A stretch of 64,000 bases of DNA, taken from Escherichia phage UPEC06. The translations under genes were made by a program, and so were the position numbers. The notes under the pieces are model-generated. The model was given only the letters and a program-made list of their open reading frames with translations, was not told the DNA's origin and searched no databases. How positions within the stretch are numbered: the stretch's first letter is position 1; each line of letters begins with the position of its first letter. Where the stretch lies: the sequence record MW250786; one strand, 5' to 3'. Positions 1 through 64,000 of the stretch are shown here, in pieces.

Positions 1-17
1 CTTGGAAATAACCTCAA

Positions 18-44
18 GGGAGCCTCGTGCTCCCTTTTCTTTTA
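18..44 (+). terminator. Rho-independent terminator closing an upstream + strand gene
   Basis: GGGAGC-ctcgt-GCTCCC hairpin followed by TTTTCTTTT; approx coords. Confidence 0.6.
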
Positions 45-102
45 ATTCTCTGGATATTATGATAAAATACGCTTATCGTCTAATTTTGGAGCAGGAGGAA
101 CA

Positions 103-1587
103 ATGGCGTCCAATTACGGTCTAACGGGTAGTGGATTTAACCTCCCGCCGATGGAAGACTTGATTCAGGAAACGAAGAAAACTTTCAAGAATGAATTTGG
201 TGAAGATTTCAATACCGAAAGTAACTCAGTTGCTGACAAACTCATTTCTATCTTTAACGAACGTGAATATCAACTCTGGTTGTTGATGGGTTCTGTTTAT
301 TACGCACAGACAATGCAAGGTGCAGAAGGTATTTACCTTGACGACCTTTTATCTAAGCGTGGTATTTATCGTAACGGGAAGACTCGAAGCACAGGTCAGG
401 TTCAGTTGACCATTGATTCCACTATCCCTTACAACATGATTTACTCTGCCTCTGCATACACCATCGACAACGATTATCGTCTATCTAACGATGTTCAGGT
501 TGCAGGAAACATTTTTGCTCAGGTCATCCGTGGTTCGGATCTTTCTGTCGGAAGTTACCGATTACAGATCCAGAACATCAATGATCAATCGATCAAGACC
601 ATGACATATCAATTGACAGCCACCACTGGTGCGCCTGTTATCGCATTCTTCTCTGCAATTAAAGATTTCATTGTGGAGAACACTATCCTGTCCAACCGTG
701 ATAAAATCATTATTGATTCCGTAGCCAACTCTATCCACATTGGGTATGATAGTAACAAGAACCTTATCGGCTTGTCAAGCAGAATCGATTTCCGTACTCA
801 ACCATTGGCAGGTACTAGAACTATCACAATGGATGTTAGAGCTACGGAGCCTGGTTTAACATCTCGTGATGCTTTCAGTGTTCGTGGAATAAGTCCGGTT
901 CCGGCGGGTTTCCTTGACTTGACGAACCTGATTGCATTCACCCCAGGGTCAGACGTAGAATCAGATAATGAATACCGTCTCCGTGCAATTGATGCAGTTA
1001 ACACAGGAAAGGCCACTCGTGCAGCGATCCTTTCTGCACTGCTGAACAAAGTTGAGGGTATAGAAAAGGTAAGGATCTTTGCAAACAATACCGACAAGAC
1101 TAACTCTGTTGGTGTACCTCCTTACTCCTTCATGCCTGTTGTTTACGGTGGTAACACTGCTGAAATCAGTCAGGTACTTTACGACACTATCGCGGGTTCC
1201 AACAATACGTCAGGGAGTACTTTCTACAATATCACCACTGAAGATGACCAAGTAGAAACAATCTGGCACACGAAGGCCCAAGCTCGTAACCTGAGTATGA
1301 GAATCAGCTATCGTGGAAGACCTCTTTCTGTTGTCGAAGAAACAACTATCTCAAATAGCTTGATTACTGCGATAAATGGGACTATTATAGCCGGAACTCT
1401 GTACAACGTTCAGTTGGTAGGTACAGTTATCAGTTCAACGGCATCATCTCGTTTCACTCAAGTTTTTGTTGAGATTAAGAACGTAGAAGAACCTGAGTCT
1501 TCCTATGTTGGAACAGATGTATCTGCCGATGTTACTGAAGTATTCGCCCTGTCCGCAGAGAATATTGAATTCCGTCAGATAGTTTAA
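103..1587 (+). CDS. putative baseplate protein (Baseplate-J/wedge-like)
   Basis: 494-aa ORF with GGAGG RBS, first of a same-strand structural block before fibre genes; family call from overall resemblance only. Confidence 0.45.
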   Translation: MASNYGLTGSGFNLPPMEDLIQETKKTFKNEFGEDFNTESNSVADKLISIFNEREYQLWLLMGSVYYAQTMQGAEGIYLDDLLSKRGIYRNGKTRSTGQVQLTIDSTIPYNMIYSASAYTIDNDYRLSNDVQVAGNIFAQVIRGSDLSVGSYRLQIQNINDQSIKTMTYQLTATTGAPVIAFFSAIKDFIVENTILSNRDKIIIDSVANSIHIGYDSNKNLIGLSSRIDFRTQPLAGTRTITMDVRATEPGLTSRDAFSVRGISPVPAGFLDLTNLIAFTPGSDVESDNEYRLRAIDAVNTGKATRAAILSALLNKVEGIEKVRIFANNTDKTNSVGVPPYSFMPVVYGGNTAEISQVLYDTIAGSNNTSGSTFYNITTEDDQVETIWHTKAQARNLSMRISYRGRPLSVVEETTISNSLITAINGTIIAGTLYNVQLVGTVISSTASSRFTQVFVEIKNVEEPESSYVGTDVSADVTEVFALSAENIEFRQIV

Positions 1588-1596
1588 GGAGAAAGA

Positions 1597-2238
1597 ATGG
1601 CAGAGGTTACAGAAAAGAAGGATGTTAACCACATCCATCCTCTGCCTGATTTCGTCAAAGGGGGTATTGATTATTTACCCCCTGAGGTCTTTGAGAATAA
1701 AGATAACATCCAAAAGGTCCTTGAGATCTTCTTGAAACGTCTTGAACTCATCGATCAGAAAGCTGTTGAACTGGCAGAGATGAGAACAATCATCAATGCA
1801 GAGGGCGACACTCTCGACGAGATAGGCAGACAAAATGGTATCTTCCGTAACGGATTGAATGACCCTGAGTACAGGGCTGTTATTATAATCCTTACAGGTA
1901 TCGGATCTAAAAGCGGAACAAGGTCTGAAATAATATCCACACTGAAGCAATTATTCGGCGAAGAGGGTGTGACTACCTACAAGGGTAGAAACTATCGTAT
2001 GGATATCAACATCTTCAACACCTGTGTGGAAGTTGAGCTTATTCTTGACCAAATACTTGATATGCTCCCTCTGGTGACTCACTTGCGAGTTGTGGAGAAT
2101 CAGGGATACCCGTTTGGATTTGAGGGTGACGAACAAGCATTTGGGTGGGCATCCGTCTACGACACTGATCGTACTGGCGCGGGTGGACTTGCAACTTTAG
2201 TTTATGTATCTGACGACGAAGACCCTTGGGGCTTTTAA
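1597..2238 (+). CDS. putative baseplate/tail-associated protein
   Basis: 213-aa ORF 10 nt after previous stop with AGGAG RBS; position between baseplate and fibre genes. Confidence 0.4.
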   Translation: MAEVTEKKDVNHIHPLPDFVKGGIDYLPPEVFENKDNIQKVLEIFLKRLELIDQKAVELAEMRTIINAEGDTLDEIGRQNGIFRNGLNDPEYRAVIIILTGIGSKSGTRSEIISTLKQLFGEEGVTTYKGRNYRMDINIFNTCVEVELILDQILDMLPLVTHLRVVENQGYPFGFEGDEQAFGWASVYDTDRTGAGGLATLVYVSDDEDPWGF

Positions 2239-2250
2239 TGGGAGAATTTA

Positions 2251-3885
2251 ATGGCTAGACCAACAACACCGATTGTTGTCTTTGCGGCACAAGATGTTAA
2301 CCTTCCTGGCACTGGAAGACCTAACAAATCAAAACCGATTGATGACCTTTTAGCGAAGGGCTATGACAAAGGACAAAAACCAGCGGCAGAGGAATTCAAC
2401 TATATTCTTCACCAATCTGGTGCTTGGCTTAACTGGATCGTAGAAGAGAAGTTCCCTGAAGTTGAAGAAGAATATAAGCGACTGATTCAGGAACTCGAAA
2501 CACGAGTAAACAATCAACTGGAAGTTATTCGTGAAGATGTTGCAAACGTAAGACAATCAGTTGCAACCTTGAGAACTTATGTAGAGCAAACTGTTGCAGA
2601 CATTCGTCGTGAGATCACTGCGGTTGATCAGCGTGTTACTCGTTTGTCTCAAGACTTGGATAATGCTGTTTCCAGATTAAACGCCCGTATTGATGAGCTT
2701 GAACCTCGTTTAGTTCCGATCGGTGCAATTCTTACTTGGGCAGGCCAAACACCTCCGGCGGGATTCTTGGAATGTAATGGACAGGTATACAGTACATCTC
2801 AAAACCCGAAACTTTATCAAGTCCTTGGTAGGAACGTAGTACCTGATTATCGTGGATTGTTCCTTCGTGGCTGGGCGCACGGATCTGGCGCTTACGATCC
2901 TGACTCTGGTCGTGCTTTGGGTTCTATTCAAGGTGATGCGATTCGAAACATTACTGGCGCGATGGGTTACGAAAGTATTCGTACTGACCACGGATATCGT
3001 GAGAGTGGTGCACTTTATACGCAATATAACTCAAACTCAGGTCCTGATCACGATCGTAAAAACCCAGCGGGTGATGTTCGATTTGATGCAAGCCGTGTTG
3101 TTCCGACTGCACCAGAAAACAGACCTAAGAACGTCGCAGTGATGTATATTATCAAGACTGATCAGGCACAAGGTACGGGAAGTCTGTCACCAACTGCACT
3201 TGTTACTACGCCGGACACTATTACAAACCGCGTAGGGTTTACTCAAGGGATTTCTGCTCAGGTTCTCCCTGCAAACTTGGCAAGTCAATACCCTGTGACG
3301 TGGACTTCTCAGAACGGTAATGTTGCAACAGTGGATAGTGCAGGTAACGTAAGATTAACTGGTCCAGGTGAAACTAACATTATCGCCTCTATCTCTACTG
3401 GTATCTCTGCCCAAGTTAAAATAGTTTCATATACACCACTGACAGCAATCAGTATCGGTAGCATACCTAGTGTAGAGGTTAATGATTCCGAGGTTATTCC
3501 TGTTAATAGAACACCTGCTAACTCTAACGAGCCTCTCGTGTATTCTACCAGTAATGCTAACGTCGCTGTTGTAACTCAAAGCGGTTACGTATCTGGTGTT
3601 TCTCCAGGTACAGCGGTAATAACAGTTCGTGGGTCTATCACAGGCATCCAAGCCACAAGACAGGTCACTGTAATTCCTGCAACGATTGTTCAGACCATAG
3701 AGGATGTTCGTTTAGGTCTTGAGCAACAGACGACAATGAATGGCGATGATTATACAAATCCTGTGCGTGCTCCGGCGGGTTGTGTTATTACTGGCGTTGT
3801 ATCAGCAGGTCTTGGGTTAAATCAAGGTTATTATAAACCGATCCAGAAGCGTATATCTGGCGTATGGGTAACGGTGGAGGGTTAA
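2251..3885 (+). CDS. tail fibre protein with phage tail-collar domain and C-terminal Ig-like (Big_2-type) repeats
   Basis: Motif LTWAGQTPPAGFLECNGQ...YQVLG...DYRGLFLRGW typical of tail-collar domain; N-terminal coiled-coil; C-terminal VTWTSQNGNVATVDSAGNV Ig-like repeats. Confidence 0.7.
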   Translation: MARPTTPIVVFAAQDVNLPGTGRPNKSKPIDDLLAKGYDKGQKPAAEEFNYILHQSGAWLNWIVEEKFPEVEEEYKRLIQELETRVNNQLEVIREDVANVRQSVATLRTYVEQTVADIRREITAVDQRVTRLSQDLDNAVSRLNARIDELEPRLVPIGAILTWAGQTPPAGFLECNGQVYSTSQNPKLYQVLGRNVVPDYRGLFLRGWAHGSGAYDPDSGRALGSIQGDAIRNITGAMGYESIRTDHGYRESGALYTQYNSNSGPDHDRKNPAGDVRFDASRVVPTAPENRPKNVAVMYIIKTDQAQGTGSLSPTALVTTPDTITNRVGFTQGISAQVLPANLASQYPVTWTSQNGNVATVDSAGNVRLTGPGETNIIASISTGISAQVKIVSYTPLTAISIGSIPSVEVNDSEVIPVNRTPANSNEPLVYSTSNANVAVVTQSGYVSGVSPGTAVITVRGSITGIQATRQVTVIPATIVQTIEDVRLGLEQQTTMNGDDYTNPVRAPAGCVITGVVSAGLGLNQGYYKPIQKRISGVWVTVEG

Positions 3886-3887
3886 TT

Positions 3888-4400
3888 ATGAGAATGAATA
3901 ACTTCAAGCTTTATACACCGGAAGTTAAATCTTTCGGAGAAGGAGTTCAGTATTTTCAGGATGATAAGGGTCGTGATTTCTACGACTCTCGTGCACTATT
4001 CAAAAAGAAATATGTTGTTTTCTTTGATGAGCATAATATTGTCCGTGGCTGGGCAAAGAGTGAAGAAGTTACCCGTCTTCACCCAGGTGGTTTATCTGTT
4101 GTGGATCTTAATACCCTCCCTAAAGATTTTTCTTTGCAAGGTGGTGTTTGGTCATTCAACGGAAAACAGGTAGTTAAGGCAGACTATGATCCTGCTTTTA
4201 GCACCGCTGCAAGAAAGGCTGGCATTCTGCAAGTGATCGGTTCTGTTATCGTTCCGCTTCAGGATGCTGTTGAATTGGGAGATGCTACAGATGATGAGCT
4301 TGAGAAGTATAACGATCTTCGTAAGATGAGAGTTAAAGTCATGCGTATCCCTGATAGCACCTCCCCTGGTGATATCGACTGGTCAGAGTTCACCTTTTAA
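3888..4400 (+). CDS. tail fibre assembly chaperone (Tfa-like)
   Basis: Resembles Tfa/P2 gpG N-region (FDEHNIVRGWAKSEEVTRLHPGGLSVVDL); start moved to ATG 3888 with GGTGGAGGG RBS, track start 3864 overlaps upstream gene. Confidence 0.6.
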   Translation: MRMNNFKLYTPEVKSFGEGVQYFQDDKGRDFYDSRALFKKKYVVFFDEHNIVRGWAKSEEVTRLHPGGLSVVDLNTLPKDFSLQGGVWSFNGKQVVKADYDPAFSTAARKAGILQVIGSVIVPLQDAVELGDATDDELEKYNDLRKMRVKVMRIPDSTSPGDIDWSEFTF

Positions 4401-4410
4401 CCTTAGATGA

Positions 4411-4428
4411 GTCGGGCTTCGGCCCGAC
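4411..4428 (+). other. GC-rich hairpin after fibre chaperone gene, no U-tract
   Basis: GTCGGGC-ttc-GGCCCGAC perfect stem directly after stop at 4400. Confidence 0.4.
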
Positions 4429-4439
4429 TATGGAGACTT

Positions 4440-4772
4440 ATGATTGTTGATATAATGGCAGTTCTTAAAGCACTTTGGGGTCTTTTAACATTTATTTTGC
4501 TGGGTGCACTAAAGATCTTTTACACCGACTTTAAAAAATTAGAGTCACGTCAAAGCGAGCTTGAAAAAGATGTTCTTCGTTTGAAGGAATCTGCGGTTAC
4601 TAAGGATAGTATCGATGCCATTCTTGACCGTAAGATAAAACATATCACTGATACGATCCAGGATATTAGGACCGATATCACAGATATGCGAAAGGAAGCA
4701 AAAGAAGAAAACCACGCTCTACAGAAGGATATTCGAGAATTACTAAACAAAATTATTGAGAACCGCAAATGA
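4440..4772 (+). CDS. membrane-anchored coiled-coil protein
   Basis: N-terminal hydrophobic helix then charged heptad-like region; start set to ATG 4440 with GGAGA RBS (track start 4407 lies in hairpin). Confidence 0.5.
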   Translation: MIVDIMAVLKALWGLLTFILLGALKIFYTDFKKLESRQSELEKDVLRLKESAVTKDSIDAILDRKIKHITDTIQDIRTDITDMRKEAKEENHALQKDIRELLNKIIENRK

Positions 4773-5227
4773 TTACAGCCATAATATATGGCATTTGTTT
4801 CGTAATCCTTGCTACTCGAAAAGAGAGTGGAACAAAGATAATGGCTGGGCTTTGCCTAGCCTATCTCGTATTGGAGAACCTGATCCTTTGGTTCTTCTCT
4901 ACGCAACAATATTTCGACATCACTCTTTATTTTAATGTTCTCTGGACATTGGATTCGATACTGCTTTTCACTATGGGTTGTACAGTGAAAGGATTACGAC
5001 AAAAACTTATCGTATGCCTAAGTATTCCGTTCATGCTTATTCAAGTGTTTGCAATCCAATATCCAGAATTGTTCCCCTTATGGGTTTACGAATTCGCTCT
5101 TAGAGACGCTCACAAATATTTCATAGAAACCTTTGTGTTCGTTTATTCTTGGAAGGATAATACCGTACCGGAATGGATAAGGACAGCAGTGGTGATATTT
5201 CTGGTGCTCATTGCCCATATGGTATGA
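4769..5227 (+). CDS. multi-pass membrane protein
   Basis: 152 aa with 4-5 hydrophobic segments; ATGA overlap with upstream stop. Confidence 0.5.
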   Translation: MITAIIYGICFVILATRKESGTKIMAGLCLAYLVLENLILWFFSTQQYFDITLYFNVLWTLDSILLFTMGCTVKGLRQKLIVCLSIPFMLIQVFAIQYPELFPLWVYEFALRDAHKYFIETFVFVYSWKDNTVPEWIRTAVVIFLVLIAHMV

Positions 5228-5249
5228 ACATTGATAATGAAGGTGATCT

Positions 5250-5510
5250 ATGTTAAAATTTCTCAAAGACCTCGTTACCTCTGCGGTGGAACCAGATAAA
5301 GCTTCCCATACAAAGTTTTGGTCTAACGTAGGTATGGCTGCTATGACTGCCGTCTTTCTATGGTATGGATTCAACAATACATTGCCTGAATGGTATGTGT
5401 GGCTTTATGCTCCTACGGTAGTGGCTCCACACCTTTTGAGTGATCTCATTAACCTCCGCTGGGGATTATCTTTGAAAAAAGATAAAGGCCCTTCTGACGA
5501 AAACAAGTAA
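5250..5510 (+). CDS. small membrane protein (holin-like topology)
   Basis: 86 aa, two hydrophobic segments, charged C-terminus, RBS-like sequence upstream. Confidence 0.45.
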   Translation: MLKFLKDLVTSAVEPDKASHTKFWSNVGMAAMTAVFLWYGFNNTLPEWYVWLYAPTVVAPHLLSDLINLRWGLSLKKDKGPSDENK

Positions 5511-5522
5511 GAGGAGAAAACT

Positions 5523-8500
5523 GTGTCGTCTAATACTGATATATTGGCACTGGTAAGTACCGAAGCAGATCTTGCTGTTGACCAGATCATTGAAGACTCT
5601 CGAAGACTTCATTTGATCGTCAACGGAACTGCAACAGAACAAGCTGTTACAGAAGATGGTAGCTTAATCCCTAGTGTACGTAAAGCGATAATTGATAACT
5701 TTTATTTTAAAACTCCACCGTTACCGTGGAGAAATGGAAGTTCAGTTATTGAATTCAATCAGTTATATGCATTTACCGATGTAAATGGCAACGTAACTTG
5801 GTGGTATGCCCCAGGTGCAACTACCAGCACTCCTGTCGTTATGCGAGACAGTCCAATCAACGACGGTAAGTTCAGACCTTTCTTCGATAAAGGTAACATT
5901 CAAGAAACTTACGCCCCTATCCTTTCCCCTGTTTTTCGTGGAAACCCTACTGTACCTCTTGCTGCTGAAGGTGATAACTCATTTACTATCGCGAACACAG
6001 CTTGGGTTAGTCGAGAAATAGAAAAAGTACGTGGTGAGGTTCTTGAAGAGTCCAGAGGTGAATTCCAAAACATTATCGTTGCAGATGATGCGAGTCTGAA
6101 AGATCTCTATGTAAGTGGAGAAACCATCTTCACTGGCGACAGGATCGCTGCTCTTGATGCCGAGTTATCTTTAAAAAGATTACGAATGACAGGGACAGAC
6201 GCAGAAATCGCATTTGAACAAAATGGCGTTCCACCCCAGGCAGGGTTAACAAAAAGAACAAATATCAAGCCTTTCCAAGTCACCACTGGTGTTGTTGATA
6301 CCGATAATATAACTGCGAGAGAGATCAAGGTTGGAAATACCTCTGTTTCCACGAATTCTCTTGATGTTGATGGATTCATGCAAGGTGACTATCTTCACTT
6401 AGAGGGTAATGCCAATAACGCAGAAGACCGCCCACAACTGATCGTTGACGGTATTGCGGAAATAAATACTCTTCGTGTGACGAACACCATTGAAGGATTG
6501 AAGGCTGACGTTGAAGGTCTGGATATTAATCCTAACAGCATTGTGGTTGAAAGAACTGCGGAGATTAAGGGAAATACAACCCTTGGTGCAGATCTTGCCG
6601 TTACTGGCAATACGGTATTGAAAAATGTAAGAATCGAAGGTACTCTCACGGGTGCTGGAATCGGTGTTGACGGGAAAGACATTTCCCCTCGTAATGTGAG
6701 TGCAACATCCGTTACTGTGGCAGAGAGCTTAAACATTACTGGACCTACTACGGCTTCCGGCGACGTTACGGTAAACAACCTGACGGTTAATGGAACACTC
6801 AGGGCCGATATCGACTTTGGAACTGCTGCTGTTGAATTCCAAGATCTGACTGTGACTAACAAGGCAACGATCAAGGATCTTGAAATCACCGGAAACCTGA
6901 CGGGAGTTACAGTCTCTGTTGATGGTGAAGCAATCTCCCCTTCTTCGGTGACAACCACAGGAAACATCGATGTTGGTAACAACATGCGTGTTCGTGGTGA
7001 TATTACTCTGGACGGTGAGTTAAGTATCCCAAGCTTAGATACTGGGGACATAACGGCTGCTGCAATTGATGGTGCGAGCCTCTCAGTTAGTGGCGACATT
7101 ACCGCAGGAACAACTTCGACCACAACGGTTAACAATCTTGTAGTCACAGGAACCACTACAGGAATCACTGTAACGGGCAATGTTGACGGACAAGACATTC
7201 TCCCATCCTCTGTAGAAACAACGTCTGTAGTGGCCTCTGAGAGAGTTACAACGGCAAACCTGACATCTACAGGTGACACTCAGGTAAATAACCTGACAAT
7301 TACTGGAACTGTAACAGGATTCGATGTAGATCTTACCGGAAAGGACATTCAGGTTAATACCTTGACGGTTACTCGCGGGTCAACTTTTGACGAGGTTACT
7401 GCTAATAACATAACCAACAATCAAAAGATTACCACAGTAGACCTTCAGGTTACTGGAAACCTGACGAATGCAGACGGTGAACAATTCTTTGCAAACGTCA
7501 CTGGTCAAGATATACTTCCTAATAGTGTGCAGTCTGCAACGTCTGTGAGAACTAAAACGCTACGTGTCGAAGAGACTAGCCTATTGGAAGGTGCTGTTAC
7601 CTTAAATGATGGTTTGACTATCACTGGTGGTAATATCACATCTGTTCAAGGTCAAGCAAGCTTCAATGACGTACAGGTATTTGGATCTCTTCTGGACGCG
7701 AATGGTAATGCCTTAGGGACAGCGGAAAGCATAAACGGTAAAGATATCTCTCCTCGTAGCGTTACTGCTCAAGTTGAGATTCAGACTACTGCAATTGTTG
7801 CTACAGGTCAAGCTGAAGTTGGTTCTTTGATTTCAACTGGACAAGTAATGGCAGGAAGCTTAGAGGTTTCAGGGATAGGTAATATTGGTCAGGTTATTAC
7901 CGACGACGTTCGTGCTGGAAAGGTAACTTCTGGTAACACCGTTATTACTCGTACTGTTGGATCTAGCGATCCTGCTCTTGAAGTTCGTGGACCAGGTGAG
8001 ATTCAGGGTGACCTTAATGTAACCGGAACTGTAACTGGTAACATTGACCTTAGCTCTCAAGACGTTAACGTTGCTTCAATGACCTCAACGGGAACAGTAA
8101 ATGCCCTTTCCATTGAGTCTCGTACATCGGTAACTGGATTGTCTGGTACATTCGGTGAAGATTATGAAGGTGCACCTACCTATGGTATAACTTCTCTTTC
8201 CGGCGCAAACATCAACAAGAACCTTCGAGTTGGTGGAAACCTGACTGTTGTTGGTAACATCTCTGGCAATATCGACTTATCTGGAAAGGCGATCGAGCCT
8301 GCATCTTTGTCTACCACGACAGCTACGTTAACGACGGCGAACATAACAGACCTGACTGTAACTGGTCAGTTTAATATCCCGACTGTACCGTTAAATGTTC
8401 AATCCCTTAGTTCTGAAAACGCTATTTCCGCAAGCAAGTTCAGCACCACACCAAAAGAAGTAAGCACCACCTCTTCTTCTTACATCCCAGACGGCTCAAC

Positions 8501-8756
8501 GAGCATATATAACGTAAACGTTATAAATGATGTTGAAGTGAAAGCGCCGATTGGCCTGTTGAGTTCAGGAAAAGGTGAGTCGGTATTCCTCTTCTTTGAA
8601 CAGGATGGTACTGGTGGACATGCGGTAACATTCGGATCGGAGTTTGTTGTGCATGGTACTGAAACCATCAAAACAGATGCAAACACTGTATCGGTAGTTA
8701 ACATGGTTTATCGTGGCAAAGGCCCATTGATTGACGTATTCATCACTCGTCGCTAA
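5523..8756 (+). CDS. long tail fibre protein with internal periodic repeats
   Basis: 1077 aa, GTG start after GAGGAG; many recurrences of GxDISPxSV...TGN.T.. units; Ser/Thr/Gly/Val/Asn-rich fibre-like composition; terminator follows. Confidence 0.75.
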   Translation: MSSNTDILALVSTEADLAVDQIIEDSRRLHLIVNGTATEQAVTEDGSLIPSVRKAIIDNFYFKTPPLPWRNGSSVIEFNQLYAFTDVNGNVTWWYAPGATTSTPVVMRDSPINDGKFRPFFDKGNIQETYAPILSPVFRGNPTVPLAAEGDNSFTIANTAWVSREIEKVRGEVLEESRGEFQNIIVADDASLKDLYVSGETIFTGDRIAALDAELSLKRLRMTGTDAEIAFEQNGVPPQAGLTKRTNIKPFQVTTGVVDTDNITAREIKVGNTSVSTNSLDVDGFMQGDYLHLEGNANNAEDRPQLIVDGIAEINTLRVTNTIEGLKADVEGLDINPNSIVVERTAEIKGNTTLGADLAVTGNTVLKNVRIEGTLTGAGIGVDGKDISPRNVSATSVTVAESLNITGPTTASGDVTVNNLTVNGTLRADIDFGTAAVEFQDLTVTNKATIKDLEITGNLTGVTVSVDGEAISPSSVTTTGNIDVGNNMRVRGDITLDGELSIPSLDTGDITAAAIDGASLSVSGDITAGTTSTTTVNNLVVTGTTTGITVTGNVDGQDILPSSVETTSVVASERVTTANLTSTGDTQVNNLTITGTVTGFDVDLTGKDIQVNTLTVTRGSTFDEVTANNITNNQKITTVDLQVTGNLTNADGEQFFANVTGQDILPNSVQSATSVRTKTLRVEETSLLEGAVTLNDGLTITGGNITSVQGQASFNDVQVFGSLLDANGNALGTAESINGKDISPRSVTAQVEIQTTAIVATGQAEVGSLISTGQVMAGSLEVSGIGNIGQVITDDVRAGKVTSGNTVITRTVGSSDPALEVRGPGEIQGDLNVTGTVTGNIDLSSQDVNVASMTSTGTVNALSIESRTSVTGLSGTFGEDYEGAPTYGITSLSGANINKNLRVGGNLTVVGNISGNIDLSGKAIEPASLSTTTATLTTANITDLTVTGQFNIPTVPLNVQSLSSENAISASKFSTTPKEVSTTSSSYIPDGSTSIYNVNVINDVEVKAPIGLLSSGKGESVFLFFEQDGTGGHAVTFGSEFVVHGTETIKTDANTVSVVNMVYRGKGPLIDVFITRR

Positions 8757-8758
8757 TA

Positions 8759-8785
8759 GAGGCCCTTCGGGGCCTTTTCTTTTTA
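8759..8785 (+). terminator. Rho-independent terminator after long fibre gene
   Basis: AGGCCC-ttcg-GGGCCT hairpin plus TTTTCTTTTT. Confidence 0.7.
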
Positions 8786-8795
8786 GGAGGACAAC

Positions 8796-10031
8796 ATGAT
8801 CCCTTTTCCAATTATTAATTTCGGTGGCAGTGTTCCACTACCTGTAGGCGTTACAATCAAGTATGCAGTAAGTACCAGCACCGGAAATATTTTTATTCTG
8901 CTTACCAATGGGCATCTATATGTAACTGGATCTAATTATCTAAACGGACTTGGTAAAACAGGGACCACAAATAATGCAACTTCGGGATGGTCACTTACTA
9001 ACACAGGTGTTGAAGAAGTTTATGAGGCAGGAACAGAAAGTACACTGTACGGCGGTGTGTGGGTTAAGAAAAATAATAACCACTATGAATATATCTCTGC
9101 TGTAATCTTCCCCACTGTTGACACAACTCTCCAAAACAGTTGGAACGTCTTGCCTGAATCTGCATACATTGTCGATGGCGTAAATATCTTATCTTCCGCA
9201 ATACAAATAGCCAGATCATACGCGATCCAGCCCGACGGCACTGTTTACAGACTTCTTCCAGAGGGACCTCAAGTAGCTTGGCCTGAGAAAACAAAATACC
9301 TGTATTTTGCAAACTATAATGCTATTCGTGTCGAGGTTGACGGAACTTTAAAATACCGAGGCGACAATGGTATAGATCAAGTGGCAGGCACTTCTGCCGG
9401 AACAACATTATCAACTTGGACAACCATCGGGGATTCTTCTGTAAGGTATATTAGGGCAAAATGTGCTCGTGGTCAAGTGGCTAACACGAGTGGCGGTTCA
9501 GGTGCTCAATCTATTGTACTTGTTGTTGCACAGAGGGAAGATGGGTCATGGGATGCAGTTGGATCGGCAGCAAGAGCAGGGATAAACTCAACCAACGTCC
9601 TCGGTCCTAATTTAGCACCTATGACAAGCATTCCTGCTGGAGTTGAAGTTTACCTAACTAACCAGATCAGTTATACAAACGCAAGTGTGAGCACTAGGGC
9701 AGCACTGCAAGTATTCATCTCTGACAGGGTTAATGGAGTTTATCAATCGACAGGTGGACAAGGTGGATACACATACTCCTTATTTAGAGATCTTCCTATA
9801 ACCACCAACGCAACATCTTTTGAAAGCATACATCAAGATATTATAGATGATGGCGGCATTCTCCATATGACTGGCTCATTGGCTGACACTTTCAAAGTGA
9901 TTGTTAGTGGTAATGGTAATCTTTACTGGACAGGGAGAGGTTACACAGGGGCTATGTACCCTGCTGACTTTACGGCCTCTAATACGATAGCTCAGAAGTT
10001 TAACTTGGAAGGTATAGTTATTCCAGCATAA
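8796..10031 (+). CDS. putative distal tail fibre / receptor-binding protein
   Basis: 411 aa, strong RBS AGGAGG, immediately after long fibre gene; no recognisable motif. Confidence 0.4.
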   Translation: MIPFPIINFGGSVPLPVGVTIKYAVSTSTGNIFILLTNGHLYVTGSNYLNGLGKTGTTNNATSGWSLTNTGVEEVYEAGTESTLYGGVWVKKNNNHYEYISAVIFPTVDTTLQNSWNVLPESAYIVDGVNILSSAIQIARSYAIQPDGTVYRLLPEGPQVAWPEKTKYLYFANYNAIRVEVDGTLKYRGDNGIDQVAGTSAGTTLSTWTTIGDSSVRYIRAKCARGQVANTSGGSGAQSIVLVVAQREDGSWDAVGSAARAGINSTNVLGPNLAPMTSIPAGVEVYLTNQISYTNASVSTRAALQVFISDRVNGVYQSTGGQGGYTYSLFRDLPITTNATSFESIHQDIIDDGGILHMTGSLADTFKVIVSGNGNLYWTGRGYTGAMYPADFTASNTIAQKFNLEGIVIPA

Positions 10032-10066
10032 AGAAAAGGCGCTCAAATGAGCGCCTTTATTTTTAT
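10032..10066. terminator. bidirectional terminator at convergent strand switch
   Basis: AAAGGCGCTC-aaat-GAGCGCCTTT hairpin flanked by A-run and T-run, between + gene ending 10031 and - gene ending 10080. Confidence 0.7.
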
Positions 10067-10079
10067 CTAAATTTTACGA

Positions 10080-11255
10080 TCAAAACGGAATATCGTCGTC
10101 AAAATCCATATCATCTACAGACATATTCACATGGCCTTCGATATCAGGTGTAGGTGAATCTTCTGCTGACGGAGTTAACTGCGGTTCCGGCTCAGATTTC
10201 TTTTCTTCTTGCTTAGGGGTTGAAGCCCCGTTACGGATCTTATCTTCCAACTGACAGATAAATCGGAAATTCTCTTCTGTTTTAGCAATAAACGTTTCAA
10301 TGTTATTACTTCCCCAACGGGCAGAAAGAATACCACACTGGCCTAAACGAGCACCAAAAGAATAATCATCCATAGATTTAAACTCTTCGCGAAGTTTTGC
10401 TTTAATGGAGTCCATCGCTGCAAGAACTTGCTCTACAACAATACCCTGATTTACGATCGTTTCATTCGGGAACATCGCATCTGTGATAGACAGTGCATTA
10501 CCTAAACGAATAGGCAGATCGTCTTTACCTTTACCTGAACGTGATCCTGTTCCAGTACTTGCACCTTTTGGACCGTAAGCTTTAAAGCCTGTAACCGTAC
10601 CATCATCTGAACGAACACCTGCAATACGACCACCTTCTGTAATCTGACCCGTCTGTTCATCAGTGAGGTTTACAGTAACTTCTGTGCCGTCTTCCAGCTT
10701 AACAACTACCTTATTGCCTTCGATAGATGTGATATCACCATAAATCTTCTTAGCTGCACCACCAGACGGCTTTTGCTGCTGTTGGGAACCATTTGATTGC
10801 TGCTGTTGCTGACGAGGCTCACGAGCACCGGATGCGTCAGTAATCTTGATACGTGCTTTCTTACCTTCCGTAGAAGAACCCTGACTACCATCTTGTTTGG
10901 TGTAGGTCTTGATAACAACAGGTAAGCGAATTTTCATACCTTCTTTAAGATCAGTGTAACCACCTTCAGGATTTTTAATCTGGAACTGATTCTCATACTT
11001 CAGGTTTTTAACTTCACCTTCACCAAAAGAAATCCAAGCCTGGTCTTCACCTTCTTTCAGAAGAACTGCATAGCGGTGGGTATTGTTAATGCTTTTTTGC
11101 TGACCTGTATTCTTATCTTTAAAGGTGGTAACGCGTGGACTACCATCTTCATTAATACGTTTAATGAGGATACGTTCAATCGTACCTGCTGCAATGTTTA
11201 CTGTGGTATCGGAAACAGCATCGTATACAGCATTGATAACTTTAACTTCAGACAT
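10080..11255 (-). CDS. single-stranded DNA-binding protein with acidic C-terminal tail
   Basis: C-terminus ...DDMDFDDDIPF matches the SSB acidic tip (DDDIPF); Gln/Gly-rich linker. Confidence 0.65.
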   Translation of the reverse strand: MSEVKVINAVYDAVSDTTVNIAAGTIERILIKRINEDGSPRVTTFKDKNTGQQKSINNTHRYAVLLKEGEDQAWISFGEGEVKNLKYENQFQIKNPEGGYTDLKEGMKIRLPVVIKTYTKQDGSQGSSTEGKKARIKITDASGAREPRQQQQQSNGSQQQQKPSGGAAKKIYGDITSIEGNKVVVKLEDGTEVTVNLTDEQTGQITEGGRIAGVRSDDGTVTGFKAYGPKGASTGTGSRSGKGKDDLPIRLGNALSITDAMFPNETIVNQGIVVEQVLAAMDSIKAKLREEFKSMDDYSFGARLGQCGILSARWGSNNIETFIAKTEENFRFICQLEDKIRNGASTPKQEEKKSEPEPQLTPSAEDSPTPDIEGHVNMSVDDMDFDDDIPF

Positions 11256-11338
11256 TTAAATCTCCTTTAACTATTGAACACACCACTTAAGGCCGAGAAA
11301 CTATATTACAACTAACTTATTTGAATTGCAAACAACTT

Positions 11339-11719
11339 TTAGAGATAAACTCGCTTAACTTTTTCATGAACATTATCAAACAAAGTGTTGATCATCTGCA
11401 AGTCTTTAATAAGTTCTTCCGTAAATTGTTCTTCTTTGTGAGCAAACACACGAGAACGGTCAATGTTTACGGGATCTGCACTTTGGTCACCAGACAGGTC
11501 GAAAATGTCGATACCAATACGAGCACGACCTTTTTCAATCTTATTCTCATCATCAATACCATAAACACTCATGATTTGCATTTCACGATCTTCTTCTTTG
11601 TTTGTATAGATGATCGTGGTATTCAGATTCTTAATGCCATCATAAATGTGGATATTACGTGTAGCTGAGATAGGAATCCAATCACCAACCAGATAATCTT
11701 TACCGTCGAAAATACTCAT
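11339..11719 (-). CDS. hypothetical protein
   Basis: 126-aa ORF with RBS in - strand gene array. Confidence 0.5.
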   Translation of the reverse strand: MSIFDGKDYLVGDWIPISATRNIHIYDGIKNLNTTIIYTNKEEDREMQIMSVYGIDDENKIEKGRARIGIDIFDLSGDQSADPVNIDRSRVFAHKEEQFTEELIKDLQMINTLFDNVHEKVKRVYL

Positions 11720-11773
11720 CTTCTTTCCTCTGTTGTTTAAGTGGGGCCATTATGCCCCAAGTAGTACTTTCTG

Positions 11774-12361
11774 TCAAGGACGTTTTGGTGGACTAACGAC
11801 ACCTTTTTTAGATAAAGGTAATTCGTCTGCATCTTTTCCACGAAGAGATTCTAGCCACTCATCTAAAGACAGGGGTACTTTACCATCACCTTTGGACCAC
11901 ACAGACAAGCAATACAGATCGTATGCAGATGGACCTCGATCACCTTTGTCACCATTCGGCCCTTTTAAGCTCTCCAACCAATCCTTTTCGTTCAGTGGGA
12001 TAGCACCTGGATCTTCTTGATGAAGAACTCTTAGGTATGTTTCATAAGCAGACTCTCCACGAGGACCCATTTGACCCTTCTCACCTTGTGGCCCTTTTGC
12101 ATAATCTGCGTACTTAGATTCCAGATATGCAGACTTCACACCTTCAGGGGCAACGGAAACCTTATACAATGACCAAGCTAACAGAGCTATCCAACAAGCA
12201 AACAGTGCAAGCGGATAAGGGATCATTGAAGTAAAGAATGACAGAGCTAAAATTACAACCTTGTTCTTGTGATTACGACGGAAAGCGATGATCACAGGGG
12301 CTAACCAGATAGCAAAGATAACCCACGCAGATAAGATAAACAACCAACTAATGTATTCCAT
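11774..12361 (-). CDS. membrane protein with short collagen-like G-X-Y repeats
   Basis: Two N-terminal hydrophobic segments; GPQGEKGQMGPRGES and GPNGDKGDRGPS triplet runs. Confidence 0.5.
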   Translation of the reverse strand: MEYISWLFILSAWVIFAIWLAPVIIAFRRNHKNKVVILALSFFTSMIPYPLALFACWIALLAWSLYKVSVAPEGVKSAYLESKYADYAKGPQGEKGQMGPRGESAYETYLRVLHQEDPGAIPLNEKDWLESLKGPNGDKGDRGPSAYDLYCLSVWSKGDGKVPLSLDEWLESLRGKDADELPLSKKGVVSPPKRP

Positions 12362-12549
12362 TAAGCCTCCTCGGTATCGTCTTTAAAGTAATCTAACATC
12401 CAACTTTCTACAGGGGTTGCATAGTAACCCGTTCGACCTTTCTTTTGAAACTCCATGATAATTTCATTTGCAATACCTTTTGTGATTGCGATCCCGATCA
12501 GTGCACCACCAGGTCCCATTACTGCATGTGAACTAAGATCATTACTCAT
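12361..12549 (-). CDS. hypothetical protein
   Basis: 62-aa ORF, start/stop abut neighbours. Confidence 0.35.
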   Translation of the reverse strand: MSNDLSSHAVMGPGGALIGIAITKGIANEIIMEFQKKGRTGYYATPVESWMLDYFKDDTEEA

Positions 12550-12841
12550 TTTTAACCCCCTTCATTTTATCTCTTAAACTTTGAGCATCCCACGTATAAC
12601 CTGAGGAGATACCTTTTTCACGTTCACTATCTTTGAACTTGCAAATTACAGATTTTGCTTCACCATCAACAACAACCGCATAACTGTTGTAATAATTGTG
12701 TTGCTTCTTGCAAAATTCGTGTAACTCCTTAACCTCTATTGGCATCAGAGAAGGTAGATTTTTGTATCGCTTTGTCTGATCATCTTCACCATCTCCGCAA
12801 CCAACAAGAAGAAGTATACATAAAATGATTAACCTTTTCAA
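12542..12841 (-). CDS. putative lipoprotein
   Basis: Signal peptide with lipobox-like LLVGC. Confidence 0.5.
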   Translation of the reverse strand: MKRLIILCILLLVGCGDGEDDQTKRYKNLPSLMPIEVKELHEFCKKQHNYYNSYAVVVDGEAKSVICKFKDSEREKGISSGYTWDAQSLRDKMKGVKNE

Positions 12842-12989
12842 TAGCTACCCCCAAAATATTTTGTAATCTCTACTGCAAATATTGTCCCAAGTATAAACCA
12901 TGTGGCACTTAGTACGTTGAAGGGTAAAAACCTTGATCCTGTAAGAGAAACCATAATGAAAAACGTTACAAAAATCTCTGGAGAAATCA

Positions 12990-13391
12990 TCATTGTTTGA
13001 TAGTCCCCTTGGCGATCATCTCGTCAAGTTCATCTTCCGCACGACACATAATCTGATAGATAGTCTCTGGATTGTTTAAGAATTCTGTGTACTTTTTGAT
13101 ACGACAAACTAAACGTGCACGAACTTTACGCTCACGGGCCACATGATTAAAGTAATGTCCCTTTTGTCTGTAGATCCAAGCATAATATACAGTTTTTGCT
13201 CTATTGCGATCACAACCTAAACGTTCAGCCAACAGAGTGTAAGGGTCATTATTAGTGGGACCAAACAAAAATATTTCTGCAAAACTTTCCTTCATGATAC
13301 GAGATTCTTCATCCGTGATTCGCGGACATTCTTCAGAACCGTAGCGTGGGGTTTTAGTGGCATTTGGCTTCTTAGGGTATACTTTACGCAT
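12990..13391 (-). CDS. hypothetical protein
   Basis: 133-aa basic ORF with RBS. Confidence 0.5.
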   Translation of the reverse strand: MRKVYPKKPNATKTPRYGSEECPRITDEESRIMKESFAEIFLFGPTNNDPYTLLAERLGCDRNRAKTVYYAWIYRQKGHYFNHVARERKVRARLVCRIKKYTEFLNNPETIYQIMCRAEDELDEMIAKGTIKQ

Positions 13392-13458
13392 TTCATCACT
13401 CCTCTAATTAAAACTCTTACTCCCGATGTGAGGAGCCTTTCGGCCCCTCTCTTAAATA

Positions 13459-14067
13459 TCAATCACAACTACTTGAAGAACTACTGCTGCTACTGTCAGA
13501 AGAATAACTATCATATGATGATGAGCTATCATACGAACTTGATCGACTTGAAGAACAGTAAGAACTTGAACTACTTGTACGATCTTCACTGGAGGACATT
13601 ACAGCAGCATACGTTGCCACACCACCTAAAGCTGCCACCTGAGGATCAACCTGGCTAGTTCCATATCCATTTGGAGAGTCGCTCATCTTACGTGGTGCTG
13701 CCCGACGTGCCTGATCAATATACTGTCGCTTTGCCTTCGGCGGTAATTTCTTACCTTGAGCATAGGACGGTAATTCAACGCCCTTCAGTTGTTCATTCAA
13801 AGGTTTCGGCGGTGTAGCCTGTGATTTTGGTCGTTCAACAGAGATATCAACAACCTTCATCGTCTTATCCTTGATGTTTACCCCAACCAGTACTTCATTT
13901 TCTTTTAATGGCTTTTCAAGATCGCGTGTTTCAACTGGACCAAATTTAACGCTTGCAGTTTCCTGACGTTGTTCGGCCTGCTTTGCAATATATTTGTCGA
14001 TCGCCGCAGTTTCTACTTCCAGCGGAATAAACAGTGATTTTACCCAAGCAACAAACTTCTTGATCAT
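13459..14067 (-). CDS. hypothetical protein with Ser-rich C-terminal tail
   Basis: 202 aa; C-terminal ~40 residues almost entirely Ser with Tyr/Asp/Cys. Confidence 0.5.
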   Translation of the reverse strand: MIKKFVAWVKSLFIPLEVETAAIDKYIAKQAEQRQETASVKFGPVETRDLEKPLKENEVLVGVNIKDKTMKVVDISVERPKSQATPPKPLNEQLKGVELPSYAQGKKLPPKAKRQYIDQARRAAPRKMSDSPNGYGTSQVDPQVAALGGVATYAAVMSSSEDRTSSSSSYCSSSRSSSYDSSSSYDSYSSDSSSSSSSSSCD

Positions 14068-14288
14068 ACTCTTTCTCCTTTTTCATCAATAACAATCAGT
14101 GGCTCAATAACTAAAAGACGTTGCTTCATAAGACTTTTTATAGTCTCATCAATGTCAGACAGAAGAATATCTTTTTGACCTTCTATCCAATTGAGTGCTG
14201 CCTTTTCTGAAACAAATGCAATACCTTCTTGACCAATATCCCATTCACAGAATACTTTATACACCATCATCCTCTCCCTTGTCAACAT
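14064..14288 (-). CDS. hypothetical protein
   Basis: 74-aa ORF, overlaps neighbours by 4 nt. Confidence 0.4.
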   Translation of the reverse strand: MLTRERMMVYKVFCEWDIGQEGIAFVSEKAALNWIEGQKDILLSDIDETIKSLMKQRLLVIEPLIVIDEKGERV

Positions 14289-14574
14289 TATTCGGATTCA
14301 GTTTCTTTTCTGCGGTCTTCAAAATAATATCCAGCTTTTCAATTTCCTTATGTAAAGGCTCAGATAATAACTTCTCACCAAAAAGCCAGAATTTCTTCAT
14401 GCCTTTCTTAACGCACTTCCCCATAAAGCCCGCGAGGTCTTCTAGTCGCCAAGCGATAAAACTAAATATTGCAGCTAAAAGGTGAATCACGGCCAGCAGT
14501 AAACGATGTGGGTTTAGTACAGCAAGGCACAGGATCATAAAGATTATTTTAGTAAATCCCCAAATAATTTTCAT
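14257..14574 (-). CDS. small membrane protein
   Basis: 105 aa, two hydrophobic helices. Confidence 0.4.
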   Translation of the reverse strand: MKIIWGFTKIIFMILCLAVLNPHRLLLAVIHLLAAIFSFIAWRLEDLAGFMGKCVKKGMKKFWLFGEKLLSEPLHKEIEKLDIILKTAEKKLNPNNVDKGEDDGV

Positions 14575-14957
14575 TCGTAATTAATCTCCACTTTAACAAT
14601 TTCACCAGTTTTATCATTGAATACTTCAATGTCATAGTATTCAACAATGCCTTCATCATCAAAAGAACTTTTTTGTTTGCAAGGTGATACCCAAAAACCG
14701 TGGATTACTGCCTCCTCAAGTCCGTCGGTATGTGATACAACACTCAATGTCGGGTAAGGAACCATAATAGGTTTTACCTCACCACAACCACACGTACAGC
14801 AAAATACTTCATCTTCTTCCAGTTGGTACAATCGCTTTTCTGGAACAAAGGTCAGATGCGCCAAAGGATATTTAGAGACGATAGCATTAATATAAGGTTT
14901 TCCTGCCAAGCTGTCAATAAATTCATTAAACTCTTTTCTATTTTTTGATAAACTCAT
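14571..14957 (-). CDS. hypothetical Cys-containing protein
   Basis: 128 aa, CCTCGCG cluster, overlapping stop/start. Confidence 0.45.
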   Translation of the reverse strand: MSLSKNRKEFNEFIDSLAGKPYINAIVSKYPLAHLTFVPEKRLYQLEEDEVFCCTCGCGEVKPIMVPYPTLSVVSHTDGLEEAVIHGFWVSPCKQKSSFDDEGIVEYYDIEVFNDKTGEIVKVEINYE

Positions 14958-15190
14958 CGAGTACCTCCAAAAATATTTAAAGCTTTAGAATAATCAATGT
15001 GACCTGGAACAGTGTGAGCCTCTTGTACAAGACATTCCCGACAAATACGTGACACAACTGTTGTCTTGATCTCTTCTGTATCGCAGAAGCGAGACAATAC
15101 TTTTGTAACTTGATTGCATTGAGTAATGACAAAATCATGTTTACAACTTGGTTTGTTTTCTTCAGTTTCTTTCTTTTTAAAAGGCCACAT
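14954..15190 (-). CDS. hypothetical Cys-rich protein (possible zinc ribbon)
   Basis: 78 aa with CxH...C...CxxC spacing. Confidence 0.4.
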   Translation of the reverse strand: MWPFKKKETEENKPSCKHDFVITQCNQVTKVLSRFCDTEEIKTTVVSRICRECLVQEAHTVPGHIDYSKALNIFGGTR

Positions 15191-15198
15191 GATGACTC

Positions 15199-15381
15199 CT
15201 ATTCTTCAACTATTTCATATTCATCTTTCAAGAGCATAAATTGATAGTCCTTGCCCTTATTCGCAATAATAGTACCAGACGCGCTTTCTTTTGTCACGAA
15301 AAGAATTGAATCTTTTTGGACACCGTAATACTTAAGTTGCTCAAGCAGTTTGGTCTTCGATTCTAAGATTTTGACTTTCAT
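15199..15381 (-). CDS. hypothetical protein
   Basis: 60-aa ORF, start overlaps upstream stop. Confidence 0.35.
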   Translation of the reverse strand: MKVKILESKTKLLEQLKYYGVQKDSILFVTKESASGTIIANKGKDYQFMLLKDEYEIVEE

Positions 15382-15638
15382 TAGATATCAATTACTACGA
15401 TTTCAAGCATTGAATTTTCAACAGCTTCCTTAAGCTCATCGTATACAATAATAGACCAATCATTATTAAGATTACCTTTGATCAGTTTAGCCACCTGTTC
15501 TAACGAAGTCACAAAAGGTGTGTCACATTCATTATTGGAAAGACTTAACTTTGTGTGCATAAAGCCATCATCATCGGCAGTTTGCCAAAATGAAACAAAT
15601 TCACCACTGACTTTATGTTTTGCTGAGTAAAATTTCAT
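15381..15638 (-). CDS. hypothetical protein
   Basis: 85-aa ORF in compact array. Confidence 0.4.
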   Translation of the reverse strand: MKFYSAKHKVSGEFVSFWQTADDDGFMHTKLSLSNNECDTPFVTSLEQVAKLIKGNLNNDWSIIVYDELKEAVENSMLEIVVIDI

Positions 15639-15809
15639 TTAATTGACCTCTTTCTTTCCGAGATACTCTTTAAGGATTTCGAAAAGTTCTTCAGCTTGGA
15701 TTTTGTCCATAATAACAGAATCTTCGGCATGGTAGATTTCGATAGTGTCGTCAAAGATTGCAACTTGTTTTTTGTCAAACTCTTCAGTTTCTTTTAAGAA
15801 TTTTTTCAT
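15639..15809 (-). CDS. hypothetical small protein (below track cut-off)
   Basis: 56-codon ORF read by eye, ATG with AAGGGG RBS, stop abuts next start. Confidence 0.35.
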   Translation of the reverse strand: MKKFLKETEEFDKKQVAIFDDTIEIYHAEDSVIMDKIQAEELFEILKEYLGKKEVN

Positions 15810-15830
15810 TTATTTATTCCCCTTAGTAGT

Positions 15831-16097
15831 TTATAACTTTTCTTTACCTAAAGTAAGATTGATCTCGAAAGCTTTTGTTGTAGCTTTGTCGTCTTCGTTG
15901 AAGAAATTAAATTGGACATAGCTCTCAGTCGAACTAACAGCCATACCTACAGAGACAGTTCCTTCTGGTACGAGATGCTTATATTCTTCTTTTAACACAA
16001 CGTCGTAAAAATACATCGTCCCACAATCAATTTCATCCCACCCATCAAAAGATTCGATGAAAGCTTTTTCAATACCAACTAAAGTCTTTTCTGACAT
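15831..16097 (-). CDS. hypothetical protein
   Basis: 88-aa ORF. Confidence 0.4.
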   Translation of the reverse strand: MSEKTLVGIEKAFIESFDGWDEIDCGTMYFYDVVLKEEYKHLVPEGTVSVGMAVSSTESYVQFNFFNEDDKATTKAFEINLTLGKEKL

Positions 16098-16120
16098 TAT
16101 ATTTTCCTCTTCGTTTCAAG

Positions 16121-16393
16121 TTAGATATAGTCTACACCAGCTTGTTCCAACAAGTCAAGCCTTAATTTAAGTTCTTTTTCACGATAGTCGGAAACAAGTT
16201 TATCCTTTTTCTTTTCTTCTTCTTCGAACTGGTCGAGTGGAAGAATACGAATAATGTGTTCTGCCTTCATGTAGGATGTTGATCCGATAAGCTGAACATT
16301 ACCATTTGGCAGCAGTCGGCCTTTGATCACCCGATAACGAGGAAACAGATCATATTTGACGATTGCTGTAACTGCCATATTACTCATGTGCAT
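16121..16393 (-). CDS. hypothetical protein
   Basis: 90-aa ORF. Confidence 0.4.
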   Translation of the reverse strand: MHMSNMAVTAIVKYDLFPRYRVIKGRLLPNGNVQLIGSTSYMKAEHIIRILPLDQFEEEEKKKDKLVSDYREKELKLRLDLLEQAGVDYI

Positions 16394-16757
16394 TCTCCAT
16401 GTCAGAAATTCGATCTTCTACCCAACCACGACGGTAAATGTTGAGGTAAGATTTACCTTTTGAACCATGATGGGCATATTCGTCAAAATCAAAATCGAAA
16501 GGTGTCTCGGTGTTAAGACCTGCGTCAAAGAATTGATTCTTCATTTCGAATTGCACTTTCATGTCTGGATCATTTTTACCCAGGAATGAGGACAAATTAA
16601 AACAAAGGCCAGCGCCTCGGTAAAAAGCACCATCTTTTGGTGCACCAATGTCTAACCATTTCTTATATTCCTTGTAGAAATTCAGAAGTTGCGGACTGCT
16701 TTTCATTTTGTTCTCCTCATTTGTTTTGATAGGACTACTATAACATAGTCCTATCAA
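16380..16757 (-). CDS. hypothetical protein
   Basis: 125-aa ORF with RBS. Confidence 0.45.
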   Translation of the reverse strand: MIGLCYSSPIKTNEENKMKSSPQLLNFYKEYKKWLDIGAPKDGAFYRGAGLCFNLSSFLGKNDPDMKVQFEMKNQFFDAGLNTETPFDFDFDEYAHHGSKGKSYLNIYRRGWVEDRISDMENAHE

Positions 16758-16839
16758 CTTGTATACTATTTAATTAAAGATTTTATGAATGCTTGGTAGG
16801 ACCCTTCTTTACATACCCATCTGGATAATAAAAATCATC

Positions 16840-17217
16840 TTATACTCCAAATGTGGATTTGATTTCAGCAATAACCTCATGCACATTGTTTTCGTTTACT
16901 TCAAATGTGTAGGACGTTGGTTTAAGGAACGTCTGAGGTGAAACATTAACAAAGAATTCAAATTCATCATCAAAAATTTCAAAGTATTTTCCCGGTGTTG
17001 ATTCTTGACTTTTGAAAACAGAACCATCTTCCATAGTAACAGAAGAAACAGATTTTTCACCAAGGGTGTATGTTTTTAACTCATCAACAACGAAACTAGG
17101 ACCGTGACGACGTAGTATTTCAACCATAGTTCGGTTGGCCCCGCAAATACCTGCCCGCTTAATAAATAACTCTTCACACCGAGGATTGAGAATATAAGTT
17201 TTTCCTACTTGCATCAT
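16840..17217 (-). CDS. hypothetical protein, paralogue family member 3
   Basis: MxVGKTYxLNP...HGPxF...EDG...E.EF.FF...ETI.xIKSTF shared with the two upstream genes. Confidence 0.55.
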   Translation of the reverse strand: MMQVGKTYILNPRCEELFIKRAGICGANRTMVEILRRHGPSFVVDELKTYTLGEKSVSSVTMEDGSVFKSQESTPGKYFEIFDDEFEFFVNVSPQTFLKPTSYTFEVNENNVHEVIAEIKSTFGV

Positions 17218-17227
17218 AACAACCCCC

Positions 17228-17587
17228 TTATGATAAGTTAAATGTGGATTTGATCAGGTCGATAGTTTCTTGTGCGTTTTGCTCAGATACTGACACCTGG
17301 ATAATTTTAAGATCACTGACCTCTTCGAAGTATTTGAACTCGGATTCACGAAGTTCAAAGTACATTGCCCCGCAGCCCACACTGAATGAATCACACCCTA
17401 CAGCACCATCTTCTGTTGTGATGTTATTAACATACATATCACCTTCGATCATACTCATGTTGTTAACAATAAATCGCGGCCCGTGCTCATCCAGAAAAGA
17501 AACAATCTCGTGATTGTAACTTGGGTCAGCCTTAATAAATTCTTCCACGAATTTTGGATTAAGTTTATAAGTTTTACCCACTTCCAT
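17228..17587 (-). CDS. hypothetical protein, paralogue family member 2
   Basis: Clear similarity to 17599-17973 product; AAGGAG RBS. Confidence 0.55.
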   Translation of the reverse strand: MEVGKTYKLNPKFVEEFIKADPSYNHEIVSFLDEHGPRFIVNNMSMIEGDMYVNNITTEDGAVGCDSFSVGCGAMYFELRESEFKYFEEVSDLKIIQVSVSEQNAQETIDLIKSTFNLS

Positions 17588-17598
17588 TTTTGTTCTCC

Positions 17599-17973
17599 TT
17601 ACGCTAGGTTAAAGGTAGCTTTAATCAAGTCTACGGTTTCTTGTGCATTACTACGAGAGACGGCAACTTGAACGATAACAGGATCTTCATCTTCCCCGAC
17701 TTCTTTAAAGAAGGGAAATTCACTCTCTGCAAGTTCAAAGTATACACCCTTGTTACATTCGCAGCCGTGAAGACTGTCACTACCTAAAGTACCATCTTCA
17801 AATATGACATTGTTAACGTATGTAACATTATCATAAACGTGGGTGGTGTTGACAACAAATTTAGGACCGTGTTTATAAAGAAGGTCAGCCAATTCTTGAT
17901 TGTAGCTAGGGTCCATATTGATAAAAGCTTTTTCTAAGTCTTGATTAAGAATGTAAGTTTTTCCGATTTCCAT
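17599..17973 (-). CDS. hypothetical protein, paralogue family member 1
   Basis: Start moved to ATG 17973 (MEIGKTYILNQ) with GAGGAG RBS; track N-extension lacks RBS. Confidence 0.55.
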   Translation of the reverse strand: MEIGKTYILNQDLEKAFINMDPSYNQELADLLYKHGPKFVVNTTHVYDNVTYVNNVIFEDGTLGSDSLHGCECNKGVYFELAESEFPFFKEVGEDEDPVIVQVAVSRSNAQETVDLIKATFNLA

Positions 17974-18047
17974 CTTTGTTCTCCTCTTCAGTTGATGGAT
18001 ACATCTTAGTTGATGTGGATATGTCTTGTCAATAGCTTTTTGCACAT

Positions 18048-18075
18048 AAAAGAAAACCACCCCGAAGGGTGGTTT
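18048..18075 (-). terminator. Rho-independent terminator after DNA polymerase gene
   Basis: AACCACCC-cgaa-GGGTGGTT hairpin followed by T-run on - strand. Confidence 0.65.
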
Positions 18076-18081
18076 AAATTA

Positions 18082-20736
18082 TCAGTGGCACGCCCCCCAG
18101 TTCATCCCTGTGAGGTATTCACCTGTTATGTGTACAGGAGATTTCATCATTCGTGCTGCTTGCTCTACACAACGAACAACCATCTCTCCAACTGGACAAT
18201 ACATGATCGTGTAGATTCCATTCTCATCAGGATCACACTTAAACTTCCCTTCTTTCACACAATGACCATCCAAGATCATTTTCTTAGCCAAGCAAGCTTC
18301 TACAAATTTCTTCGCGTCAGCTTCGTTGTCAAAGGTCCAAGTCTTCTTGAACTTGTGCGGCACTTCAAGCTGGTATTCATCATGATAGTAAATGATACGG
18401 CGAACACCCTCATCATACCAACCTTTCTTGACCAACTGCCAGTGCAGGAGGATACCCACCAAGTCAAACAGTGCAGCACCACCATTCTGCTGATAAGCAT
18501 TAAGCAATGAGTGTTTGGAACGAGTGTAGATCTTACGTCCATCAAGACCGTAGATGAATCGCTTACCGTTAGCTTCCCAAAACTTCTCTAATGCTTCTTT
18601 ACGACCTTTCAAGCCGATGTTGCTATCCCAGAATGCGTCGATTACTGCCTGGGCTTTCTCAAGAGTGATTCCCAGCATTGATGCAATCTTCGCCGCCTGC
18701 GCCCCGTACATGATTCCGTATGTCACGCCTTTACCTTCACCACGAGAAACCTTCTTCCCTGCCGCTTTGGTATACGCTTCTGCGTTTCGGGAGTGAGCAT
18801 CTCCAGATTCCATGATACGAAGATAAGCGCCACCATCGAAATCATACGCGCCCCATGCCGCGATCATACCTTCCAAGTTTGAACCGTCGATACCTACCTG
18901 ATATTTACCCTCGGAGGCTCTAAACAGTTCACGCATCTCTTTACCGAGAAGAACTTTCTCATCCGGCTTAGGTACGTTTGCTACGATCGTATGCTTACGA
19001 CGACCTGTGTTAGTTATTCCACTATAACGGGCCGGAAGTTTACCGTCAACCCGTAGACGTGGATGGTTAAGCCATCCGGTATCAACCTTCTCTTCTTTCA
19101 GTGGGTCAAGAACAGATCGTCGGTTACGTAAAGACAGCCATTTAACAATCTGTTTAGCCATTTCACCATCTACTCGCTCAAGGTTAGGGCAAAGACCCTG
19201 CTGATCCTTAAGTTGTGGAGATGTTGGTAATGCACGGGCTTTCTTACGGAAGAACTTGAACATCTTTTCTTTATCGGACCACTGTTTAGGGGTGATCGAT
19301 AAGCTTTTCAGAATCAGATCACGATACTCCGTCTGATCCAAATCTTCAATATATTGACGAACAATCAGGTCAACCTCACTATCTGGACGTTGTTTCTTGA
19401 ACTGATCTTTAGTTGCATCCTTTGTACGCCAAATTGTTGGAATCCACCCTGCATCACGGATCAGGAACTTCTTAACGTCGTCCTGGTTACCAATACGCAT
19501 CGGGATCATAATGTCCGGCATCTTTTGTTCTTTGATATCCATCAAAGCACGAGCCATATCTTCCGGCGGCAAAGGAACAAGCCCTTGCTGCTTAACGTTT
19601 TGTGCACGGATAAAATCACCCATTTTGGATTCATCTTCTACACCGTGTTCAACACAATACTTGATCGCGGCGGCAGTAAGAGATCCGTCAGCCTTAAACG
19701 GCTTACTTGGTGCACCTTTAAACTCTAATGCTTCCCAATTGATATTATAACCTAACTTCTCTAACCATTTCCAACCTGTACCGGAAAGAGATCCATCACC
19801 CTTGAAAGGCTTAGATGGGAATGTCGGTTGTGCTGATTTCGACATTTCTTTCTTCGGTAACTTAGGTTCAACCTCTAACTCAATGTCTGTCATCATCTTA
19901 TCGATACGATCACGGAGCTTGAGTGCTTTTTCTTCATCAAATGAAACACCCTGAATCTCTTGCTCAATCATCAGGTAGTCGGTCAGCATACCTCGACGCA
20001 AGGCATTCTTCCAGTTGATCATTTTAAACTTCTTCTGATCTTTGTCTGTTTCATCCTTAAACATGAAGCGTTTATCATCGGGCATGGATTCACAAGAGAT
20101 CTCTTTCATCAGAGCATCCCACACCATTTCGTTGATAATTACGTCTTCAATAATACGATCGCAATATTTCCAAAGTGGAAGGCCACGCCAATCTTCAATC
20201 GCCACTTTCTGGTTGGCTACTCGCATACCCCAAGCTTCAAGCCCGTGAGGGCCTACAGGCTTCATTTTACCTGTGACTGGGTTCTTTACCATCTCGGGAC
20301 AACCACGAGGCAGAGGGCGATCTGGATACAATGTACGAGACATTGACAGTGTATCAAAGATGGTCACTTGTTTACCATTAATCGTACCCATGCAACCAGG
20401 GTCTGCAAACATATCGTAAGTTGTTCCAAGCATCTTCTTAAACAACTGGAGGTCGTAGCCGAAGATGTTGTGGATAGCAATTGCCTTAGGCTCTGTGACA
20501 AACCATTCGTTTAATTCTTCAATAGTGCGAATCTTAAAGTTTTTACCTTTAGATTGGATAAATTTAACAGCTTGATCGTAACCTTCCCGTTGGGGATCAA
20601 GAAAGATGTTCCAGTTATCTTTTTTATACTCTTTAAACAGGACGCAGTGAATGAGATCAACCTCTGTCAACAGGCCGTTAGCTTCCGCATCTCCAATAAA
20701 TAAGCCTTTCATTTTTTCTCCTTCTTTAAACTCCAA
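18082..20736 (-). CDS. DNA polymerase, family A, with 3'-5' exonuclease domain
   Basis: Exo I-like FIGDAEANG; motif A-like VGIDGSNLEGMIAAW; motif B-like RGEGKGVTYGIMYGAQ; motif C-like YYHDEYQLEV. Confidence 0.85.
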   Translation of the reverse strand: MEFKEGEKMKGLFIGDAEANGLLTEVDLIHCVLFKEYKKDNWNIFLDPQREGYDQAVKFIQSKGKNFKIRTIEELNEWFVTEPKAIAIHNIFGYDLQLFKKMLGTTYDMFADPGCMGTINGKQVTIFDTLSMSRTLYPDRPLPRGCPEMVKNPVTGKMKPVGPHGLEAWGMRVANQKVAIEDWRGLPLWKYCDRIIEDVIINEMVWDALMKEISCESMPDDKRFMFKDETDKDQKKFKMINWKNALRRGMLTDYLMIEQEIQGVSFDEEKALKLRDRIDKMMTDIELEVEPKLPKKEMSKSAQPTFPSKPFKGDGSLSGTGWKWLEKLGYNINWEALEFKGAPSKPFKADGSLTAAAIKYCVEHGVEDESKMGDFIRAQNVKQQGLVPLPPEDMARALMDIKEQKMPDIMIPMRIGNQDDVKKFLIRDAGWIPTIWRTKDATKDQFKKQRPDSEVDLIVRQYIEDLDQTEYRDLILKSLSITPKQWSDKEKMFKFFRKKARALPTSPQLKDQQGLCPNLERVDGEMAKQIVKWLSLRNRRSVLDPLKEEKVDTGWLNHPRLRVDGKLPARYSGITNTGRRKHTIVANVPKPDEKVLLGKEMRELFRASEGKYQVGIDGSNLEGMIAAWGAYDFDGGAYLRIMESGDAHSRNAEAYTKAAGKKVSRGEGKGVTYGIMYGAQAAKIASMLGITLEKAQAVIDAFWDSNIGLKGRKEALEKFWEANGKRFIYGLDGRKIYTRSKHSLLNAYQQNGGAALFDLVGILLHWQLVKKGWYDEGVRRIIYYHDEYQLEVPHKFKKTWTFDNEADAKKFVEACLAKKMILDGHCVKEGKFKCDPDENGIYTIMYCPVGEMVVRCVEQAARMMKSPVHITGEYLTGMNWGACH

Positions 20737-20877
20737 CTAGACTAAAACAAAGCCCAGCCGGAGGTATTACCCTTCGGCTAGGTTATCAAAAGTGCAGGTA
20801 TCCTTCATCAATAAAGTAAAGCATAACTAAAATAGCGAATACCCCACCTAAGAAGATTAAACCCAGTAAAGTAGGCA

Positions 20878-21123
20878 TCAGTCTTCTATTACCTCAAATT
20901 CACTACTAAAAGCTACAATAGTCTCACCGTAGCCCATGTTCAATCGGGCAGTTGTAGGTTTGCCATTCCTAGATAGATAGTACACCCTCGCTTCGTAAAT
21001 GTCACCAACTTTTACACCGTAATCCTGTAGGTCTTTGTTATTGATATCTTTATTTTCAGCATTGATTATTCGAACACTGCTGATCTCTGAGTATACAGAA
21101 TTATCTTTCATAGGTATTACCAA
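20878..21123 (-). CDS. hypothetical protein
   Basis: 81-aa ORF. Confidence 0.4.
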   Translation of the reverse strand: MVIPMKDNSVYSEISSVRIINAENKDINNKDLQDYGVKVGDIYEARVYYLSRNGKPTTARLNMGYGETIVAFSSEFEVIED

Positions 21124-21605
21124 TCCTCTTCTGTTTGTTCATACTCGGAAGGGGTGATGAAGTAATTCTGACCCCGCTTGCACTGGTTGAAAGTCCCAAT
21201 ATACCAAGTGCCGATATCCATATTGATGAAAGTTTCTTCGTGAACAAGGATGAAATCAGCAAGATTATTGTCTGACCGTTGAGTTGCTAATAAAATATGC
21301 TCAAAATCTGCTAATGTCATGTTGTAACAGAAACCATCTTCGTCCTCCATAACCGCAACAACAGAACTACGCCCTTGAGTGAATTGACGAAACTGTAAAC
21401 GTAAATGACGATGTTCATGTTCATTCGTCTTCACCTTTTTCCGATTTTCGAAATATTCTTCGGAATAATTTGGATGCCTTAATTTCAGCTTTTCGATCTC
21501 TTCGGTAGAAAGAGCATCCTTATCCCAACCAGTAAACCATTTACCGTTATCATTAAATACCGCAGGGTATTTACGCTTACTCAAATCTTTAAACATTTGA
21601 ATCAT
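21117..21605 (-). CDS. hypothetical protein
   Basis: 162-aa ORF, overlapping neighbours. Confidence 0.5.
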   Translation of the reverse strand: MIQMFKDLSKRKYPAVFNDNGKWFTGWDKDALSTEEIEKLKLRHPNYSEEYFENRKKVKTNEHEHRHLRLQFRQFTQGRSSVVAVMEDEDGFCYNMTLADFEHILLATQRSDNNLADFILVHEETFINMDIGTWYIGTFNQCKRGQNYFITPSEYEQTEEDW

Positions 21606-21975
21606 CTCCTTCAGCTAGGCTACGAATATACTTGAAAATTTCTTCATGATCATTACCAAATGCAACATATCCATTTTCAGCATCAAGTCCATAATTATGC
21701 TCTATTTTCTCTAAAAAGCAATTTCCGTAAGTAATTTTTTCAACCAGGGGATCGGATTCTGAAAAACCCAACCCAAAAGCTTTCCAGTGCTCACGTTTAA
21801 GCTCCACGTATTCCCACGGTTTATCTCCATCGTGGAATAACACAAGGGTGTCTTGATCTTTCTTTTCTACATTGACATGACCATAAAATCCACTGGGCGA
21901 TTTGTTAAATTTCATAATCTTCTCCGTAAATATCTTTAATTTTTGAACTGAGGTATCCAGGATCGCTACCATCAT
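21589..21975 (-). CDS. hypothetical protein
   Basis: 128-aa ORF. Confidence 0.45.
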   Translation of the reverse strand: MMVAILDTSVQKLKIFTEKIMKFNKSPSGFYGHVNVEKKDQDTLVLFHDGDKPWEYVELKREHWKAFGLGFSESDPLVEKITYGNCFLEKIEHNYGLDAENGYVAFGNDHEEIFKYIRSLAEGDDSNV

Positions 21976-22237
21976 ACCACACTTCTACGAAAACCTTTTG
22001 GGAATCCTTCACGATCTTTGCCCCTGCTCTTTCAACCTCCTTGAAGAAAGATTGCAAGATGTGATCATCTAACAGGTTTACCCCATAAGCATCGTGGAGG
22101 GATTTTTCATCGTGAACATACACAACCATCTTACCATCATACGTAACTTGAATGTAATGGTCATCTTCCCAAGTAATAGCCGGAGAATCCGGCTCAAGCT
22201 TTGCAATAACACCAATAGTCAATCGGTTGTCACTCAC
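21905..22237 (-). CDS. hypothetical protein
   Basis: 110-aa ORF; overlaps neighbour by ~70 nt, start may be internal. Confidence 0.4.
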   Translation of the reverse strand: MSDNRLTIGVIAKLEPDSPAITWEDDHYIQVTYDGKMVVYVHDEKSLHDAYGVNLLDDHILQSFFKEVERAGAKIVKDSQKVFVEVWYDGSDPGYLSSKIKDIYGEDYEI

Positions 22238-23451
22238 TCTTTACCCCCTGCGATGCGTAACATTTGGATAGTTTTCTCCAGTTCTTTACGAGGTTTGGCA
22301 ACTAAACGACGTTCGTGTCGCTTCAGGAAGCCTTCTAAGAACTCTAACGGTTTAAAGGATAACACTTCCTGTACTGATTCGTCAACAGCATACTCTTTCT
22401 GGACCATACGATAAACCGGATTTTTTACAGTTACAGGAGTATAACCCTTACTGATCGCCATTTGGGTAACAACACGCTTCTTGCCATCGGTCCATGAGTC
22501 ATCGATCGGGAAAGAATCTTTGCCGTATTTTTCAGAGAATAACTTAACTGCTGTTTTTGTCAAGTCATCCTGATCCTCTTGTGACCGACTTTGACCCCAA
22601 TAATAGCCACCAGAGGTCTTAGCACGACGTTCTGAGAACAAAGCAAGGTCATCGTACTGCTCAAGAGCCAAACGCGCCAGAAGCTCGATATCGTCGCTTT
22701 CTGACAGTAGTCGGTTTGCTTCGTACTTAACCTCAAAAGTATTTGCACTATCACGATCACGGTCGAGAGTAAAAGCTTCCGGCTTAAAGTCATAATCGAA
22801 TTTAAAATTGCCTGGAACACGAGTAACGAACAGTCCATTTACAAACAGGTTGCAGTCACCACCTGTGATAGATCCATCCTCTTCTTCATTTTGGTATTCG
22901 TCCGCAGCATTATACAGTTTAGTATAAGCTTTGCCGCGATCATTCTGAATAACGACTGTACGTTCAGTGGTTGGCGCATAGTTATTCATAATTTCAGACA
23001 TAGCACAATGAGGGATGTTTTCAATGATCACAGTTACAGTATTTGAATCACGGCCTGACAAAGCCTTTTCATGGATATCTACCGCCAAAATATTCTGTTC
23101 GTATACTGTATCATAAACCATATTTGGAATCCAAAGATCATTACCATTTTCGATAACAATGTCTGCACCTTCACGAACAAGCACCAGAAGACCTACTTTC
23201 AGACCTTCACCAAACTTACCGATCTTGCTGTCATCATCACGTTTGGTTGAAACACCCATCAAAAGGCCGGAAACGGGAACAACACCGCCACGAGAGATGA
23301 TTGTGATCTTACCTTGATTACTATCATCTTTACTAAAATAAATATTGAAATCTTCTGTATCGATAGCATTTTGCATTAGTTCACGAGCACCTTGCCACCA
23401 TGACCAGTGACTGACGTAATTTTCAGTGATGCTCAATTTAATCTGTTTCAT
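22234..23451 (-). CDS. putative GHKL-type (Bergerat-fold) ATPase domain protein
   Basis: N-box-like RELMQNAIDT (ExxxNxxD) near N-terminus and Gly-rich IGKFGEGLKVG; motif-level only. Confidence 0.4.
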   Translation of the reverse strand: MKQIKLSITENYVSHWSWWQGARELMQNAIDTEDFNIYFSKDDSNQGKITIISRGGVVPVSGLLMGVSTKRDDDSKIGKFGEGLKVGLLVLVREGADIVIENGNDLWIPNMVYDTVYEQNILAVDIHEKALSGRDSNTVTVIIENIPHCAMSEIMNNYAPTTERTVVIQNDRGKAYTKLYNAADEYQNEEEDGSITGGDCNLFVNGLFVTRVPGNFKFDYDFKPEAFTLDRDRDSANTFEVKYEANRLLSESDDIELLARLALEQYDDLALFSERRAKTSGGYYWGQSRSQEDQDDLTKTAVKLFSEKYGKDSFPIDDSWTDGKKRVVTQMAISKGYTPVTVKNPVYRMVQKEYAVDESVQEVLSFKPLEFLEGFLKRHERRLVAKPRKELEKTIQMLRIAGGKE

Positions 23452-23463
23452 TTATTTGCCCTC

Positions 23464-24180
23464 TTATTTGTTGTATTGATAAATTGCTTCAGCCAAGCCC
23501 CGTGGGGTTAATGACCGGATCATCTTAGTTCTTGCTGACTTACCCCCCAACTTATTCTGCTGATCTGACCAACCAGGTGCAACAGGAACCGGAGAGGTTT
23601 TTGGAATTATAAACCCATTCCCTGTCCAAAGTCCAGTCTTTTTAGGATAAGCATCCCGTGGTTTAATGTACTGAGGAAAATAAGGGTTAACATCATTTAC
23701 CGGAAGATAACCACCATATTCCCAAGGGTTGAAATATACCGTAGGCTTTCGCCATTGTCCAGCTAAAACACTAACGGGGTTCTCGATCATGTAAGGACAA
23801 TCAAAAACAAATTCCGCAAGCCAAGCTGCAATCTTTGCAGTTCTTACCGCCTTGATCTGGAAGAAAGGATCTTTTGCTTTCTTTGATGCAAAGTGACGCG
23901 AACCACTGACAGCCATATCAGTACATGGAGGGTAGGCAAGGATCAGGTCCGGTGATGGCAATCCTAAGTTCTCTACATTTTCCATCCATTCAATATCGAT
24001 AAAAGCGTTAACGTAAGTGATGTTGGGATGAATTTCCTTTACACCTTCATAATCCCCGTGATCAGCATCGTCATAGTTGAAGCAGTAGCATTTGTGCCCT
24101 GCCTTCGCCCAGGGAAGAACATCAATCCCTGAACCAGAAAAGAGACTCCAGATAATCTTTTTATTCATCGTAGCATCCAA
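23464..24180 (-). CDS. short DNA cytosine-C5 methyltransferase-like protein (no obvious TRD)
   Basis: Motif I-like LFSGSGI (FxGxG), motif IV-like PPCT (PCQ variant), motif VI-like ENP; only 238 aa. Confidence 0.45.
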   Translation of the reverse strand: MDATMNKKIIWSLFSGSGIDVLPWAKAGHKCYCFNYDDADHGDYEGVKEIHPNITYVNAFIDIEWMENVENLGLPSPDLILAYPPCTDMAVSGSRHFASKKAKDPFFQIKAVRTAKIAAWLAEFVFDCPYMIENPVSVLAGQWRKPTVYFNPWEYGGYLPVNDVNPYFPQYIKPRDAYPKKTGLWTGNGFIIPKTSPVPVAPGWSDQQNKLGGKSARTKMIRSLTPRGLAEAIYQYNK

Positions 24181-24473
24181 ATAGTGGTTAATTTACAAAT
24201 ACACCAGAAAAGTCCGATCAGTGTAGCTAAAGTAATAACACAAGTCAATGCTATAGGTAAGAATATCGTCATAATCACTGCAAAGACTGAAATACCTATG
24301 CTTGCAATAAGATCCGGCACGAAATAGTGAAATGGATCTCTTGCCTTTTTAATGTTGTCCCATGTTATTACTACGGAGCTAAGGACGAGCCAGAATAAAA
24401 AGTACAAAATGCAAGGAAATAAAGTCATGTGTGACTTAACCATATCAAACCACATGTTGTAGAATTCAATCAT
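24165..24473 (-). CDS. small membrane protein
   Basis: 102 aa, 3 hydrophobic helices. Confidence 0.45.
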   Translation of the reverse strand: MIEFYNMWFDMVKSHMTLFPCILYFLFWLVLSSVVITWDNIKKARDPFHYFVPDLIASIGISVFAVIMTIFLPIALTCVITLATLIGLFWCICKLTTIWMLR

Positions 24474-24793
24474 TCAGTTTTCCTCGGTACAGATGCAATA
24501 ACAGCCTTTTCGACGAGATATACAATAAATCTCCCAATCCCTGCCAAAAGGAGAGCAAAGACTGTAAAAGGCAACCCATAAATAAGAACCAAAATCATCA
24601 ATCCAAAACAAGCGGAAAACAGGACTTCTGTGCCCAGCCACATCTTGGAGTAATTGATATAATTATGCCGCAATTTTAAAAACAGTCCAGCAATAGAACC
24701 TACAGAAAATATACCAATCAACCAAGGTGCGGTTACAAATTGACGGCTAAACGCCTCCCAAAAAACAAAAACATTAATGATTGCTTCGATCAT
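24470..24793 (-). CDS. small membrane protein
   Basis: 107 aa, 3 hydrophobic helices. Confidence 0.45.
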   Translation of the reverse strand: MIEAIINVFVFWEAFSRQFVTAPWLIGIFSVGSIAGLFLKLRHNYINYSKMWLGTEVLFSACFGLMILVLIYGLPFTVFALLLAGIGRFIVYLVEKAVIASVPRKTE

Positions 24794-25044
24794 AAACCAT
24801 ACCTCACTTCATATAAGAATTCATCAAGATCTTTACTGTCGTCTGAACCTTCTACTGTCAGTGGCATCAGATGTTCTTTAAGATAATAGCAAAGATTGCC
24901 GGAACTTGTTTCTACTAAACATGTTGTTTTGCAAACCATTTTAACCCTTACCGATAGTCCGGCATCTTCATGGCTGTGGACCATTGCAAGGCAACCATCG
25001 TAAAGCTTATCCTCATAAGGTAAGCAAGGATCTGGATTTTTCAT
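24790..25044 (-). CDS. hypothetical protein
   Basis: 84-aa ORF. Confidence 0.4.
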   Translation of the reverse strand: MKNPDPCLPYEDKLYDGCLAMVHSHEDAGLSVRVKMVCKTTCLVETSSGNLCYYLKEHLMPLTVEGSDDSKDLDEFLYEVRYGL

Positions 25045-25445
25045 TGGGAACCTTCCTCCTCTGCATATGCAATCTTAGTCATGTATTCAATACATTCACA
25101 CTGGACATTGTGGCTATTAAAAACAGCCTTGTCGTTGTAAATAACTTGCCAATAGTCAATGCTTTCAATTTCGGAAAGGTATGCAACACACTCCCCTTTT
25201 GGATTAATAAGTTCAACTCGATCAGTTTCTCGTAATTTCCAACCAGTAGGCAACTGAACAGCTTGTTCCTTAAAAATCATAATATCGTCACGGTGACCAG
25301 TAAATCTTTTAAATGCTCGCAGTAATTCTTTGTATTCACGATACTTCACATAGAGGCCATCCTCTGATTTTTCCATACGGGCTTCATTGATATTGCAATT
25401 ACCATCCATATCCCCAACAAGGTCATAACGATATACAGGTTTCAT
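25041..25445 (-). CDS. hypothetical protein
   Basis: 134-aa ORF. Confidence 0.45.
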   Translation of the reverse strand: MKPVYRYDLVGDMDGNCNINEARMEKSEDGLYVKYREYKELLRAFKRFTGHRDDIMIFKEQAVQLPTGWKLRETDRVELINPKGECVAYLSEIESIDYWQVIYNDKAVFNSHNVQCECIEYMTKIAYAEEEGSQ

Positions 25446-25654
25446 TTTTTAACTTTCTCCTTTTTCTCAGGTTTTACATCGCAAACTTTTTGTTGGTAAC
25501 TGATCGGTGTTACATAGCGCCACGTCTTTTTAAGGTTCTCAACGAGGATTCTCATTTGTTCCTCATCAGCACCCCAGCCTGCGGTATGTGCTATTTCATC
25601 AACACTCATTTGGCATTTAACATACCATCTTGTAACTGTCTTCGATTGTATCAT
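25442..25654 (-). CDS. hypothetical protein
   Basis: 70-aa ORF. Confidence 0.4.
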   Translation of the reverse strand: MIQSKTVTRWYVKCQMSVDEIAHTAGWGADEEQMRILVENLKKTWRYVTPISYQQKVCDVKPEKKEKVKK

Positions 25655-25680
25655 TAGTGTTTCCTTGAGGTCAAGAAATT

Positions 25681-25977
25681 TTATTCAATACCGAGTTCTT
25701 TTGCACTGTAAATATCGTTACCTTCATAACCTTTGTAGTAGATCAGAATATCTTTGACAATCTCTCCTGTCGGTCCGCTCCGGCGGGTACGTGGTCGTGG
25801 TGAGTTTACCAAATAAACTTCACGACGAGTATTTATTTTTGTTGTACGGTGACCTTCGACGAAGGTCAATGTTGTATATGCAGGAACCTTGACAAGAACC
25901 TCTACCTGGTCACCAGCCGTATTCTGTTGTTCATTTGCCATATCGTCTTTAACAACAGTAATCATAAGTTTGGTCAT
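25681..25977 (-). CDS. hypothetical protein
   Basis: 98-aa ORF. Confidence 0.4.
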   Translation of the reverse strand: MTKLMITVVKDDMANEQQNTAGDQVEVLVKVPAYTTLTFVEGHRTTKINTRREVYLVNSPRPRTRRSGPTGEIVKDILIYYKGYEGNDIYSAKELGIE

Positions 25978-25979
25978 TT

Positions 25980-26243
25980 TTATTCTCCCTTGTTCAATGT
26001 GGATACAAATTCGATATATGTTTCTGCATTTCGCTTATGGTAAATCCGAGGATAGCTGTCGGTTACTTTGCTGTATTTGATGTATCGCTCAAGCATACCG
26101 ACAATGCCACCAATGGAATGCACAACAACGCCTTCTTCACCAACAAAGGTAACAACCTCTACGAATGGACTATTGTCATAAGAGCGATTTACAATCAGGT
26201 CGCCGACTTCAAATTCGATTTTATCATTTTGTGAGTAGTGCAT
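25980..26243 (-). CDS. hypothetical protein
   Basis: Track ORF 25980-26663 trimmed to ATG 26243 (MHYSQND) with GGAGA RBS; longer form overlaps helicase and a terminator. Confidence 0.45.
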   Translation of the reverse strand: MHYSQNDKIEFEVGDLIVNRSYDNSPFVEVVTFVGEEGVVVHSIGGIVGMLERYIKYSKVTDSYPRIYHKRNAETYIEFVSTLNKGE

Positions 26244-26304
26244 TTGTTTCTCCTTTCTGTTTGGTATGGGAGAAGTATAGGGGAGTTTAGGAGGGGTGTC
26301 AATA

Positions 26305-26334
26305 GAAAAACCGCCCGAAGGCGGTTTATTTTTA
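26305..26334 (-). terminator. Rho-independent terminator after helicase exon
   Basis: AAACCGCC-cgaa-GGCGGTTT hairpin with T-runs on both strands. Confidence 0.65.
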
Positions 26335-26337
26335 GGA

Positions 26338-27444
26338 TCAGAAAGGCGCGTCATCGTCCCAATCATCCGGCTCTGTGTCCGGCACATCAGGAATATCACC
26401 TGCGGATTCAACGATACTTTGTTGCTCCCATGTAGGTTCTTCTGAAGGTTGTTCCATTTCTTCCATAACCTTCTTGATCTCTTCCTCTTGCTCACGCAGG
26501 AAGTTATCATCCGGCTCAGGAATATCTTCCTCTTTAATATCTGAACGAGTGAGATCACTGTTTTGTTCAGACAGAGGTTGAATCTCTGCTGCCTTAGGCT
26601 TGAAGTCTGGAGAACGATGATCATCTTCTGGATGAGCGGCATACCACTCACGAAGAGTTTCATAAGGACTCTCTAAGAAGCCCTCTGGCGGTTCCAGATA
26701 ATCACCCGTGTCAATGTCATAGAACACAGGGAATTTACCAGCACGACCGTGTTTACGGTCATCCAGAATAACAAAGTAAGAAGTGTTACGTTGTTTCATC
26801 GGGAGTTCTGGATCTTTGTTACGTTCAATACCCCACATATAATAAGTGTTTCGCATCATTGCACGACTGCCAGCAAACTGCGCTGACTGGACTTGACCAC
26901 CAAATTCATGAGGCTTGCCAGATTCAGGCTTATTAAGGTGACAGAAGCAATAATAAGTAAAGCCAAGTTCTTTTGCCAGCTTAGAGATCTCATCCGAGAA
27001 TCGTTCCAGTTCCTGGTTAGCTTCGGAAGCACTCATACCTTGCACAAGACGAGTGATCGGGTCAATAAAGATATCTTCACAACCTTCTACAATCACTGCG
27101 TGACGGATAGCACCTTTCAGTTCATCCCATACTGCACGACCATAGTTGTTATAATAGATGACACTATCACCAACCTCATCTGTAGCTTTGATCAGTTCTT
27201 CTTGCTTAAAGTAGCCACGTTGCCCTTCAAATACTTCATTACCCCAAATGTCACGGAAAGTTCCATCTTCTTGAGGAATCATTACCTTTTCTGCGTTAAC
27301 AAAGTCTTTATGATAACGCTTACCTGCGATCTTTTTACAGGTAATTTCGTTCTCTTCTTCAAACTTAAACACCGCAGCTTTTGACTTCTCAATACCCGTG
27401 ATGTGTTCAACCATTTGGTTAAGAAGTTCAGACTTGCCCATTTT
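26338..27444 (-). CDS. primase-helicase, exon 2 (T7 gp4-like DnaB-family helicase domain, acidic C-terminal tail)
   Basis: Begins at Walker A (K)MGKSELLNQ; CFCHLNKPESGKPHEFGG...ALMRNTYYMWGIERNK resembles T7 gp4 helicase motifs; ends DDWDDDAPF; no own ATG/RBS, track start is TTG two codons after a stop. Confidence 0.6.
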   Translation of the reverse strand, partial: KMGKSELLNQMVEHITGIEKSKAAVFKFEEENEITCKKIAGKRYHKDFVNAEKVMIPQEDGTFRDIWGNEVFEGQRGYFKQEELIKATDEVGDSVIYYNNYGRAVWDELKGAIRHAVIVEGCEDIFIDPITRLVQGMSASEANQELERFSDEISKLAKELGFTYYCFCHLNKPESGKPHEFGGQVQSAQFAGSRAMMRNTYYMWGIERNKDPELPMKQRNTSYFVILDDRKHGRAGKFPVFYDIDTGDYLEPPEGFLESPYETLREWYAAHPEDDHRSPDFKPKAAEIQPLSEQNSDLTRSDIKEEDIPEPDDNFLREQEEEIKKVMEEMEQPSEEPTWEQQSIVESAGDIPDVPDTEPDDWDDDAPF

Positions 27445-28200
27445 CACCGTTATGTTCAGCAAGGTTCGCTACTCCTTGCCCGTTCTCTAAGAACTGCTAC
27501 ATGTCCCCATGCAGACCAGACTATATCTTCAACCCGTAAAACAGGTGCTATGCACTTCGAGCCGCTTGGCCCTACTCTACTCGGTTCAAGAGCTTTGCTC
27601 TTGCCTTTCGATAGTCGTTGCTCCTTCCTCTCAACCGCTTTGTAATCTCTCGAACTGTATCGCGATGAATACCAAAATATTGTGCAATTTCTTTCTGAAG
27701 CATGGTTGTTTTAATGACCATATCATAAACTTCTTTTTCGAAATCATCATCGAATCGGTTTGGGTTTCTTCTTCCCGCTTTCCAACCGTGATCAACATTT
27801 TGCTTTGTAGTCATCCATTCTAGATTACTATCTGCGTTATTTTTCCTGTCTCTATCTTTATGATTAACGACAGGTAGATTATAAGGATTTTCTACATAAT
27901 GTTCAGCCACAAGTTGATGTATAAATCTCCTAGTGACCTTACCATTCTTACTTAATGAAACTCTTAGATACCCTGCACTATTCGTGTCTGGCTTTAGTTT
28001 CTTAAGTTTTCGGTACACATCTCCGCGTCTGGTAATTATGTATTGTTCAAAACCCTTTATTCTTTTCATTTCAACCTCCCTTTTAATGATAACAAAGAGG
28101 TTGAGAGGCTTGGATCAGGATTATCTGTTCTAGACTTCCCCTGAATTCACATAGTATTTAGTCGAGGCATTACTGCCAAGGCTGGCTAGACTTAATGTTT
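27445..28200 (-). mobile_element. putative group I intron (~756 nt) carrying an HNH homing endonuclease ORF
   Basis: Upstream exon ends in U; intron nt 15-20 GCCAGC can pair with exon GCUGGU (P1 with U.G); intron ends in G; phase-0 join restores Walker A; internal HNH ORF. Confidence 0.55.
27572..28069 (-). CDS. HNH homing endonuclease
   Basis: HNH motif VVNHKDRDRKNNADSNLEWMTTKQN, basic helical C-terminus, strong GGGAGG RBS; lies inside putative intron. Confidence 0.7.
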   Translation of the reverse strand: MKRIKGFEQYIITRRGDVYRKLKKLKPDTNSAGYLRVSLSKNGKVTRRFIHQLVAEHYVENPYNLPVVNHKDRDRKNNADSNLEWMTTKQNVDHGWKAGRRNPNRFDDDFEKEVYDMVIKTTMLQKEIAQYFGIHRDTVREITKRLRGRSNDYRKARAKLLNRVE

Positions 28201-29136
28201 ACCAGCACCGATGAAGTAACCTTCACCTGGACGACGACCCAAGGTAAGCTTGGTCATGGTGGGCCAAGGGAACTTCTTGCCGAGTTTAGGGATCTCATGT
28301 GCCTTTTCGCGGAACTGTGAATAAGTCGAGAAACCATCAGGCACATATTCTTTTGGCTTCATTGCAGCCCAAAACAACTGATCAGAAAGACCTTTGTTAT
28401 ACATATCGCAAGGGTCCATATCTTCTGGAATATCCACGACCTTCATTTGTGGAATTACAGAGTATACCGCTGCAACTGCATCTTTACCTTTCATGATCCC
28501 TTTGGCCTTCTCTGCTTCTGTCGCACGGTCAGCATCGAAAGCTACGATAATCTCTTCAAACTTACTCAGAAGCTTATAGTTATTCTTCTGTGATAAGTTT
28601 TGCACGGCATTTGATGTACCGTTAGAGATAGATACAACTGTGAAGTTTGGTTTACGGGTGGAACCATCCTTCGGTTTGTACTTCTCTGTCAATACCTGCC
28701 ACAAGATTGCAGCATCGTATTCACCTTCAGTGATAAAGATCATACGTTTGGAAGACTTATTTGCACCTTCCAGCCCAAACATATCACAAGCCACAGATTG
28801 GAAACCAATAGTTGTAAAGTGACCTTTCTGTTGCTTAGGGATCGTAAGATCACGCTTCTTAAAACCTACAACCTTACCTTCCAATGTGTACGGAAAATAA
28901 TGCGCCTCTGGTGTCATACCGTCTTTAGCTGACAACTTGGTACGAATACCAAATCGTTTAGCTGTCTTTTCGTCGATACCACGCTCAGGGATACTTTTAC
29001 ACGGATAAGTCAATACGTCTTCAACTGTTTCTTCCACACGAGACACACCACCACCATAATTACGTGCTACTGAAGCTTTAGGATTTTTATGTCCAAACTT
29101 ATAACCGCCAAACAGACTTTCGCCAATAGTGCTCAT
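28201..29136 (-). CDS. primase-helicase, exon 1 (TOPRIM primase domain)
   Basis: TOPRIM motifs IFITEGEYDAAIL and IIVAFDADRATE; C-terminal KLTLGRRPGEGYFIGAG resembles the DnaB/gp4 segment before Walker A; no N-terminal Cys4 zinc ribbon. Confidence 0.6.
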
Positions 29137-29293
29137 TACTGCTCCTTGATCATTGTCGCCAAATAAATAGTGTTACCGTTTGAATTAATACCTGTTGTTA
29201 CAGGACCAATCAATTTATAACCGTAATCGTAATGCTTCAGTATAAATTTTTGAAGAGCCAATAGATTTGTATATGATAAGATCTTAACGTCCA

Positions 29294-29569
29294 TCAAAAA
29301 CCTCCAGTTTCTTCATTAAATGCCTGACGTACTTGTGCATCACGGACACGTTCTTCAATACAACGATACACTACTTCATAAGGGATATCAAGAGCAATTT
29401 CTTCACCATCTTCATAAACAGTGATTGAAAAAATATCTAAGTAATCTTCGGCATCCCAATCTGACTCCGCATTTGGAATACCTTTGTACATAACAACCTC
29501 TGCTTCAACAACTACCTCTTTACCGATTGCCTTATGAAAATGTGTGAATTCGAAGTTTACTGTACGCAT
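29294..29569 (-). CDS. hypothetical protein
   Basis: 91-aa acidic ORF. Confidence 0.4.
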   Translation of the reverse strand: MRTVNFEFTHFHKAIGKEVVVEAEVVMYKGIPNAESDWDAEDYLDIFSITVYEDGEEIALDIPYEVVYRCIEERVRDAQVRQAFNEETGGF

Positions 29570-29605
29570 TTTATTTTCTCCTGATAATTTATATTTATTT
29601 ACTGC

Positions 29606-29797
29606 TTACTTTTTGGAAATGATATGTTCTTCACGAACTTGAAGCTTAGTGCCATCTTTCATCTCGACAAGGTAGGCATTGCAAAGAATGTATTCTTGCA
29701 GCATCAAGATCTTACCATCACCTTTCTTACCGTACTTTTCGCCAATCTGATCGAAGCTTACATCATCATTGATTGCGTATTTGAACACATTATTCAT
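29606..29797 (-). CDS. hypothetical protein
   Basis: 63-aa ORF. Confidence 0.35.
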   Translation of the reverse strand: MNNVFKYAINDDVSFDQIGEKYGKKGDGKILMLQEYILCNAYLVEMKDGTKLQVREEHIISKK

Positions 29798-30225
29798 GCG
29801 TATTCAACCTCACTGATCATTTCAAAACCATCATTTTGGATCAGTGTTTTAACAAAGCCGATATTACCTTCTTCTATGTTTCTGTGCAACCACATATAGC
29901 CTTCAGCACAATAAACATTGACACCATAGCCAAGTTTAGCTGCTCGTTCAAAATCACCGTTTTCTTTCTTAACTAAACAACGAACCATCTTTTTCATCAG
30001 TCTTTCCCCCTTGTGTTCAGGAACAACGTGTTTATTGATTACTTTAACAATACGTTCCCGTAATTGTTGTGTATGACCATATTTTGAAAAAGTCTCCATG
30101 ATCTCACCAATATGCTTACTGAATAGGTGAGGTGGGATTTTTAACTTTCCAAGTTGATCCATATCATTCCTCAATAATCTCAAGTTTACCGTTGATAGTG
30201 TACAACGTAGTTGCTTTATCTTCAA
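29794..30225 (-). CDS. hypothetical protein
   Basis: 143-aa ORF, overlapping stop/start. Confidence 0.45.
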   Translation of the reverse strand: MKIKQLRCTLSTVNLRLLRNDMDQLGKLKIPPHLFSKHIGEIMETFSKYGHTQQLRERIVKVINKHVVPEHKGERLMKKMVRCLVKKENGDFERAAKLGYGVNVYCAEGYMWLHRNIEEGNIGFVKTLIQNDGFEMISEVEYA

Positions 30226-30388
30226 TGGCTTTTAAAGCCTGAATGACAGAATCATAAAACTGTTCAGATTCCTTAACTTCTTGTTTGCACTTCTGGATAT
30301 GATCAGCACTAATGTCGCGAAGACTCAGCAGTTGTGCACGGTTCAGTACAGATAGGTCTACAGAAAAATCATCAACTTTAAAACTCAT
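30164..30388 (-). CDS. hypothetical protein
   Basis: 74-aa ORF; overlaps neighbour by ~60 nt. Confidence 0.35.
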   Translation of the reverse strand: MSFKVDDFSVDLSVLNRAQLLSLRDISADHIQKCKQEVKESEQFYDSVIQALKAIEDKATTLYTINGKLEIIEE

Positions 30389-30470
30389 CTATAATCTCCT
30401 TGTTTGTGTTCAGTTACTTTATCATTTTAAGATAAAGATGCAACAAGTTTATTGCATCTTTTTGAATTAT

Positions 30471-31829
30471 TTATTGATCCTTGAAGATACTGGGGAACTT
30501 CTCATGATAGAAGTTTACAACATCTTGGTCAACAATGATATCTTTTACTCGTAAGCGTTTCAAAAGGCGAAGACCTTCTACACTCGTGGCACGGGAGAGC
30601 ATAACATATGCTTGACCAGGTGTGAAAGTACCAAAGCCGAGATCGATGTTTACCTTACCTAAAGTTAAACCTTGTGCCTTGTGACCAGTGATCGCATAGC
30701 CCAACTTGAATGGGTATTGAATGTATTCACCAATAGATTTATCAACAAGAACAGTCTTTTCAACCATCTTCTTGATCATCTTTTTAGTCCCGTCCGGCAT
30801 ATCAACCTCTTCCTCTTCAAGCATCATCTTTTTCTCAGGTACTTGAGCAACGTTGTTCCATGTTGCAGGGCCAATTGGGACCATTTTACCATCAATATCT
30901 ACAACAACGAAGGTTTTTGCGATACGACGAACAATACCAACTGTACCATTGACATAATCAGGGACTTTCTTCTTCTGATCATTATCGTTAACGACAATCA
31001 TCACTTTAAGACCTTCCTTAAGGAAAAGTTTTTCATTGACTGGACGTTCAACAAATTCACCAGTAATACGAGCATTGAACTCATGCTGTTCAGCATTAAT
31101 CTTTGCATATTCTTTGTTGTTGATCTCTTCTGCCAGCTTGTTCGTGGTAGTTAAAGTTACTGCCCCGTCAAGTGGACGACCAAAGCAACGCTGGTTAAAG
31201 AAGTTAACGGCATCAGGGATGTTTTTCCCGATACGAATATTGTTCAGGTGTTCTGCAAACACTGGATCACTTTGGCGATGAACTTTAGGGAGATAAGCAT
31301 AGGTCAGATTCAAAGATTCCCAAGTTTCGCACCCAAAAGGAATTTCTTTCCCGTGCAGTTCACGGAACAAAGGAACCTCTTCTTTCTTAAGTACAGGCTT
31401 GATCTGGAAACCGTCACCAAACATGATGATCTGGAGTCCACCAAAAGGCTTATCGGATTTACGATGGTGGCGAAGTTTCATATCGATTTCTTTCAGTTTG
31501 TCACTTCGAGTCATGCCGATCTCATCAAACACGATACCATCGAGTGCATCAGATGCCATAAGCATAGCTGCCTTTTTAGATTTTGCCTTATAATCCTCAG
31601 ATGTTGTAACCCCAAATGTCAAACCAAAGGCTTTGTGGGTGGTAACACCACGAATGTTTAATGATGCTACACCTGTTGGTCCAACGAACAAGAAACTATC
31701 GGCAAAGAAATCACGAAGTGCTGCGATCATCATACTTTTGCCACTACCACCAGGTCCAGTGATAAAAACGTTTTCACCATTCATGATTGCTTGCATCGCT
31801 GCTTCGTTACCGATCACTGTCTTAGTCAT
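30471..31829 (-). CDS. SF1 DNA helicase, Dda/RecD-like
   Basis: Walker A FITGPGGSGKS, Walker B IVFDEIGM, HRQSD-type motif. Confidence 0.7.
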   Translation of the reverse strand: MTKTVIGNEAAMQAIMNGENVFITGPGGSGKSMMIAALRDFFADSFLFVGPTGVASLNIRGVTTHKAFGLTFGVTTSEDYKAKSKKAAMLMASDALDGIVFDEIGMTRSDKLKEIDMKLRHHRKSDKPFGGLQIIMFGDGFQIKPVLKKEEVPLFRELHGKEIPFGCETWESLNLTYAYLPKVHRQSDPVFAEHLNNIRIGKNIPDAVNFFNQRCFGRPLDGAVTLTTTNKLAEEINNKEYAKINAEQHEFNARITGEFVERPVNEKLFLKEGLKVMIVVNDNDQKKKVPDYVNGTVGIVRRIAKTFVVVDIDGKMVPIGPATWNNVAQVPEKKMMLEEEEVDMPDGTKKMIKKMVEKTVLVDKSIGEYIQYPFKLGYAITGHKAQGLTLGKVNIDLGFGTFTPGQAYVMLSRATSVEGLRLLKRLRVKDIIVDQDVVNFYHEKFPSIFKDQ

Positions 31830-32019
31830 TATTTAGTTCCTCATATTCATATGGGTAGAGTAGATATCCTTTGTTGTCTTTTAGTGCTACAGCTATAACA
31901 CTCTCAAGGTAAAAATCATCGTCATAGTGCATTTCTTCAATTACAAGAATATCACCTTTCTTTGGATGATCATCGCGATCACTGAAATCATTTAGTAGTT
32001 TTATTTTTACGTTTTTCAT
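31822..32019 (-). CDS. hypothetical protein
   Basis: 65-aa ORF. Confidence 0.35.
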   Translation of the reverse strand: MKNVKIKLLNDFSDRDDHPKKGDILVIEEMHYDDDFYLESVIAVALKDNKGYLLYPYEYEELNND

Positions 32020-32200
32020 ATAACATCTCCGCTGCTACAAGGGATAAGATCATTGCCATATACATTACAATGGAAGTCACACTGATCTGAATGAAAACCT
32101 CATCGGTTACATGATCAAAGTAAGCATTCTTTACATATCTTACGCCCACGAGCCAAAATACCATTACTACAGCAAATGTCAGTATCATACGTTTTATCAT
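31988..32200 (-). CDS. small two-TM membrane protein (holin candidate)
   Basis: 70 aa, two hydrophobic helices, charged C-terminus, directly downstream of cell-wall hydrolase gene. Confidence 0.45.
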   Translation of the reverse strand: MIKRMILTFAVVMVFWLVGVRYVKNAYFDHVTDEVFIQISVTSIVMYMAMILSLVAAEMLYEKRKNKTTK

Positions 32201-32712
32201 TTCTTTTTCTCCTCTTTATCTTTATAAAAGATGTGATTTTCTATGGTAACTGTTCTTTTCAGAAGTTTACGCCACACAGGCTTAACCTTCTTAGTGTGAT
32301 AATACAAAGATCCATGCGTTGGGTCAAACCTTTTATACAAAACCTCATTATTTTTTATCTTATGTACAAACTTAGAGATGCTGAGCGCACCCTCCCAGGA
32401 GTCTTTATCTGTTATGCTATAAGAGGATTTAGTTAATGTCCATGAAAACTGAGAGGCTTGATACACAACTCCTTTCATTGTTCTCGGGAATTTATCATTT
32501 TTCATCCGATTCATTGTAACGAAGGCAACAGCCATTTGACCATTTATCGTCTCGCCTCGGGACTCCATATAGACATTACAGGCTAAGGCATTTACAGAAT
32601 TATCCTTTTTCGTACATTTATGAATAACCTTCTGTGCTCTCTCTTTGGCATAAGTGACGCCTGGTGCCAGAGACAGAGTACAAATCAAACCACATAAAAC
32701 TAATTTTTTCAT
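32197..32712 (-). CDS. secreted cell-wall hydrolase (SleB/Hydrolase_2-like), endolysin candidate
   Basis: N-terminal signal peptide; NALACNVYMESRGETINGQMAVAFVTMNRM resembles the SleB-type hydrolase core. Confidence 0.5.
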   Translation of the reverse strand: MKKLVLCGLICTLSLAPGVTYAKERAQKVIHKCTKKDNSVNALACNVYMESRGETINGQMAVAFVTMNRMKNDKFPRTMKGVVYQASQFSWTLTKSSYSITDKDSWEGALSISKFVHKIKNNEVLYKRFDPTHGSLYYHTKKVKPVWRKLLKRTVTIENHIFYKDKEEKKK

Positions 32713-32758
32713 TTTCCCTCCAATTGAGGACCCAGCTTATCACTGGGTCACCCTCTTG

Positions 32759-33145
32759 TCAACTACCTTCGATATGCTTCTGAATTTGATCAGCAATACC
32801 TTTCCACAAACCATTAAGGAAAGGGTTGCTTGTGATGACTTCGCCCAACCAGGGGCCATACAGGCGGTATACGTAGTCATCTGTGATCGCATAGATACTT
32901 CCATCACGTACAGCAAGACCACGTACAAGGGAGGTTGTTACACGACGACCTGCAAACCCCGTCTTTTGGTATTCCAGTTCAGAATGTTCAATATAACCTA
33001 CCAGACTTACCAGATTTTGAGTTCCATCAATTTCAAACCCGCATTTCTTTTCGAGGTCTTCTGAAATCGTACTAACCCCTTCCAGTGCAAAGTTACCACC
33101 GAATTTTAGGCCATACTTAGCTGCCAGTTTATCGTGTGCTGTCAT
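32759..33145 (-). CDS. hypothetical protein
   Basis: 128-aa ORF. Confidence 0.45.
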   Translation of the reverse strand: MTAHDKLAAKYGLKFGGNFALEGVSTISEDLEKKCGFEIDGTQNLVSLVGYIEHSELEYQKTGFAGRRVTTSLVRGLAVRDGSIYAITDDYVYRLYGPWLGEVITSNPFLNGLWKGIADQIQKHIEGS

Positions 33146-33336
33146 TTTACACTTTCCTTGATCAGTTGTTCAAAAGTTTCAACATCCTGAGTGATATGTG
33201 CTGTACTTCCATCACGGAAGACAACAACTGTAGTTTCTTCACCAAAATGATTACCTTGACGAAAGAGAAGAATCTCATCTACACGCAGAGCAACTTTAAG
33301 ACCACCTTCACCTGACAGATTTGCTTTTACGAACAT
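33142..33336 (-). CDS. hypothetical protein
   Basis: 64-aa ORF. Confidence 0.35.
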   Translation of the reverse strand: MFVKANLSGEGGLKVALRVDEILLFRQGNHFGEETTVVVFRDGSTAHITQDVETFEQLIKESVK

Positions 33337-33527
33337 TATAAACCTCCCATACTACGAAGAATAACATCTTTCATACGAATAAGAATTTCATTCTTATCCA
33401 CCTCAGGAAAAATTTCAACCAGTTTAATAAGTAAACTTCTTCCACTTTTATACTCGCCCGATCTTGCAAGGTGCAGAACAGTTCTTGCAAACTCTAACTC
33501 GTCTAAAGGTACTTTTCCTTCAACCAC
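33336..33527 (-). CDS. hypothetical protein
   Basis: 63-aa ORF. Confidence 0.35.
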   Translation of the reverse strand: MVEGKVPLDELEFARTVLHLARSGEYKSGRSLLIKLVEIFPEVDKNEILIRMKDVILRSMGGL

Positions 33528-33781
33528 TCCGCAGCCTCCTTTAAGTTATCAAACACCTTATAAGCAACACCTGTATATTCCGAACTCCAATCGTCACTTG
33601 GATCATAATCCTCGTTAATTTCTTCTACATCGACATGATACTTATTTTCGTAGTCCTTTTCAACAAGAATACGAAGATCATGGTAAACAGATGCTTCAAC
33701 TTGGTCTGCTATTTTATCAAAGTAATCTCGATCTGTCATCTTTATACCCCGCAACGTTGGAGAAAAGCTTCGCAAATGCAC
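33503..33781 (-). CDS. hypothetical protein
   Basis: 92-aa acidic ORF. Confidence 0.4.
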   Translation of the reverse strand: MHLRSFSPTLRGIKMTDRDYFDKIADQVEASVYHDLRILVEKDYENKYHVDVEEINEDYDPSDDWSSEYTGVAYKVFDNLKEAAEWLKEKYL

Positions 33782-33993
33782 AAAAAATCTTCTTTTTCTA
33801 CATTCTTGATATCCATACCGATCTCTTTAAAAAGTTTAGGAAGATCAAGAGCCTTCGCGTCCTTTTCTAACTTGAAGTAGCCGTTCTTATCATACGGAAT
33901 TTTTTGGAGGAATAGAACATCTGGATTATCAGAGCCTTTTGTTTTTGTTGCTAGGTAATCATAAATATCTTCACGAGGTACTGGCTTCTTCAT
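33742..33993 (-). CDS. hypothetical protein
   Basis: 83-aa ORF. Confidence 0.4.
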   Translation of the reverse strand: MKKPVPREDIYDYLATKTKGSDNPDVLFLQKIPYDKNGYFKLEKDAKALDLPKLFKEIGMDIKNVEKEDFLCICEAFLQRCGV

Positions 33994-33994
33994 A

Positions 33995-34426
33995 TTATTC
34001 TCCTGTTAAATTTAACTTATCGCCTTTCCTCATTTCAAGAAAGGCTTTCAAATCTCCAAACTTGGTTTCAATAAATGCCGAACCTGCTGGGGCTTTGTTA
34101 TAATCCCAGTTATCTTTGGCCTCGTCAATATCACCATGTAGGTTCGTGAACTCATTTTTGAACTCGCGCACAGACCACTTGACAGAACGATGACGAGTAG
34201 GGATGTAGTTGGAAACAGAGGCATAACTAAGTCGCTTCTGAACCTCATCAATAATACCCTTTACCTTCAACTCGAACAACTTCCGAAACACGGGGTGGAT
34301 AAGGTCCTCAGGGGCATCTACATACACACGAGTAAGCCCAGGGTGGTGATTGAAGCTGACCTCAATCTTGTTGCGACTCTTACCTTCCCGTACTGTTACC
34401 ATATATTTACCGATTTCAAATTTCAT
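33995..34426 (-). CDS. hypothetical protein
   Basis: 143-aa ORF. Confidence 0.45.
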   Translation of the reverse strand: MKFEIGKYMVTVREGKSRNKIEVSFNHHPGLTRVYVDAPEDLIHPVFRKLFELKVKGIIDEVQKRLSYASVSNYIPTRHRSVKWSVREFKNEFTNLHGDIDEAKDNWDYNKAPAGSAFIETKFGDLKAFLEMRKGDKLNLTGE

Positions 34427-34469
34427 CTATAAAGCCCTCTCTGTTTCCAATGAGGGCAGAATACATGAC

Positions 34470-34664
34470 TTACTCTACCGAGTCAACCGTTTCAACAAAG
34501 ATAATGTTACCATATTTCAGCTTACGGCGGTTGTCACCTTTGTGGGTGTGGTCCACAGGGTTAAATGATCCAATATCATTGGAATGTTTCCAGCCAGATT
34601 TAACAGAAAACTGCTTAACAACAGCAGCAAAATCTTCCGGCTTTAACTCAATCATATGCTCCAT
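34470..34664 (-). CDS. hypothetical protein
   Basis: 64-aa ORF. Confidence 0.35.
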   Translation of the reverse strand: MEHMIELKPEDFAAVVKQFSVKSGWKHSNDIGSFNPVDHTHKGDNRRKLKYGNIIFVETVDSVE

Positions 34665-34751
34665 TACATACTCCTTTCATAAGAAATTTCTCTATAGGGG
34701 CTTCATAGAGTAAAACCCCTATTGATTAAGATAGAACCTATTATCAGTTAT

Positions 34752-35141
34752 TTACTCGTCAACAACTTTCCAACTCCAAAGATAACCATCTTTAGGCATA
34801 GTGGAACCTTTAACAAATATCATTTCGTCATAAAGATCATTTTCGTTAGGCAAATCTTCTAGGAGTTTAAACTCAACATTGTTATACTCATTATAGATGA
34901 TTTGTGCACGGAGTTTCTTGCCTACCTTAATGGAGTTAGTTTCTGATCGAACACATTCAATAATGTATCCCTTTTCATAAGAAATTTCTTCACGAGATAC
35001 CTTATAGACCTTGACCAACGCAGGAAATTCCTTTTGTATTTTCAAAGCTGTATGCTGCGCTTCTTGTTCACTATCATAGCCCTTGAAAAATTTAAAAACT
35101 TCACCTTCCCACTTGATCCAGACTTCATATTCTTTTTCCAT
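34752..35141 (-). CDS. hypothetical protein
   Basis: 129-aa ORF. Confidence 0.45.
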   Translation of the reverse strand: MEKEYEVWIKWEGEVFKFFKGYDSEQEAQHTALKIQKEFPALVKVYKVSREEISYEKGYIIECVRSETNSIKVGKKLRAQIIYNEYNNVEFKLLEDLPNENDLYDEMIFVKGSTMPKDGYLWSWKVVDE

Positions 35142-35151
35142 GTATTACCTC

Positions 35152-35469
35152 TTAAGAAATAAGTTGGATTTTTGGACCTTTTTCTTTTTCTGCTTGACGC
35201 AGGCGTTCACGAACGTAGAGTTCGATATCGGTTGGTCGCCACAATTCAACCATAACCACATCAAAACGATTTTCGTGAGCACCAGGTTGTTTATTCATGT
35301 GGCTTGCCATCAGATCTGCACTCTCTTGATCAGCAAATACAGCTTTTGCGACAATTGCTTTACCGTCTTCAGTTTGTCCCATACTCATGCTTGGGATGTT
35401 GTGACCTGCATCATTATCACGAATAGCAAACACAAGAGTAGTTTCAGCATTTTTCAGAAAGTCAGTCAT
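35152..35469 (-). CDS. hypothetical protein
   Basis: 105-aa ORF. Confidence 0.45.
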   Translation of the reverse strand: MTDFLKNAETTLVFAIRDNDAGHNIPSMSMGQTEDGKAIVAKAVFADQESADLMASHMNKQPGAHENRFDVVMVELWRPTDIELYVRERLRQAEKEKGPKIQLIS

Positions 35470-35683
35470 TAATAATCTCCACGTCAGAATTGATATCAGT
35501 TTTATAAAACAGTCCCAGAGTTTCTGCGACCTCTATGAAAACAGCATCCCCAGATACAACTGCATCAGAGGTTGCGTATACTTTATTATAAATCGGCTGG
35601 CCTGTAAAGTCATAATCAACAACATATTTAAACTTTTGGCCTTTCTTTACATCACGGGCTTTGATCAGCTTAACATTAATCAT
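35462..35683 (-). CDS. hypothetical protein
   Basis: 73-aa ORF. Confidence 0.4.
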   Translation of the reverse strand: MINVKLIKARDVKKGQKFKYVVDYDFTGQPIYNKVYATSDAVVSGDAVFIEVAETLGLFYKTDINSDVEIIND

Positions 35684-36371
35684 CGGTACTCCCTATTTGT
35701 AATGGTACAATACCTAAAGCTTCCAGGCCTGCCTCTACAACCTTACGATTTACAGAAGCTTCGAACTCTGCTTGTGCTTTCGCCTTAACAACCTCGGAGT
35801 TTTCCTTAAACACGTTGATCGCATGTTGAGTGATATCCGGCAGCTTTGAATGAACACGAGTGATCTTATTCTTAAGTTCAGTCAATTCTTTCTTTGTTGC
35901 CTTACCTTTCTCAATAAGTTGCTGGACTTCAATTACGGCTTCCAGATGGTCCTTTAAAAGATCTTTTAAGTCTTTATCCACGTTCAAGCCGATCATGTCA
36001 GAACTATTTTGTTGTCCCTCAATACCAGGAACATATCCATCGCCCTTGATATATCTTAATGTGATTGGTACGCCTTGTCCACTATGGGATGCCACTAACT
36101 CTGCCCATTGGTAAGATGTTAATTCAATCTCAATGATACGAGAGTTTCGTGACGTATAATAAGACGGCAAACCATAAGAGATCTCCTGGTATGCGGTATC
36201 AATACGTAAACAAACACGTTGATTGTGTGTGGTGTCTGATCCGAACATTTCCACATTCCCACCAGTTGGGTGAGTGATTGATGCCAACCCATAAGCTGGG
36301 TGTGTCTGGATTACACGCTCAAATACTCCAGCTTCAGATAATTTTACTTCGGGCTTCATTACGTTTCTCAT
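35676..36371 (-). CDS. hypothetical protein
   Basis: 231-aa ORF, C-terminal half Lys/Glu-rich helical. Confidence 0.5.
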   Translation of the reverse strand: MRNVMKPEVKLSEAGVFERVIQTHPAYGLASITHPTGGNVEMFGSDTTHNQRVCLRIDTAYQEISYGLPSYYTSRNSRIIEIELTSYQWAELVASHSGQGVPITLRYIKGDGYVPGIEGQQNSSDMIGLNVDKDLKDLLKDHLEAVIEVQQLIEKGKATKKELTELKNKITRVHSKLPDITQHAINVFKENSEVVKAKAQAEFEASVNRKVVEAGLEALGIVPLQIGSTDD

Positions 36372-36379
36372 AAAATCCC

Positions 36380-36580
36380 CTATTTTATTTTTACAATGTA
36401 TTTAGAAGTTCTTCGGATTCTTTGGGTCCTTGTCCAAGTTGGGTCAACATACTCTATTTCTGCCAGACCCTTACTCGGGATGATTCTGGTGATAATCCCC
36501 TTAAATATAGTTTTACGATCGTCATATGTAAAAGCTACTTTGTCACCAACTTTGATCTCTGTACCCATTAAATCTTTCAA
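36380..36580 (-). CDS. hypothetical protein
   Basis: 66-aa ORF. Confidence 0.35.
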   Translation of the reverse strand: MKDLMGTEIKVGDKVAFTYDDRKTIFKGIITRIIPSKGLAEIEYVDPTWTRTQRIRRTSKYIVKIK

Positions 36581-36584
36581 ATCA

Positions 36585-36809
36585 TCAACCCCGTCTTTCT
36601 TTCAATTCCTGTAAGAACAACTCATCAGCAAGATTATTTAAACTTTCTGCCAGATTGCGAGCTTGTTCACGAGTGACACGAATACCAACAGAATCACAAC
36701 CTTCGCGATCACAATAGTCAATACCAATCAGAATTTTACCTTTTTCAGTTGAAGGGGTGATGTTAATTTCTGCCTGATAATCTACGCCAATATCCTGGAA
36801 TATCATCAT
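36585..36809 (-). CDS. hypothetical protein
   Basis: 74-aa ORF. Confidence 0.35.
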   Translation of the reverse strand: MMIFQDIGVDYQAEINITPSTEKGKILIGIDYCDREGCDSVGIRVTREQARNLAESLNNLADELFLQELKERRG

Positions 36810-36963
36810 TTTGTATATACCTCTTGTATTTCTGCAATTAATGTTTCAGAGGAACTGGCAATCTCTGCTCGGATTTCCTCTGCTTTTTCTTTGTCTTCAA
36901 ATAAGGTCGGATGAATTTGAGCATCCTCTCCACAATGTAGACACAGTATAGCATAATACTTCA

Positions 36964-37326
36964 TCACTTATTACCTTTTTCTTCTTCATGTGGCTTAACA
37001 ATAATCTCTTCAATAATTTTAGGATCGATGTTTCTAGTATACATAAAAGTATAAAGCGCCGTTTTCAAAGCTGCACGTTTACCATAATAATGCCCTGTGA
37101 TACCGTTCTGTTTTGACAGTTTATAAATCTCTACCATTTTGCTTTCAACTTCTTCGTTGGAGATCTTAACATACTCCACTGCTGACATTTGCTCGATAAA
37201 TATTGCATCGAGGCCGTACAATTTGATATCTCGTTCAACGTATTCTTTGAATCGCTGCCATTCTGCCTCGTCTTTAATAAGATCTGCAATTTTAAAGATT
37301 ACTGGATGCTTGTTTGATTTAGTCAT
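36964..37326 (-). CDS. hypothetical protein
   Basis: 120-aa ORF. Confidence 0.45.
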   Translation of the reverse strand: MTKSNKHPVIFKIADLIKDEAEWQRFKEYVERDIKLYGLDAIFIEQMSAVEYVKISNEEVESKMVEIYKLSKQNGITGHYYGKRAALKTALYTFMYTRNIDPKIIEEIIVKPHEEEKGNK

Positions 37327-37381
37327 TTATTTCCCCTTGTTTGTTTTGATAGGGTCATATTACATGACCCTTGATATGGTG

Positions 37382-37639
37382 TCAACTAAAAATTAAAGAA
37401 ACAACGTGATAAATTACCTGAGGAACAATGATCAGAAAGTATAGATCAACAAACCCTGAGATAAAGTGATAAGCCTTCAGCTTTGTACGTTTACCTTTGT
37501 AAAAATCAGAGGCGATTTTGAAATATTTATAAAGAGTTCTTACAAATGCAAAACCGATCAATCCTAATCCAGTAAGAACCACAACAAACACTGAAAACTG
37601 TACGTCAGCACTAAAAACACCAACAATAAGATCTAACAT
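37382..37639 (-). CDS. small membrane protein
   Basis: 85 aa, two hydrophobic helices. Confidence 0.4.
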   Translation of the reverse strand: MLDLIVGVFSADVQFSVFVVVLTGLGLIGFAFVRTLYKYFKIASDFYKGKRTKLKAYHFISGFVDLYFLIIVPQVIYHVVSLIFS

Positions 37640-37914
37640 TAAATTTCCTCCAAATCAGATTCTACGATATAGATGCCTGGTGAAACTCTATAAGCCCAAG
37701 TGTTAAAAGTACAAGAATACATAATTCCTTTTACTTTGTAAGTTTTATTTGCAAACTGGCTTACAGGGTTAGTGACTTTCACCATTGTGTCACTTGCAAA
37801 CTTAGGCATACCGTGCTTTGAAATTGCTTCACGATCAACTTTGTAAACATCCCTCCCAAAGAACTTTTCTAGTGGGCAAAGATTATTCTCAAAATCAGTA
37901 CCCATAGTCAACAT
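37639..37914 (-). CDS. hypothetical protein
   Basis: 91-aa ORF. Confidence 0.4.
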   Translation of the reverse strand: MLTMGTDFENNLCPLEKFFGRDVYKVDREAISKHGMPKFASDTMVKVTNPVSQFANKTYKVKGIMYSCTFNTWAYRVSPGIYIVESDLEEI

Positions 37915-38161
37915 CTCCTGTAATTACCGAAGTGCTTTTCTTTGTCTTACCATTTGAAGTCTTGATATGAGTATCTGCATGAGGACAATACACCACATTC
38001 AGACTCATATCTCCTGGGTTAGCTTTGAGACGATAAATCTTACAACCTGCCTCTTTCATTTCTTGCGGTAAAATGTAATTAGTAGTCTTATCGACAACAC
38101 CCTTTTGATCACAACCGGAAATGAAACATATCATAAAAATCGCAGCAATAATCTTTTTCAT
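37895..38161 (-). CDS. putative lipoprotein
   Basis: Signal peptide with lipobox-like FISGC. Confidence 0.45.
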   Translation of the reverse strand: MKKIIAAIFMICFISGCDQKGVVDKTTNYILPQEMKEAGCKIYRLKANPGDMSLNVVYCPHADTHIKTSNGKTKKSTSVITGDVDYGY

Positions 38162-38508
38162 TTTACCTCCATCATAAATACTTTAACTTTTCGTACCTCT
38201 AATCTTACTTTATTAGAGCCTTGAAGTCTATTTCTTTTTTCAATTGCGTCATTAATGTCGCCATAGAAGTAGTGATCCTTACCTATTGTTGGTATTCCAT
38301 TGCCGCCTTGCATAGCCAGTGTATACATTTCTTTTCCACCTTGCAACCCTTTTGATACTTTTTCTTCAAAATATTTATTGAATTGGGTTGGTGAAGTGTC
38401 AATTTCTACATCATCTTCCCATCCCATAACTTTATCCCAAAAACGGTCAATCTTGTCAAGAACTTTGTTACTAATCTTTTTAATCTTCTTCAACATAATC
38501 TTCCCCAT
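38158..38508 (-). CDS. hypothetical protein
   Basis: 116-aa basic ORF. Confidence 0.4.
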   Translation of the reverse strand: MGKIMLKKIKKISNKVLDKIDRFWDKVMGWEDDVEIDTSPTQFNKYFEEKVSKGLQGGKEMYTLAMQGGNGIPTIGKDHYFYGDINDAIEKRNRLQGSNKVRLEVRKVKVFMMEVK

Positions 38509-38968
38509 TATTTATTTGGATACCGAAACGATTTTCATTTGAAGAAAAGAAACCCATCTTCATCCGATCAATCTCGTGTTTCATAACTTCCTGCATCGTT
38601 AATTTAAGGATTTCTTTGTTTAATTTTGGCTTAACTTCACGGAGCTTGTCAAGAAGTTTTTCCATTTCTTCTTTTACTTTTTCTTCCTCATTTTCTATCT
38701 CTAATTGGTCCATTGCATCTTTACAAACACAGCAATGGCCCACAACTCTTAAAATATGATTTTGTATAGGTAATGCTTTTCTTCCACAATACCCACAAAC
38801 AATAGACCCACCGGAGTTTCGAGCATCCACTGTCAATGTAGGTTTGGCCCCTTCTGCCTGAGAATTCCAAGTCTTTTTGCCTTGATAATCAAACATAAAG
38901 AATTCGTAGGATCTTTCATCAACGTGATCTTCGAGCATATGTAAAGTTCTTGTATTGAAATGTTTCAT
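38480..38968 (-). CDS. hypothetical Cys-rich protein (possible zinc-binding)
   Basis: 162 aa with CGYCGRK...HCCVCK cluster; first gene of - strand block at divergent promoter region. Confidence 0.45.
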   Translation of the reverse strand: MKHFNTRTLHMLEDHVDERSYEFFMFDYQGKKTWNSQAEGAKPTLTVDARNSGGSIVCGYCGRKALPIQNHILRVVGHCCVCKDAMDQLEIENEEEKVKEEMEKLLDKLREVKPKLNKEILKLTMQEVMKHEIDRMKMGFFSSNENRFGIQINNGEDYVEED

Positions 38969-39004
38969 TTTTAAACCCTCGTTGTTTGTATGAGCTAACT
39001 ATAC

Positions 39005-39018
39005 GAGAACTTGAGAGG
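39005..39018. promoter_or_regulatory. GAGAACTTGAGAGG motif copy in divergent promoter region
   Basis: Same 14-mer as the iteron-like repeats at 47.94-48.11 kb; lies between divergent genes at 38968 and 39089. Confidence 0.4.
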
Positions 39019-39088
39019 AAGATCAATACTTGATTTGTATTTTATTTTCATTATACTGTGCACATCTAAAACAAGAAGGGGATAAGAA

Positions 39089-39652
39089 ATGAGTCAAGAT
39101 AAAGAGTTAGCCATTGCGATATCCGTAGCTGCTTCTGCCCATGTTGACCAAGTAGATAAAGGGGGGAATATCTATATTCTTCATCCTTTGCAGGTGATGC
39201 AAACATTGCAGCAAAAGGGAAGGGAAGATTTAATGGCAGCAGGAGTTTTGCATGATGTGATTGAAGATACTGAAATCACTATGGAACACCTCTTTAAAAA
39301 GGGGATTTCAGAAAGAACCTTAGTGATTGTCGATGCAGTGACAAAGAAACGTAAGCAATCTTCATCTGATTACCTAGAGGGGATTTTAGAGAGTGAGGGT
39401 GCTTGTCATGTTAAGCTTGCGGATCTTAAACACAACTTAGATATTCTGCGAACTTGTAGCACCACAGAAAAAGACTTGCAACGGGTCAGGAAGTATGTAA
39501 CAATGCACTTGTTGATTACGGAGATGGTTGATTGGTATGAAAGTATCGGAAGGTATCTCGATTATTGTGATTCTTTTGCCTATTGTAGCTATCTCGACGA
39601 ACGTAAAGAATTTGTTCAGAAACTTATTAAAAAATGGAAGGAGTTTAAATGA
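39089..39652 (+). CDS. HD-domain phosphohydrolase, SpoT/RelA-hydrolase-like (putative (p)ppGpp hydrolase)
   Basis: Signature AAGVLHDVIEDT with upstream His; 187 aa consistent with a stand-alone hydrolase domain. Confidence 0.55.
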   Translation: MSQDKELAIAISVAASAHVDQVDKGGNIYILHPLQVMQTLQQKGREDLMAAGVLHDVIEDTEITMEHLFKKGISERTLVIVDAVTKKRKQSSSDYLEGILESEGACHVKLADLKHNLDILRTCSTTEKDLQRVRKYVTMHLLITEMVDWYESIGRYLDYCDSFAYCSYLDERKEFVQKLIKKWKEFK

Positions 39653-40182
39653 AAAAGGTATTAAGTATCGAACCTTTCACAACAACATACTTTGACGATT
39701 TGGAACGTTACGGTGATTATGGGGTACAAGACGCTGATGGTTGGAAAGAATTCCCTGAAGAAACAAAAGGCCACATTACAAAGTTAGGTTGTAAGATTAA
39801 TGGATCTGAACCAAAAGGTGTTTACACCATGTTTTCTTTCCTTGAAGCTATGAATCCTACATACAAGGGGGATAGACAATTTGGTTTTTCTTTTGCATCA
39901 TTCCTTACTTGTAGTTGTGGTCATGGTGGTTGTGCGGGCTATCATGATAATGTGGTTATTCGACGTAAAAAGAATACCGTGATGGTCATGGGTAAAAAGG
40001 AAGATGGTTATGACGAAGGTGTTGTATTGACAGGTGAATCTGTTGTATACTTCGATAAAAAGCAGTGGGACGGTGTTCTAGAACACTACCTTAAACTCTT
40101 CAAAGAAAGTCCTGATGGTGTTTTTGAAGATGCGGGTTTTATGTTTACTGGTCGTTGGGGGACTAAAAATTTTTCAAAATAA
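39649..40182 (+). CDS. hypothetical protein
   Basis: 177-aa ORF, ATGA overlap with upstream gene. Confidence 0.5.
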   Translation: MKKVLSIEPFTTTYFDDLERYGDYGVQDADGWKEFPEETKGHITKLGCKINGSEPKGVYTMFSFLEAMNPTYKGDRQFGFSFASFLTCSCGHGGCAGYHDNVVIRRKKNTVMVMGKKEDGYDEGVVLTGESVVYFDKKQWDGVLEHYLKLFKESPDGVFEDAGFMFTGRWGTKNFSK

Positions 40183-40252
40183 TTTAAAAACTTGTTGACT
40201 TAAGAAATAGAAAAGATATACTTATCACATCAAAAACAAGAGGAGATATAAA

Positions 40253-41482
40253 ATGCAAGAAACTTATCAACGTATGGACCAAACCATGTTCAAAAAACGT
40301 ATCAGTGTTCGTGATATGGAATCACTGATTCGCCTGGGGGCTTCCATCGGAAAGACCGTATTCTTTTTTGGTGGTGCTGGTCTTGGTAAGTCTGAAAAAG
40401 TAAAACAGATCGCTGATTCCATGTTCCCACATCGTGTAGGTAATAACCTTTGTGATGTTCGTCTGTCGGATAAAGAGCCACAAGATATCGCAGGTATTCC
40501 GATTCCGATCTCTTATCCAGATCCGAAAACTGGTAAAGAAGTCACTCGTACCGTATACGCAGTTCCAAACTTTTGGCCTACTGATCCTGATTGGGAAGGT
40601 ATCGTGTTCCTGGATGAACTGCCAAATGCACCATTGGGCACTCAGCACTCTGCATATCAGGTTATTCTTGATCACGTTGCAGGTGAGCATAAGTTCCCGA
40701 AAGGTACTGTGTTTGTAGGTGCAGGTAACCGTGATACTGATGGAGCAGGGACTACTTCTATGCCTGGTCCATTGGTTAACCGTATGATCATTGCAGAAGT
40801 TGATTATAATCTGGATGTGTGGATCGAAGACTATGCGATTCCGTTCCGTCTGCACCCGAACATTATTGGTTTCTTGAAGCAGTTTCCAGAGCATTTCTAT
40901 ACTGGTGACGTAGAAAACCGAAGTACTCCGGTTTATTCATCTCCTCGTCAATGGAAAACAGCATCTGACATTCTGTACAAGTATGATGCGGGTGAGATTA
41001 ATGAATTTATCGCAGAGGTTGCTCTTGCAGGTACAGTTGGTGAAGGCTTGGAAGTACAGATCCTTGCTTATCACTTACGTGCTAAAGAACTTCCACCTAT
41101 TGAAGATATCTTCAGTGGTGCAGTGGAAGAACATAAACTTGATCGCAGCAAGAACGACCTTGTTTACGTACTGGCACAAACTGGCCTTCGTCGCATGGAA
41201 GATGAAGTGATGGATAATGATATGCCGGATGATAAGTTCCTTGAACGTGCAGGTAACTTCCTTACGTTCATGTACAATAACTATTATGCGAACAACAAGG
41301 ATACGATGATTGCTTTGATCTTGGGCGTGTTCCGTGGTCCAAACGATAAGCCATCTATCTTGACTGTTAACCCGAAACGTCAGAAAATGATTCCGCTTAT
41401 GCGTAAGAGTTGCCCGACTGTTTCTGCCGCAGTTATGGAATACATGACTCGCTATGGTCAACTGATTAAAGAATTCGAATAA
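40253..41482 (+). CDS. MoxR-like AAA+ ATPase (CobS/RavA-type)
   Basis: Walker A FFGGAGLGKS, Walker B IVFLDELPNA, sensor-like VFVGAGNR; RBS AGAGGAG. Confidence 0.65.
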   Translation: MQETYQRMDQTMFKKRISVRDMESLIRLGASIGKTVFFFGGAGLGKSEKVKQIADSMFPHRVGNNLCDVRLSDKEPQDIAGIPIPISYPDPKTGKEVTRTVYAVPNFWPTDPDWEGIVFLDELPNAPLGTQHSAYQVILDHVAGEHKFPKGTVFVGAGNRDTDGAGTTSMPGPLVNRMIIAEVDYNLDVWIEDYAIPFRLHPNIIGFLKQFPEHFYTGDVENRSTPVYSSPRQWKTASDILYKYDAGEINEFIAEVALAGTVGEGLEVQILAYHLRAKELPPIEDIFSGAVEEHKLDRSKNDLVYVLAQTGLRRMEDEVMDNDMPDDKFLERAGNFLTFMYNNYYANNKDTMIALILGVFRGPNDKPSILTVNPKRQKMIPLMRKSCPTVSAAVMEYMTRYGQLIKEFE

Positions 41483-41562
41483 TCTCTTGACAACGAAAAA
41501 CAGTTAACTTAATATAAGGGCATCTCGAAAGAGGTGTCCTTTTTTAATTTGGAGAAAATGAA

Positions 41563-43095
41563 ATGGCAAAACTGACGATTGAAGAAAGTAACATGATTGA
41601 AATGCAAGTCTCTGAAGCGGAACGTATCATTGAGGCTGCTAGTCTACAACTGATGCGTTTTAAACCCTTCTACGGGGTGATGCTTTCGTCTATGCCTGTT
41701 AAAAAGGCAACTGAGTGGTGCAGTACAATGGCGACTGATGGACGCAACCTATACTATCATCCAGAATTCATTGCAGGTATGACAGAAGAACGTAAAAAAT
41801 TAGTACTCGATCGACTTTCCAAATCTGAGTCCGATCCTAAAAAGCTTAAAGAGGCAACTGAATTTATTAATGTTTTTTATCGACGGAAGACCGCTCGTGA
41901 AGTTGCACTTATTCTTGAGCATGAATGTGATCATGTGATCTCTGATCACGCCTCTCGCGGTAAAGGATTTAATCATGAACTTTACAACATTGCAGCGGAT
42001 CATCGTATCAATACAACGGCTGTGCTTATTCACCAGAAAGGGGATGAGTTAGGTAAAGCCTGGTTCCCTGCCGGAGAGAGAACGGTATTTGATAAGAATG
42101 CTGAATTTGGATTTATGGCCTGGTCTTATTGTGACTTCCGATTCAAAGATATGTATACAGAGCAAATCTATGAAATCTTAAATAAAGAGCAGGACGATAA
42201 AGAAAAATCCAAAGGGGAAGGTTCTGGAAGTGGAAAAGGAGATGGTGAAGAAGGTGATCAAGGCCGTAAAGGTGTTGATCAGCACATGGACCCAAATGGT
42301 GATCCAGAAGATTCAGAAGATGATAGTATCGAAGATGCACTCGGAATCGACCGTAAAGCGAAACCTAAGCAAACAGCAGAGGAACGCCAATATAACGATG
42401 GGGTTATGCGTCGAGCCATTGAGAATGCCGTACAGGCAGCAGGAAGCGGTGCACCGGAAGATGCACGACGTTTTGTAGAGGCGGCAGGTAAACCAAAGAT
42501 TAACTATCTTCGTTTGTTGCGTAAAACTATTGAACGTCTGTTCAAAGATGATGTATCATATCGTCGTTTGTCACGCCGTAGTCACTCGTTAACTCGGACT
42601 CTCCGTAGCTCAGGTTACTTGTCTGGACGACAAACAATTGGTTTACCATCAAAGAATAAACAGAAGACTATCCGTGCAGGTGTTTTCTTTGATGTGTCGG
42701 GATCATTTAACGATGAACTGTTAAGACCAACAATGCGTGAGATTCGTGGATTGTGTAATCTTTACGACGAGTTTGAGGTCACGATGGCTTGCTGGTCAAC
42801 AAAGGTTGGTAACATTGAAACGTATACGAAGAAGAATGTGAATGAGATTGCTAACTATAAGATCAAGACCACATTTGGTACGGATGTTTCTTGTGTGTTT
42901 GAAGCATTAGATGAAATGAAAGACCCTATGGATCAGATCATCATCTATACTGACGGTTACTTTGCTGATGTATCCCAAAAGAAAGATTGGGCCAAAAAGT
43001 ATGGTAAGAATGTTCTTTGGATCATCCTGGGTCGTGGGTCTTCGTTCAATCCACCTTTTGGTAAAGCCATTGATTTTGACAAGTATCTTAAATAA
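41563..43095 (+). CDS. vWA-domain protein with N-terminal HExxH metallopeptidase-like motif (DUF2201-like MoxR partner)
   Basis: HExxH in ALILEHECDHVISDH; MIDAS-type DxSxS in VFFDVSGSF; acidic Gly/Glu/Asp-rich linker; directly downstream of AAA+ gene. Confidence 0.6.
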   Translation: MAKLTIEESNMIEMQVSEAERIIEAASLQLMRFKPFYGVMLSSMPVKKATEWCSTMATDGRNLYYHPEFIAGMTEERKKLVLDRLSKSESDPKKLKEATEFINVFYRRKTAREVALILEHECDHVISDHASRGKGFNHELYNIAADHRINTTAVLIHQKGDELGKAWFPAGERTVFDKNAEFGFMAWSYCDFRFKDMYTEQIYEILNKEQDDKEKSKGEGSGSGKGDGEEGDQGRKGVDQHMDPNGDPEDSEDDSIEDALGIDRKAKPKQTAEERQYNDGVMRRAIENAVQAAGSGAPEDARRFVEAAGKPKINYLRLLRKTIERLFKDDVSYRRLSRRSHSLTRTLRSSGYLSGRQTIGLPSKNKQKTIRAGVFFDVSGSFNDELLRPTMREIRGLCNLYDEFEVTMACWSTKVGNIETYTKKNVNEIANYKIKTTFGTDVSCVFEALDEMKDPMDQIIIYTDGYFADVSQKKDWAKKYGKNVLWIILGRGSSFNPPFGKAIDFDKYLK

Positions 43096-43104
43096 GGGGG
43101 ATCT

Positions 43105-43476
43105 TTGAGCGAGTATACTTACAAGTTATCAGTTGGTAGGCGTGGTGTAGTTATGACTATCAACATGATTAATGAAAGTGCGGAGGCTGTAAAATGGTGG
43201 GCCTCCACCTTTAACGGGAAAGGTTTTACTTTATCTCGCCATAAGATTGGATCAGGAAAGCCGATAGATCTTGTAAAGGAAGACACTTTCCTGTATCCTG
43301 ATCGTATTGCTGATGAAGATATTGATTTCCTGTCTGCTACGGTTGGTAGTCTGTTAGATGAGGAGCCAGATATTGTAAGGTTGCTCTCTTTGCTTACCGC
43401 AATGTGGTCAGCAGGTCATGATGAGGAAAGTATGCATACGATGGTAAGGAATACGTTGAGACGTTGGTCTAAGTAA
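43105..43476 (+). CDS. hypothetical protein
   Basis: 123-aa ORF; track start is TTG, alternative in-frame ATG at ~43153. Confidence 0.4.
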   Translation: MSEYTYKLSVGRRGVVMTINMINESAEAVKWWASTFNGKGFTLSRHKIGSGKPIDLVKEDTFLYPDRIADEDIDFLSATVGSLLDEEPDIVRLLSLLTAMWSAGHDEESMHTMVRNTLRRWSK

Positions 43477-43796
43477 CAACATTTCCTTTATGCCCATTTA
43501 GGCATACAATACTATATTAGATGATAAACCCCTCAACCTGCTCGGTTGCTTCGACGGGGTTTATATATCTATTAAAAAATTAACCACACTCACATTCGTT
43601 CGGTACTTAATTTTTTAAGTCACCACAAAATTGTGTTGACACCACAATCAAACAGGTGTAGAGTTAACAAGAGAAGGAAAGTTAATTGGATAAGTTTTAC
43701 ATATACTGTCTAACATTGGGATTGATCTTCATGATTGTTGGATCAGTGGGTAAAGTTTTACTCAATAGTTTTGGAATTTATTAAGAGGAGATCGTA

Positions 43797-44039
43797 ATGA
43801 GAGTACGTCAACATCGTGGTACATTGATCGAAAGTTTGAAAACTGTTAAACAGATTGAAGGTACAAAACAAGCTCTTGTGGATCATATCAACAAAGAGTT
43901 AGGTAAACCGTTTAACTTCTCTGTTGATTCGATCAGCATTGTGGAAAAAGGAGTTGATGAGCGTATCAACTGGAACAACCATCTGATCCTGATTGATGGA
44001 TTTGGTGTATTTGGTTATTGTGATCAACATCCTGTTTAA
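43797..44039 (+). CDS. hypothetical protein
   Basis: 80-aa ORF with AGGAG RBS. Confidence 0.45.
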   Translation: MRVRQHRGTLIESLKTVKQIEGTKQALVDHINKELGKPFNFSVDSISIVEKGVDERINWNNHLILIDGFGVFGYCDQHPV

Positions 44040-44159
44040 GAGGTGGTTATGGCTATTAAATGGTGGTTGTTTGTAGTTCCTGCAAATGATAATGCAGGCG
44101 GTGATGGTAAACGTGCAGTCGCACAAACCTATGTCTATGGTCGTCATTAAGGAGTTATT

Positions 44160-44567
44160 ATGGATGCTTTTTTGAGTATTGTGTTTGCACTGACAGTGGT
44201 TGATTGGGTATTTATCGGTATCTATCTACTCTGTATTCCTTTTGTGATCTGGTTTTACATTGACCTTTTGGCAGGTACTGGCAAAGTAACTGGAATGGAC
44301 TACTTCATGTTTGTTGTTGTGATTCTCATGGGGCCTTTAGCCTTGTTGTCTTTCCTTATTGCAAACATTGTGGTAAGAGGGGGCGCTATCAAACAAACTG
44401 TTCTTTTAAAGGTGAGTAGAACTGATATTGGTAAGAAGATCATTGTCTGGAACATTACACGTAAGCTTAAAAAGACCAATACCAAATGGGTTAATCCTTT
44501 AGAACGAGCCGTTCAGAAACGTCACAAAGTCTTATTGGAGAGAAAACATGGGAAACGAAATCCGTAA
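44160..44567 (+). CDS. membrane protein
   Basis: 135 aa, 3 hydrophobic helices then basic tail. Confidence 0.45.
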   Translation: MDAFLSIVFALTVVDWVFIGIYLLCIPFVIWFYIDLLAGTGKVTGMDYFMFVVVILMGPLALLSFLIANIVVRGGAIKQTVLLKVSRTDIGKKIIVWNITRKLKKTNTKWVNPLERAVQKRHKVLLERKHGKRNP

Positions 44568-44708
44568 AATCAAGTGGAAGTTTTGGGAATACGCATTGGT
44601 TGTCGCTGGATATCTTTTCGGCTACAATCATGAGGTATACTATGGCGTAAAGCATAATCGAAACATGGCGTACTTCGCGTGGAAGTTTCCAGAGCGTAAG
44701 GAAAAGAA

Positions 44709-45230
44709 ATGAAAGTCACAGAAAGCTTAGTTAAAAAGGTTCGAATAGAAGAACTCCAGGAAGAAAGGCTCGATCCTATCGAGGTTATCATTGAGAACTA
44801 TGATAATGGTAGAGGTAAGATCATAATCACCTCCGGCGGTGAGTCCTGGGTAGGCCAATGGAATGCGATGGGAGGGAGTGTAGAATCCTTTATCCAACGT
44901 GTCGATAATGACTACCTCATAGGGTGTATGGGGCGAGCACCTAAGTTCATTGAAGATAAAGATCAGGACCCTGTTTTCATTAAGAAGATGATCTTGAAGC
45001 AACGCCGGACCGATTCAATAACTAAAGGGCAGGCGAGATGGGCTTGGGATTATACGGAGACGTTTGCCCCTGACCGTGATCATATCCTTCATGGGGTTCC
45101 TTTTGCGCTTCAACCCCTGAGGGAGTTAGAAGAACCTTGGTATCTGGACTGGCCCACAAAAATCAATACAGATTATACTTATCAAAGTAAAATCCTGGAT
45201 GTTGTTCGTAAAGTAATAAAGCCAAATTAA
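44709..45230 (+). CDS. hypothetical protein
   Basis: 173-aa ORF with RBS. Confidence 0.5.
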   Translation: MKVTESLVKKVRIEELQEERLDPIEVIIENYDNGRGKIIITSGGESWVGQWNAMGGSVESFIQRVDNDYLIGCMGRAPKFIEDKDQDPVFIKKMILKQRRTDSITKGQARWAWDYTETFAPDRDHILHGVPFALQPLRELEEPWYLDWPTKINTDYTYQSKILDVVRKVIKPN

Positions 45231-45305
45231 TCACAAGAAGGGGTTGACGAGTGTCGCCCCTTGATTTAAACTTCAGTTATCGAAAGAAAGAGAGGAATCT
45301 AGATA

Positions 45306-45521
45306 ATGACTAAGCTTGTAACTTACGTGTTCGAAGGTGATGCTGTACCAACTGAATTTTTTGAAGATGTTTACAGCAATGATCGTGGAGTGGAACCTTT
45401 AAAGGTTTTACTTGTTGATGTTACCAACTATGGTGATGATATCGAAGTCACAGTGCAAGGAACAACCCAACAAGTCATTGATGAACGTATGAAGTATTGG
45501 GCACTGTTGCTGAAAAAATAA
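45306..45521 (+). CDS. hypothetical protein
   Basis: 71-aa acidic ORF with RBS. Confidence 0.4.
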   Translation: MTKLVTYVFEGDAVPTEFFEDVYSNDRGVEPLKVLLVDVTNYGDDIEVTVQGTTQQVIDERMKYWALLLKK

Positions 45522-45552
45522 AAAGTTATTTTAAATTACATAGGAGAAAGAA

Positions 45553-46173
45553 ATGGCTATCTATGCAAAACTGAAAGAAAGTAAGAAAAGTTATTTTATT
45601 TCAATGGACCCATCTAACCGACGTATGATTGAAAATCATGGTGATCGCTTCATTGTACGACCTTCCGAGAATAACGATTCTTACTTACGTCCGGTGGGTC
45701 CACGTATTGAGGGTCAGTTCTTAACATCCCGAGATATCGAAGAGTATTTTACATTCTTCCCTGAATGGTCAGCAGAGTCAGCAGAATACATCGTTAACCT
45801 AGCGATCCCAAGGGGTAGCGTTGCTATTGATGATCAGTATCTGCTGGGGGATAAATGGGGTGACTACAAGATCAAAACAAGTCATCCAAATATGTGGCGA
45901 CTGTATAACTCCGATAATCCTGACGATTATGTTATGCTTAAGCAAAGTAATTTGGAGAAATACTTCACCTTACAGGAAGATAGCTTAAAGAAAGCATTGG
46001 CTAAGTTTGACAATTACACACCTGCACCTGTAGAAAAAGAACAGGAAGTTGTAGATACGGATGTTTTTGAATTGAAGATTAAACGCACAGTAAGGGTTAA
46101 GGATGCAGAAATCACAGAGGACAATCTGGATCAGTTCATTGCACAGCTTACTAAACTGGTTAAAGGAGAATAA
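45553..46173 (+). CDS. hypothetical protein
   Basis: 206-aa ORF with AGGAGA RBS. Confidence 0.5.
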   Translation: MAIYAKLKESKKSYFISMDPSNRRMIENHGDRFIVRPSENNDSYLRPVGPRIEGQFLTSRDIEEYFTFFPEWSAESAEYIVNLAIPRGSVAIDDQYLLGDKWGDYKIKTSHPNMWRLYNSDNPDDYVMLKQSNLEKYFTLQEDSLKKALAKFDNYTPAPVEKEQEVVDTDVFELKIKRTVRVKDAEITEDNLDQFIAQLTKLVKGE

Positions 46174-46176
46174 AAG

Positions 46177-46491
46177 ATGATTATCGATCAAAGAACGCAA
46201 GTAGTTATTGACAAGACTTTCAGTGTACGTAAAAGTATCATTGCAGACATTAGTCTTGAGCGTATGACCGAAGAGGGTATTGATACTTCTGTAAACTACC
46301 CCTTGATGGAAGAAGACTTCCTACGTAAAATTATGAAACAGGGTTTTACCGACCATGTTCAGATAGAGACGAACAAAGATATGTGGTTAGTCTTTAAACT
46401 GTCTGCCGATACTGATCACGAACAAGAATTCAATGCGGCATTGGCCTGGATTCTTAAATACTGTGATGACAATGACCTAGAGGTAATGTAA
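46177..46491 (+). CDS. hypothetical protein
   Basis: 104-aa ORF, 3 nt after previous stop. Confidence 0.45.
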   Translation: MIIDQRTQVVIDKTFSVRKSIIADISLERMTEEGIDTSVNYPLMEEDFLRKIMKQGFTDHVQIETNKDMWLVFKLSADTDHEQEFNAALAWILKYCDDNDLEVM

Positions 46492-46718
46492 TGTACAAGC
46501 TTCCAAAGAACTTTCGATTCTATCGTGATCTGAAATTAAAGACTGTACTGTTTGTCGAGAATTTAGAGTTGGAGGAGTTTTATGGTTTTGAATGGTATGA
46601 AGGGGATATGGGAGAGATGAACCTCAAGAATGTTCTCGAATTTTGGGGCAATGATGATGGGGAAGGATACAGCCCCACTCCAAAACACGAGCTTTCCCTT
46701 GTTGAGATCAGAGACTAA
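46491..46718 (+). CDS. hypothetical protein
   Basis: 75-aa ORF, overlapping stop/start. Confidence 0.4.
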   Translation: MYKLPKNFRFYRDLKLKTVLFVENLELEEFYGFEWYEGDMGEMNLKNVLEFWGNDDGEGYSPTPKHELSLVEIRD

Positions 46719-46823
46719 CAAAATAAGGGGTCTAAACAGGCCCCTGTAAGCATAAACAAGTACAAGACGATAAATGACCTTACCAAAGATAAAAGGTCCT
46801 CACAAACGCATACAGGAGCTTAC

Positions 46824-47642
46824 ATGGCCTACCGTAAATTTGACCCACTGATCATTTATGAAGTTGTCCCAATGAGTATAGCCAACCCTCATGGTTTGCA
46901 ATCACCTACTCCACTTGATCATAAAACAATGATCAGGAATGCAGAGTACACTTTAAGAGATCTAGAGAATGAGGAGATTGAAAGTGCTGTGCATGGGTTG
47001 AAAGACCTGATCCGTGAACTTGATACGGATGATTCTGTTCAAGAATATATTGAAAAGTCAGAGGCACTAATCACGAAGTTTCATGAATACCGCACTAAGG
47101 TATCTCGTATTCTTGATGAAGCTTTTGATCCTTCATTAAAAGACCCGATAAAGGATGACAAAGCAATACTCTTGCTTAGTCAAATAGCTGACGCTACTGA
47201 CAACATGGACCCTGGTTTTGTAAGAGCTGATCATACCTGTGTAGATCAGTTTCCTTTAGCTTATCTTAAATCCAAAAAGGCATTCGGTAGTCTGGCTTTT
47301 GTCTGGGAGTATGAGAAAGATTCCCTTACTCGTTACATCAATCGGGTAGGTAAGAAAGATATTTCAGTTACATTGAACATCTTCTCTGACGGTTCTTTGA
47401 TGGTTCATAACAACTGGACAAAAGAAAGTATCCTCTTTGGTAAAGAAAGAGATCAGAAATTTAAACTGGTAAACTATATCCGTTTCGCAACAGAGGATAG
47501 TAAAATGGGTAAGTCATTTAAAGAGGAGGACTTTAAAACTTTCTTTGAAGACTGGCTTTCCCCAACAGAAGAAGAGATCCAACTATTCAAAGCTGTGAAT
47601 GGGGATGTTTCGTTCGACCTGTACACACTCTTTAACGAGTGA
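46824..47642 (+). CDS. hypothetical protein
   Basis: 272-aa ORF with AGGAG RBS; last gene before repeat region. Confidence 0.5.
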   Translation: MAYRKFDPLIIYEVVPMSIANPHGLQSPTPLDHKTMIRNAEYTLRDLENEEIESAVHGLKDLIRELDTDDSVQEYIEKSEALITKFHEYRTKVSRILDEAFDPSLKDPIKDDKAILLLSQIADATDNMDPGFVRADHTCVDQFPLAYLKSKKAFGSLAFVWEYEKDSLTRYINRVGKKDISVTLNIFSDGSLMVHNNWTKESILFGKERDQKFKLVNYIRFATEDSKMGKSFKEEDFKTFFEDWLSPTEEEIQLFKAVNGDVSFDLYTLFNE

Positions 47643-47770
47643 TATTTGTTCGCTGAAACAAATTCAAATTTCAGATCCAAAATATATTTGAGATATTTCC
47701 CTGTGATATTTGTTTCATGGGGAATTTTCAGATTTCAATTTGAAATTCTATTTGAGATAAATTTAAGACT
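47641..47770. repeat. short direct repeats (GATATTTGTT, AAATTTCAGAT, TATTTGAGATA, each x2)
   Basis: Interleaved direct repeats in AT-rich non-coding DNA; approx coords. Confidence 0.5.
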
Positions 47771-47938
47771 CCTGCCACCGTGCCCCCTCCATACTGTGTC
47801 ATTCCTGCATACCTGCACCACTAGATCAACTTAGTTGATGCCCCTTCTTACAGACTCACCCTCCAGATTCAATACGTTACTGTTCCAGTATACCTGTGAT
47901 ACAAAGCAAACATACGACACTAGTGACCAAAATAATTT

Positions 47939-48106
47939 GAGAACTTGAGGGGTTTTTCATTTTTAAGATCGTAACCTGAAAGCTGTTCACGAGAACTTGA
48001 GAGGTTTTTCGATACAGCGATTAGGAACTTGAGAGGTTTTTCATTTTTGAGTTTGCATTTGAAATTGAGAACTTGAGCTACAGGCCAGATACTTGAGGGG
48101 TTTTTC
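47939..48106. repeat. iteron-like direct repeats, 4 full and 1 partial copy of GAGAACTTGAGRGGTTTTTC
   Basis: Copies at ~47939, 47991, 48024, 48067 (partial), 48088 with irregular spacing. Confidence 0.65.
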
Positions 48107-48469
48107 AAATTTCAGTTTCATTTCAAAATTGAAAAATTTTTTATATGCACAAAAATATAGGGCTTGTCAAGGTCTTTGATAAGAAATTTTCAGGAGGTGA
48201 GAATTATTCTCATTTGCAGAATAACGGGCAGGGGTGGTGATTGCTTCGTGAAACCGTCCTCATCACCATGAATATATAATAGCACCGTTTTTGATTAGAA
48301 AGCAACAACATTTTAAAAATATTTTTCGGTAAATTTTGGGCGAGCTACCGGCGATCCACCTTACAACCTGGCGGCGATGCCTGGTATGTTAGCCCCGCCT
48401 TTACGCCGTGGGGATGGCGATTGTTTTCCTATGTAAGCATTATGGCCCCTGGCGGGGCCGTTGTCAACA

Positions 48470-48754
48470 TTATTTTTTATCTTCTTGCCAAGTAAGAACG
48501 CCTAACCAAAAATACACGTCGCCCTTAGCGTTCGGTGGTATCTTGCTTTCTTTCCCGCCAGCACACGCCCAAAGGTAACCATCGGTAAACGTATCAAGGT
48601 AGTCCATATCTTCCACCTTTCGATCCGCCAGGTTAAGGATAGTATTAACGTCTAAGCCTGTTGCGCTTGCTACCTGGTAGACCGTGCCACCTTGCCAGCC
48701 TAACGAGTGCATAAGATGCAAAGTAGTAGTAGTAGTAGTGGTGATGGTAGTCAT
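48470..48754 (-). CDS. hypothetical protein in locally GC-rich island
   Basis: 94-aa ORF; N-terminal poly-Thr encoded by (ACT)n-type repeat; only - strand ORF in this region. Confidence 0.4.
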   Translation of the reverse strand: MTTITTTTTTTLHLMHSLGWQGGTVYQVASATGLDVNTILNLADRKVEDMDYLDTFTDGYLWACAGGKESKIPPNAKGDVYFWLGVLTWQEDKK

Positions 48755-48947
48755 AGTATCGCCCTTTCTTCTGTTGTGCGCCCTGGTTGGCGCGGTAAAA
48801 AGACTATAAATGATCTTCCTTTATATAGCAAGGAAAAAGAAATTAAAAAAGATTAAAAATAATGTTGACGTAGTGAATCTGGTAGCGTAGTATTCATCTC
48901 ATCGAACGGCGACATGCCAACAAGTAAACAAATAAAAGGGCAACAAA

Positions 48948-49133
48948 ATGAATAAAAGAATTACAAACGTAAATCCTGGCGAACGTTTCCAACATGAGGG
49001 GCATTTGCACACTGTAGTAAGCAACAAGGAGCATACTGTAAGAGTTAATCGAAATATCTTGCAATTACGTGATCGTTTTGGTATCGTACAGACTTACACT
49101 TTCGAAGCAAATAAAACAGTTAAAACTTTCTGA
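48948..49133 (+). CDS. hypothetical small protein
   Basis: 61-aa ORF after TTGACG/TAGTAT promoter-like pair. Confidence 0.45.
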   Translation: MNKRITNVNPGERFQHEGHLHTVVSNKEHTVRVNRNILQLRDRFGIVQTYTFEANKTVKTF

Positions 49134-49144
49134 GGATTTTTAAA

Positions 49145-49480
49145 ATGGCACTAGTCACTAAGTATTTCATTGAAGGCCAGCAAGCGGCGCAACAAGGTTA
49201 CAGCCGTGTTACTCGTTACAAGAAAGAAGAAAACAAGGTTGAATTTTTCAAAGGGTATGACAGTGTAAACCGTGATGCAATGGTCCTACGCTTCGAATCC
49301 GATCCAGTGGGCAAGCCTGTTACCTCTTACCAGGCATCACCGCAGATTGTTTATGTGGGGACTGTTAAAGAATGCAACGACAAATTGATCACATTGAAAC
49401 AATCGGATCGTGCTGGTTACTTTGTTGTTTACACTGCCGATGGTAAGCCTTACCAGTACGAAAGCAAATATTTTAAATAA
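49145..49480 (+). CDS. hypothetical protein
   Basis: 111-aa ORF with RBS. Confidence 0.5.
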   Translation: MALVTKYFIEGQQAAQQGYSRVTRYKKEENKVEFFKGYDSVNRDAMVLRFESDPVGKPVTSYQASPQIVYVGTVKECNDKLITLKQSDRAGYFVVYTADGKPYQYESKYFK

Positions 49481-49486
49481 AAAGTA

Positions 49487-49543
49487 TTGACAGAAAGAAA
49501 GAAGTAGATTAAATTATACCACGTAACGCCGCAATCGTGCGGC
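49487..49543 (+). promoter_or_regulatory. promoter-stem-loop cassette (TTGACA-17-TAAATT + leader hairpin)
   Basis: -35 TTGACA, 17-nt spacer, -10 TAAATT, then GCCGCA-atcg-TGCGGC hairpin; approx coords. Confidence 0.6.
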
Positions 49544-49570
49544 AATAAAAACTGATAGGAATTGAACAAA

Positions 49571-49783
49571 ATGGCTAAAATCATCATTAAAAAATCCCGT
49601 GTATCTTCTGTTGCTCGCGTCGAAATGGTAAACACTATGCCAGGTTACCGGACTCGCGAGGAAGCCCGAAGCGTTGCAAAACAGATTAAAGCCCGTGGCT
49701 TAACTGTAAGTGCACCGACCAAAACACAAGAAGGATGGAAGGTATCTATTAAATCCGGTACACTGTCGATCAATAAACACTAA
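49571..49783 (+). CDS. hypothetical small basic protein
   Basis: Track ORF starts at TTG 49562; in-frame ATG 49571 follows RBS. Confidence 0.5.
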   Translation: MAKIIIKKSRVSSVARVEMVNTMPGYRTREEARSVAKQIKARGLTVSAPTKTQEGWKVSIKSGTLSINKH

Positions 49784-49846
49784 TAGCCAAAACATTAACG
49801 GGGCAAATTTGCCCCTCACTAAATAACATTATCCAGGAGTATTAAC

Positions 49847-50005
49847 ATGACTAGCCAAAACACTAACATTGAAAAAATCAACATTACGAAAGAGCGTAAA
49901 GCATGGAATGAAACATTGAATCTCAAAGGTAAGAAGCTGAATAAAACTAAACGCGATCGCAGTACAAAGCGGGCCTTTTGTGAATTTACAGCGGATCAAG
50001 AATGA
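49847..50005 (+). CDS. hypothetical small basic protein (below track cut-off)
   Basis: 52-codon ORF read by eye after GGGGCAAATTTGCCCC hairpin and GGAG RBS; stop overlaps next start. Confidence 0.35.
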   Translation: MTSQNTNIEKINITKERKAWNETLNLKGKKLNKTKRDRSTKRAFCEFTADQE

Positions 50006-50301
50006 TGATTAAAGTTATTGCACTTACTGCTTTATTGTGTATGCCGTTTTTGGCGCACGGTACTAAGTTTTACGGTGCTAACTTGATAGATTGTAAAGCT
50101 CATATGCTGGACCATGAAACAGGTAATAAATTTGTTAAGCCCTTCCAGATCAATCCGGCGGCATTTGTTGACGGTGTTTTATATCAGGAAGGTAAAGCCA
50201 CTACGCTGATAATGCACTATGATCCAACAACAAAGAAAGGTAGTCTATCAATCCAGGTTGGAGAGGTGGAAGAGTTTTCCGGTGAAATAGTCTGTAATTA
50301 A
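50002..50301 (+). CDS. secreted small protein
   Basis: 99 aa with N-terminal signal peptide MMIKVIALTALLCMPFLAHG. Confidence 0.5.
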   Translation: MMIKVIALTALLCMPFLAHGTKFYGANLIDCKAHMLDHETGNKFVKPFQINPAAFVDGVLYQEGKATTLIMHYDPTTKKGSLSIQVGEVEEFSGEIVCN

Positions 50302-50307
50302 TATCTT

Positions 50308-50339
50308 GAGGCCCGTCATTGTACGGGCCTTTTTCTTTT
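50308..50339 (+). terminator. Rho-independent terminator
   Basis: GAGGCCCGT-cattgt-ACGGGCCT hairpin plus TTTTCTTTT. Confidence 0.7.
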
Positions 50340-50549
50340 ATGAAAATAATATTGAAAATGTTGTTGACAGTGACAACAAAAAGCGTAGAATGTATCACAT
50401 CAGGACGGGGCAACATAAGTAGACAACTTGTAAGTCGTAAGAAAACCAAGTGACCGTCAAAAATAGCTTGAAATGAAACATAAATAGTAATAAGATACTT
50501 ACATCGAAGGCGGGAATATCTCCCGATTCACAAATAAGAGAGAAATATT

Positions 50550-50822
50550 ATGGCATCATATAGCGCAACAATGATCGTAACGGGCACAACTGGTAAACCT
50601 ATGAGCGGTGGCGGATCATTCGCTAACATCAATATTGACGGGCGTTTATCCCTGGATGCCGCGATCGCCGTAGCGCAAGAAACATTTAAGAAAGAATGTA
50701 TTTTCAACAAGCAAGAGTATCTAGGCTTCGCTATTGAGAAAACTACTCGTTTTGTTGACTATAACAACCCTTTGATGGTTGATACTAACCTAAAAGCGAA
50801 AGATGTAGATTTCTTATTGTAA
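50550..50822 (+). CDS. hypothetical protein
   Basis: 90-aa ORF after promoter-like TTGACA and CGGGA-atatc-TCCCG leader hairpin. Confidence 0.5.
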   Translation: MASYSATMIVTGTTGKPMSGGGSFANINIDGRLSLDAAIAVAQETFKKECIFNKQEYLGFAIEKTTRFVDYNNPLMVDTNLKAKDVDFLL

Positions 50823-50867
50823 GTAATTGACAGCGGCAAGATTTACGAATTTTGTAGCAAATAGTAC

Positions 50868-50926
50868 TTGCAAAGTAATTAGATTAACGTATAATGTTTT
50901 ACATCGAGAGCGGCAATAGTGCCGCC
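50868..50926 (+). promoter_or_regulatory. promoter-stem-loop cassette (TTGCAA-16-TATAAT + GCGGCAATAGTGCCGC hairpin)
   Basis: Consensus -10 TATAAT with conserved leader hairpin ~15 nt downstream; approx coords. Confidence 0.6.
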
Positions 50927-50948
50927 TCACATCAAAGAGATTAAAATT

Positions 50949-51176
50949 ATGGCTATCCTTATTGTTCGTGTATCCGGTACAGTTGGTAACTCCCAAGTTG
51001 TGGCGGTTGTAACCAGCAAAAACATAAATGAGGCAAGCAATGTATTAAACAGATGGGCCGTTGCTAATTTTGGTGAGTGGTCAAGTGTTGAGTATATCGA
51101 ATCTTACCAGGTGCCAACTATTAGCCTAACCGATCTCAATGTTGATCGCTTGTTATGCCTGGATGAATTGATTTAA
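50949..51176 (+). CDS. hypothetical protein
   Basis: Start set to ATG 50949 (MAILIV) after RBS; track N-extension overlaps the hairpin. Confidence 0.5.
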   Translation: MAILIVRVSGTVGNSQVVAVVTSKNINEASNVLNRWAVANFGEWSSVEYIESYQVPTISLTDLNVDRLLCLDELI

Positions 51177-51260
51177 AAAGTAATTGCAAAGTAAGTCGAA
51201 TAAAGTATAATACATTACATCACGGGGAGAAATTATTATCCCCAGTAAGAGGAAACTAAA

Positions 51261-51404
51261 ATGAAAACTTGTCAGTGTGGTAAAAAGTCTATTGCTGGTC
51301 TGCGTCGCGGTGTTGCTTTATGCCAGTATCATTACAATACTCAAGTATGGGGTAAAATGTGGGCTGACCAGGTTGAAGCAGCAAAGAAAGCAAAAAATAG
51401 TTGA
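51261..51404 (+). CDS. hypothetical small Cys-containing protein (below track cut-off)
   Basis: 47-codon ORF read by eye after promoter/hairpin and GAGGA RBS. Confidence 0.35.
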   Translation: MKTCQCGKKSIAGLRRGVALCQYHYNTQVWGKMWADQVEAAKKAKNS

Positions 51405-51457
51405 CAGCAAGAAGAAAAAGAGTAAACTGTATTACGTAGGGCGGCAATAGCGCCGCC
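51401..51457 (+). promoter_or_regulatory. promoter-stem-loop cassette (TTGACA-16-TAAACT + GGGCGGCAATAGCGCCGCC hairpin)
   Basis: As other cassettes; approx coords. Confidence 0.55.
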
Positions 51458-51478
51458 ACATCAAAGAGAGAAATCAAA

Positions 51479-51697
51479 ATGGCTAATATCCGCACCGTGT
51501 TAAAAAATGCAAAAGAAGTTTTATTTTCTGACGATGAATATTTTAATCGCAATATCAAAGGTGTTCGGAACATCGAGGACGTAAAGGATTTATTTGGAAT
51601 CAAAGGTAACGTATATCGTAAAGGATTGCACGGTAATAATTTTGAATATAAATTAGCTGATAGTGATTATAATTTTACACTAACAATCATTAGTTGA
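51479..51697 (+). CDS. hypothetical protein
   Basis: 72-aa ORF after cassette. Confidence 0.5.
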   Translation: MANIRTVLKNAKEVLFSDDEYFNRNIKGVRNIEDVKDLFGIKGNVYRKGLHGNNFEYKLADSDYNFTLTIIS

Positions 51698-51790
51698 AAG
51701 TTTTATCACAGCACTATTGACTTAAGCGGATAGTGCTGGAATAATAACTTTTATCAAGTACTACAAATCAAACAAAGAGAGAATACAATC

Positions 51791-52030
51791 ATGGCTAATA
51801 ACAAAACTTTCAACGGTCACAAAAACAAAACTCATTGGAATGTTTCCTTGTGGATTAATAACGATATATCACTGTATCGATTGGCTAAAGATTTCATCGC
51901 CGATAATACTAATCGTTATGATGCGGCCCGCCACATGATGTTATTTTTAGAACAAATTGGACAAGATAAAACACCGGACGGCTTCAAATATAGTACCACT
52001 GCAATCCGTGCCGCGATGGTTGGAATGTAA
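51791..52030 (+). CDS. hypothetical protein
   Basis: 79-aa ORF with AAAGAGAGA RBS. Confidence 0.5.
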   Translation: MANNKTFNGHKNKTHWNVSLWINNDISLYRLAKDFIADNTNRYDAARHMMLFLEQIGQDKTPDGFKYSTTAIRAAMVGM

Positions 52031-52043
52031 AAAGAAAAAGTAG

Positions 52044-52100
52044 TTGACATAAACAAGCAAAACAAGTAAATTAATCACATCAAGCGGGGAATGGCCCCGC
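52044..52100 (+). promoter_or_regulatory. promoter-stem-loop cassette (GTAGTTGACA-17-TAAATT + GCGGGGAATGGCCCCGC hairpin)
   Basis: As other cassettes; approx coords. Confidence 0.6.
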
Positions 52101-52124
52101 TAAAAAAGAAGAGAGAGAAATCAA

Positions 52125-52460
52125 ATGGGCTTTTTATCTATCGTACAGGCTAACTTCGAAAATGATTTTATTGCTCAAGTTATCAACATTGACAAAGGTA
52201 TCCCAAATATCAATTTTGGTTTCAATAGTGGTGGTTATGAGAGATACCAGTATTTTGTAACTGACGATGGAAGTGTTTTAGGTATCAATACGGTGATGGC
52301 TAATATCCAAAACATTAATTTCAATGATCCCGATGAGCGCTCATTCTATATCGTCGGTGTCCAGGTGAACTACAATGATGACTCTTTAATCGATGATTAC
52401 ACTGGCGAGACGTTAGAAAGTGCTTACAGTGACGAATCAGAAGAAGAAGAAGAAGAATAA
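52125..52460 (+). CDS. hypothetical acidic protein
   Basis: 111 aa, C-terminal SDESEEEEEE. Confidence 0.5.
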   Translation: MGFLSIVQANFENDFIAQVINIDKGIPNINFGFNSGGYERYQYFVTDDGSVLGINTVMANIQNINFNDPDERSFYIVGVQVNYNDDSLIDDYTGETLESAYSDESEEEEEE

Positions 52461-52474
52461 GATTAAAAAAGTAG

Positions 52475-52532
52475 TTGACTGAAAGACTACAAAGAAGTAA
52501 GATAATTAACGAATAGGGGGAACATCTCCCCC
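52475..52532 (+). promoter_or_regulatory. promoter-stem-loop cassette (GTAGTTGACT-17-TAAGAT + GGGGGAACATCTCCCCC hairpin)
   Basis: As other cassettes; approx coords. Confidence 0.6.
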
Positions 52533-52558
52533 GTAAACAAAAGAAAGAGAGATTAAAA

Positions 52559-52741
52559 ATGACAGAACTGATTGCAACTACAAAGATCGAAGGCGTTAAC
52601 GATGTTACTTTGTCCTATGATCCTTCTACTCTGGTTTATGTTGTGAAATATGGCAGAATGATCGCAGAACTTGATTGCATTGATGAGGCTTTCGAAAAAT
52701 ATTTCGAACTTATCAATATTGCTTATGATGACTACCGTTAA
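52559..52741 (+). CDS. hypothetical protein
   Basis: 60-aa ORF after cassette. Confidence 0.45.
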   Translation: MTELIATTKIEGVNDVTLSYDPSTLVYVVKYGRMIAELDCIDEAFEKYFELINIAYDDYR

Positions 52742-52771
52742 CATACAACGCAAAAATAGAAAGGTGATAAA

Positions 52772-52981
52772 ATGATCAATGAAAAAACAATCAATGACGT
52801 TCGAGAGGAAGTTTTAGCCGTTGCCGTAGAATCTGGCGCACGTCAGGCATTTTGGAAAGCTACTGATCTTTACCCTGAACAAGCTGAAAATATTTTAAAC
52901 CAGGTCAGCGTTAAACTCGAAGAGATGGGCAAAGTCAAAACAAGTGAGCGCCTCGACCAAATCATTAAAGAAAGTTTTTGA
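52772..52981 (+). CDS. hypothetical protein
   Basis: 69-aa ORF with AAAGGTGA RBS. Confidence 0.45.
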   Translation: MINEKTINDVREEVLAVAVESGARQAFWKATDLYPEQAENILNQVSVKLEEMGKVKTSERLDQIIKESF

Positions 52982-53045
52982 TTGACTTTTAACATTGCCC
53001 CTATTAGTATTCAGGGGCAAGATTAAAAGAAACAAGGACACAAAG

Positions 53046-53357
53046 ATGAACGATATTGTTAGTATCATAGGTTTACTGGGTATAGGCTACGTCGCCACAT
53101 CAATTACGATGAGTTACTTCAATAAAAGGCGTGATAAAATGTTTTGTTACTTTGAATACCGTTACCGTGGTAAGGTTGGATCATCCCGTGACTATGGTCC
53201 GATGTTAGAGATTGATGCGGTTGGCGCTATGCAGTATCGCCAGTCACTAGGGGCTGAAATAATTTTTGAAGTGTACCGCAGTACAGAAGAAGAGATCCAC
53301 GACATTATTGACGAGCGTCAATATTACCACGAACAACAAACTAAACGCAGGGCTTAA
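53046..53357 (+). CDS. hypothetical membrane-anchored protein
   Basis: Start set to ATG 53046 (MNDIVS); N-terminal hydrophobic helix. Confidence 0.45.
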   Translation: MNDIVSIIGLLGIGYVATSITMSYFNKRRDKMFCYFEYRYRGKVGSSRDYGPMLEIDAVGAMQYRQSLGAEIIFEVYRSTEEEIHDIIDERQYYHEQQTKRRA

Positions 53358-53507
53358 CATATGACTAATACAAACCGACAAAAAATCATCAAAACTAAAA
53401 AACTTGATTTCAATACTTATCAAGAATGCAAGAAGAAAGTAAAAGAAAAGCGAGAGAACAAGCGGCACGAATGGATCACCAATACAATCGATCTTTAATA
53501 ACAATCT

Positions 53508-53531
53508 AAGCCCATTATGTGGGCTTTTTCT
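53508..53531 (+). terminator. Rho-independent terminator
   Basis: AAGCCCA-ttatg-TGGGCTT hairpin plus TTTTCTT. Confidence 0.6.
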
Positions 53532-53545
53532 TATGGAGAACAGAC

Positions 53546-53773
53546 ATGATTAATATTCTTTCACTGACAGAAGTGATCCGTTTCCTCAAAAACAACGCCC
53601 TGGGGACTTCTATAACGTATCTAATCCCGCAAGGTAAAGATTATGCCAGCGTTACACGTTCAATCACCGCTACGGCTTCCAGGGAAGAAATAAAGGTCAG
53701 CGTAAGCCAATTGTTGATTGTTGATCCATCATCTTGCGAGACTATCCAGGCGGTGAAGATAATTAGAAAATAA
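53546..53773 (+). CDS. hypothetical protein
   Basis: Start set to ATG 53546 (MINILS) after GGAGAA RBS. Confidence 0.45.
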   Translation: MINILSLTEVIRFLKNNALGTSITYLIPQGKDYASVTRSITATASREEIKVSVSQLLIVDPSSCETIQAVKIIRK

Positions 53774-53858
53774 TTTAAAAAACTTCTTGCATCCATTATT
53801 GAGGGGGTGTATATTAGTTTCATCAAGACGAGATAAAGATAACCCAAAGGTGATTATT

Positions 53859-54152
53859 ATGTTATACGAAGTTTTTGCTGGATTTTGTTTTTATGGTGCT
53901 GCCGCCGTTCGCCAGTGTGATGATTATGTGGTTGAGTCATTTGATGATCCTTTGGCGTGTGAGATTGTTACTACGGCATACGAGCAAGATCGCCGTTGGA
54001 TTAATCCGGCCTGTATCGCATCGCCTGAGGTTGAACCTATGCCGGAAGGTGAGGAATTAACAGAGGAAGACTTGCAAGAAGTAAAAGAAGTTATGAGCTA
54101 CATGATTGATAATCTGGACGCTGAAAACTTACAACGTGCATTGCAAAAATAA
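53859..54152 (+). CDS. hypothetical acidic protein
   Basis: Start set to ATG 53859 (MLYEVF) after AAAGGTGA RBS. Confidence 0.45.
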   Translation: MLYEVFAGFCFYGAAAVRQCDDYVVESFDDPLACEIVTTAYEQDRRWINPACIASPEVEPMPEGEELTEEDLQEVKEVMSYMIDNLDAENLQRALQK

Positions 54153-54165
54153 TTTGAAAAAGTAG

Positions 54166-54223
54166 TTGACTGAAAGCAACAAAACAAGTAAATTATTCAC
54201 ATCAGGCGGGGAATGGCCCCGCC
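54166..54223 (+). promoter_or_regulatory. promoter-stem-loop cassette (GTAGTTGACT-17-TAAATT + GGCGGGGAATGGCCCCGCC hairpin)
   Basis: Near-identical to the cassette at 52044; approx coords. Confidence 0.6.
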
Positions 54224-54238
54224 AAACAAAAAGAGATT

Positions 54239-54619
54239 ATGAAAATGGCTAAAAATACTAACGTTTGTGATTACGCTGACCTCGTTACTCTGAATGCAGA
54301 TTCTAAAATCAACTTGTCAGATGTGGAAGCGGTACACGTCCTGGCACGCCGTTGGTTCCAACAATCCTACGGTAATACATATTTTTCTTTAAGTGTAGAC
54401 GTGGAGATCGCTGGTAAATTGGTTGAAGTGGTTAGCGTGCCGTTCAAATATGGATATGGTGACCATTTCGATACCGTGGCACTGGAAGAATTTAGCAAGG
54501 TTATCAACCTGGAAGGAAAGGAGTTTTCAGAGTATAGTTACCTTTCCCGTTTTTGCCGTGACAATAACATCCCTGTTTATTCGAACGCTGTTGATGTTAA
54601 ACGCAAAAAAGATATGTGA
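54239..54619 (+). CDS. hypothetical protein
   Basis: 126-aa ORF after cassette (ATG 54239 or 54245). Confidence 0.5.
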   Translation: MKMAKNTNVCDYADLVTLNADSKINLSDVEAVHVLARRWFQQSYGNTYFSLSVDVEIAGKLVEVVSVPFKYGYGDHFDTVALEEFSKVINLEGKEFSEYSYLSRFCRDNNIPVYSNAVDVKRKKDM

Positions 54620-54706
54620 TTATTATTGACAGCACACAAAAAACAAGTAAATTGTATCACATAGAAAGCGGGAACACTTCCCGCTTATATCCTAAAGGTA
54701 AGAGAA

Positions 54707-54958
54707 ATGTTCGAACAAATCAAAACTACAACGGCTAACGTAACGGGTACAGTATCTCACTTCATTAGTGATGAATCGCGGGGCGTTCCTTATTGTGCGG
54801 TGCATGTAAACAAAAATGGCGACTACTGGTTAACGGCGTATGGATCTTATTCTTTCGGACGTAGTGCACACCAAAAGATCCTGGATAAAGTGCAGCCAAC
54901 GGGTAAAAATATTACCGCTGAAATGTTTAATAAATCACTTGCAAAGTTAAAAGCGTAA
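54707..54958 (+). CDS. hypothetical protein
   Basis: 83-aa ORF after TTGACA/TAAATT promoter and GCGGGAACACTTCCCGC hairpin. Confidence 0.5.
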   Translation: MFEQIKTTTANVTGTVSHFISDESRGVPYCAVHVNKNGDYWLTAYGSYSFGRSAHQKILDKVQPTGKNITAEMFNKSLAKLKA

Positions 54959-55259
54959 AGTATAATATATCACATCAGGCGGGGAGTGTTTCCCCGTCAC
55001 AAAATGAAAGGTTAACAAAATGAAAGCAAGCATGATGGTAGCGACTGTAAACATTATCATTGGTAACGGAACTGGACACCACGAAATCATAAAAAACAAG
55101 GCTTACTCTATTAGCTCCCTCAAAAACGACATGCGTTTATCTTTGGGCCAAATCCGCGCTTACTTTCGTGAAGGCTATCAGAAAAAAGTAGCAAATTAAT
55201 AGTTGACGCAAAGGTCATTTTAATTTAATCTATAACAAATCGACAAATGAGGCATAATC

Positions 55260-55562
55260 ATGTTTACCAAAGCAAATGAGTATTTCTTTTTAGATTCACT
55301 TGACGAAAGTATCTTTGTAGCTATGGGCAAAAAGTCAATGGTCTTTAAACGCAAAAAAGATAATGGTGACTTTGAAGATAGCGAAGCCGTGCTAACAGTC
55401 AAGGAAGGTAAAGAACCTGCTACGTCTGTTTTAATCTATACCTTGACCAACGGCGGTGAAGTTATCGCATCAGGTAGTAGCCATCCGATCCCAAAATCGG
55501 AAGTGAACACTGTAATTATTGGTTTTGTTGCAGCTTGTTTCTACGAGGAAAAAAGCAAATGA
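55260..55562 (+). CDS. hypothetical protein
   Basis: 100-aa ORF after TTGACG promoter-like site. Confidence 0.5.
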   Translation: MFTKANEYFFLDSLDESIFVAMGKKSMVFKRKKDNGDFEDSEAVLTVKEGKEPATSVLIYTLTNGGEVIASGSSHPIPKSEVNTVIIGFVAACFYEEKSK

Positions 55563-55723
55563 ATCCGCAAAATTTATCTTATGTAAATTGGCCCAATAAG
55601 GCTGAGAAGAAAGAAAACTTGAAACGTCTGGTTAACTTTTATCGTGAAGCTGATCATAGTAAAGTAACAGCGGTTAAAATGGCAAAGCGCCACCTTAACA
55701 AGCCAGGTACTAAACTAATTTAA
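55559..55723 (+). CDS. hypothetical small basic protein
   Basis: Start set to ATG 55559 (MNPQN), ATGA overlap with upstream stop. Confidence 0.4.
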   Translation: MNPQNLSYVNWPNKAEKKENLKRLVNFYREADHSKVTAVKMAKRHLNKPGTKLI

Positions 55724-55794
55724 AAACTTGTTGACGTTGGCTTGTGCCGTACCTATAATGGACGGCATAGGCAAACGAAATAGGATTTATAGAA

Positions 55795-56001
55795 ATGAAA
55801 AAGAAAATTGTATATAACTTTGTTAGCTTTATTGCGACTACCCTCCTGGCTATTGCAGGGCTATCTTTAATCGTCGCCGTAGGATCTTTGTTTCCTGGGG
55901 CAATAGGTATTAGCATAGCTTTCGCTGCATTGTCTGTTTTTACAGGCTATGCAGGGATTAAAGTTATTTACTGGTCAGAAGATTATAAATATTCAAACTA
56001 A
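55795..56001 (+). CDS. small two-TM membrane protein
   Basis: 68 aa, two hydrophobic helices; after TTGACG-N-TATAAT promoter. Confidence 0.5.
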   Translation: MKKKIVYNFVSFIATTLLAIAGLSLIVAVGSLFPGAIGISIAFAALSVFTGYAGIKVIYWSEDYKYSN

Positions 56002-56391
56002 ATTGAGGTGTAAGGTGTATAAATTATTGGCCTGGGAAACAGAATCATCGTCACCGATCAGCCGGACCTTTTTTGATTTGTGCACGGCTTACAAGCTGGC
56101 AAAGGGAGGATATCATAAGGCCCAGATCATTGATGAATTTAATGTTATCCTTTATGAATTTTAATTAATTCATGCACTTAAAAGAAAGTTATAAAAAGTT
56201 TTAAAAAGTAGTTGCAACAAACATTGGGTAGTAGTATAGTACTTTCAACGGGGCGAGATAGCCCAAAACGAAAAAACTTGAAAGGTGATTATCATGATGG
56301 CAATTTTCTTAGTTTCTCTTCTGGTCGCTGTATGTTCTGCCACTGCTGCCGCTGTACTTTACGATACACGTTACAATGAGGAATAATAAAA

Positions 56392-56610
56392 ATGAATATT
56401 GTCAACATTACAGGAAAAACTGAACTCCTTAAAAATCTTGCACCAGGTGAATCAACTGTATGGATCTGTAACAATGGAGAAGTAGAAAAACAGATGAGAT
56501 TGTTTACCGCCATTTGTTGTCGGCTGAATATGAAGGTCACACAAATCCGATCGATGATTGTTAGTGTGGGAAACATTCCGACTGAATGCATAATTCTTAC
56601 AAAGATTTAA
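56392..56610 (+). CDS. hypothetical protein
   Basis: 72-aa ORF. Confidence 0.45.
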   Translation: MNIVNITGKTELLKNLAPGESTVWICNNGEVEKQMRLFTAICCRLNMKVTQIRSMIVSVGNIPTECIILTKI

Positions 56611-56686
56611 AAATAGCTTTACAACAACGATAAAATCAGTACAATACAAATCAGGCAATAAAGCCGACTAAAGAAAGGTAAAGACC

Positions 56687-56926
56687 ATGCAAACTATTAT
56701 CACTAAATTTCTTCCTCCTACTAATACCCGTGGCGCTCGCATCAAAGCAAAATGTTGGTTGACAGATATCACTATCGCCTATCCGGTAGCCGAGATCAAC
56801 GAAGCCCATAAACTGGCGGCAGAAGTGTTAATTACAAAATTGAAGATGACAACAGATATTGATTGGAATATCGTTGCAAGCGGTGAAACACCGGACGGCA
56901 GCGGCTACGCTTTCATTATCAAATAA
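56687..56926 (+). CDS. hypothetical protein
   Basis: 79-aa ORF with RBS. Confidence 0.45.
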   Translation: MQTIITKFLPPTNTRGARIKAKCWLTDITIAYPVAEINEAHKLAAEVLITKLKMTTDIDWNIVASGETPDGSGYAFIIK

Positions 56927-56935
56927 TCATAAAGC

Positions 56936-56954
56936 GGCGGGAATAGTTCCCGCC
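56936..56954 (+). other. intercistronic leader stem-loop (GCGGGAA-tag-TTCCCGC) without promoter
   Basis: 8-bp GC-rich stem between stop of upstream ORF and RBS of next ORF; same family as promoter-linked hairpins. Confidence 0.5.
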
Positions 56955-56980
56955 TTATTAAAGAGAAAAGAGAAGATATC

Positions 56981-57259
56981 ATGACTATTACTAAATTATC
57001 CACCGAAGAGATCACCAACATTCTGACTACTAATCTTGGAGATTGGAAGCGTGAAGCTGATTTGCAAGCAACCTGTAAACTGAATACAGAGCTAACATCA
57101 GACGATATTGAAACGATCGTCCATGCTGATTTCTATGATGCTTTGCATGATGATTCTATCGTCCTTGAAACGTTGTTAGATAATGCCTGGATCAATCCCG
57201 ATTTGGCGGCGTATGGTCATAGCGCCTTTGTTACTATCCACAATATTTATAACCGTTAA
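56981..57259 (+). CDS. hypothetical protein, paralogue of 58733-59011 product
   Basis: MTITKLSTEEITNILTTNLGDWKREADLQ aligns with MTIAKLSAEEIEQVLTTNLEQWKREADIQ. Confidence 0.55.
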   Translation: MTITKLSTEEITNILTTNLGDWKREADLQATCKLNTELTSDDIETIVHADFYDALHDDSIVLETLLDNAWINPDLAAYGHSAFVTIHNIYNR

Positions 57260-57269
57260 GAGGTGATAA

Positions 57270-57533
57270 GTGGCCCTTTCAACAACAAATAAAGTAATTG
57301 GTGTTATCCCTGGGAGATCAATCAAGGTTGGCGATCTCATACGCTTACAAGTTGCTTCCTTTCCTGGTCCGGCTTATGATTTTTGTCATACCGTTGCGAT
57401 TCAAGAGAATCCGCATGATGTTAACCTCATGGTGATTTGGTACAAGCTGGCAAATGGTCAACTTTGCGAGGATATCATAGGGAAAGATGAGGCGTTCAAT
57501 ATTATGTACCAAAACGGCCCGCTAACGGCCTAA
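57270..57533 (+). CDS. hypothetical protein, paralogue of 59255-59482 product
   Basis: GTG start with AAGAGGTGA RBS; shared PxYDFC...VIWY...DIxGxDE pattern. Confidence 0.5.
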   Translation: MALSTTNKVIGVIPGRSIKVGDLIRLQVASFPGPAYDFCHTVAIQENPHDVNLMVIWYKLANGQLCEDIIGKDEAFNIMYQNGPLTA

Positions 57534-57630
57534 AACGGCGAAAGTATGCAATCACCTTACTTGATACTATTCTACGCCCTGGCTTATCCTGGGGCTTTTG
57601 ATTGGGGTAGAAAATAATTCGAAAAAGTAG

Positions 57631-57687
57631 TTGACGGCAATTAACACTATGGTAAAGTGTACCCCGTAGGGCGGCAATAGCGCCGCT
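57631..57687 (+). promoter_or_regulatory. promoter-stem-loop cassette (GTAGTTGACG + GGGCGGCAATAGCGCCGCT hairpin)
   Basis: As other cassettes; approx coords. Confidence 0.55.
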
Positions 57688-58045
57688 CACTGAAAAAGGG
57701 TAAAATCATGTTAGAAAAAATTTTCACGGTTGTAATCTTAGGTTTAACATTCTTTGTAGGAGTAACTGCAACGATGGCTAATATGATTTTATCTTTCAAT
57801 GGTATTGGTTAAGAGGAAACAACAAATGAAAACTTTCAACGCAACAGCCTCAACAATTGGCTATATTATTACAGTACAGGCCGTGGATCTGGTAGCGGCG
57901 GCAAACAAGATTAAAAAAATGATTCCGACAGATAGCAAATTTTCCGTATGGGAAGTCAAATAATCCTTGACAGTAATTTATTATCTGGTAAAGTCTATTA
58001 TGTAGGGCGGCAATAGTGCCGCTGATAACCGAAGAGAAACAACAA

Positions 58046-58219
58046 ATGATCCCAACTATCTTTTACATATCTCGCAAAGGCATCAACATCCATTGGATGG
58101 AAGATTTAGAGCAAGCTATAGAGTATGCCCGTGGTCGTGTCGCTATCGGCGGCGTAGATATCACCGTTACCGATGAGAACGGGATCGAGTATTATAACAG
58201 CGAAGAAGAAGACTACTAA
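58046..58219 (+). CDS. hypothetical small protein
   Basis: Start set to ATG 58046 (MIPTIF) after promoter, GGCGGCAATAGTGCCGC hairpin and RBS. Confidence 0.45.
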   Translation: MIPTIFYISRKGINIHWMEDLEQAIEYARGRVAIGGVDITVTDENGIEYYNSEEEDY

Positions 58220-58263
58220 TCAACAGGGCGGCAAGAATGCCGCCATATAAAGGAATAAATGAA

Positions 58264-58650
58264 ATGAAACAAGAAATCATCAATACAATTATCGACGGTT
58301 ACAAAGAAGCCTTTATTTTCGCTGAATCAGCAACGGATCAGTACGGGGAGCATATCGATAACCTTGATCCTTATGACTTCTCCCAGGACGCAAACGACCG
58401 GATCGCCCAGGATGTAACAGCCTTCATTAATGCCAATATCGCCGTTATATCTGAGGCAATGTCTGACGGTGCAACAGCGATCCAGATAGGGAATGATTTA
58501 CATCTTACACGCAACGGTCACGGCGTAGGATTTTGGGATCGTCCTGAGATATACACCACGGATACGGGTAACCGTTTGAGTAATGCCGCTAAATTAATGC
58601 CTAACGTGTCAGCTTACATTGGGAAAGATAATCTGATTTATATTGAATAA
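58264..58650 (+). CDS. hypothetical protein
   Basis: Start set to ATG 58264 (MKQEII) after RBS; track start 58237 lies in loop of hairpin GGGCGGCAAGAATGCCGCC. Confidence 0.45.
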   Translation: MKQEIINTIIDGYKEAFIFAESATDQYGEHIDNLDPYDFSQDANDRIAQDVTAFINANIAVISEAMSDGATAIQIGNDLHLTRNGHGVGFWDRPEIYTTDTGNRLSNAAKLMPNVSAYIGKDNLIYIE

Positions 58651-58656
58651 AAAGTA

Positions 58657-58712
58657 TTGACAAGCTGAATCAACCTGATAAGATGTATCACATAGGGGCG
58701 ACAAGCGCCCCG
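58657..58712 (+). promoter_or_regulatory. promoter-stem-loop cassette (TTGACA-16-TAAGAT + GGGGCGACAAGCGCCCC hairpin)
   Basis: As other cassettes; approx coords. Confidence 0.55.
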
Positions 58713-58732
58713 CCTAACAGAGAGATAGAATC

Positions 58733-59011
58733 ATGACCATCGCCAAATTATCCGCTGAAGAAATCGAACAAGTGTTAACTACTAACCTGGAACAATGGAA
58801 ACGTGAGGCAGATATACAATCAGCACAATGGCTTAACGAGAAGTTAACACCGGATGATCTGAGTAAGATTATAGATCCTCAATTCTATGAAGATATTCAC
58901 GACACGGCGTTATCCGTTGAGGATGTACTCGATAAGCATTACATTGCTACTGATTTGCAGGTTTACGGGCGTAAAAACTTTATTACTATTCACGACATTT
59001 ACAATAACTAA
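58733..59011 (+). CDS. hypothetical protein, paralogue of 56981-57259 product
   Basis: See 56981-57259. Confidence 0.55.
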   Translation: MTIAKLSAEEIEQVLTTNLEQWKREADIQSAQWLNEKLTPDDLSKIIDPQFYEDIHDTALSVEDVLDKHYIATDLQVYGRKNFITIHDIYNN

Positions 59012-59046
59012 GGGCGGCAACGCCCTACAACTAAAAGGGTAATATT

Positions 59047-59241
59047 ATGACGTTAGCAACATGTACCGGATCAAAAATTGCTTGCTTTGAGTTTATGGAA
59101 GACTACCACACGACCGCAATCACTAACCAATATATTACAGTGATCACGCGTGACGGTATCGCCTGGCATGTTCCGGTTTATGATGGGGATACCTATGAAG
59201 TCACCGATAGCGACGGCAATACAGCTATCTTTGTTGTCTAA
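59047..59241 (+). CDS. hypothetical protein
   Basis: 64-aa ORF after GGGCGGCAACGCCC hairpin and RBS. Confidence 0.45.
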   Translation: MTLATCTGSKIACFEFMEDYHTTAITNQYITVITRDGIAWHVPVYDGDTYEVTDSDGNTAIFVV

Positions 59242-59254
59242 GGGGGGAAACACT

Positions 59255-59482
59255 ATGCACAATAACATCATTACCGATCGTGCCGCTACTATGCGCCCTG
59301 GCGATCGGGCACGTTTACAGATCGGCGCTTATCCGTTCCCTACTTATGACTTTTGCAAAGTAACCGCTATCGAAAACAATCCGTTCGAACCTGATACCGT
59401 GATCGTATGGTATGAAGGAAGAGGTAATAAATTTGAAGACATTTTGGGGCGAGATGAGTTATTGAATATTCTACGTTATTAA
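59255..59482 (+). CDS. hypothetical protein, paralogue of 57270-57533 product
   Basis: Start set to ATG 59255 (MHNNII) after AAGGGGGG RBS. Confidence 0.5.
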   Translation: MHNNIITDRAATMRPGDRARLQIGAYPFPTYDFCKVTAIENNPFEPDTVIVWYEGRGNKFEDILGRDELLNILRY

Positions 59483-59600
59483 TCGCCGTCTAACAGCCTT
59501 AAGCCTGTTAAGCTATGCAACCCCCTACCTTGTCCAATCGTCGCGCCCTGGTTTATGCTGGGGCGTTCTACGTTACAGCAAAATAATTTTAAAAATACGC

Positions 59601-59659
59601 TTGACGCTCGCCAGGTGAGCGGGTATATTTTATCACGTAGGGCGGCAATAGTGCCGCTC
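59601..59659 (+). promoter_or_regulatory. promoter-stem-loop cassette (TTGACG-17-TATATT + GGGCGGCAATAGTGCCGCT hairpin)
   Basis: As other cassettes; approx coords. Confidence 0.6.
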
Positions 59660-59679
59660 ACTGAAAAAGGTAAATCAGC

Positions 59680-59871
59680 ATGAAAACTATCACCTATCTG
59701 GAATCGAATAATAAATTTTTTGCCCCTGTTGATGAAATCATCGAAGCCCTGGCAAACGGTGAGGGTGTAAATGGCTTGCCTCATGCTCAATTAGTCGGAC
59801 TTGTCAAGGCAAACAAAGAATTAGCCTACTATGTAGAAAACTTTGAAACAGCAGTTATATTTACAAAATAA
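59680..59871 (+). CDS. hypothetical protein
   Basis: 63-aa ORF after cassette. Confidence 0.45.
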   Translation: MKTITYLESNNKFFAPVDEIIEALANGEGVNGLPHAQLVGLVKANKELAYYVENFETAVIFTK

Positions 59872-59951
59872 AGGTTGTATTCATTCCGCAACTGGTTTAT
59901 ATTATTTGTGTAGGGCGGCAATAGTGCCGCTCACTGACTGGAGCTATCATT

Positions 59952-60353
59952 ATGGCCTTTACAATCACCTCTTACACTGACGTTGCCAACATTGCTAAAA
60001 CTTTCGGCCCTGAAGCCCTTAAGTATGCGGTATCCAATGGTAAACTAACGAAAGAGCAATGTTACCTGATTGGAAGCTGTAAACGTTGGGCGGCATCTCG
60101 TAACATCGAGATTGAAAACGTAAATGATGGTAACATCGAGTATAGCGTTGATGCAGTATTCAAGGCCGTGTATTTGGGCGGTATCTATAATACCAACCTT
60201 AATGATGTGCGTATCGTTCGCACTGGTTTTGGGGCTTATGATGTTCCAGTTCGCGAAGCTATGGAAAAAGGTTATATTAATCCAGCTATTTTAAGTATGA
60301 TCATGACTGAGGCCAAAGAACGTAACGAAGTACGGGCCATCCTGGGCCTGTAA
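59952..60353 (+). CDS. hypothetical protein
   Basis: 133-aa ORF after GTAGGGCGGCAATAGTGCCGCTCACTGA element. Confidence 0.5.
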   Translation: MAFTITSYTDVANIAKTFGPEALKYAVSNGKLTKEQCYLIGSCKRWAASRNIEIENVNDGNIEYSVDAVFKAVYLGGIYNTNLNDVRIVRTGFGAYDVPVREAMEKGYINPAILSMIMTEAKERNEVRAILGL

Positions 60354-60451
60354 TGAAATATTAACAGAAAACTATTGACACGGATCGTCAATATGCTAAT
60401 ATTTATCACGTAGGGCGGCAATGGTGCAGCCCACTGGAAAAGGTAAAAATC

Positions 60452-60697
60452 ATGTACCAGACAACTAAAATTGGCAATATCTATCACGATCCTAAAAACT
60501 CACGCGGTACAGCCTGGATCAAGATGCCCAACAACGTTTGGTACTATGCATTAAAAGGCAATACCTTGATGGGCAATCGTTGGAAGTGGATTAAAGAAAA
60601 TAACAACATTATTAACGATGAAAAAATCCAAGAAATGGTAGCAACGGGTAAGGTTGTAATGCAAGAAAACACCGACCGCCTTACTCGTCAATTTTAA
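60452..60697 (+). CDS. hypothetical protein
   Basis: 81-aa ORF after TTGACA promoter and degenerate hairpin. Confidence 0.45.
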   Translation: MYQTTKIGNIYHDPKNSRGTAWIKMPNNVWYYALKGNTLMGNRWKWIKENNNIINDEKIQEMVATGKVVMQENTDRLTRQF

Positions 60698-60706
60698 TAT
60701 CAATAA

Positions 60707-60722
60707 GGGGCGGCAACGCCCC
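60707..60722 (+). other. intercistronic stem-loop with GNRA-type loop (GGGGCG-GCAA-CGCCCC)
   Basis: 6-bp GC stem, GCAA tetraloop, between ORFs and upstream of RBS. Confidence 0.5.
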
Positions 60723-60745
60723 ACCTCGACCAAAGAGAAACAATA

Positions 60746-60952
60746 ATGAGTATTGCAGCGATTAGCTCATCCGACATTAAAAAGGCTTTATCTGTGTTGC
60801 GCTATCACCACCACAGGAAAGTAATCAACGATGAGAGCTATCTAGATTCATCGTTAGAAAGCGATACGTTGGAAGCCATTTCAAAATTATCCGATTTACA
60901 TAAACGCATGACCGAAAGCAACCGATCCGACTTCATAGGGGGCGAAATATGA
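60746..60952 (+). CDS. hypothetical protein
   Basis: 68-aa ORF. Confidence 0.45.
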   Translation: MSIAAISSSDIKKALSVLRYHHHRKVINDESYLDSSLESDTLEAISKLSDLHKRMTESNRSDFIGGEI

Positions 60953-61209
60953 GCATTGCAATGTTAATTAATGCGGTAGAAGAGGCAAAAGCATTAAAGC
61001 TATGTGTTGAACTGATTGATCAACCAGGCGGCGATCTCCTTGTCCAAATTTATCCCCAAAAGGATTATTCTGGCGCTTATAGTTGGTGCTACTCTGACAC
61101 GTTCGGACAAGTAGACATTAAAGCAATAACATCGTTTATCAACAGGGCCATACTTGAGCAAACGATAGAGATTAACGGAATGTTAAAAACACCCTGGCAC
61201 ATTTACTAA
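60949..61209 (+). CDS. hypothetical protein
   Basis: 86-aa ORF, ATGA overlap. Confidence 0.45.
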   Translation: MSIAMLINAVEEAKALKLCVELIDQPGGDLLVQIYPQKDYSGAYSWCYSDTFGQVDIKAITSFINRAILEQTIEINGMLKTPWHIY

Positions 61210-61216
61210 GTTCGAT

Positions 61217-61246
61217 AAAAGGGCTTGACTTGTTCGGCCCTTTTTT
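61217..61246 (+). terminator. Rho-independent terminator
   Basis: AGGGC-loop-GCCCT stem followed by TTTTTT. Confidence 0.55.
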
Positions 61247-61385
61247 GCTATTCTTATCAAACGGGCGGCAACTGGGGACAGGGGAAGGTAATCACCGGAA
61301 GACTTTGGCATATACTGATAGTAAATAACTATTAATACTCACCAAAAATAAAATAAAATTTATTAAATCTTTACAATTCTACGTA

Positions 61386-61680
61386 TTGACACCGGATCAC
61401 CGTTATATTATTATTTATCTCGTAGGGCAGCGAAGCAGTGATGCAAAGTAGTTACTCTATGATGTAAGTTCTGAGAAGTCGAATCCGATAAAGTATCAGA
61501 AAGTTTCTAAGTTTTCGAATCGTCCAGATGAAAAAGGCTGGCAAGTGTTGAGAAAGGGCACGTTGAGTAAGTCCCGAAAAGGGGCGCTCTTAGACACCTT
61601 CTACTGAGATTGCGATCAAAGTGTTAAACTGTGAGAAACAAAAAGAGTACCAGGAAAGAAAAAAAAAAGTTAAAAAGATT
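61386..61680 (+). other. promoter-driven non-coding leader / candidate small RNA locus
   Basis: TTGACA-N17-TATTAT promoter-like pair, then ~250 nt with no ORF above ~10 codons before the next promoter at ~61684. Confidence 0.3.
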
Positions 61681-61755
61681 ATTGACACAAAAGTAAGTTT
61701 TGTACTATTATCTATCTCGTAGGGCAAACATTCAAAACATTAAAAAGGGTACAAA

Positions 61756-62031
61756 ATGTTACAGCTTAACGCTAAATTAGACAAAGAAATCACTGAGTTT
61801 TGGGATATGGTAGTAGCTACAGATGTAGACGGTGTAGCAAGTCCTTACCTCAATAACATCGAGTATCACAATGTTGCAGCTATGAATGCAGAATATGCAG
61901 AAGAAGGCGGCGCGGATAAGTTTGCTAAAAGCAACGGTTTCACTGATGCTAATGATATGATGCAATCAGTATTGTGGCAAGCCCAGGAAGATTTTGAAGA
62001 AAAAACACTTGAATTCGCCAGACGTTCATAA
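61756..62031 (+). CDS. hypothetical acidic protein
   Basis: 91-aa ORF after TTGACA-N-TATTAT promoter-like pair. Confidence 0.5.
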   Translation: MLQLNAKLDKEITEFWDMVVATDVDGVASPYLNNIEYHNVAAMNAEYAEEGGADKFAKSNGFTDANDMMQSVLWQAQEDFEEKTLEFARRS

Positions 62032-62086
62032 TAGAATAATCAAACGGGCCGAGAGGCCCACTAACTGACCTAACAGGATTAATATC

Positions 62087-62356
62087 ATGAATCGCATCGA
62101 TCAGCTTAAAGTAGTTCAGCATATGGCTTACCGTATCCTTGAAGTCCAGAAGGGTAGCAAAAAAGAAGTATGCGAGAAAGCGTACAAGGTATTCAGCCAT
62201 AAATCTGACGATTGGAAATTACAGAAAGTTAAAAAGGCCGATATCCTGGGCTACCTTGAGGATGAGATCCGCCTTGCGGAGCAAAAACAGATTCGTCGTG
62301 ATGAGGCAGAACATAACCAGGCCTGGCAGGAGTGGTTTAAAGGGTATACTAAGTAA
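62087..62356 (+). CDS. hypothetical protein
   Basis: 89-aa ORF with RBS. Confidence 0.5.
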   Translation: MNRIDQLKVVQHMAYRILEVQKGSKKEVCEKAYKVFSHKSDDWKLQKVKKADILGYLEDEIRLAEQKQIRRDEAEHNQAWQEWFKGYTK

Positions 62357-62487
62357 TACTAAAACAGGGGCCATATGGCCCCTTTGTAAATATCCAATTA
62401 ATTTACAATTCTCCCTATTGACAGGCTAGTCAGTTTTGCACTATAGTTAAGTTCCTGGCAGCAAACAACAAAACAAAGGACAACAGC

Positions 62488-62907
62488 ATGAACATCAAAT
62501 CAAATAATCCGGCATACTCTTTCGATAACGCTTTTTGTCACGGTAGCGCCGCCAAAGGTTTTGAAATTGATGGTAAACTGGTTATCGTCAATGTTGATGG
62601 GGAAGAGGTTGCAGTTTATCCAGTGGCAGACGTTAAAAGCCGTTTACAGTGCCGCATGGACGTTAACGAATATCGCCTTGATCCGGTTCGTGTAGTTGCC
62701 TTAGTCCTGGAAGAAGAAATTAAAGCAATGCAGCATAGCAACAAGTTTATCGGTGATGCACAGGACAACATGAAAGTAAGCCGCCACAAAGTTAATGAAG
62801 CACTGAAAGATTTTGGCTTTAAAGACCTAGTTATTAAACGTGATGAAAAATTCCGCTTTCGTAATGATCTGGCAAATCGCTACTATGAAATCTATGAAGC
62901 ACTTTAA
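62488..62907 (+). CDS. hypothetical protein
   Basis: 139-aa ORF after TTGACA promoter-like site. Confidence 0.5.
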   Translation: MNIKSNNPAYSFDNAFCHGSAAKGFEIDGKLVIVNVDGEEVAVYPVADVKSRLQCRMDVNEYRLDPVRVVALVLEEEIKAMQHSNKFIGDAQDNMKVSRHKVNEALKDFGFKDLVIKRDEKFRFRNDLANRYYEIYEAL

Positions 62908-62920
62908 GAGGTAAGACAAC

Positions 62921-62947
62921 AAAGGGCCGCTATTGCGGCCTTTATTA
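62921..62947 (+). terminator. Rho-independent terminator ending the small-ORF array
   Basis: AAAGGGCCGC-tatt-GCGGCCTTT hairpin plus TTTATTAT. Confidence 0.65.
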
Positions 62948-63151
62948 TATCCATCGGCGTGACTCTCCCAACTCTATTAATCCCCTCCCTCATTTGGATC
63001 ATCCTACTCTATCCAACCCTTCTAACTTACTTTACCCATCAATCTAATCAGCTTCCTGAATCTCTCCTATAAAAATCAAAACTAACCTGATAGCTTACCA
63101 CAACAAAACACACAAAGAAAGAACTATTTTGCCCACAAAGAAAGCAGTTTT

Positions 63152-63790
63152 AAAGAGATACCATTGCCAGAGTATGGAGGTGGCGCGACCGTAGGGAGCG
63201 ACACTATAAAACGAGTATACCCCTCCTACCGCTATGCGGTCATCGGTGATAACCGATAACATACTGTTATCTGTTCTCTTCGTTTCCTCGTTTTATAGTG
63301 TCTACTTATAGTAATCTTTTATCCTTTGTCAATACATTATCGAAGATAATATTGAATTATTTAATGCTTTGTTAGTAATTATTTATGCATGGATACTGAT
63401 TATGTATGCAATAAGGATGCAATGGGAAGGCCGTTAGTGTGACCACACAAAGAGGCTGTAGGGTACACAAAGAGGCCGTAAAAGGCTGTATTTGCCCACA
63501 GAATGAACAAGTAAGCAGGGCGGTACGCCAGTTTGCTAGACAAAACTCTCTTCTCTCTTCTCTCCCCAAATAAATTTTTTCTTGCTTTTATTGCCAGAGT
63601 ATGGCGGGGCGCTCAGGCTATTGATGGCCCTGATGGAGTCGCTCCTGCACAGTTGGGATAGTTCATCGTTGGATAGTCACAAGTTGGTATTATTCTTCCC
63701 ACTAGTTGGAACAGGCCAGAACTGGCGGGGCTTGGAGTCGCTCCACTTGTTGGGCGGAAGAAGGGCGCTTGCAGTGCGTATAAGTTGTAT
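63152..63790. repeat. dispersed imperfect repeats in terminal non-coding region
   Basis: ATTGCCAGAGTATGG at ~63152 and ~63590 with a variant GCCAGAACTGGCGGGG at ~63713; GGAGTCGCTCC x2; CACAAAGAGGCYGTA x2 at ~63445-63480. Confidence 0.4.
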
Positions 63791-64000
63791 TATGTTAAAT
63801 GCAGATCGAAATCGGTATTCTAAATCAGATTCAGAAGTCAATAGAAATCTTTAACTTTATTGTTGGGGTAGCACAACATTTTTCTTGACAAGTCGAATCA
63901 AAGATGTATTGCGGATTGAAAATAAATGAAGATAATGCTTGACTTCTTGGATATTTTGAAAACATCGGACCCCCTCTCCCTCCCCCACGGTCGCCGTGCC

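What the first reader, a model, noticed from the sequence alone, without database searches (positions are those of the whole stretch)
56981..59600. Duplicated two-gene module with a conserved downstream non-coding element
Gene pairs 56981-57259/57270-57533 and 58733-59011/59255-59482 are paralogous, with strong similarity for the first genes and weaker for the second. Each pair is followed by a similar ~60-nt element containing CGCCCTGG(C/T)TTAT(C/G)CTGGGGC (about 57570-57600 and 59545-59575), directly upstream of the next promoter-stem-loop cassette. This looks like a recent cassette duplication with divergence and an unexplained conserved 3' element (terminator-like, or a recombination or recognition site).
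Basis: seen in the sequence. Interest (0 to 1): 0.45.

Follow-up and report, generated by a model that had tools for sequence, protein, structure and literature searches.

The report
Two-copy phage early-gene module with terminator
Two old, diverged copies of a small two-gene phage cassette sit 1.2 kb apart, each ending in a shared non-coding tail whose core is most likely an ordinary transcription terminator; this is normal cassette shuffling in phage early regions, apart from two short conserved boxes whose role is unknown.

Summary
Gene A (56981-57259 vs 58733-59011) is 52% identical in protein. Gene B (57270-57533 vs 59255-59482) is 41% identical. The ~87-nt tails after each B gene align far beyond chance (0 of 2000 shuffles).

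The copies are not a recent duplication. Third-codon identity is only 0.39-0.41. Both A types also occur as alternative alleles in single-copy modules of Phapecoctavirus phages. Close relatives carry 0, 1, partial or 2 modules. Rearrangement junctions lie in the neighbouring promoter/stem-loop cassettes, not in the tail.

The tail is non-coding, since no frame survives across relatives. It has three conserved blocks: CTAACAGCCTAA, ATGCAAT-CMCCTAC, and a sense-strand-only GC-rich hairpin followed by a T-run. The two spacers between them are as diverged as random sequence.

The same hairpin sits 6-33 nt after long ORFs in 16 unrelated phage contigs, so it is best read as the intrinsic terminator of the A-B operon. 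The two upstream boxes are under constraint, but I could not explain them. An anti-Shine-Dalgarno-like role was tested and was inconclusive.

A and B are clade-restricted proteins of unknown function. Overall this is an ordinary mosaic early region with one small open question.

The parts
56936..56954 (+). Promoter-less stem-loop (GGCGGGAATAGTTCCCGCC) between the upstream 79-aa gene and A1. Module 1 is therefore probably co-transcribed from the promoter at 56618-56645.
   Evidence: Sequence; fold -14.5 kcal/mol; promoter scan
56981..57259 (+). Gene A1, 92 aa, acidic, predicted helical, function unknown (phrog_14947)
57270..57533 (+). Gene B1, 87 aa, GTG start 7 nt after the A1 stop. Small beta-barrel (SH3/Tudor-like) at modest confidence. 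A rare allele, found otherwise only in one metagenomic contig (L026).
57519..57534 (+). Element 1, block 1 (CCGCTAACGGCCTAAA). Overlaps the last codons and the stop of B1.
   Evidence: Alignment A2 columns 1-16, 75-94% identity between lineages
57546..57562 (+). Element 1, block 2 (ATGCAATCACCTTACTT). Its AUCACCU resembles the 16S rRNA 3' end (anti-Shine-Dalgarno-like).
   Evidence: Alignment A2 columns 29-45, 71-94% identity; duplex scan inconclusive
57576..57603 (+). Element 1, block 3: a 7-bp hairpin GCCCUGG/CUGGGGC (two G.U pairs, -10.6 kcal/mol) plus the tail TTTTGATT. Predicted intrinsic terminator of the A1-B1 transcript.
57631..57686 (+). Next promoter (TTGACG-16-TAAAGT) and cassette stem-loop (TAGGGCGGCAATAGCGCCGC). 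This promoter always travels with element 1 in relatives.
58657..58714 (+). Module 2 promoter (TTGACA-16-TAAGAT) and cassette stem-loop (TAGGGGCGACAAGCGCCCCGCC)
58733..59011 (+). Gene A2, 92 aa, paralog of A1 (52% identity)
59011..59241 (+). Insertion within module 2: a promoter-less stem-loop (59011-59026) plus a 64-aa gene (59047-59241, phrog_3249). Present in the window, A73 and A5-4; a gene of the same length sits between A and B in L038-type contigs (homology not tested).
59255..59482 (+). Gene B2, 75 aa, paralog of B1 (41% identity). This is the common allele (83-92% identical in relatives).
59487..59502 (+). Element 2, block 1 (CGTCTAACAGCCTTAA)
59515..59530 (+). Element 2, block 2 (ATGCAACCCCCTACCT)
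59543..59574 (+). Element 2, block 3: a 10-bp hairpin GCGCCCUGGU-UUAU-GCUGGGGCGU (-16.1 kcal/mol) plus a weak T-tail (TTCTACGTT). Predicted terminator, possibly leaky.
59601..59657 (+). Next promoter (TTGACG-17-TATATT, with a GC-rich palindrome in its spacer) and cassette stem-loop

Best explanation
The window comes from a ~140-kb E. coli myovirus of the W70/LTH01/A73 group. In its early-gene region there is a small transcription module: gene A, gene B, a 3' trailer, and a terminator. This module is present twice, as two old and strongly diverged alleles. They were brought together, and are kept or lost, by recombination between the repeated promoter/stem-loop cassettes that flank nearly every early gene.

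The 'conserved non-coding element' is the 3' untranslated trailer of the A-B transcript. Its last block is a sense-strand-specific GC-rich hairpin followed by a T-run. This most likely acts as a Rho-independent terminator, which ends the operon and insulates it from the strong promoter about 35 nt downstream.

Two further short boxes in the trailer (CTAACAGCCTAA and ATGCAAT-CMCCTAC) are under purifying selection. They probably act at the RNA level, but their role was not established.

Shown here: homology of the modules, the block-and-spacer conservation pattern, absence of coding potential, hairpin geometry, copy-number variation, and junction positions. Inferred: that termination actually occurs, that the boxes act at the RNA level, and the direction of lateral transfer.
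For: Paralogy.

Old divergence:
- Nucleotide identity is 64% (A) and 54% (B); third-codon identity is 0.41 and 0.39.
- The A1-type and A2-type genes are alternative alleles in front of the same B2 plus element in Phapecoctavirus: phiWec179 and L011 (A1-type, 83%) versus PsgM04F and L037 (A2-type, 97%).

Copy number among relatives:
- W70: none.
- L026: one complete A1-B1-element module.
- LTH01: A1 plus the element, with B1 deleted.
- A5-4: the 64-aa gene, B2 and the element, with no A.
- A73: both modules, but B1 deleted.

Junctions lie in the cassette stem-loop.

Lateral exchange: the core DNA-polymerase region matches only five close relatives at the nucleotide level. The early region matches 111 Escherichia phage records, among them Phapecoctavirus genomes.

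Trailer anatomy: the blocks are 71-100% identical between lineages, while the spacers are 25-58% identical (about 33% in most comparisons).

Hairpin:
- It folds only on the + strand.
- It is the only consensus structure found by RNAalifold.
- Free energy is -10.6 to -18.2 kcal/mol in intact copies.
- L026 carries a pair-preserving U.G to U-A change.
- Copy 1 passes the terminator scan.
- The same 20-mer class lies 6-33 nt after long same-strand ORFs in 16 unrelated IMG/VR contigs, 12 of them with at least 5 T in the next 8 nt.

Non-coding: every frame is broken or shifted in some lineage. There are no Rfam matches.
Against: - The T-tract of copy 2 is poor (3 T in 8), and copy 2 fails the simple terminator scan, so termination there may be weak.
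- The stem is invariant within the family, so there is no covariation support apart from one one-sided change.
- In A73 and LTH01 the hairpin is damaged (-3.9 and -8.2 kcal/mol) although gene A1 is still upstream.
- A plain terminator does not explain why two upstream boxes are conserved at fixed spacing.
- Other early genes in the window run straight from their stop codon into the next promoter without such a trailer.
- One B homolog (L045) has no element at all.
- No expression data were available.
Confidence: 0.6

Rival explanations
1. The trailer is a functional small RNA, either a 3'UTR-derived sRNA or a cis-regulatory RNA. Boxes 1 and 2 would be single-stranded seeds. In particular, the C-rich anti-Shine-Dalgarno-like box 2 (AUCACCU / AUCCCCU) would pair with ribosome-binding sites, for example that of its own B gene, or with host mRNAs. 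The hairpin would serve as its terminator and stabiliser.
For: - The pattern of conserved boxes, free spacers and a conserved terminator is what sRNA genes typically show.
- Box 2 differs between modules in the same sense as the B ribosome-binding sites: CACC with GAGGTGAT in module 1, CCCC with AAGGGGGG in module 2.
- The B RBS is the best duplex partner in module 2.
- AUGCAAU is mostly unpaired in predicted ensembles (0.74).
Against: - The B RBS ranks only 2nd-4th in the other lineages, and energies of -11 to -13 kcal/mol are no better than other sites.
- C-rich sequence pairs with any Shine-Dalgarno sequence.
- There is only one independent covariation event.
- U-tails are short and interrupted, which is poor for Hfq binding.
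- No promoter of its own was found.
- No consistent structure or accessibility was found.
- No Rfam family matches.
Confidence: 0.15
2. The element is a translated mini-ORF that starts at the invariant ATGCAA. It would act either as a leader-peptide-like attenuator controlling read-through of the hairpin, or as a small peptide. In the window both copies give 23-codon ORFs that run through the hairpin and stop at the conserved AAATAA.
For: - ATGCAA is invariant in all 13 copies.
- Both window copies encode exactly 23 codons.
- Purine-rich Shine-Dalgarno-like sequence precedes the ATG in three of four lineages.
- The first codons (M-Q-S/P-P) are conserved.
Against: - ORF length is 5, 6, 7, 23, 28 or 33 codons depending on the lineage.
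- +/-1 indels shift the frame, and the peptides are unrelated beyond residue 5.
- Shine-Dalgarno spacing is mostly too short (2-3 nt).
- No alternative antiterminator pairing was found.
Confidence: 0.07
3. The element is a DNA-level site. It could be a recombination linker or recognition sequence that mobilises the module, or an upstream regulatory site for the promoter that always accompanies it.
For: - The element and the following promoter are always linked in relatives.
- The B1 deletion in A73 and LTH01 ends exactly at the 5' edge of box 1.
- A ~110-nt patch from the B2 3' end to the hairpin was swapped between the window and A73, although the flanks are 92-100% identical.
- Box spacing is fixed to +/-1 nt.
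Against: - The mapped gain/loss junctions are in the cassette stem-loops, not in the element.
- The hairpin's G.U pairs make it strand- and RNA-specific.
- The element occurs once per module and nowhere else in these genomes.
- No inverted or direct terminal repeats flank the module.
Confidence: 0.1
4. The trailer is only residual sequence from the common ancestor of the two modules, with no function of its own beyond the hairpin.
For: Overall identity of the trailer (66%) is close to that of gene A (64%).
Against: Conservation is sharply patterned. The boxes are 71-94% identical while the adjacent spacers are about 33%, below even third-codon identity (0.39-0.41). The boxes also stay intact in lineages whose spacers were completely replaced.
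Confidence: 0.08

Closest known systems
Rho-independent (intrinsic) transcription terminators of enterobacteria and their phages
   Same: A GC-rich hairpin (7-10 bp, -10.6 to -18 kcal/mol) immediately followed by T-rich sequence. It lies on the sense strand, a short distance after a stop codon and before the next promoter. The same hairpin sequence class is used at gene ends in 16 unrelated phage contigs.
   Different: The T-tract is short or interrupted, especially in copy 2. The hairpin is preceded by two conserved boxes at fixed spacing, which ordinary terminators do not need.
PeSL cassettes (promoter-early stem-loop) of T4-type phages (Arbiol et al. 2010, PMC2839356; Comeau et al. 2014, PMC4122927)
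   Same: The surrounding region is built from repeated sigma-70-like promoter plus GC-rich stem-loop units between small ORFan genes. Gene gain and loss between close relatives has its junctions inside these units. This matches what was described for RB49/phi1.
   Different: This is a different phage group (the W70/A73 group and Phapecoctavirus, not T4-like). The 3' element itself is not such a cassette: it has no promoter, occurs only after B genes, and has a different hairpin. Mini-circle formation was not tested.
Phage 'morons' / autonomous transcription units (own knowledge: Hendrix and colleagues' concept from lambdoid phages)
   Same: Module 2 has its own promoter, genes and terminator, and is present or absent between otherwise similar genomes.
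   Different: It sits in the early region of a virulent phage. Module 1 lacks its own promoter directly upstream.
3'UTR-derived small RNAs of enterobacteria (own knowledge, e.g. CpxQ, SroC)
   Same: Conserved short boxes upstream of an mRNA's own terminator, with variable linkers.
   Different: There is no evidence of processing or a stable RNA. The U-tail is weak, and no target was identified.

Membership tests
Intrinsic (Rho-independent) terminator | Stable GC-rich hairpin on the transcribed strand | tested here: met
   A 7-bp stem (-10.6 kcal/mol) in copy 1 and a 10-bp stem (-16.1) in copy 2. It folds only on the + strand because of two G.U pairs.
Intrinsic (Rho-independent) terminator | U/T-rich tract directly 3' of the stem | tested here: inconclusive
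   Copy 1, TTTTGATT: 6 T in 8, passes the scan. Copy 2, GTTCTACG: 3 T in 8, fails the scan. Phapecoctavirus copies, GTTTTACG: 4 in 8.
Intrinsic (Rho-independent) terminator | Located after the stop codon of a co-oriented gene, before the next transcription unit | tested here: met
   42 nt (copy 1) and 60 nt (copy 2) after the B stop codons, and about 35 nt before the next -35 hexamer.
Intrinsic (Rho-independent) terminator | Transcripts actually end there | not testable with these tools
   No transcript data were available.
PeSL-type promoter/stem-loop cassette | Strong sigma-70-like promoter joined to a stem-loop upstream of a start codon | tested here: not met
   The element contains only one weak (9/12), non-conserved promoter-like match at 57561. 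The neighbouring units at 57631-57686, 58657-58714 and 59601-59657 do meet this feature.
PeSL-type promoter/stem-loop cassette | Recombination junctions between relatives fall within the unit | tested here: not met
   This is not met for the element: the junctions in L026 and A73 lie in the cassette stem-loop downstream of it.
Recent tandem/segmental duplication | High nucleotide identity between copies, with synonymous sites not saturated | tested here: not met
   Identity is 64% (A) and 54% (B); third-codon identity is 0.41 and 0.39.
Paralogous protein family phrog_14947 (gene A) | Full-length match to the family profile | tested here: met
   E 1.3e-37 and 4.9e-42, covering profile positions 2-91 of 91.
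Protein-coding mini-gene / leader peptide | Open reading frame conserved in frame and length across homologs | tested here: not met
   In-frame stops at codons 6-8 in seven lineages, frameshifting indels, and no frame open in all copies.
Known RNA families (Rfam 15) | Covariance-model match at or near the gathering score | tested here: not met
   No gathering-level hit in the window. In 56600-59950 there were only two spurious hits, with E of 0.4 or more.
Hfq-type 3'UTR-derived sRNA | Stable processed RNA, long U-tail, defined target pairing | tested here: inconclusive
   The U-tail is short. Pairing of box 2 to the B ribosome-binding site is present but not distinctive. RNA stability is not testable here.

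The most novel reading that the evidence does not exclude
The trailer is a new phage regulatory RNA. Its invariant AUGCAAU and its anti-Shine-Dalgarno-like box (tuned to each module's own B ribosome-binding site), together with box 1, would form a cis- or trans-acting element. It would control translation or stability of early transcripts, or read-through into the next cassette, rather than being a passive 3' UTR.
Probability: 0.15. Interest if true: 0.5.

Novelty: new member of a known kind. Interest (0 to 1): 0.27.

Why it matters
The main value is annotation and context.
- It shows that early-gene cassettes in the W70/A73 group and in Phapecoctavirus phages are shuffled at promoter/stem-loop units, in the way described for T4-type phages.
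- These cassettes are exchanged between two phage groups whose core genes are not alignable at the nucleotide level.
- What looks like a 'duplication' is two old alleles residing together.

These phages are used as therapy and biocontrol candidates, so it is useful to know that their early regions vary by whole cassettes: a 7.8-kb segment is absent from one close relative.

The only open biological question is the pair of constrained boxes in the B-gene trailer. If they turn out to be a regulatory RNA, it would be a small but new element in a poorly studied phage group.

Tried and rejected
1. **Mini-ORF.** A 23-codon ORF is present in both window copies. Rejected as a conserved gene because of stops and frameshifts in relatives.

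2. **Read-through extension of B2, or an antisense ORF.** These frames are open in several lineages but broken in A5-4, Wec179, L026, Wec190 and L038. They have no start codon, and the spacers are not conserved at the peptide level.

3. **Conserved secondary structure upstream of the hairpin.** RNAalifold finds none. The hairpins I drew by eye (spacer 1 pairing with box 2; box 1 pairing with flanking sequence) use different registers and partners in each lineage.

4. **Box 2 pairing with the B ribosome-binding site.** Present but not distinctive.

5. **Further copies of the element.**
   - None elsewhere in the window.
   - One place per record for each query in the phage database.
   - One extra contig in IMG/VR.
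   - Only chance hits in the JGI metagenome scan.

7. **Function of gene A.** The model is unusable (pLDDT 48).

8. **Other readings considered by eye only.**
   - Sigma-70 promoter inside the element, on either strand: only weak, non-conserved matches.
   - Lambda nut-like boxA/boxB: no boxA consensus in the sequence, and the T-run after the hairpin argues against it.
   - Antiterminator pairing with the terminator arms: none found.
   - tRNA-like: ARAGORN found nothing.

9. **Concerted evolution between the two copies.** Rejected. Each copy is closer to its counterpart in other phages than to its partner in the window.
Full report
**What the window is.** The region belongs to a ~140-kb E. 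coli myovirus. The best match in the phage collection is Escherichia phage A73 (94% identity over 69% of 56600-59900). Next are LTH01, A5-4 and A7_1, and many Phapecoctavirus records match in pieces at 80-87%. In the DNA-polymerase region of the window only W70, LTH01, A73, A7_1 and A5-4 match at the nucleotide level, and no Phapecoctavirus does. So the early-gene region studied here is shared laterally with a phage group whose core genome is otherwise not alignable.

The local architecture is a dense array of small + strand genes. Most are preceded by a sigma-70-like promoter and a GC-rich stem-loop of the type TAGGGCGGCAATAGTGCCGC. No tRNA and no Rfam family is present.

**Check of the observation.** All four ORFs are at the stated coordinates. 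A1/A2 are 52% identical over 91 residues (E 7e-34), and both are full-length members of phrog_14947. B1/B2 are 41% identical over 63 residues (E 3e-21).

The 20-mer GCCCTGGYTTATSCTGGGGC occurs exactly twice in the window, at 57576 and 59545, against 0.01 expected. The two post-stop tails align with a local score of 38, against 13.9 +/- 2.2 for dinucleotide shuffles (0 of 2000). The part upstream of the hairpin alone scores 19 against 11.2 +/- 1.9 (7 of 2000).

Two corrections apply. The element is about 87 nt long and begins at, or inside, the end of the B gene. Module 2 also carries an additional 64-aa gene (phrog_3249), with its own promoter-less stem-loop, between A2 and B2.

**Age and origin of the two copies.** Nucleotide identity between the modules is 64% (A) and 54% (B). 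Third-codon identity is 0.41 and 0.39, close to saturation, so the duplication is not recent.

The two A types also exist as alternative alleles at a single-copy locus in Phapecoctavirus:
- phiWec179 and IMG/VR contig L011 carry an A1-type gene (83% identical to A1).
- PsgM04F and L037 carry an A2-type gene (97% identical to A2).
- In all of these the A gene is followed by a B2-type gene and the element.

B1 is rare. It is found only in the window and in one metagenomic contig (95%).

Copy number among close relatives runs across the whole range:

| Phage / contig | Content |
|---|---|
| W70 | Lacks the entire window segment 54955-62786 |
| L026 | One complete A1-B1-element module, fused directly to the 133-aa gene |
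| LTH01 | A1 plus the element; B1 deleted |
| A5-4 | The 64-aa gene, B2 and the element; no A |
| A73 | Both modules; B1 deleted |
| Window | Two complete modules (the only such case found) |

Many Phapecoctavirus genomes, such as ASO2A, have A alone.

Aligning the junctions shows where the crossovers lie. L026 and A73 follow the window's post-element promoter up to the cassette stem-loop, then switch to the leader of a different downstream gene. The crossovers are therefore in the promoter/stem-loop cassettes, not in the element. This is the behaviour described for PeSL cassettes of T4-type phages (PMC2839356).

The most economical reading is this. One ancestral A-B-trailer module diverged into alleles that circulate in a shared early-gene pool. 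The window phage happens to carry two of them through cassette recombination. I cannot exclude an ancient in-situ duplication followed by exchange and loss.

**Anatomy of the 3' element.** I aligned ten copies from five lineages (alignment A2). The result is three conserved blocks separated by two unconstrained spacers:

| Segment | A2 columns | Sequence | Identity between lineages |
|---|---|---|---|
| Block 1 | 1-16 | C..CTAACAGCCTAAA | 75-94% |
| Spacer 1 | 17-28 | variable | 33-58% |
| Block 2 | 29-45 | ATGCAAT-CMCCTACYT | 71-94% |
| Spacer 2 | 46-57 | variable | 25-58% |
| Hairpin | 58-81 | see below | 83-100% |

The spacers are as diverged as random sequence and more diverged than synonymous positions of the flanking genes. 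The blocks are therefore under selection and are not mere residue of common ancestry.

The window's copy 2 and A73's copy 2 show this clearly. Their flanking genes are 92-98% identical and the sequence after the hairpin is 100% identical, yet their spacers are only 25-33% identical. A ~110-nt patch has been replaced by recombination while the blocks remained. Each window copy is closer to its counterpart in other phages than to the other window copy, so there is no concerted evolution.

**The element is not coding.** Both window copies happen to contain a 23-codon ORF, from the invariant ATGCAA to a conserved AAATAA. In relatives the same frame stops at codon 6-8 or runs to 28 or 33 codons, and a one-base indel shifts it. 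No other frame, on either strand, is open and in register in all copies. The frame that continues past the B2 stop codon is broken in A5-4, Wec179 and L026 and has no start codon.

**The hairpin.**
- On the + strand RNA, block 3 folds into a 7-bp stem (module 1 lineage, -10.6 to -12.3 kcal/mol) or a 10-bp stem with a UUAU tetraloop (module 2 and Phapecoctavirus, -14 to -18 kcal/mol).
- Two conserved G.U pairs make the structure sense-strand-specific.
- It is the only consensus structure RNAalifold finds. All seven core pairs are essentially invariant, so there is no covariation support within the family. L026 does carry a pair-preserving U.G to U-A change.
- It is followed by TTTTGATT in copy 1, which passes the terminator scan. 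Phapecoctavirus copies have GTTTTACG. Copy 2 of the window has a weaker GTTCTACG.

A pattern scan of IMG/VR for the hairpin found 16 unrelated contigs. In all of them a long same-strand open frame (75-1027 codons) ends 6-33 nt upstream. Twelve have at least 5 T in the following 8 nt, and the loop-closing pair varies C-G / A-T / G-C. This hairpin therefore behaves as an ordinary intrinsic terminator wherever it occurs.

I conclude, with moderate confidence, that block 3 terminates the A-B transcript and insulates it from the strong promoter about 35 nt downstream. Two points weaken this. The U-tract of copy 2 is weak, and the hairpin is damaged in the two genomes that have lost B1 (-3.9 and -8.2 kcal/mol).

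**The two upstream boxes.** I could not assign a function to them.
- They recur nowhere else in the window.
- They have no consistent pairing partners.
- They are not a promoter on either strand.
- They match no Rfam family.

One lead concerns box 2. It contains AUCACCU (module 1) or AUCCCCU (module 2), resembling the 16S rRNA 3' end. The B genes' ribosome-binding sites differ in the complementary sense (GAGGTGAT vs AAGGGGGG). An unbiased duplex scan of each operon found the B ribosome-binding site as the best partner in window module 2, but only 2nd-4th elsewhere, at energies no better than other sites. The idea is therefore neither supported nor excluded.

The element is not obligatory for B: one B homolog (L045) runs straight into the next gene. 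It is confined to about a dozen genomes of this clade.

**Verdict.** 'Recent duplication' and 'recombination site' are not supported. The finding is an ordinary example of mosaic, cassette-shuffled phage early genes. It leaves one small unexplained feature: two constrained boxes in the trailer.

Noticed in passing
window 51437, 57667, 58003, 58693, 59638, 59911 (and promoter-less variants at 56936, 58227, 59011): Repeated promoter plus stem-loop cassettes (TTGACR-16/17-TAnnnT, then TAGGGCGGCAATAGYGCCGC) precede most early genes. Rearrangement junctions in L026 and A73 fall inside the stem-loop. This is PeSL-like behaviour in a non-T4 phage group. I found no description of it for these phages in the papers searched.
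   Followed up: partly
window 54955-62786: This entire 7.8-kb block of small early genes, including both modules, is absent from the close relative W70. The flanks are 87-93% identical.
   Followed up: partly
window 56600-59900 vs 20000-26000: The early region shares 80-87% nucleotide identity with many Phapecoctavirus (Stephanstirmvirinae) phages. The DNA-polymerase region matches only five close relatives. This implies lateral exchange of early cassettes between phage subfamilies.
   Followed up: partly
L009, L013, L015-L019, L021-L025 (IMG/VR contigs): The identical or near-identical 20-nt hairpin GCCCTGGCTTATGCTGGGGC, with the same two G.U pairs, is used as a gene-end terminator in several unrelated phage or prophage contigs. 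It recurs in more independent contexts than I would expect for an exact 20-mer. Whether this is convergence or a travelling terminator was not examined.
   Followed up: partly
window 59605-59621: A GC-rich palindrome (CGCTCGCCAGGTGAGCG) lies in the spacer between the -35 and -10 of the promoter after element 2. Related palindromes occupy the same place in the Phapecoctavirus and A5-4 versions of this promoter. It looks operator-like.
   Followed up: no
L001 2160-2190 and L008 ~2480-2510 vs window 57260-57533: A73 and LTH01 have lost almost all of B1, leaving the remnant ATGGTCCTGTAA. The deletion ends exactly at the 5' edge of box 1. GGCCC occurs on both sides in the window sequence, so microhomology-mediated deletion is possible.
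   Followed up: no
window 59479-59502 and Phapecoctavirus counterparts (e.g. L005 ~2507-2535): In most B2-type copies, the B stop codon and box 1 together place TAA in all three reading frames within 22 nt (TAATCGCCNNCTAACAGCCTAA). B2, the B1-deletion remnant and B1 each use a different one of these stops. The window's own copy 2 has lost one of the three.
   Followed up: no
window 57546-57617 and 59515-59586: Both window copies of the element contain an intact 23-codon ORF (MQSPYLILFYALAYPGAFDWGRK and MQPPTLSNRRALVYAGAFYVTAK) spanning the hairpin. It is not conserved in relatives, so it is probably fortuitous.
   Followed up: yes
L038 1880-1935, L007 ~2483-2530: In the Wec190/L038 lineage, an insertion between the B stop codon and box 1 creates a direct repeat (GGCTGTA twice) and a perfect inverted repeat with box 1 (GGCTG...CAGCC). 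In window copy 2, box 1 instead pairs with a downstream CTGTTA. These are local inverted duplications around box 1.
   Followed up: no
L037 53-238: An early gene in the Phapecoctavirus-like contig upstream of the module carries a Pfam superinfection-immunity domain hit (PF14373). This hints that this early region holds host-interaction or exclusion functions.
   Followed up: no

What the first reader, a model, noticed from the sequence alone, without database searches (positions are those of the whole stretch)
61386..61680. Promoter-like element followed by ~250 nt without a credible ORF: candidate small RNA or long leader
A TTGACA-N17-TATTAT promoter-like pair at ~61386-61415 is followed by sequence in which I find no ORF longer than about 10 codons, until a second promoter-like site at ~61684 that serves ORF 61756. 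The stretch includes a GC-richer segment (GGCACGTTGAGTAAGTCCCGAAAAGGGGCGCTC) and ends in an A-run. This is the only cassette-like promoter in the array with no obvious coding cargo.
Basis: inference. Interest (0 to 1): 0.4.

Follow-up and report, generated by a model that had tools for sequence, protein, structure and literature searches.

The report
Shared structured leader RNA of coliphages
The "empty" stretch behind this phage promoter encodes a roughly 220-base folded RNA, absent from the RNA family catalogue I searched, that turns up directly behind strong host-type promoters in seven unrelated groups of enterobacterial viruses, so it probably does something general with the host's machinery, though what is not yet known.

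Summary
A near-consensus sigma70 promoter (TTGACA-17-TATTAT, 61386-61414) is followed by about 330 nt with no conserved ORF. The window is the early region of an rV5-like (Vequintavirinae) coliphage.

The stretch 61425-61640 is a modular structured RNA on the + strand:
- two hairpins with the same GAA/AAGUA internal loop, one capped by a GNRA loop;
- a hairpin with a conserved 10-nt loop;
- a short stem that may form a pseudoknot and carries a 35-nt insert;
- a UNCG-capped hairpin.

Relatives lie just downstream of sigma70-type promoters, in the sense orientation. They occur in Seuratvirus, Drexlerviridae, SP6-like Autographiviridae, phiEco32-like phages, Grimontviridae (phage 7-11) and one microvirus (NC29).

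Compensatory changes support the stems: in the 5' domain, 17 of 18 pairs covary across 19 sequences.

There is no Rfam match. Nothing was found in bacterial genomes, E. coli genomes or plasmids.

No terminator follows, which favours a leader.

Function is inferred only. My best guess (about 0.35-0.4) is a cis-acting element that modifies the transcribing host RNA polymerase. The main rival is a trans-acting decoy for a host factor.

The parts
61386..61414 (+). Sigma70-type promoter P1 (TTGACA, 17-nt spacer, TATTAT). The transcription start is inferred at about 61421-61424.
   Evidence: 11 of 12 consensus positions; conserved in over 100 phage records; the start position is inference.
61417..61429 (+). 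Conserved initial transcribed sequence ATCTCGTAGGGCA. It belongs to the promoter unit, which is repeated at 60400, 61412 and 61709.
   Evidence: 3 copies against 0.11 expected.
61429..61453 (+). Module M0, a hairpin: AGC-GAA-GCA-GUGA-UGC-AAAGUA-GUU. It has a GNRA loop and a GAA/AAGUA internal loop.
   Evidence: The inner stem changes from GCA/UGC to GUG/CAC and the loop from GUGA to GCGA in the K1-ULIP33 group. Part of the R1 model hit at 61425-61502 (83 bits).
61454..61470 (+). Module M1, a linker with a semi-conserved (G)UAGUAAG-like motif (GAUGUAAGU here).
   Evidence: Alignment A3.
61470..61500 (+). Module M2, a nested hairpin: UCUGA-GAA-GUCG-AAUC-CGAU-AAAGUA-UCAGA. It has the same GAA/AAGUA internal loop as M0.
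   Evidence: 96.3% of cells paired, 9 of 9 pairs with compensatory changes, slid controls 22-46% paired.
61501..61523 (+). Linker containing a second UCGAAUCG copy. Its last 9 nt (61515-61523) begin the 88-nt core shared with Seuratvirus and Drexlerviridae.
61524..61541 (+). Module M4, a hairpin: CCAG-AUGAAAAAGG-CUGG, with a conserved 10-nt loop.
   Evidence: stem variants CCAG/CUGG, CCGG/CCGG and CUAG/CUAG, 100% paired. The first and last loop bases covary, A..G with G..A.
61545..61561 (+). Module M5, stem S1: GUG / CAC enclosing the loop UUGAGAAAGGG.
   Evidence: all 3 pairs covary (GUG/CAC, ACG/CGU, AGG/CCU, GGG/CCU, CGG/CCG, CGA/UCG).
61562..61596 (+). A 35-nt insert found only in the Vequintavirinae, Seuratvirus and Drexlerviridae versions. 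It consists of GUUGAGUAAG, the hairpin (G)UCCC-GAAAA-GGGG(C) at 61572-61584, and CGCUCUUAGACA at 61585-61596.
   Evidence: The hairpin stem covaries (UCUC/GAGG, CUCCC/GGGGG) and the loop is GAANA with only the 4th base varying. CGCUCUUA matches lambda boxA 8 of 8 in the window only.
61597..61602 (+). CCUUCU, the proposed 3' strand of pseudoknot stem S2. It would pair with AG(A)AAGG at 61551-61557 inside the S1 loop.
   Evidence: Invariant in all 3'-domain members whether the spacer is 6 nt or 35 nt. There is no covariation, so the pairing is unproven.
61603..61622 (+). Module M6, a hairpin: ACU-GA-GAU-UGCG-AUC-AA-AGU, with a UNCG-type loop.
   Evidence: The same architecture appears with different stems in Era103, the K1-ULIP33 group, SA80RD, SLUR75, Rtp and NC29.
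61626..61639 (+). Module M7, AAACUGUGAGAAAC, the last conserved segment. It corresponds to CUACACUGUGAAUCAC in SP6-like phages and CUAUCUUGUGAAACAU in phiEco32-like phages.
61640..61681 (+). Purine-only tail including the A-run. Its length varies among homologues, and it abuts the -35 of P2. It may be the UP element of P2 or an (ARN)n-type protein-binding tract.
   Evidence: The functional reading is inference.
61682..61711 (+). Second copy of the promoter unit (P2), serving the ORF at 61756-62031.

Best explanation
Identity (confidence about 0.9). Window 61425-61640 (+) encodes a structured non-coding RNA transcribed by host sigma70 RNA polymerase from the promoter at 61386-61414. It belongs to a modular RNA family that I could not find described. 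In every lineage examined the family sits directly after a sigma70-type promoter, in the sense orientation; for those whose downstream sequence I read, no terminator separates it from the genes that follow. In the window it is the 'cargo' of a mobile promoter cassette inserted between two small-ORF cassettes of the early-gene array.

Mechanism (inferred; confidence about 0.35-0.4). The nascent RNA folds as soon as it leaves the polymerase. Through its conserved non-helical surfaces it binds the transcribing host elongation complex, either directly or through a host factor. Those surfaces are the two GAA/AAGUA internal loops, the GNRA loop, the 10-nt M4 loop and the possible pseudoknot. Binding would make polymerases that start at this promoter resistant to pausing and termination, so that they read through downstream terminators.

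This would be analogous to HK022 put RNA and to nut/rrn leaders. In part of the family it would act together with a boxA/Nus site. Only host components would be needed, which fits the element's presence in a microvirus.

Shown: the promoter match, the conserved structure, the strand, the absence of coding potential, and the distribution and position of the family. Inferred: transcription of this copy, its ends, its binding partner, and any effect on elongation.
For: Structure and homology
- 5' domain (M0-M2), 19 sequences from 6 lineages: 88% of cells paired, 17 of 18 pairs with compensatory changes, covariation score 0.757 against 0.27 in shuffles, slid controls 23-42% paired.
- M2 alone: 96% paired, 9 of 9 pairs compensatory.
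- M4 plus S1: 100% paired, 5 of 7 pairs compensatory.
- M6 and the insert hairpin keep their shape with different sequences.
- The many G-U pairs in those tables would be A-C mismatches on the other strand, so the structure belongs to the + strand.
- Covariance model R1 finds exactly one copy in the 64-kb window (61425-61502, 83 bits, E 3e-19). It scores 62-87 bits in the other families.

Not coding
- The GTG ORF at 61545 is interrupted by TGA in three homologues.
- The minus-strand ORF annotated in A5-4 and A7_1 is not kept in frame across homologues.

Position
- In every lineage the element starts within about 0-15 nt of the predicted start of a sigma70-type promoter and points towards downstream genes.
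- No terminator-like site lies between 61421 and 61756.

Support for a role in elongation
- In 10 of 11 SP6-like leaders the RNA is followed by a perfect or near-perfect rrn-type boxA. One minimal variant (L045) consists of the 5' domain plus boxA only.
- T7 has the same boxA at the equivalent place.
- In phage 7-11 the RNA lies downstream of the three predicted promoters 'in front of gene 151'. Two of these were validated by primer extension at 5 min. They give long polycistronic early transcripts covering almost half the genome, for which the authors expect an antitermination strategy 'that remains to be defined' (PMC8948821).
- The leader is purine-rich and C-poor (63.5% purine, 14% C; 99.7th percentile of the window). 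From general knowledge, that is the opposite of a Rho loading site.
- Microvirus NC29 carries the RNA between a sigma70-like promoter at the end of gene C and gene D, so host factors must suffice.
Against: - There is no direct evidence that this copy is transcribed, and none for any effect on elongation.
- The predicted folding energy is no better than shuffled sequence (z = 0.03 on +, 0.35 on -).
- boxA is not a universal companion: Seuratvirus, Drexlerviridae, phiEco32-like and Grimontviridae leaders have none. T7 has boxA without this RNA.
- In the window and in Rtp-like phages a second promoter lies between the RNA and the first gene. The downstream genes therefore do not depend on transcripts that carry the RNA.
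- Only 5 Vequintavirinae genomes carry the element, while the promoter unit occurs in over 100 records. That is the pattern of an accessory cargo and fits a trans-acting product as well.
- Modules are swapped between lineages, with different 3' domains. The family may therefore not have a single function.
- The pseudoknot and the outer GAG/CUC stem never vary, so they are unproven.
- The sequences are related, so the shuffle controls overstate significance.
Confidence: 0.38

Rival explanations
1. Trans-acting RNA. The folded RNA is released from the leader by host RNases, or simply accumulates. It binds and titrates a host factor, for example a defence or RNA-metabolism protein, a Nus factor or Hfq. 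It would be an RNA 'cargo' equivalent to the small early proteins of the neighbouring cassettes.
For: - The distribution is sporadic and accessory: 5 Vequintavirinae, 3 Seuratvirus and 4 distinct Drexlerviridae phages out of 50,697 phage records.
- It is carried as a promoter-plus-RNA cassette, and the same promoter unit drives an ORF in Nernie.
- A second promoter follows it in the window and in Rtp.
- It has been acquired by a 6-kb microvirus.
- It lies in the early-gene region of these phages, at the left end or just inside a divergent early region.
- Conserved loop sequences imply a specific partner.
- The purine (AAG)n tail resembles Hfq distal-face ARN motifs (the resemblance rests on general knowledge).
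Against: - No terminator or recognisable processing site defines a 3' end here or in the homologues read.
- In SP6-like, phiEco32-like, Grimontviridae and NC29 genomes it is simply the 5' part of the first mRNA.
- No candidate target was identified.
Confidence: 0.3
2. A stabilising or processing element at the 5' end of the mRNA. The folded 5' domain would protect transcripts from 5'-end-dependent decay by RNase E and RppH, or direct their processing, and so raise expression of downstream genes.
For: - The 5' domain begins within a few nucleotides of the predicted 5' end in every lineage.
- It is the one part shared by nearly all lineages.
- It sits in front of highly expressed operons: microvirus gene D and T7-group early genes.
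Against: - Simple 5' hairpins are enough for protection (general knowledge).
- That does not explain invariant loop sequences (GAA, AAGUA, the GNRA loop, AAUC) kept across seven lineages while the stems change.
- It also does not explain the elaborate 3' domain.
Confidence: 0.15
3. A riboswitch-like sensor. The folded RNA would bind a small molecule or ion and adjust expression of the downstream operon.
For: - The RNA combines several helices with conserved unpaired nucleotides, a GNRA loop and a possible pseudoknot.
- Seuratvirus copies have a possible alternative hairpin after M6.
Against: - No terminator or ribosome-binding-site sequestering platform is visible.
- Modules are gained and lost between lineages, which is unusual for a ligand pocket.
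- No Rfam riboswitch matches.
Confidence: 0.06
4. Protein-coding or DNA-level element. This covers a small peptide or leader peptide (GTG 61545-61607, or the 7-codon ATG 61527-61550), the annotated minus-strand ORF, and a purely DNA-level signal such as a binding site or recombination site.
For: - A5-4 and A7_1 annotate a minus-strand CDS over the tail.
- A 7-codon frame ending at the UGA of GUUGAG recurs in several lineages.
Against: - The GTG ORF is broken by TGA in three homologues.
- The mini-ORF has a UAG at codon 3 in Era103, and there is no Shine-Dalgarno sequence in the window.
- The minus-strand ORF shifts frame among homologues.
- Compensatory changes and G-U pairs are specific to the + strand RNA.
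Confidence: 0.04

Closest known systems
HK022 put RNA (putL, putR), an RNA-only processive antiterminator
   Same: - It is a folded RNA located immediately downstream of an early sigma70 promoter and transcribed as the start of a long operon.
- It needs no phage protein (PMC9378689).
- The position, orientation and host-only requirement match what is seen here.
   Different: - There is no sequence or structure homology. Model R1 finds nothing significant in the HK022 genome (best 8.8 bits, E 1.5).
- put is about 70 nt with two stems. This RNA is about 220 nt with at least six modules.
- No effect on elongation has been shown here.
Lambda nut sites and rrn leaders (boxB hairpin plus boxA, Nus-factor dependent antitermination)
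   Same: - The window has UCCC-GAAAA-GGGG directly followed by CGCUCUUAGACA.
- CGCUCUUA is identical to lambda boxA, and GAAAA is the nutR boxB loop (the boxB loop sequence is from memory).
- The hairpin-then-boxA order is that of rrn leaders (from memory).
- SP6-like members end in a perfect rrn boxA, UGCUCUUUAACAA.
- A pyrimidine transition at boxA position 6, as in the other Vequintavirinae copies, is expected to be tolerated (PMC3177189).
   Different: - The boxA-like sequence decays in Seuratvirus and Drexlerviridae copies (CGCUCCAA, CCUCCAA, ACUCCCA). These include transversions at positions reported as not tolerated.
- The order is the reverse of lambda.
- No N-like protein was identified.
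- An exact 8-mer is expected about twice per 64-kb window by chance, and it occurs at 5095 as well.
T7 early leader (promoters A1-A3, then boxA, then the R0.3 RNase III site)
   Same: - It is a long untranslated leader behind strong host promoters at the genome end that enters first.
- It has an identical boxA (CGCUCUUUAACAA at T7 812-824) at the position where SP6-like leaders have theirs.
   Different: T7 lacks the folded RNA itself: model R1 gives no hit. The function of the T7 leader fragments is unknown, as far as I know.
Mobile early promoter cassettes of T4-type phages (PeSL; recalled from memory, not checked)
   Same: Repeated promoter units flank small cargo genes in an early-gene array, and cargo is exchanged between related phages.
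   Different: Here the cargo is a structured RNA rather than an ORF, and the cargo is shared with unrelated phage families.
Bulged-G (loop E / sarcin-ricin) and UAA/GAN internal-loop motifs
   Same: Both 5' hairpins have an invariant 5'-GAA-3' opposite 5'-(N)AAGUA-3'. This matches the AGUA/GAA consensus of the bulged-G motif (the consensus is from memory; sequences).
   Different: Only the sequence pattern was checked. The three-dimensional motif, its orientation relative to the loop and its binding partner are all untested.

Membership tests
Any Rfam 15 family | A covariance-model match at the gathering score or a low E-value | tested here: not met
   Window at gathering threshold: 0 hits. 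Region 61200-61800 at E up to 10: only chance hits such as a snoRNA and STnc320 on the upstream terminator. Thirteen homologous loci at E up to 1: nothing relevant.
tRNA / tmRNA | Cloverleaf detected by ARAGORN | tested here: not met
   0 genes in the window.
Lambda-type nut site | boxA sequence CGCUCUUA(A) | tested here: inconclusive
   Exact in the window (61585-61592) and within 1 mismatch in all five Vequintavirinae copies. The background for 1 mismatch or fewer is 2.9% per 274 nt. It is not conserved in Seuratvirus or Drexlerviridae homologues.
Lambda-type nut site | boxB hairpin with a GNRA-like pentaloop | tested here: inconclusive
   Hairpin 61572-61584 has the loop GAAAA. Homologues have GAACA or GAAUA, so only the 4th base varies, and the stem covaries. 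The shape fits; binding is untested.
Lambda-type nut site | boxA lies 5' of boxB, and the phage encodes an N protein with an arginine-rich motif | tested here: not met
   The order here is hairpin, then boxA-like sequence. The translations of the downstream ORFs show no N-like arginine-rich N-terminus, judged by eye only. No systematic search for N was made.
rrn-type antitermination leader | boxA UGCUCUUUAACAA | tested here: inconclusive
   The window's best match is GCUCUUAGACA, 9 of 11, and 6.6% of background 274-nt windows reach that. SP6-like family members have perfect matches.
HK022 put RNA | Sequence or structure homology to putL/putR | tested here: not met
   Model R1 against the whole HK022 genome: best 8.8 bits, E 1.5. 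The put sequences themselves were not aligned.
HK022 put RNA | Acts in cis on RNA polymerase (beta' zinc-binding domain) without protein factors | not testable with these tools
   Needs transcription assays. Only the promoter-proximal position is shared.
Terminator-bounded bacterial sRNA | An intrinsic terminator at the 3' end | tested here: not met
   No terminator-like site on the + strand between 61421 and 61756, and none seen in the homologue sequences read.
The new phage leader RNA family defined here (model R1, 5' domain) | Two GAA/AAGUA-loop hairpins directly after a sigma70-type promoter | tested here: met
   Window 61425-61502 scores 83.2 bits, E 3e-19, with the full model matched. 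The promoter ends 11 nt upstream.
The new phage leader RNA family defined here (3' domain) | M4 hairpin, S1 stem with the UUGAGNAAGGG loop, CCUUCU, M6 hairpin and M7 | tested here: met
   All are present in order at 61524-61639. The stems are supported by covariation across the SP6-like and window-like groups.

The most novel reading that the evidence does not exclude
The element is a self-contained RNA device of a type not yet described. It would work with host components alone and would be traded as a promoter-plus-RNA cassette between unrelated viruses, from 145-kb myoviruses to a 6-kb single-stranded-DNA microvirus. It would be either an RNA-only processive antiterminator unrelated to put, or an RNA decoy that neutralises a host factor.
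Probability: 0.3. Interest if true: 0.85.

Novelty: new variant of a known kind. Interest (0 to 1): 0.68.

Why it matters
Several things would follow if the reading is right.

- It would add a widely shared, structurally elaborate RNA to the short list of phage leader RNAs (nut, put) that reprogramme the host.
- It gives a concrete candidate for the antitermination strategy of phage 7-11 that the authors left undefined (PMC8948821).
- It might also explain the long untranslated early leaders of SP6-like phages.
- It documents transfer of a non-coding module between seven phage lineages, including across virus realms (Duplodnaviria to Monodnaviria).
- Several carriers can be obtained and manipulated: BASEL phages Bas23 WildeMaa and Bas89 KarlSchell, Rtp, Era103, 7-11 and NC29. 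The function is therefore directly testable.
- For annotation, it shows that CDSs called over this stretch in public records are probably spurious.

Tried and rejected
- tRNA/tmRNA scan: nothing.
- Rfam, at gathering and at permissive thresholds, on the window and on 13 homologous loci: nothing relevant.
- Thermodynamic stability: z-score about 0 on both strands. This gave no support, and I did not treat it as evidence against.
- E. coli genomes and plasmids, searched with the 88-nt core: no match.
- 100,044 species-representative genomes, searched with two structural patterns: no match.
- JGI metagenomes: the core pattern gave 0 hits. The M0 pattern gave 14 hits, of which only 3 (phiEco32-like contigs) are real and the rest are chance.
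- IMG/VR: few hits.
- Literature searches by sequence strings and by topic (boxA with SP6 or T7, phage structured RNAs, NC29) found no description of the element. A catalogue of over 10,000 candidate viral RNAs (PMC10690425) could not be checked motif by motif.
- Coding hypotheses were rejected.
- boxA as a universal companion of the RNA was rejected.
- Homology to put was rejected at the level tested.
- An alternative helix, GGAAGGUG with CACCUUCU, works only in Seuratvirus and was dropped (read by eye).
- Resemblances of M4 to an RNase P RNA segment and of M2 to a tRNA T-arm were judged to be chance (memory only, not tested).

Full report
**Context.** The window is the early-gene region of an rV5-like myovirus. 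The stretch 61200-61800 is 90-93% identical to four Vequintavirinae coliphages (A5-4, A7_1, A73, vB_EcoM-LTH01), where it lies in an array of small + strand genes of unknown function. The neighbouring ORFs match PHROG families of unknown function.

**Check of the observation.**
- The promoter is TTGACA (61386-61391), a 17-nt spacer, then TATTAT (61409-61414). It matches 11 of 12 consensus positions, as do only two other sites in 58000-64000.
- It is not a chance match. The -10 hexamer plus a conserved initial transcribed sequence (ATCTCGTAGGGCA) recurs at 60400, 61412 and 61709, against 0.11 copies expected. The first 50 nt are 88-96% identical in more than 100 phage records.
- In the relative Nernie the same unit directly precedes a small CDS. 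The window's cassette therefore really does carry something else as cargo.
- No terminator-like site lies between 61421 and the next ORF at 61756.
- ATG-initiated reading frames are at most 7 codons. GTG or TTG frames of 20-33 codons exist but are not conserved.

**What is there.** The decisive lead came from similarity searches. An 88-nt core (61515-61602) is 82-94% identical to unannotated DNA in unrelated siphoviruses. These are three Seuratvirus phages (SA80RD, SLUR75, WildeMaa) and four Drexlerviridae phages (Rtp, ZL19, PH1062, BUCT-XGG-1). In each the core lies a short distance downstream of a sigma70-like promoter and points towards early genes.

Reading the flanks showed that the whole transcript is homologous, module by module, to other leaders:
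- SP6-like Autographiviridae: Era103, K1-ULIP33, KL01, Reminis, F4M1D, MR4 and IMG/VR contigs.
- phiEco32-like phages: KarlSchell, SU7, MN03, the XT phages and three metagenome contigs.
- Grimontviridae: SE131, pSal-SNUABM-01 and 7-11.
- The microvirus NC29.

Nothing similar was found in E. coli genomes, plasmids or 100,044 species-representative bacterial and archaeal genomes. No Rfam family matches. No paper in the library contains the diagnostic sequence strings.

**Anatomy in the window.**
- M0 (61429-61453): AGC-GAA-GCA-GUGA-UGC-AAAGUA-GUU.
- M1 (61454-61470): a linker.
- M2 (61470-61500): UCUGA-GAA-GUCG-AAUC-CGAU-AAAGUA-UCAGA.
- A linker (61501-61523).
- M4 (61524-61541): CCAG-AUGAAAAAGG-CUGG.
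- M5 stem S1 (61545-61547 with 61559-61561): encloses the loop UUGAGAAAGGG.
- A 35-nt insert (61562-61596) with its own hairpin UCCC-GAAAA-GGGG, followed by CGCUCUUAGACA.
- CCUUCU (61597-61602), which can pair with AG(A)AAGG in the S1 loop to form a pseudoknot.
- M6 (61603-61622): ACU-GA-GAU-UGCG-AUC-AA-AGU.
- M7 (61626-61639): AAACUGUGAGAAAC.
- A purine-only tail (61640-61681) that runs into the second promoter.

**Evidence that this is RNA structure.**
- M2 alone (15 sequences): 96.3% of cells pair and all 9 pairs show compensatory changes. When the partner is slid by 1-3 columns, only 22-46% pair.
- Whole 5' domain (19 sequences, 6 lineages): 88% paired, 17 of 18 pairs with compensatory change, covariation score 0.757 against 0.27 in shuffles.
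- The M0 inner stem switches from GCA/UGC to GUG/CAC, while its loop stays GNRA (GUGA to GCGA).
- M4 and S1 (10 sequences): 100% paired, 5 of 7 pairs compensatory. S1 has six different variants.
- M6 and the insert hairpin keep their architecture with different sequences.
- The many G-U pairs in these tables would be A-C mismatches on the opposite strand, so the structure belongs to the + strand transcript.
- A covariance model of the 5' domain (R1) finds one copy in the window (61425-61502, 83 bits, E 3e-19). It finds none in T7, Nernie or HK022.

Caveats:
- The sequences are related, so the shuffle controls overstate significance.
- Within the Vequintavirinae, Seuratvirus and Drexlerviridae group the 3' domain is so conserved that only 3 of 21 pairs covary.
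- The pseudoknot S2 and the GAG/CUC stem never vary, so they remain proposals.
- The predicted folding energy is no better than shuffled sequence (z about 0).

**Not coding.**
- The 20-codon GTG frame (61545-61607) has an in-frame TGA in A5-4, A7_1 and A73. There the same change keeps the hairpin as a U-G pair.
- A 7-codon frame (61527-61550) recurs, but it has a UAG at codon 3 in Era103 and no Shine-Dalgarno sequence in the window.
- The minus-strand CDS annotated in A5-4 and A7_1 over the T-run shifts frame among homologues.

**How it might work.** The invariant parts are not the helices. They are the unpaired nucleotides: GAA opposite (N)AAGUA in both 5' hairpins, the GNRA loop, the AAUC loop, the M4 loop and UUGAGNAAGGG...CCUUCU. 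The GAA/AAGUA pattern matches the consensus of the bulged-G (loop E) motif, recalled from memory. The first and last bases of the M4 loop covary, A..G with G..A.

This is the signature of an RNA that presents a specific surface to a partner. Unrelated phages of Escherichia, Salmonella, Klebsiella and Erwinia carry it, and so does a microvirus that encodes no transcription factor. The partner should therefore be a host component.

Three observations point to the transcription elongation complex:
1. The RNA is always at the very start of a transcript made by host polymerase. No terminator follows it in the window or in the homologues read.
2. In 10 of 11 SP6-like leaders it is followed by a perfect or near-perfect rrn-type boxA. 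One variant (L045) consists of the 5' domain plus boxA only. T7 has the same boxA at the equivalent place.
3. In phage 7-11 the RNA (record positions 14-91, minus strand; 77 bits) lies downstream of the three predicted promoters 'in front of gene 151'. Two of these were validated by primer extension at 5 min after infection. [quoted passage not shown]

The leader is also purine-rich and C-poor.

I therefore commit, at about 0.35-0.4, to a cis-acting, put-like or nut-like role. The nascent RNA would bind the polymerase that made it, or a host elongation factor, and suppress pausing and termination downstream.

**The nut-like insert.** In the window the insert reads UCCC-GAAAA-GGGG followed by CGCUCUUAGACA.
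- CGCUCUUA is identical to lambda boxA. The pentaloop equals that of lambda nutR boxB (from memory).
- The other Vequintavirinae copies have CGCUCCUA. The NusB-NusE-boxA structure paper expects that kind of pyrimidine transition at position 6 to be tolerated (PMC3177189).
- However, Seuratvirus and Drexlerviridae copies have CGCUCCAA, CCUCCAA and ACUCCCA. An exact 8-mer is expected about twice per window by chance, and one occurs at 5095 as well. No N-like protein was seen.
- I therefore treat this as a lead, not a finding.

**Against the cis model, and for a trans-acting product.**
- The element is a rare accessory within each family.
- It travels with its own promoter.
- In the window and in Rtp a second promoter follows it, so the downstream genes do not depend on it.

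These features equally suit an RNA cargo that is released and titrates a host factor (rival, 0.3). A 5' stabiliser (0.15) and a riboswitch-like sensor (0.06) are less likely, for the reasons given under the rivals.

**Novelty.** I found no description of this family. The kind of element, a structured leader RNA behind phage promoters, is known. This architecture and its spread are not.

Noticed in passing
L052 (Escherichia phage NC29, NC_007827) 2440-2712: A 6,259-nt microvirus (Bullavirinae) carries the same RNA in its C-D intergenic region. The R1 model scores 68.6 bits at 2486-2564, and a phiEco32-type 3' domain, M6 and M7 follow. The RNA lies between a sigma70-like promoter at the end of gene C and gene D. 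NC29 is the only microvirus in the phage collection with it, and its closest relatives (75-79% identity) are phiEco32-like podoviruses. This looks like transfer of a non-coding module across virus realms.
   Followed up: partly
L050 1-260 (-) and L049 1865-2917 (-) (Salmonella phage 7-11); L013 (SE131): After the RNA 5' domain, phage 7-11 and SE131 have about 1.1 kb without any annotated gene before the first early gene (gene 151). This is a very long untranslated leader that may hold further RNA elements. Rfam finds nothing there.
   Followed up: partly
window 61640-61681: A purine-only tail of AAG/AAA repeats that includes the A-run. Its length differs by insertions and deletions among the five Vequintavirinae copies. 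It could be the UP element of the next promoter or an (ARN)n-type Hfq-binding tract. Drexlerviridae and Seuratvirus copies also have A/G-rich sequence after M6.
   Followed up: partly
window 60375-60417, 61386-61429, 61682-61726: There are three copies of one promoter unit with a conserved initial transcribed sequence, (A)TCTCGTAGGGCA. The same unit is 88-96% identical in over 100 records of Vequintavirinae and phAPEC8-like phages. It looks like a mobile regulatory cassette around which cargo is exchanged.
   Followed up: partly
L001 3392-3535 (-) and L011 1688-1831 (-): The CDSs A54_101 and A71_258, annotated on the minus strand over the T-run and promoter P2, are not kept in frame in LTH01, A73 or the window. 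They are probably spurious calls.
   Followed up: yes
L028 (T7) 812-824: T7 has CGCUCUUUAACAA, an rrn-type boxA, between promoter A3 and gene 0.3. It is not annotated in the record and is identical to the boxA that ends the SP6-like leaders. T7 lacks the folded RNA.
   Followed up: partly
L007 1555-1620, L008 1555-1620, L003 2575-2625 (Seuratvirus): The 3' CCGG strand of hairpin M6 can also pair with a second CCGG a few bases downstream (GACCUUCCGGG). This gives two mutually exclusive hairpins and so a possible switch.
   Followed up: no
window 61222-61250: The upstream cassette ends with an apparent + strand terminator (AAAAGGGC...GCCCUUUUUU). The scan missed it because of its 12-nt loop. Rfam's weak STnc320 hit (E 0.88) is just this hairpin.
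   Followed up: no
window 62950-64000: This stretch has only short, overlapping ORFs on both strands. The longest is 90 codons with a TTG start. It may be another non-coding or poorly coding region and was not examined.
   Followed up: no

What the first reader, a model, noticed from the sequence alone, without database searches (positions are those of the whole stretch)
62948..64000. About 1 kb terminal non-coding region with dispersed repeats after the last terminator
After the strong terminator at ~62921-62947 I see no convincing ORF; the two track ORFs here (63372-63569 and 63582-63854) lack RBSs and sit in repeat sequence. The region holds ATTGCCAGAGTATGG twice (~63152 and ~63590) with a related copy (~63713), GGAGTCGCTCC twice, CACAAAGAGGCYGTA twice and an odd GC/pyrimidine-rich end (CCCCCTCTCCCTCCCCC). 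It could be a packaging site, a genome-terminus-proximal repeat, a regulatory region or a structured RNA.
Basis: seen in the sequence. Interest (0 to 1): 0.4.

Follow-up and report, generated by a model that had tools for sequence, protein, structure and literature searches.

The report
Phage genome end with packaging signals
This gene-free kilobase is the right-hand end of the DNA molecule that an rV5-like E. coli phage packs into its head; it carries the conserved repeats, a palindrome and the cut site used to cut and package genomes, which is an ordinary feature of this phage group, though not yet described for this genus.

Summary
Window 62948-64000 has no conserved ORF; both "track ORFs" are broken in relatives. 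Its repeats are real and locally significant. The window comes from a Septuagintavirus (Vequintavirinae). The region is the left ~60% of a 1.75-2.5 kb gene-free gap between converging gene blocks, just downstream of a 139-aa gene conserved in Vequintavirus, Phapecoctavirus and Septuagintavirus. In the other two genera this gap holds the physical genome ends: an exact 329-bp direct terminal repeat in Schickermooser and an annotated 459-bp repeat in Gotham. Five further records begin or end at the same two boundaries. The window's last base aligns in register with that right boundary. It reads ...GCCGTGCC| followed in relatives by TGGCAGC, against ...GTCCGCC|TGGCAGC in bov11CS3, and all three genera have a GATATTT box 50-52 nt inside the end. 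So the region is the right terminal non-coding DNA of the packaged genome. It ends in a short terminal repeat whose left edge is unresolved (about 63866-63869 or about 63610-63622). It also holds a palindromic element that is 99% conserved within the genus and whose arms changed together between genera, 20-bp iterons, and strand-specific short-repeat arrays flanking the end as in T7. This is a new member of a known kind, of modest interest.

The parts
62488..62907 (+). Last gene before the end. It encodes a 139-aa protein (homolog of rV5 gp159 and phAPEC8_0017), the conserved landmark that precedes the terminus gap in three genera.
   Evidence: tblastn gave 142 phage records at 86-99% aa identity. 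A gene-free gap follows the gene in rV5, phAPEC8 and LTH01.
62924..62947 (+). Intrinsic terminator of the rightward gene block: GGGCCGC-TATT-GCGGCC followed by TTTATTAT.
   Evidence: Read directly. The stem was also detected by the scan on the opposite strand. It is conserved in all relatives and duplicated in those that carry an extra 65-aa gene.
62948..63110 (+). G-poor spacer (6% G), rich in C, T and A, moderately variable with indels.
   Evidence: Composition. Conservation is 61-93% per 30-nt bin. The 37-aa ORF here is frameshifted or stopped in relatives.
63111..63180 (+). Short direct repeats CACAAAGAAAG x2 (63111, 63134) and TTTGCCCACA (63128), then repeat R copy 1, ATTGCCAGAGTATGGAGG (63163-63180).
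   Evidence: The stretch is invariant in 9 phages. rV5 has an analogous 20-nt repeat, ATGCAAACGAATGGCATGGC, on both sides of its palindrome.
63182..63302 (.). Palindromic element. It starts with GGCGCGAC...GCGAC, then a perfect 16-bp inverted repeat (63200-63215 / 63287-63302) enclosing three small hairpins (63229-63239, 63242-63257, and a variable apex at 63255-63271).
   Evidence: Repeat search and folds (z about -3.3 on both strands). The core is 99.1% identical among relatives, against 94-97% for neighbouring genes. The apex exists in three self-complementary versions. rV5 has a homologous 18-bp perfect repeat in which 3 substitutions and a 2-nt indel are mirrored in both arms.
63303..63444 (.). 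AT-rich (72% A+T), indel-rich variable stretch.
   Evidence: Composition. Conservation falls to 27% at 63388-63417.
63445..63500 (+). Iteron-like 20-bp tandem units ACACAAAGAGGCYGTA(nnnn), with 2 to 3 copies depending on the phage, followed by the second TTTGCCCACA.
   Evidence: copy number differs: LTH01 has 3, window 2 plus a partial, A7_1 1. rV5 has an analogous array of 16-nt GTRAACAGT units just left of its terminal repeat.
63548..63607 (+). Polypyrimidine tract CTCTTCTCTCTTCTCTCCCC, a T-run, and repeat R copy 2, ATTGCCAGAGTATGGCGG (63590-63607). This is an invariant block.
   Evidence: Two independent assemblies break here: the A73 original contig ends and the Logan contig of this same phage, which stops at 63622.
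63634..63760 (+). G/T-rich array. It holds TGGAGTCGCTCC x2 (63634, 63733), a degenerate R copy (63715-63731) and five same-strand GTTGG motifs (63652, 63668, 63683, 63705, 63749).
   Evidence: (0 of 200 shuffles reach the cluster). GGAG/CTCC changes to GAGG/CCTC in four relatives.
63770..64000 (+). Conserved terminal block, all or part of which is the inferred direct terminal repeat. It contains GTATTATGTTAAAT (63787-63800), a sixth GTTGG (63862), a 3-4-nt hypervariable spot (63866-63869), the bracket motif GCACAACATTTT (63871-63882), a sigma70-like promoter TTGACA-N16-TATTGC (63885-63912), the GATATTTTGAAA box (63950-63961) and a C-tract (63970-63986).
   Evidence: 96.5% identity among relatives. 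The 14-mer is shared with the rV5 terminal repeat at a similar distance from the end. The 12-mer occurs once in 64 kb and, in relatives, only in this gap. The promoter scores 10/12 in LTH01. The box lies 51, 50 and 52 nt from the end in the window, Gotham and Schickermooser.
63986..64000 (+). Predicted right physical end of the packaged genome, ...CACGGTCGCCGTGCC|. In concatemers and in relatives the next bases are TGGCAGCAGT.
   Evidence: The position is in register with the ends of Gotham (annotated 459-bp repeat), bov11CS3 and YN3, which read ...CGTCCGCC|(T/A)GGCAGC. All 8 relatives continue TGGCA(G/A)CAGT.

Best explanation
The region is the right-terminal non-coding DNA of a linear phage genome with short direct terminal repeats. 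It is not a gene and not junk.

The phage is a Septuagintavirus (rV5-like, Vequintavirinae). After the last rightward gene and its terminator come about 1.05 kb of protein-free DNA that end at window base 64000. That base is where the terminase makes the right-end cut in the replicating concatemer. The last roughly 130-390 bp are inferred to be the terminal repeat that is also present at the other genome end.

The DNA to the left of the repeat carries:
- a highly conserved palindromic element;
- 20-bp iterons;
- a same-strand GTTGG array.

The DNA to the right of the cut is seen only in relatives. It carries a TTTGG array and more copies of the GCACAACATTTT motif.

The proposed mechanism is inferred by analogy with T7-type phages. 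Packaging proteins recognise the repeat arrays and boxes that flank the repeat and cut at two fixed sites. The single repeat copy present between genomes in the concatemer is duplicated by DNA synthesis, and the palindrome is a candidate for a hairpin intermediate of the T7 kind.

What is shown: the absence of genes, the conservation pattern, the positional homology to verified ends in two related genera, and the coincidence with the window end.

What is inferred: the presence and length of the repeat in this phage, and the roles of the individual motifs.
For: 1. Identity and context. The closest records are Septuagintavirus phages A7_1, A5-4, A73, LTH01 and W70. The region lies between converging gene blocks.

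2. Conserved landmark. The 139-aa gene just upstream is 86-91% identical in Vequintavirus and Phapecoctavirus. In each genus it is followed by a gene-free gap: 2.6 kb in rV5, 1.5 kb in phAPEC8, 1.75 kb in LTH01. The rV5 paper drew this gap as a 'non-coding' box.

3. Verified ends lie in that gap.
   - Schickermooser has an exact 329-bp repeat at both record ends, starting about 930 nt after the gene. A 328-bp repeat is reported in PMC6563267.
   - bov11CS3 and YN3 end at the same right boundary, ECP2303 and Aya at the left boundary, and Mt1B1_P17 at the Phapecoctavirus right boundary.

4. The window's last base is in register with that right boundary.
   - The window ends ...GCCGTGCC| and relatives continue TGGCAGC, against ...GTCCGCC|TGGCAGC in bov11CS3.
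   - A GATATTT box lies 51, 50 and 52 nt from the end in the three genera.
   - The best local alignments of the end contexts fall at offsets 0-1.

5. No conserved ORF, no tRNA, no Rfam match.

6. Conservation. The palindrome block is 99.1% identical and the terminal block 96.5%, against 94-97% for flanking genes, with hypervariable stretches in between.

7. Flanking arrays are significant. The motif RYACAACAKTTT occurs only in this gap, on one strand, on both sides of the end.

8. The palindrome's arms changed together between genera.

9. Literature. Stephanstirmvirinae members 'terminate with direct terminal repeats'. The terminase large subunit of a Septuagintavirus clusters inside Vequintavirinae. 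A hairpin end forms near the T7 repeat.
Against: - No reads were analysed, and only one genome end is in the window. The terminal repeat of this phage was therefore not observed, and its left edge is unresolved. Sequence analogy points to 63866-63869. Two assembly breaks and the shared 14-mer point to about 63610-63622.
- End-context alignments between genera are not significant by score (23 against a shuffle mean of 20-21, maximum 33-34). The argument rests on register and on short shared words chosen after looking.
- None of the five Septuagintavirus GenBank records starts or ends here, and three metagenomic contigs run straight through the gap. That fits a collapsed repeat, but it also fits a permuted genome.
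- Contig breaks in the gap are scattered: 63245, 63402, about 63609 and 63622.
- Within the genus the alignment-fold tool found no covariation: all 41 pairs are invariant.
- That the window end equals the record end is an inference.
Confidence: 0.75

Rival explanations
1. The region, or its left half, is an origin of replication. In this reading the 20-bp iterons next to an AT-rich unwinding stretch and a palindrome bind an initiator. This does not exclude the terminus reading, and both functions could share the gap.
For: Iterons with variable copy number lie at 63445-63490. The adjacent 63303-63444 stretch is 72% A+T. A strongly conserved palindrome lies next to it. rV5 has an analogous array of 16-nt units. 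The rV5 authors looked for an origin by skew analysis and found a switch in this gap.
Against: The skew switch coincides with the change in transcription direction, as the rV5 paper itself says (window profile). No initiator gene or DnaA boxes were identified. The AT-rich stretch is the least conserved part of the region. The iterons sit immediately next to the terminal repeat in rV5, which fits packaging signals equally well.
Confidence: 0.25
2. The conserved blocks encode one or more non-coding RNAs, for example a structured RNA formed by the 63182-63302 palindrome or a transcript from the 63885 promoter.
For: The fold is more stable than shuffles (z -3.25; rV5 counterpart z -7.9). The apex hairpin exists in three self-complementary versions. 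The arms changed together between genera. A sigma70-like promoter lies in the terminal block.
Against: No Rfam family matches in any of the three genera. The opposite strand folds equally well, as expected for a DNA palindrome. No promoter or terminator frames the palindrome. The G/T-rich arrays have no complementary partner. Within the genus there is no covariation in the consensus structure. The -10 hexamer of the only good promoter is weakened in this phage (TATTGC).
Confidence: 0.1
3. The region is only a buffer between converging transcription units, made of decayed gene remnants, with no sequence-specific role. In this reading the genome is circularly permuted, as first stated for rV5, and the match to the window end is a coincidence or a depositor's convention.
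For: The rV5 paper called the genome circularly permuted. Septuagintavirus records are not cut here. Parts of the gap are hypervariable and take insertions, including an HNH gene in W70 and an extra small gene in four relatives.
Against: Blocks are as conserved as, or more conserved than, the flanking genes. Motif arrays are significant and strand-specific. The terminal repeats in Gotham and Schickermooser are exact or annotated, and five further records use the same boundaries. A random window end would hit the homologous base with a chance of about 1 in 10^5.
Confidence: 0.07

Closest known systems
Terminal-repeat region of Vequintavirus phages (rV5 'non-coding' box; vB_EcoM_Gotham 459-bp repeat, MT682716)
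   Same: - The landmark gene upstream is the same (86-88% aa).
- The gene-free gap lies between converging gene blocks.
- The end context is the same: a GATATTT box about 50 nt inside, then ...GCC|(T/A)GGCAGC.
- A 14-mer, GTATTATGTTAAAT, is shared about 200 nt inside the end.
- The palindrome is homologous, with a GGCGCGAC lead-in and flanking direct repeats.
- Iteron-type arrays lie left of the repeat and G/T-rich arrays lie right of it.
   Different: - There is no alignable nucleotide similarity overall: blastn finds only the five Septuagintavirus records.
- The gap is 1.75 kb here against 2.6 kb in rV5.
- The repeat units differ: GTTGG and ACACAAAGAGGC here, TGTCA and GTRAACAGT in rV5.
- The length of the repeat is not known here.
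Terminal-repeat region of Phapecoctavirus (Schickermooser 329-bp repeat; phAPEC8 5512-7022)
   Same: - The upstream gene is the same (about 90% aa).
- A gene-free gap follows it.
- The repeat starts about 0.9 kb after the terminator.
- A GATATTTGGGAA box lies 52 nt from the right end.
- The left boundary is preceded by ATGTTG and followed by AGCA, like window 63859-63873.
   Different: - The genes beyond the gap run in the same direction, not converging.
- The gap sequence is unrelated and very A-rich.
- The inverted repeats found there differ, and no counterpart of the 16/18-bp palindrome was seen.
T7/T3 concatemer junction (short terminal repeat flanked by the short-repeat arrays SRL and SRR; hairpin end intermediate)
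   Same: - A short direct terminal repeat with fixed ends.
- Arrays of short same-strand repeats immediately flanking it.
- A promoter close to the repeat.
- An inverted repeat near the right end that could form a hairpin.

The hairpin work of Chung, Nardone and Hinkle 1990 is cited in PMC11482910 and PMC4281155. The SRL/SRR arrays are from my own knowledge of Dunn and Studier 1983.
   Different: - The virus is an unrelated myovirus of about 140 kb.
- There is no sequence similarity.
- Host-type rather than phage-polymerase promoters are present.
- The palindrome lies about 560-700 nt from the end.
- None of the mechanistic steps has been tested in rV5-like phages.

Membership tests
Genome ends with short direct terminal repeats (fixed-end, T7-type packaging) | The same sequence is present at both ends of virion DNA. 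| not testable with these tools
   Only one end lies in the window. The start of the source record and the reads are not available. The Logan contig of the same phage stops at 63622.
Genome ends with short direct terminal repeats (fixed-end, T7-type packaging) | Ends lie at a fixed, conserved position rather than being permuted. | tested here: met
   The window end is in register with the right boundary used by Gotham, bov11CS3 and YN3, and with that of Schickermooser and Mt1B1_P17. This is support by homology, not direct observation in this phage.
Genome ends with short direct terminal repeats (fixed-end, T7-type packaging) | A twofold read-coverage segment bounded by read-start pile-ups. | not testable with these tools
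   No read mapping is available. SRR16019202 is identified as the relevant run.
Genome ends with short direct terminal repeats (fixed-end, T7-type packaging) | Terminase of the same clade as phages with proven repeats. | not tested
   Literature only: the terminase large subunit of Septuagintavirus KEC4 clusters within Vequintavirinae.
Genome ends with short direct terminal repeats (fixed-end, T7-type packaging) | Arrays of short repeats flank the terminal repeat (as SRL and SRR do in T7). | tested here: met
   A GTTGG array lies left of the end and a TTTGG array lies right of it (in relatives). Both are reached by 0 of 200 shuffles. The bracket motif lies on both sides.
Terminus gap of rV5-like phages (Vequintavirinae and Stephanstirmvirinae) | The gap lies directly downstream of the gp159 / phAPEC8_0017 homolog and its terminator. 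| tested here: met
Terminus gap of rV5-like phages (Vequintavirinae and Stephanstirmvirinae) | The gap is 1.5 kb or more with no conserved ORF. | tested here: met
   The gap is 1.75-2.5 kb in nine Septuagintavirus sequences. ORFs are broken in relatives.
Terminus gap of rV5-like phages (Vequintavirinae and Stephanstirmvirinae) | A GATATTT box lies about 50 nt inside the right end. | tested here: met
   The box lies 51 nt (window), 50 nt (Gotham) and 52 nt (Schickermooser) from the end.
Terminus gap of rV5-like phages (Vequintavirinae and Stephanstirmvirinae) | A long perfect inverted repeat with a GGCGCGAC lead-in lies between two copies of a direct repeat. | tested here: met
   Met against Vequintavirus. 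No counterpart was found in Phapecoctavirus.
Any described RNA family (Rfam 15) | A covariance-model match at E of 1 or below. | tested here: not met
   Zero matches in window 61000-64000 and in the complete gaps of LTH01, rV5 and phAPEC8. No tRNA or tmRNA.
Iteron-type replication origin | Tandem iterons lie next to an AT-rich stretch. | tested here: met
   Two to three units of 20 bp lie at 63445-63490 and a 72% A+T stretch at 63303-63444. This is necessary but not sufficient.
Iteron-type replication origin | Initiator binding or initiation of replication at the site. | not testable with these tools
   An experiment is needed.

The most novel reading that the evidence does not exclude
The palindromic element (63182-63302) and the flanking repeat arrays could form a dedicated concatemer-processing module, conserved in architecture across rV5-like myoviruses. 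In this reading the palindrome extrudes as a hairpin that primes duplication of the terminal repeat, as proposed but never settled for T7. The strand-specific GTTGG, TTTGG and GCACAACATTTT motifs would be the binding sites of the packaging proteins. This would give a second, unrelated and genetically tractable system in which to test the hairpin model of terminal-repeat duplication.
Probability: 0.2. Interest if true: 0.5.

Novelty: new member of a known kind. Interest (0 to 1): 0.3.

Why it matters
- **Orienting genomes.** Knowing where the physical ends lie lets the genomes of this recently named genus be oriented and compared correctly. All five public Septuagintavirus records are cut elsewhere, and one carries an assembly artefact in this very region.
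- **Engineering.** The result marks a stretch of DNA that must be kept intact when these therapeutic-candidate coliphages are engineered.
- **Mechanism.** The same architecture recurs in three genera with almost no sequence identity: landmark gene, palindrome, iterons, repeat, flanking arrays. That pattern identifies the features most likely to be recognised by the packaging machinery of rV5-like phages, for which no packaging signal has been defined.

Tried and rejected
- **Rfam and tRNA.** Rfam scans of the window end and of the complete gaps of three genera, and a tRNA scan, found nothing.
- **Collection scans.** Exact-word scans of the viral and metagenome contig collections with invariant words from the terminal block found no contigs.
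- **Sequence beyond 64000.** I tried to recover this phage's own sequence past the window end from run SRR16019202. The only contig found stops at 63622. Look-ups with far-side proteins of relatives returned other phages only.
- **Contig ends as terminus markers.** This approach was rejected. Breaks are scattered at 63245, 63402, about 63609 and 63622, and three contigs run through the gap.
- **A73 duplication.** The 55-nt duplication plus 54-nt insert first looked biological. It is an assembly artefact: the insert is an inverted copy of a gene fragment 4 kb away.
- **W70 gene numbering.** The restart in W70 gene numbering falls at the duplicated terminator, so it says nothing about the ends.
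- **Whole-sequence motif counts.** Counts of 7-mers were uninformative. Local cluster tests replaced them.
- **End-context alignment scores.** Scores are not above shuffles. Only the register is informative.
- **Covariation within the genus.** There is none, because the element is invariant.
- **Conservation claim.** My first impression that the terminal block is more conserved than coding DNA was wrong: it is 96.5% against 94-97%. Only the palindrome block (99.1%) exceeds the genes.
- **PhageMaP paper.** Its Bas63 is a Felixounavirus, so it is not relevant.
Full report
**The observation**

The finding region was read directly.
- The terminator GGGCCGC-TATT-GCGGCC lies at 62924-62940, followed by a T-rich tail.
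- ATTGCCAGAGTATGG occurs at 63163 (not about 63152) and at 63590, with a degenerate copy at 63715.
- TGGAGTCGCTCC occurs at 63634 and 63733.
- ACACAAAGAGGCYGTA occurs at 63445 and 63465.
- The C-rich tract lies at 63970-63986.

The most notable are a perfect 16-bp inverted repeat (63200-63215 / 63287-63302) and five same-strand GTTGG motifs within 98 nt. The GTTGG cluster is not reached by any of 200 dinucleotide shuffles of the window.

The 90-aa + ORF is stopped or frameshifted in LTH01, A5-4 and A73. The 65-aa - ORF is broken in four of five relatives. There is no tRNA and no Rfam match at E of 1 or below.

**Where the window comes from**

Megablast and blastn against phage records find the non-coding part in only five records: A7_1, A5-4, A73, LTH01 and W70, at about 87% identity. 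These phages form the recently named genus Septuagintavirus in Vequintavirinae (PMC11370258 and PMC12942863).

In these records the + strand genes end at the homolog of the window's 139-aa gene, and - strand genes converge from the other side. This leaves 1.75-2.5 kb without credible genes. The window stops about 60% of the way through this gap.

A Logan contig from run SRR16019202 is 100% identical to window 52488-63622, so that run sequenced this very phage. Three further metagenome-assembled relatives were recovered, giving nine sequences in all.

**The gap is a conserved feature that holds the genome ends**

The 139-aa protein is 86-91% identical in Vequintavirus (rV5 gp159) and Phapecoctavirus (phAPEC8_0017). 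A gene-free gap follows it in both:
- 2.6 kb in rV5, drawn as a "non-coding" box in the 2013 rV5 paper, which assumed a circularly permuted genome.
- 1.5 kb in phAPEC8.

Many records of both genera start or stop 1-1.6 kb from this gene. I checked these directly:
- Schickermooser carries an exact 329-bp repeat at both record ends, starting about 930 nt after the gene. Korf et al. report 328 bp.
- Gotham has an annotated 459-bp repeat, and its announcement states that packaging of all virions starts at the same sequence. The repeat maps to rV5 L011 5607-6065.
- bov11CS3 and YN3 end at the same right boundary, ...CGTCCGCC|.
- ECP2303 and Aya end at the left boundary, ...GTCA|.
- Mt1B1_P17 ends at the Phapecoctavirus right boundary.

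A 2025 paper states that Stephanstirmvirinae genomes end in direct terminal repeats.

**The window end is the homologous right terminus**

The window ends ...GATATTTTGAAAACATCGGACCCCCTCTCCCTCCCCCACGGTCGCCGTGCC. All eight relatives continue TGGCA(G/A)CAGT. In bov11CS3 the junction reads ...GTCCGCC|TGGCAGC, and in rV5 it reads |AGGCAGC.

A GATATTT(T/G)RRAA box starts 51, 50 and 52 nt before the end in the window, Gotham and Schickermooser. The best local alignments of 220-nt end contexts are weak in score (23 against a shuffle mean of 20-21). They nevertheless fall at offset 0-1 relative to the terminus in two independent comparisons.

A random 64-kb cut would hit this base with a probability of about 1 in 10^5. 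I therefore infer that the source record ends at the physical end and that the window is its last 64 kb. This is an inference. I could not see the record.

**Anatomy, from left to right** (coordinates; conservation)

1. Terminator (62924-62947).
2. A G-poor spacer with only 6% G, moderately variable (62948-63110).
3. Short repeats and repeat R copy 1 (63111-63180).
4. A palindromic element (63182-63302). Its core (63118-63237) is 99.1% identical among relatives, against 94-97% for the three neighbouring genes.
5. An AT-rich, indel-rich stretch (63303-63444).
6. 20-bp iterons whose copy number varies from one to three (63445-63490).
7. A polypyrimidine tract and R copy 2 (63548-63607).
8. A G/T-rich array containing the GGAGTCGCTCC hairpins and the GTTGG motifs (63634-63760).
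9. A terminal block that is 96.5% identical (63770-64000).

Beyond the end, conservation lasts about 20 nt and then collapses. W70 has an HNH_3 gene inserted 10 nt past the end. After that comes an array of 11 TTTGG motifs in 506 nt, reached by 0 of 200 shuffles, and then the terminator of the converging genes.

The 12-mer RYACAACAKTTT occurs once in the whole window (63871-63882). In every relative it occurs only in this gap and always on the same strand: one copy about 130 nt inside the end and two or three copies 500-575 nt beyond it.

**The palindrome**

The element folds into a 16-bp stem enclosing three small hairpins, with z about -3.3 on either strand. rV5 has a larger counterpart with an 18-bp perfect stem and z of -7.9. 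That counterpart is also essentially invariant among six Vequintavirus sequences, apart from an indel at the apex.

Between genera the left arm and its GGCGCGAC lead-in are alignable. Three substitutions and a 2-nt indel are mirrored exactly in the right arm, so the repeat stays perfect in both genera.

Within the genus the tool finds no covariation because all 41 pairs are invariant. The only variable part, the apex, exists in three versions that each fold as a hairpin.

The symmetry itself is therefore under selection. Whether it acts as a DNA hairpin or cruciform, as a pair of inverted protein sites, or as RNA cannot be decided here. Equal folding of both strands, the lack of a framing promoter or terminator and the absence of Rfam hits make RNA the least likely.

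**The terminal repeat in this phage**

Its presence is inferred from relatives. Its left edge is unresolved, and there are two candidates.

*Candidate A: 63866-63869 (repeat of about 132-135 bp).*
- The context ATTGTTGG[3-4 variable nt]AGCACAACATTTTTCTTGACAAGT resembles the left boundaries ATTGTGTCA|GACAAGTTTTTCT...TTGTCAAGT in rV5 and ATGTTG|AGCACC in phAPEC8.
- It follows the last GTTGG.
- It sits at the only hypervariable spot in the block.
- It is followed by a sigma70-like promoter, as in rV5.

*Candidate B: about 63610-63622 (repeat of about 380-390 bp, within the 329-459 bp range of relatives).*
- The Logan contig of this phage ends at 63622, and the original contig ends of A73 lie at about 63609.
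- The 14-mer GTATTATGTTAAAT lies 214 nt from the end here. The same 14-mer lies 183 nt from the end inside the rV5 repeat.

Other contigs break elsewhere or not at all, so the assembly evidence is weak.

**Mechanism**

I commit to the following reading, at about 0.75 for the terminus reading as a whole. The region is the right-terminal non-coding DNA of a genome packaged from concatemers by cuts at two fixed sites. Base 64000 is the right cut.

The flanking same-strand arrays, the GATATTT box and the bracket motif are the likely recognition elements. This parallels the short-repeat arrays that flank the T7 terminal repeat (my own knowledge of Dunn and Studier 1983).

The palindrome is a candidate for the kind of hairpin end described on T7 concatemers (Chung, Nardone and Hinkle 1990, cited). 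An origin of replication in the iteron and AT-rich part is a compatible rival, at about 0.25.

**Novelty**

The gap was noticed in rV5 in 2013. Terminal repeats were reported for single members of the two sister genera. I found no statement about ends for Septuagintavirus and no description of the shared architecture. The finding is a new member of a known kind. It is useful for orienting and engineering these genomes, and it offers a modest lead on packaging signals.

Noticed in passing
L007 4138-4620 (W70); the insertion starts 10 nt past the position equivalent to window 64000: W70 carries an HNH_3 (PF13392) homing-endonuclease-type ORF inserted almost exactly at the predicted genome end (...GTGCC|TGGCAGCAGT|ATCGATAC...). 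The other eight phages lack it.
   Followed up: partly
L002 4509-4820, L003 4509-4830, L007 2659-2970, L008 2649-2970; absent at window 62908-62920: Four GenBank relatives and one metagenomic contig have an extra 65-aa gene plus a second copy of the GGGCCGC-N4-GCGGCC terminator right after the 139-aa gene. The window, LTH01 and two contigs lack it. This is a small gene cassette gained or lost between duplicated terminators.
   Followed up: partly
L003 5497-5556 (A73, OP778609.1 about 86558-86617); equivalent to window about 63556-63609: The A73 GenBank record contains an assembly artefact: an exact 55-nt duplication (k-mer overlap of the original contig ends) around a 54-nt inverted copy of a fragment of its own WD40-repeat gene (L003 9762-9815). 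Two small ORFs are annotated on it.
   Followed up: yes
window 62488-62907: The 139-aa hypothetical protein is 86-91% identical across two subfamilies and is always the last gene before the terminus gap. This is unusually conserved for a small gene in a region of variable small genes. Its function is unknown, and one record labels it 'DNA translocase' without visible basis.
   Followed up: no
one search hit list (e.g. MG065690, MG065655, OP562383): Thirteen records named Campylobacter phage, plus single Acinetobacter and Pseudomonas phage records, carry this coliphage gene at 86-91% identity with rV5-like genome sizes. They are probably mislabelled or contaminating coliphages.
   Followed up: no
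window 63907-63912: The -10 hexamer of the sigma70-like promoter in the terminal block is TATTGC in this phage, but TATTGT in seven relatives and TATTGG in one. This phage therefore lacks the usually invariant final T.
   Followed up: no
window 63622; also 63245 (L028) and 63402 (L034): Logan contigs of this phage and of relatives stop at several different places inside the gap. The stops lie at the G-rich GGCGGGGCGC, inside the palindrome, and in the AT-rich stretch. Three other contigs pass through. The cause is unknown (coverage, secondary structure or population variants).
   Followed up: partly
L018 4363-7861, L020 3068-7737 (far side of the gap, outside the window): Three to four tandem paralogous genes of about 380-400 aa with WD40_RLD / RCC1-like repeats lie 2.5-7 kb beyond the terminus. 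Their copy number differs between relatives.
   Followed up: no
window 62944-62971, - strand: A good sigma70-like match (TTGGGA-N16-TATAAT, 10/12) points leftward into the terminator and the 3' end of the 139-aa gene. It may be a chance match or an antisense promoter.
   Followed up: no
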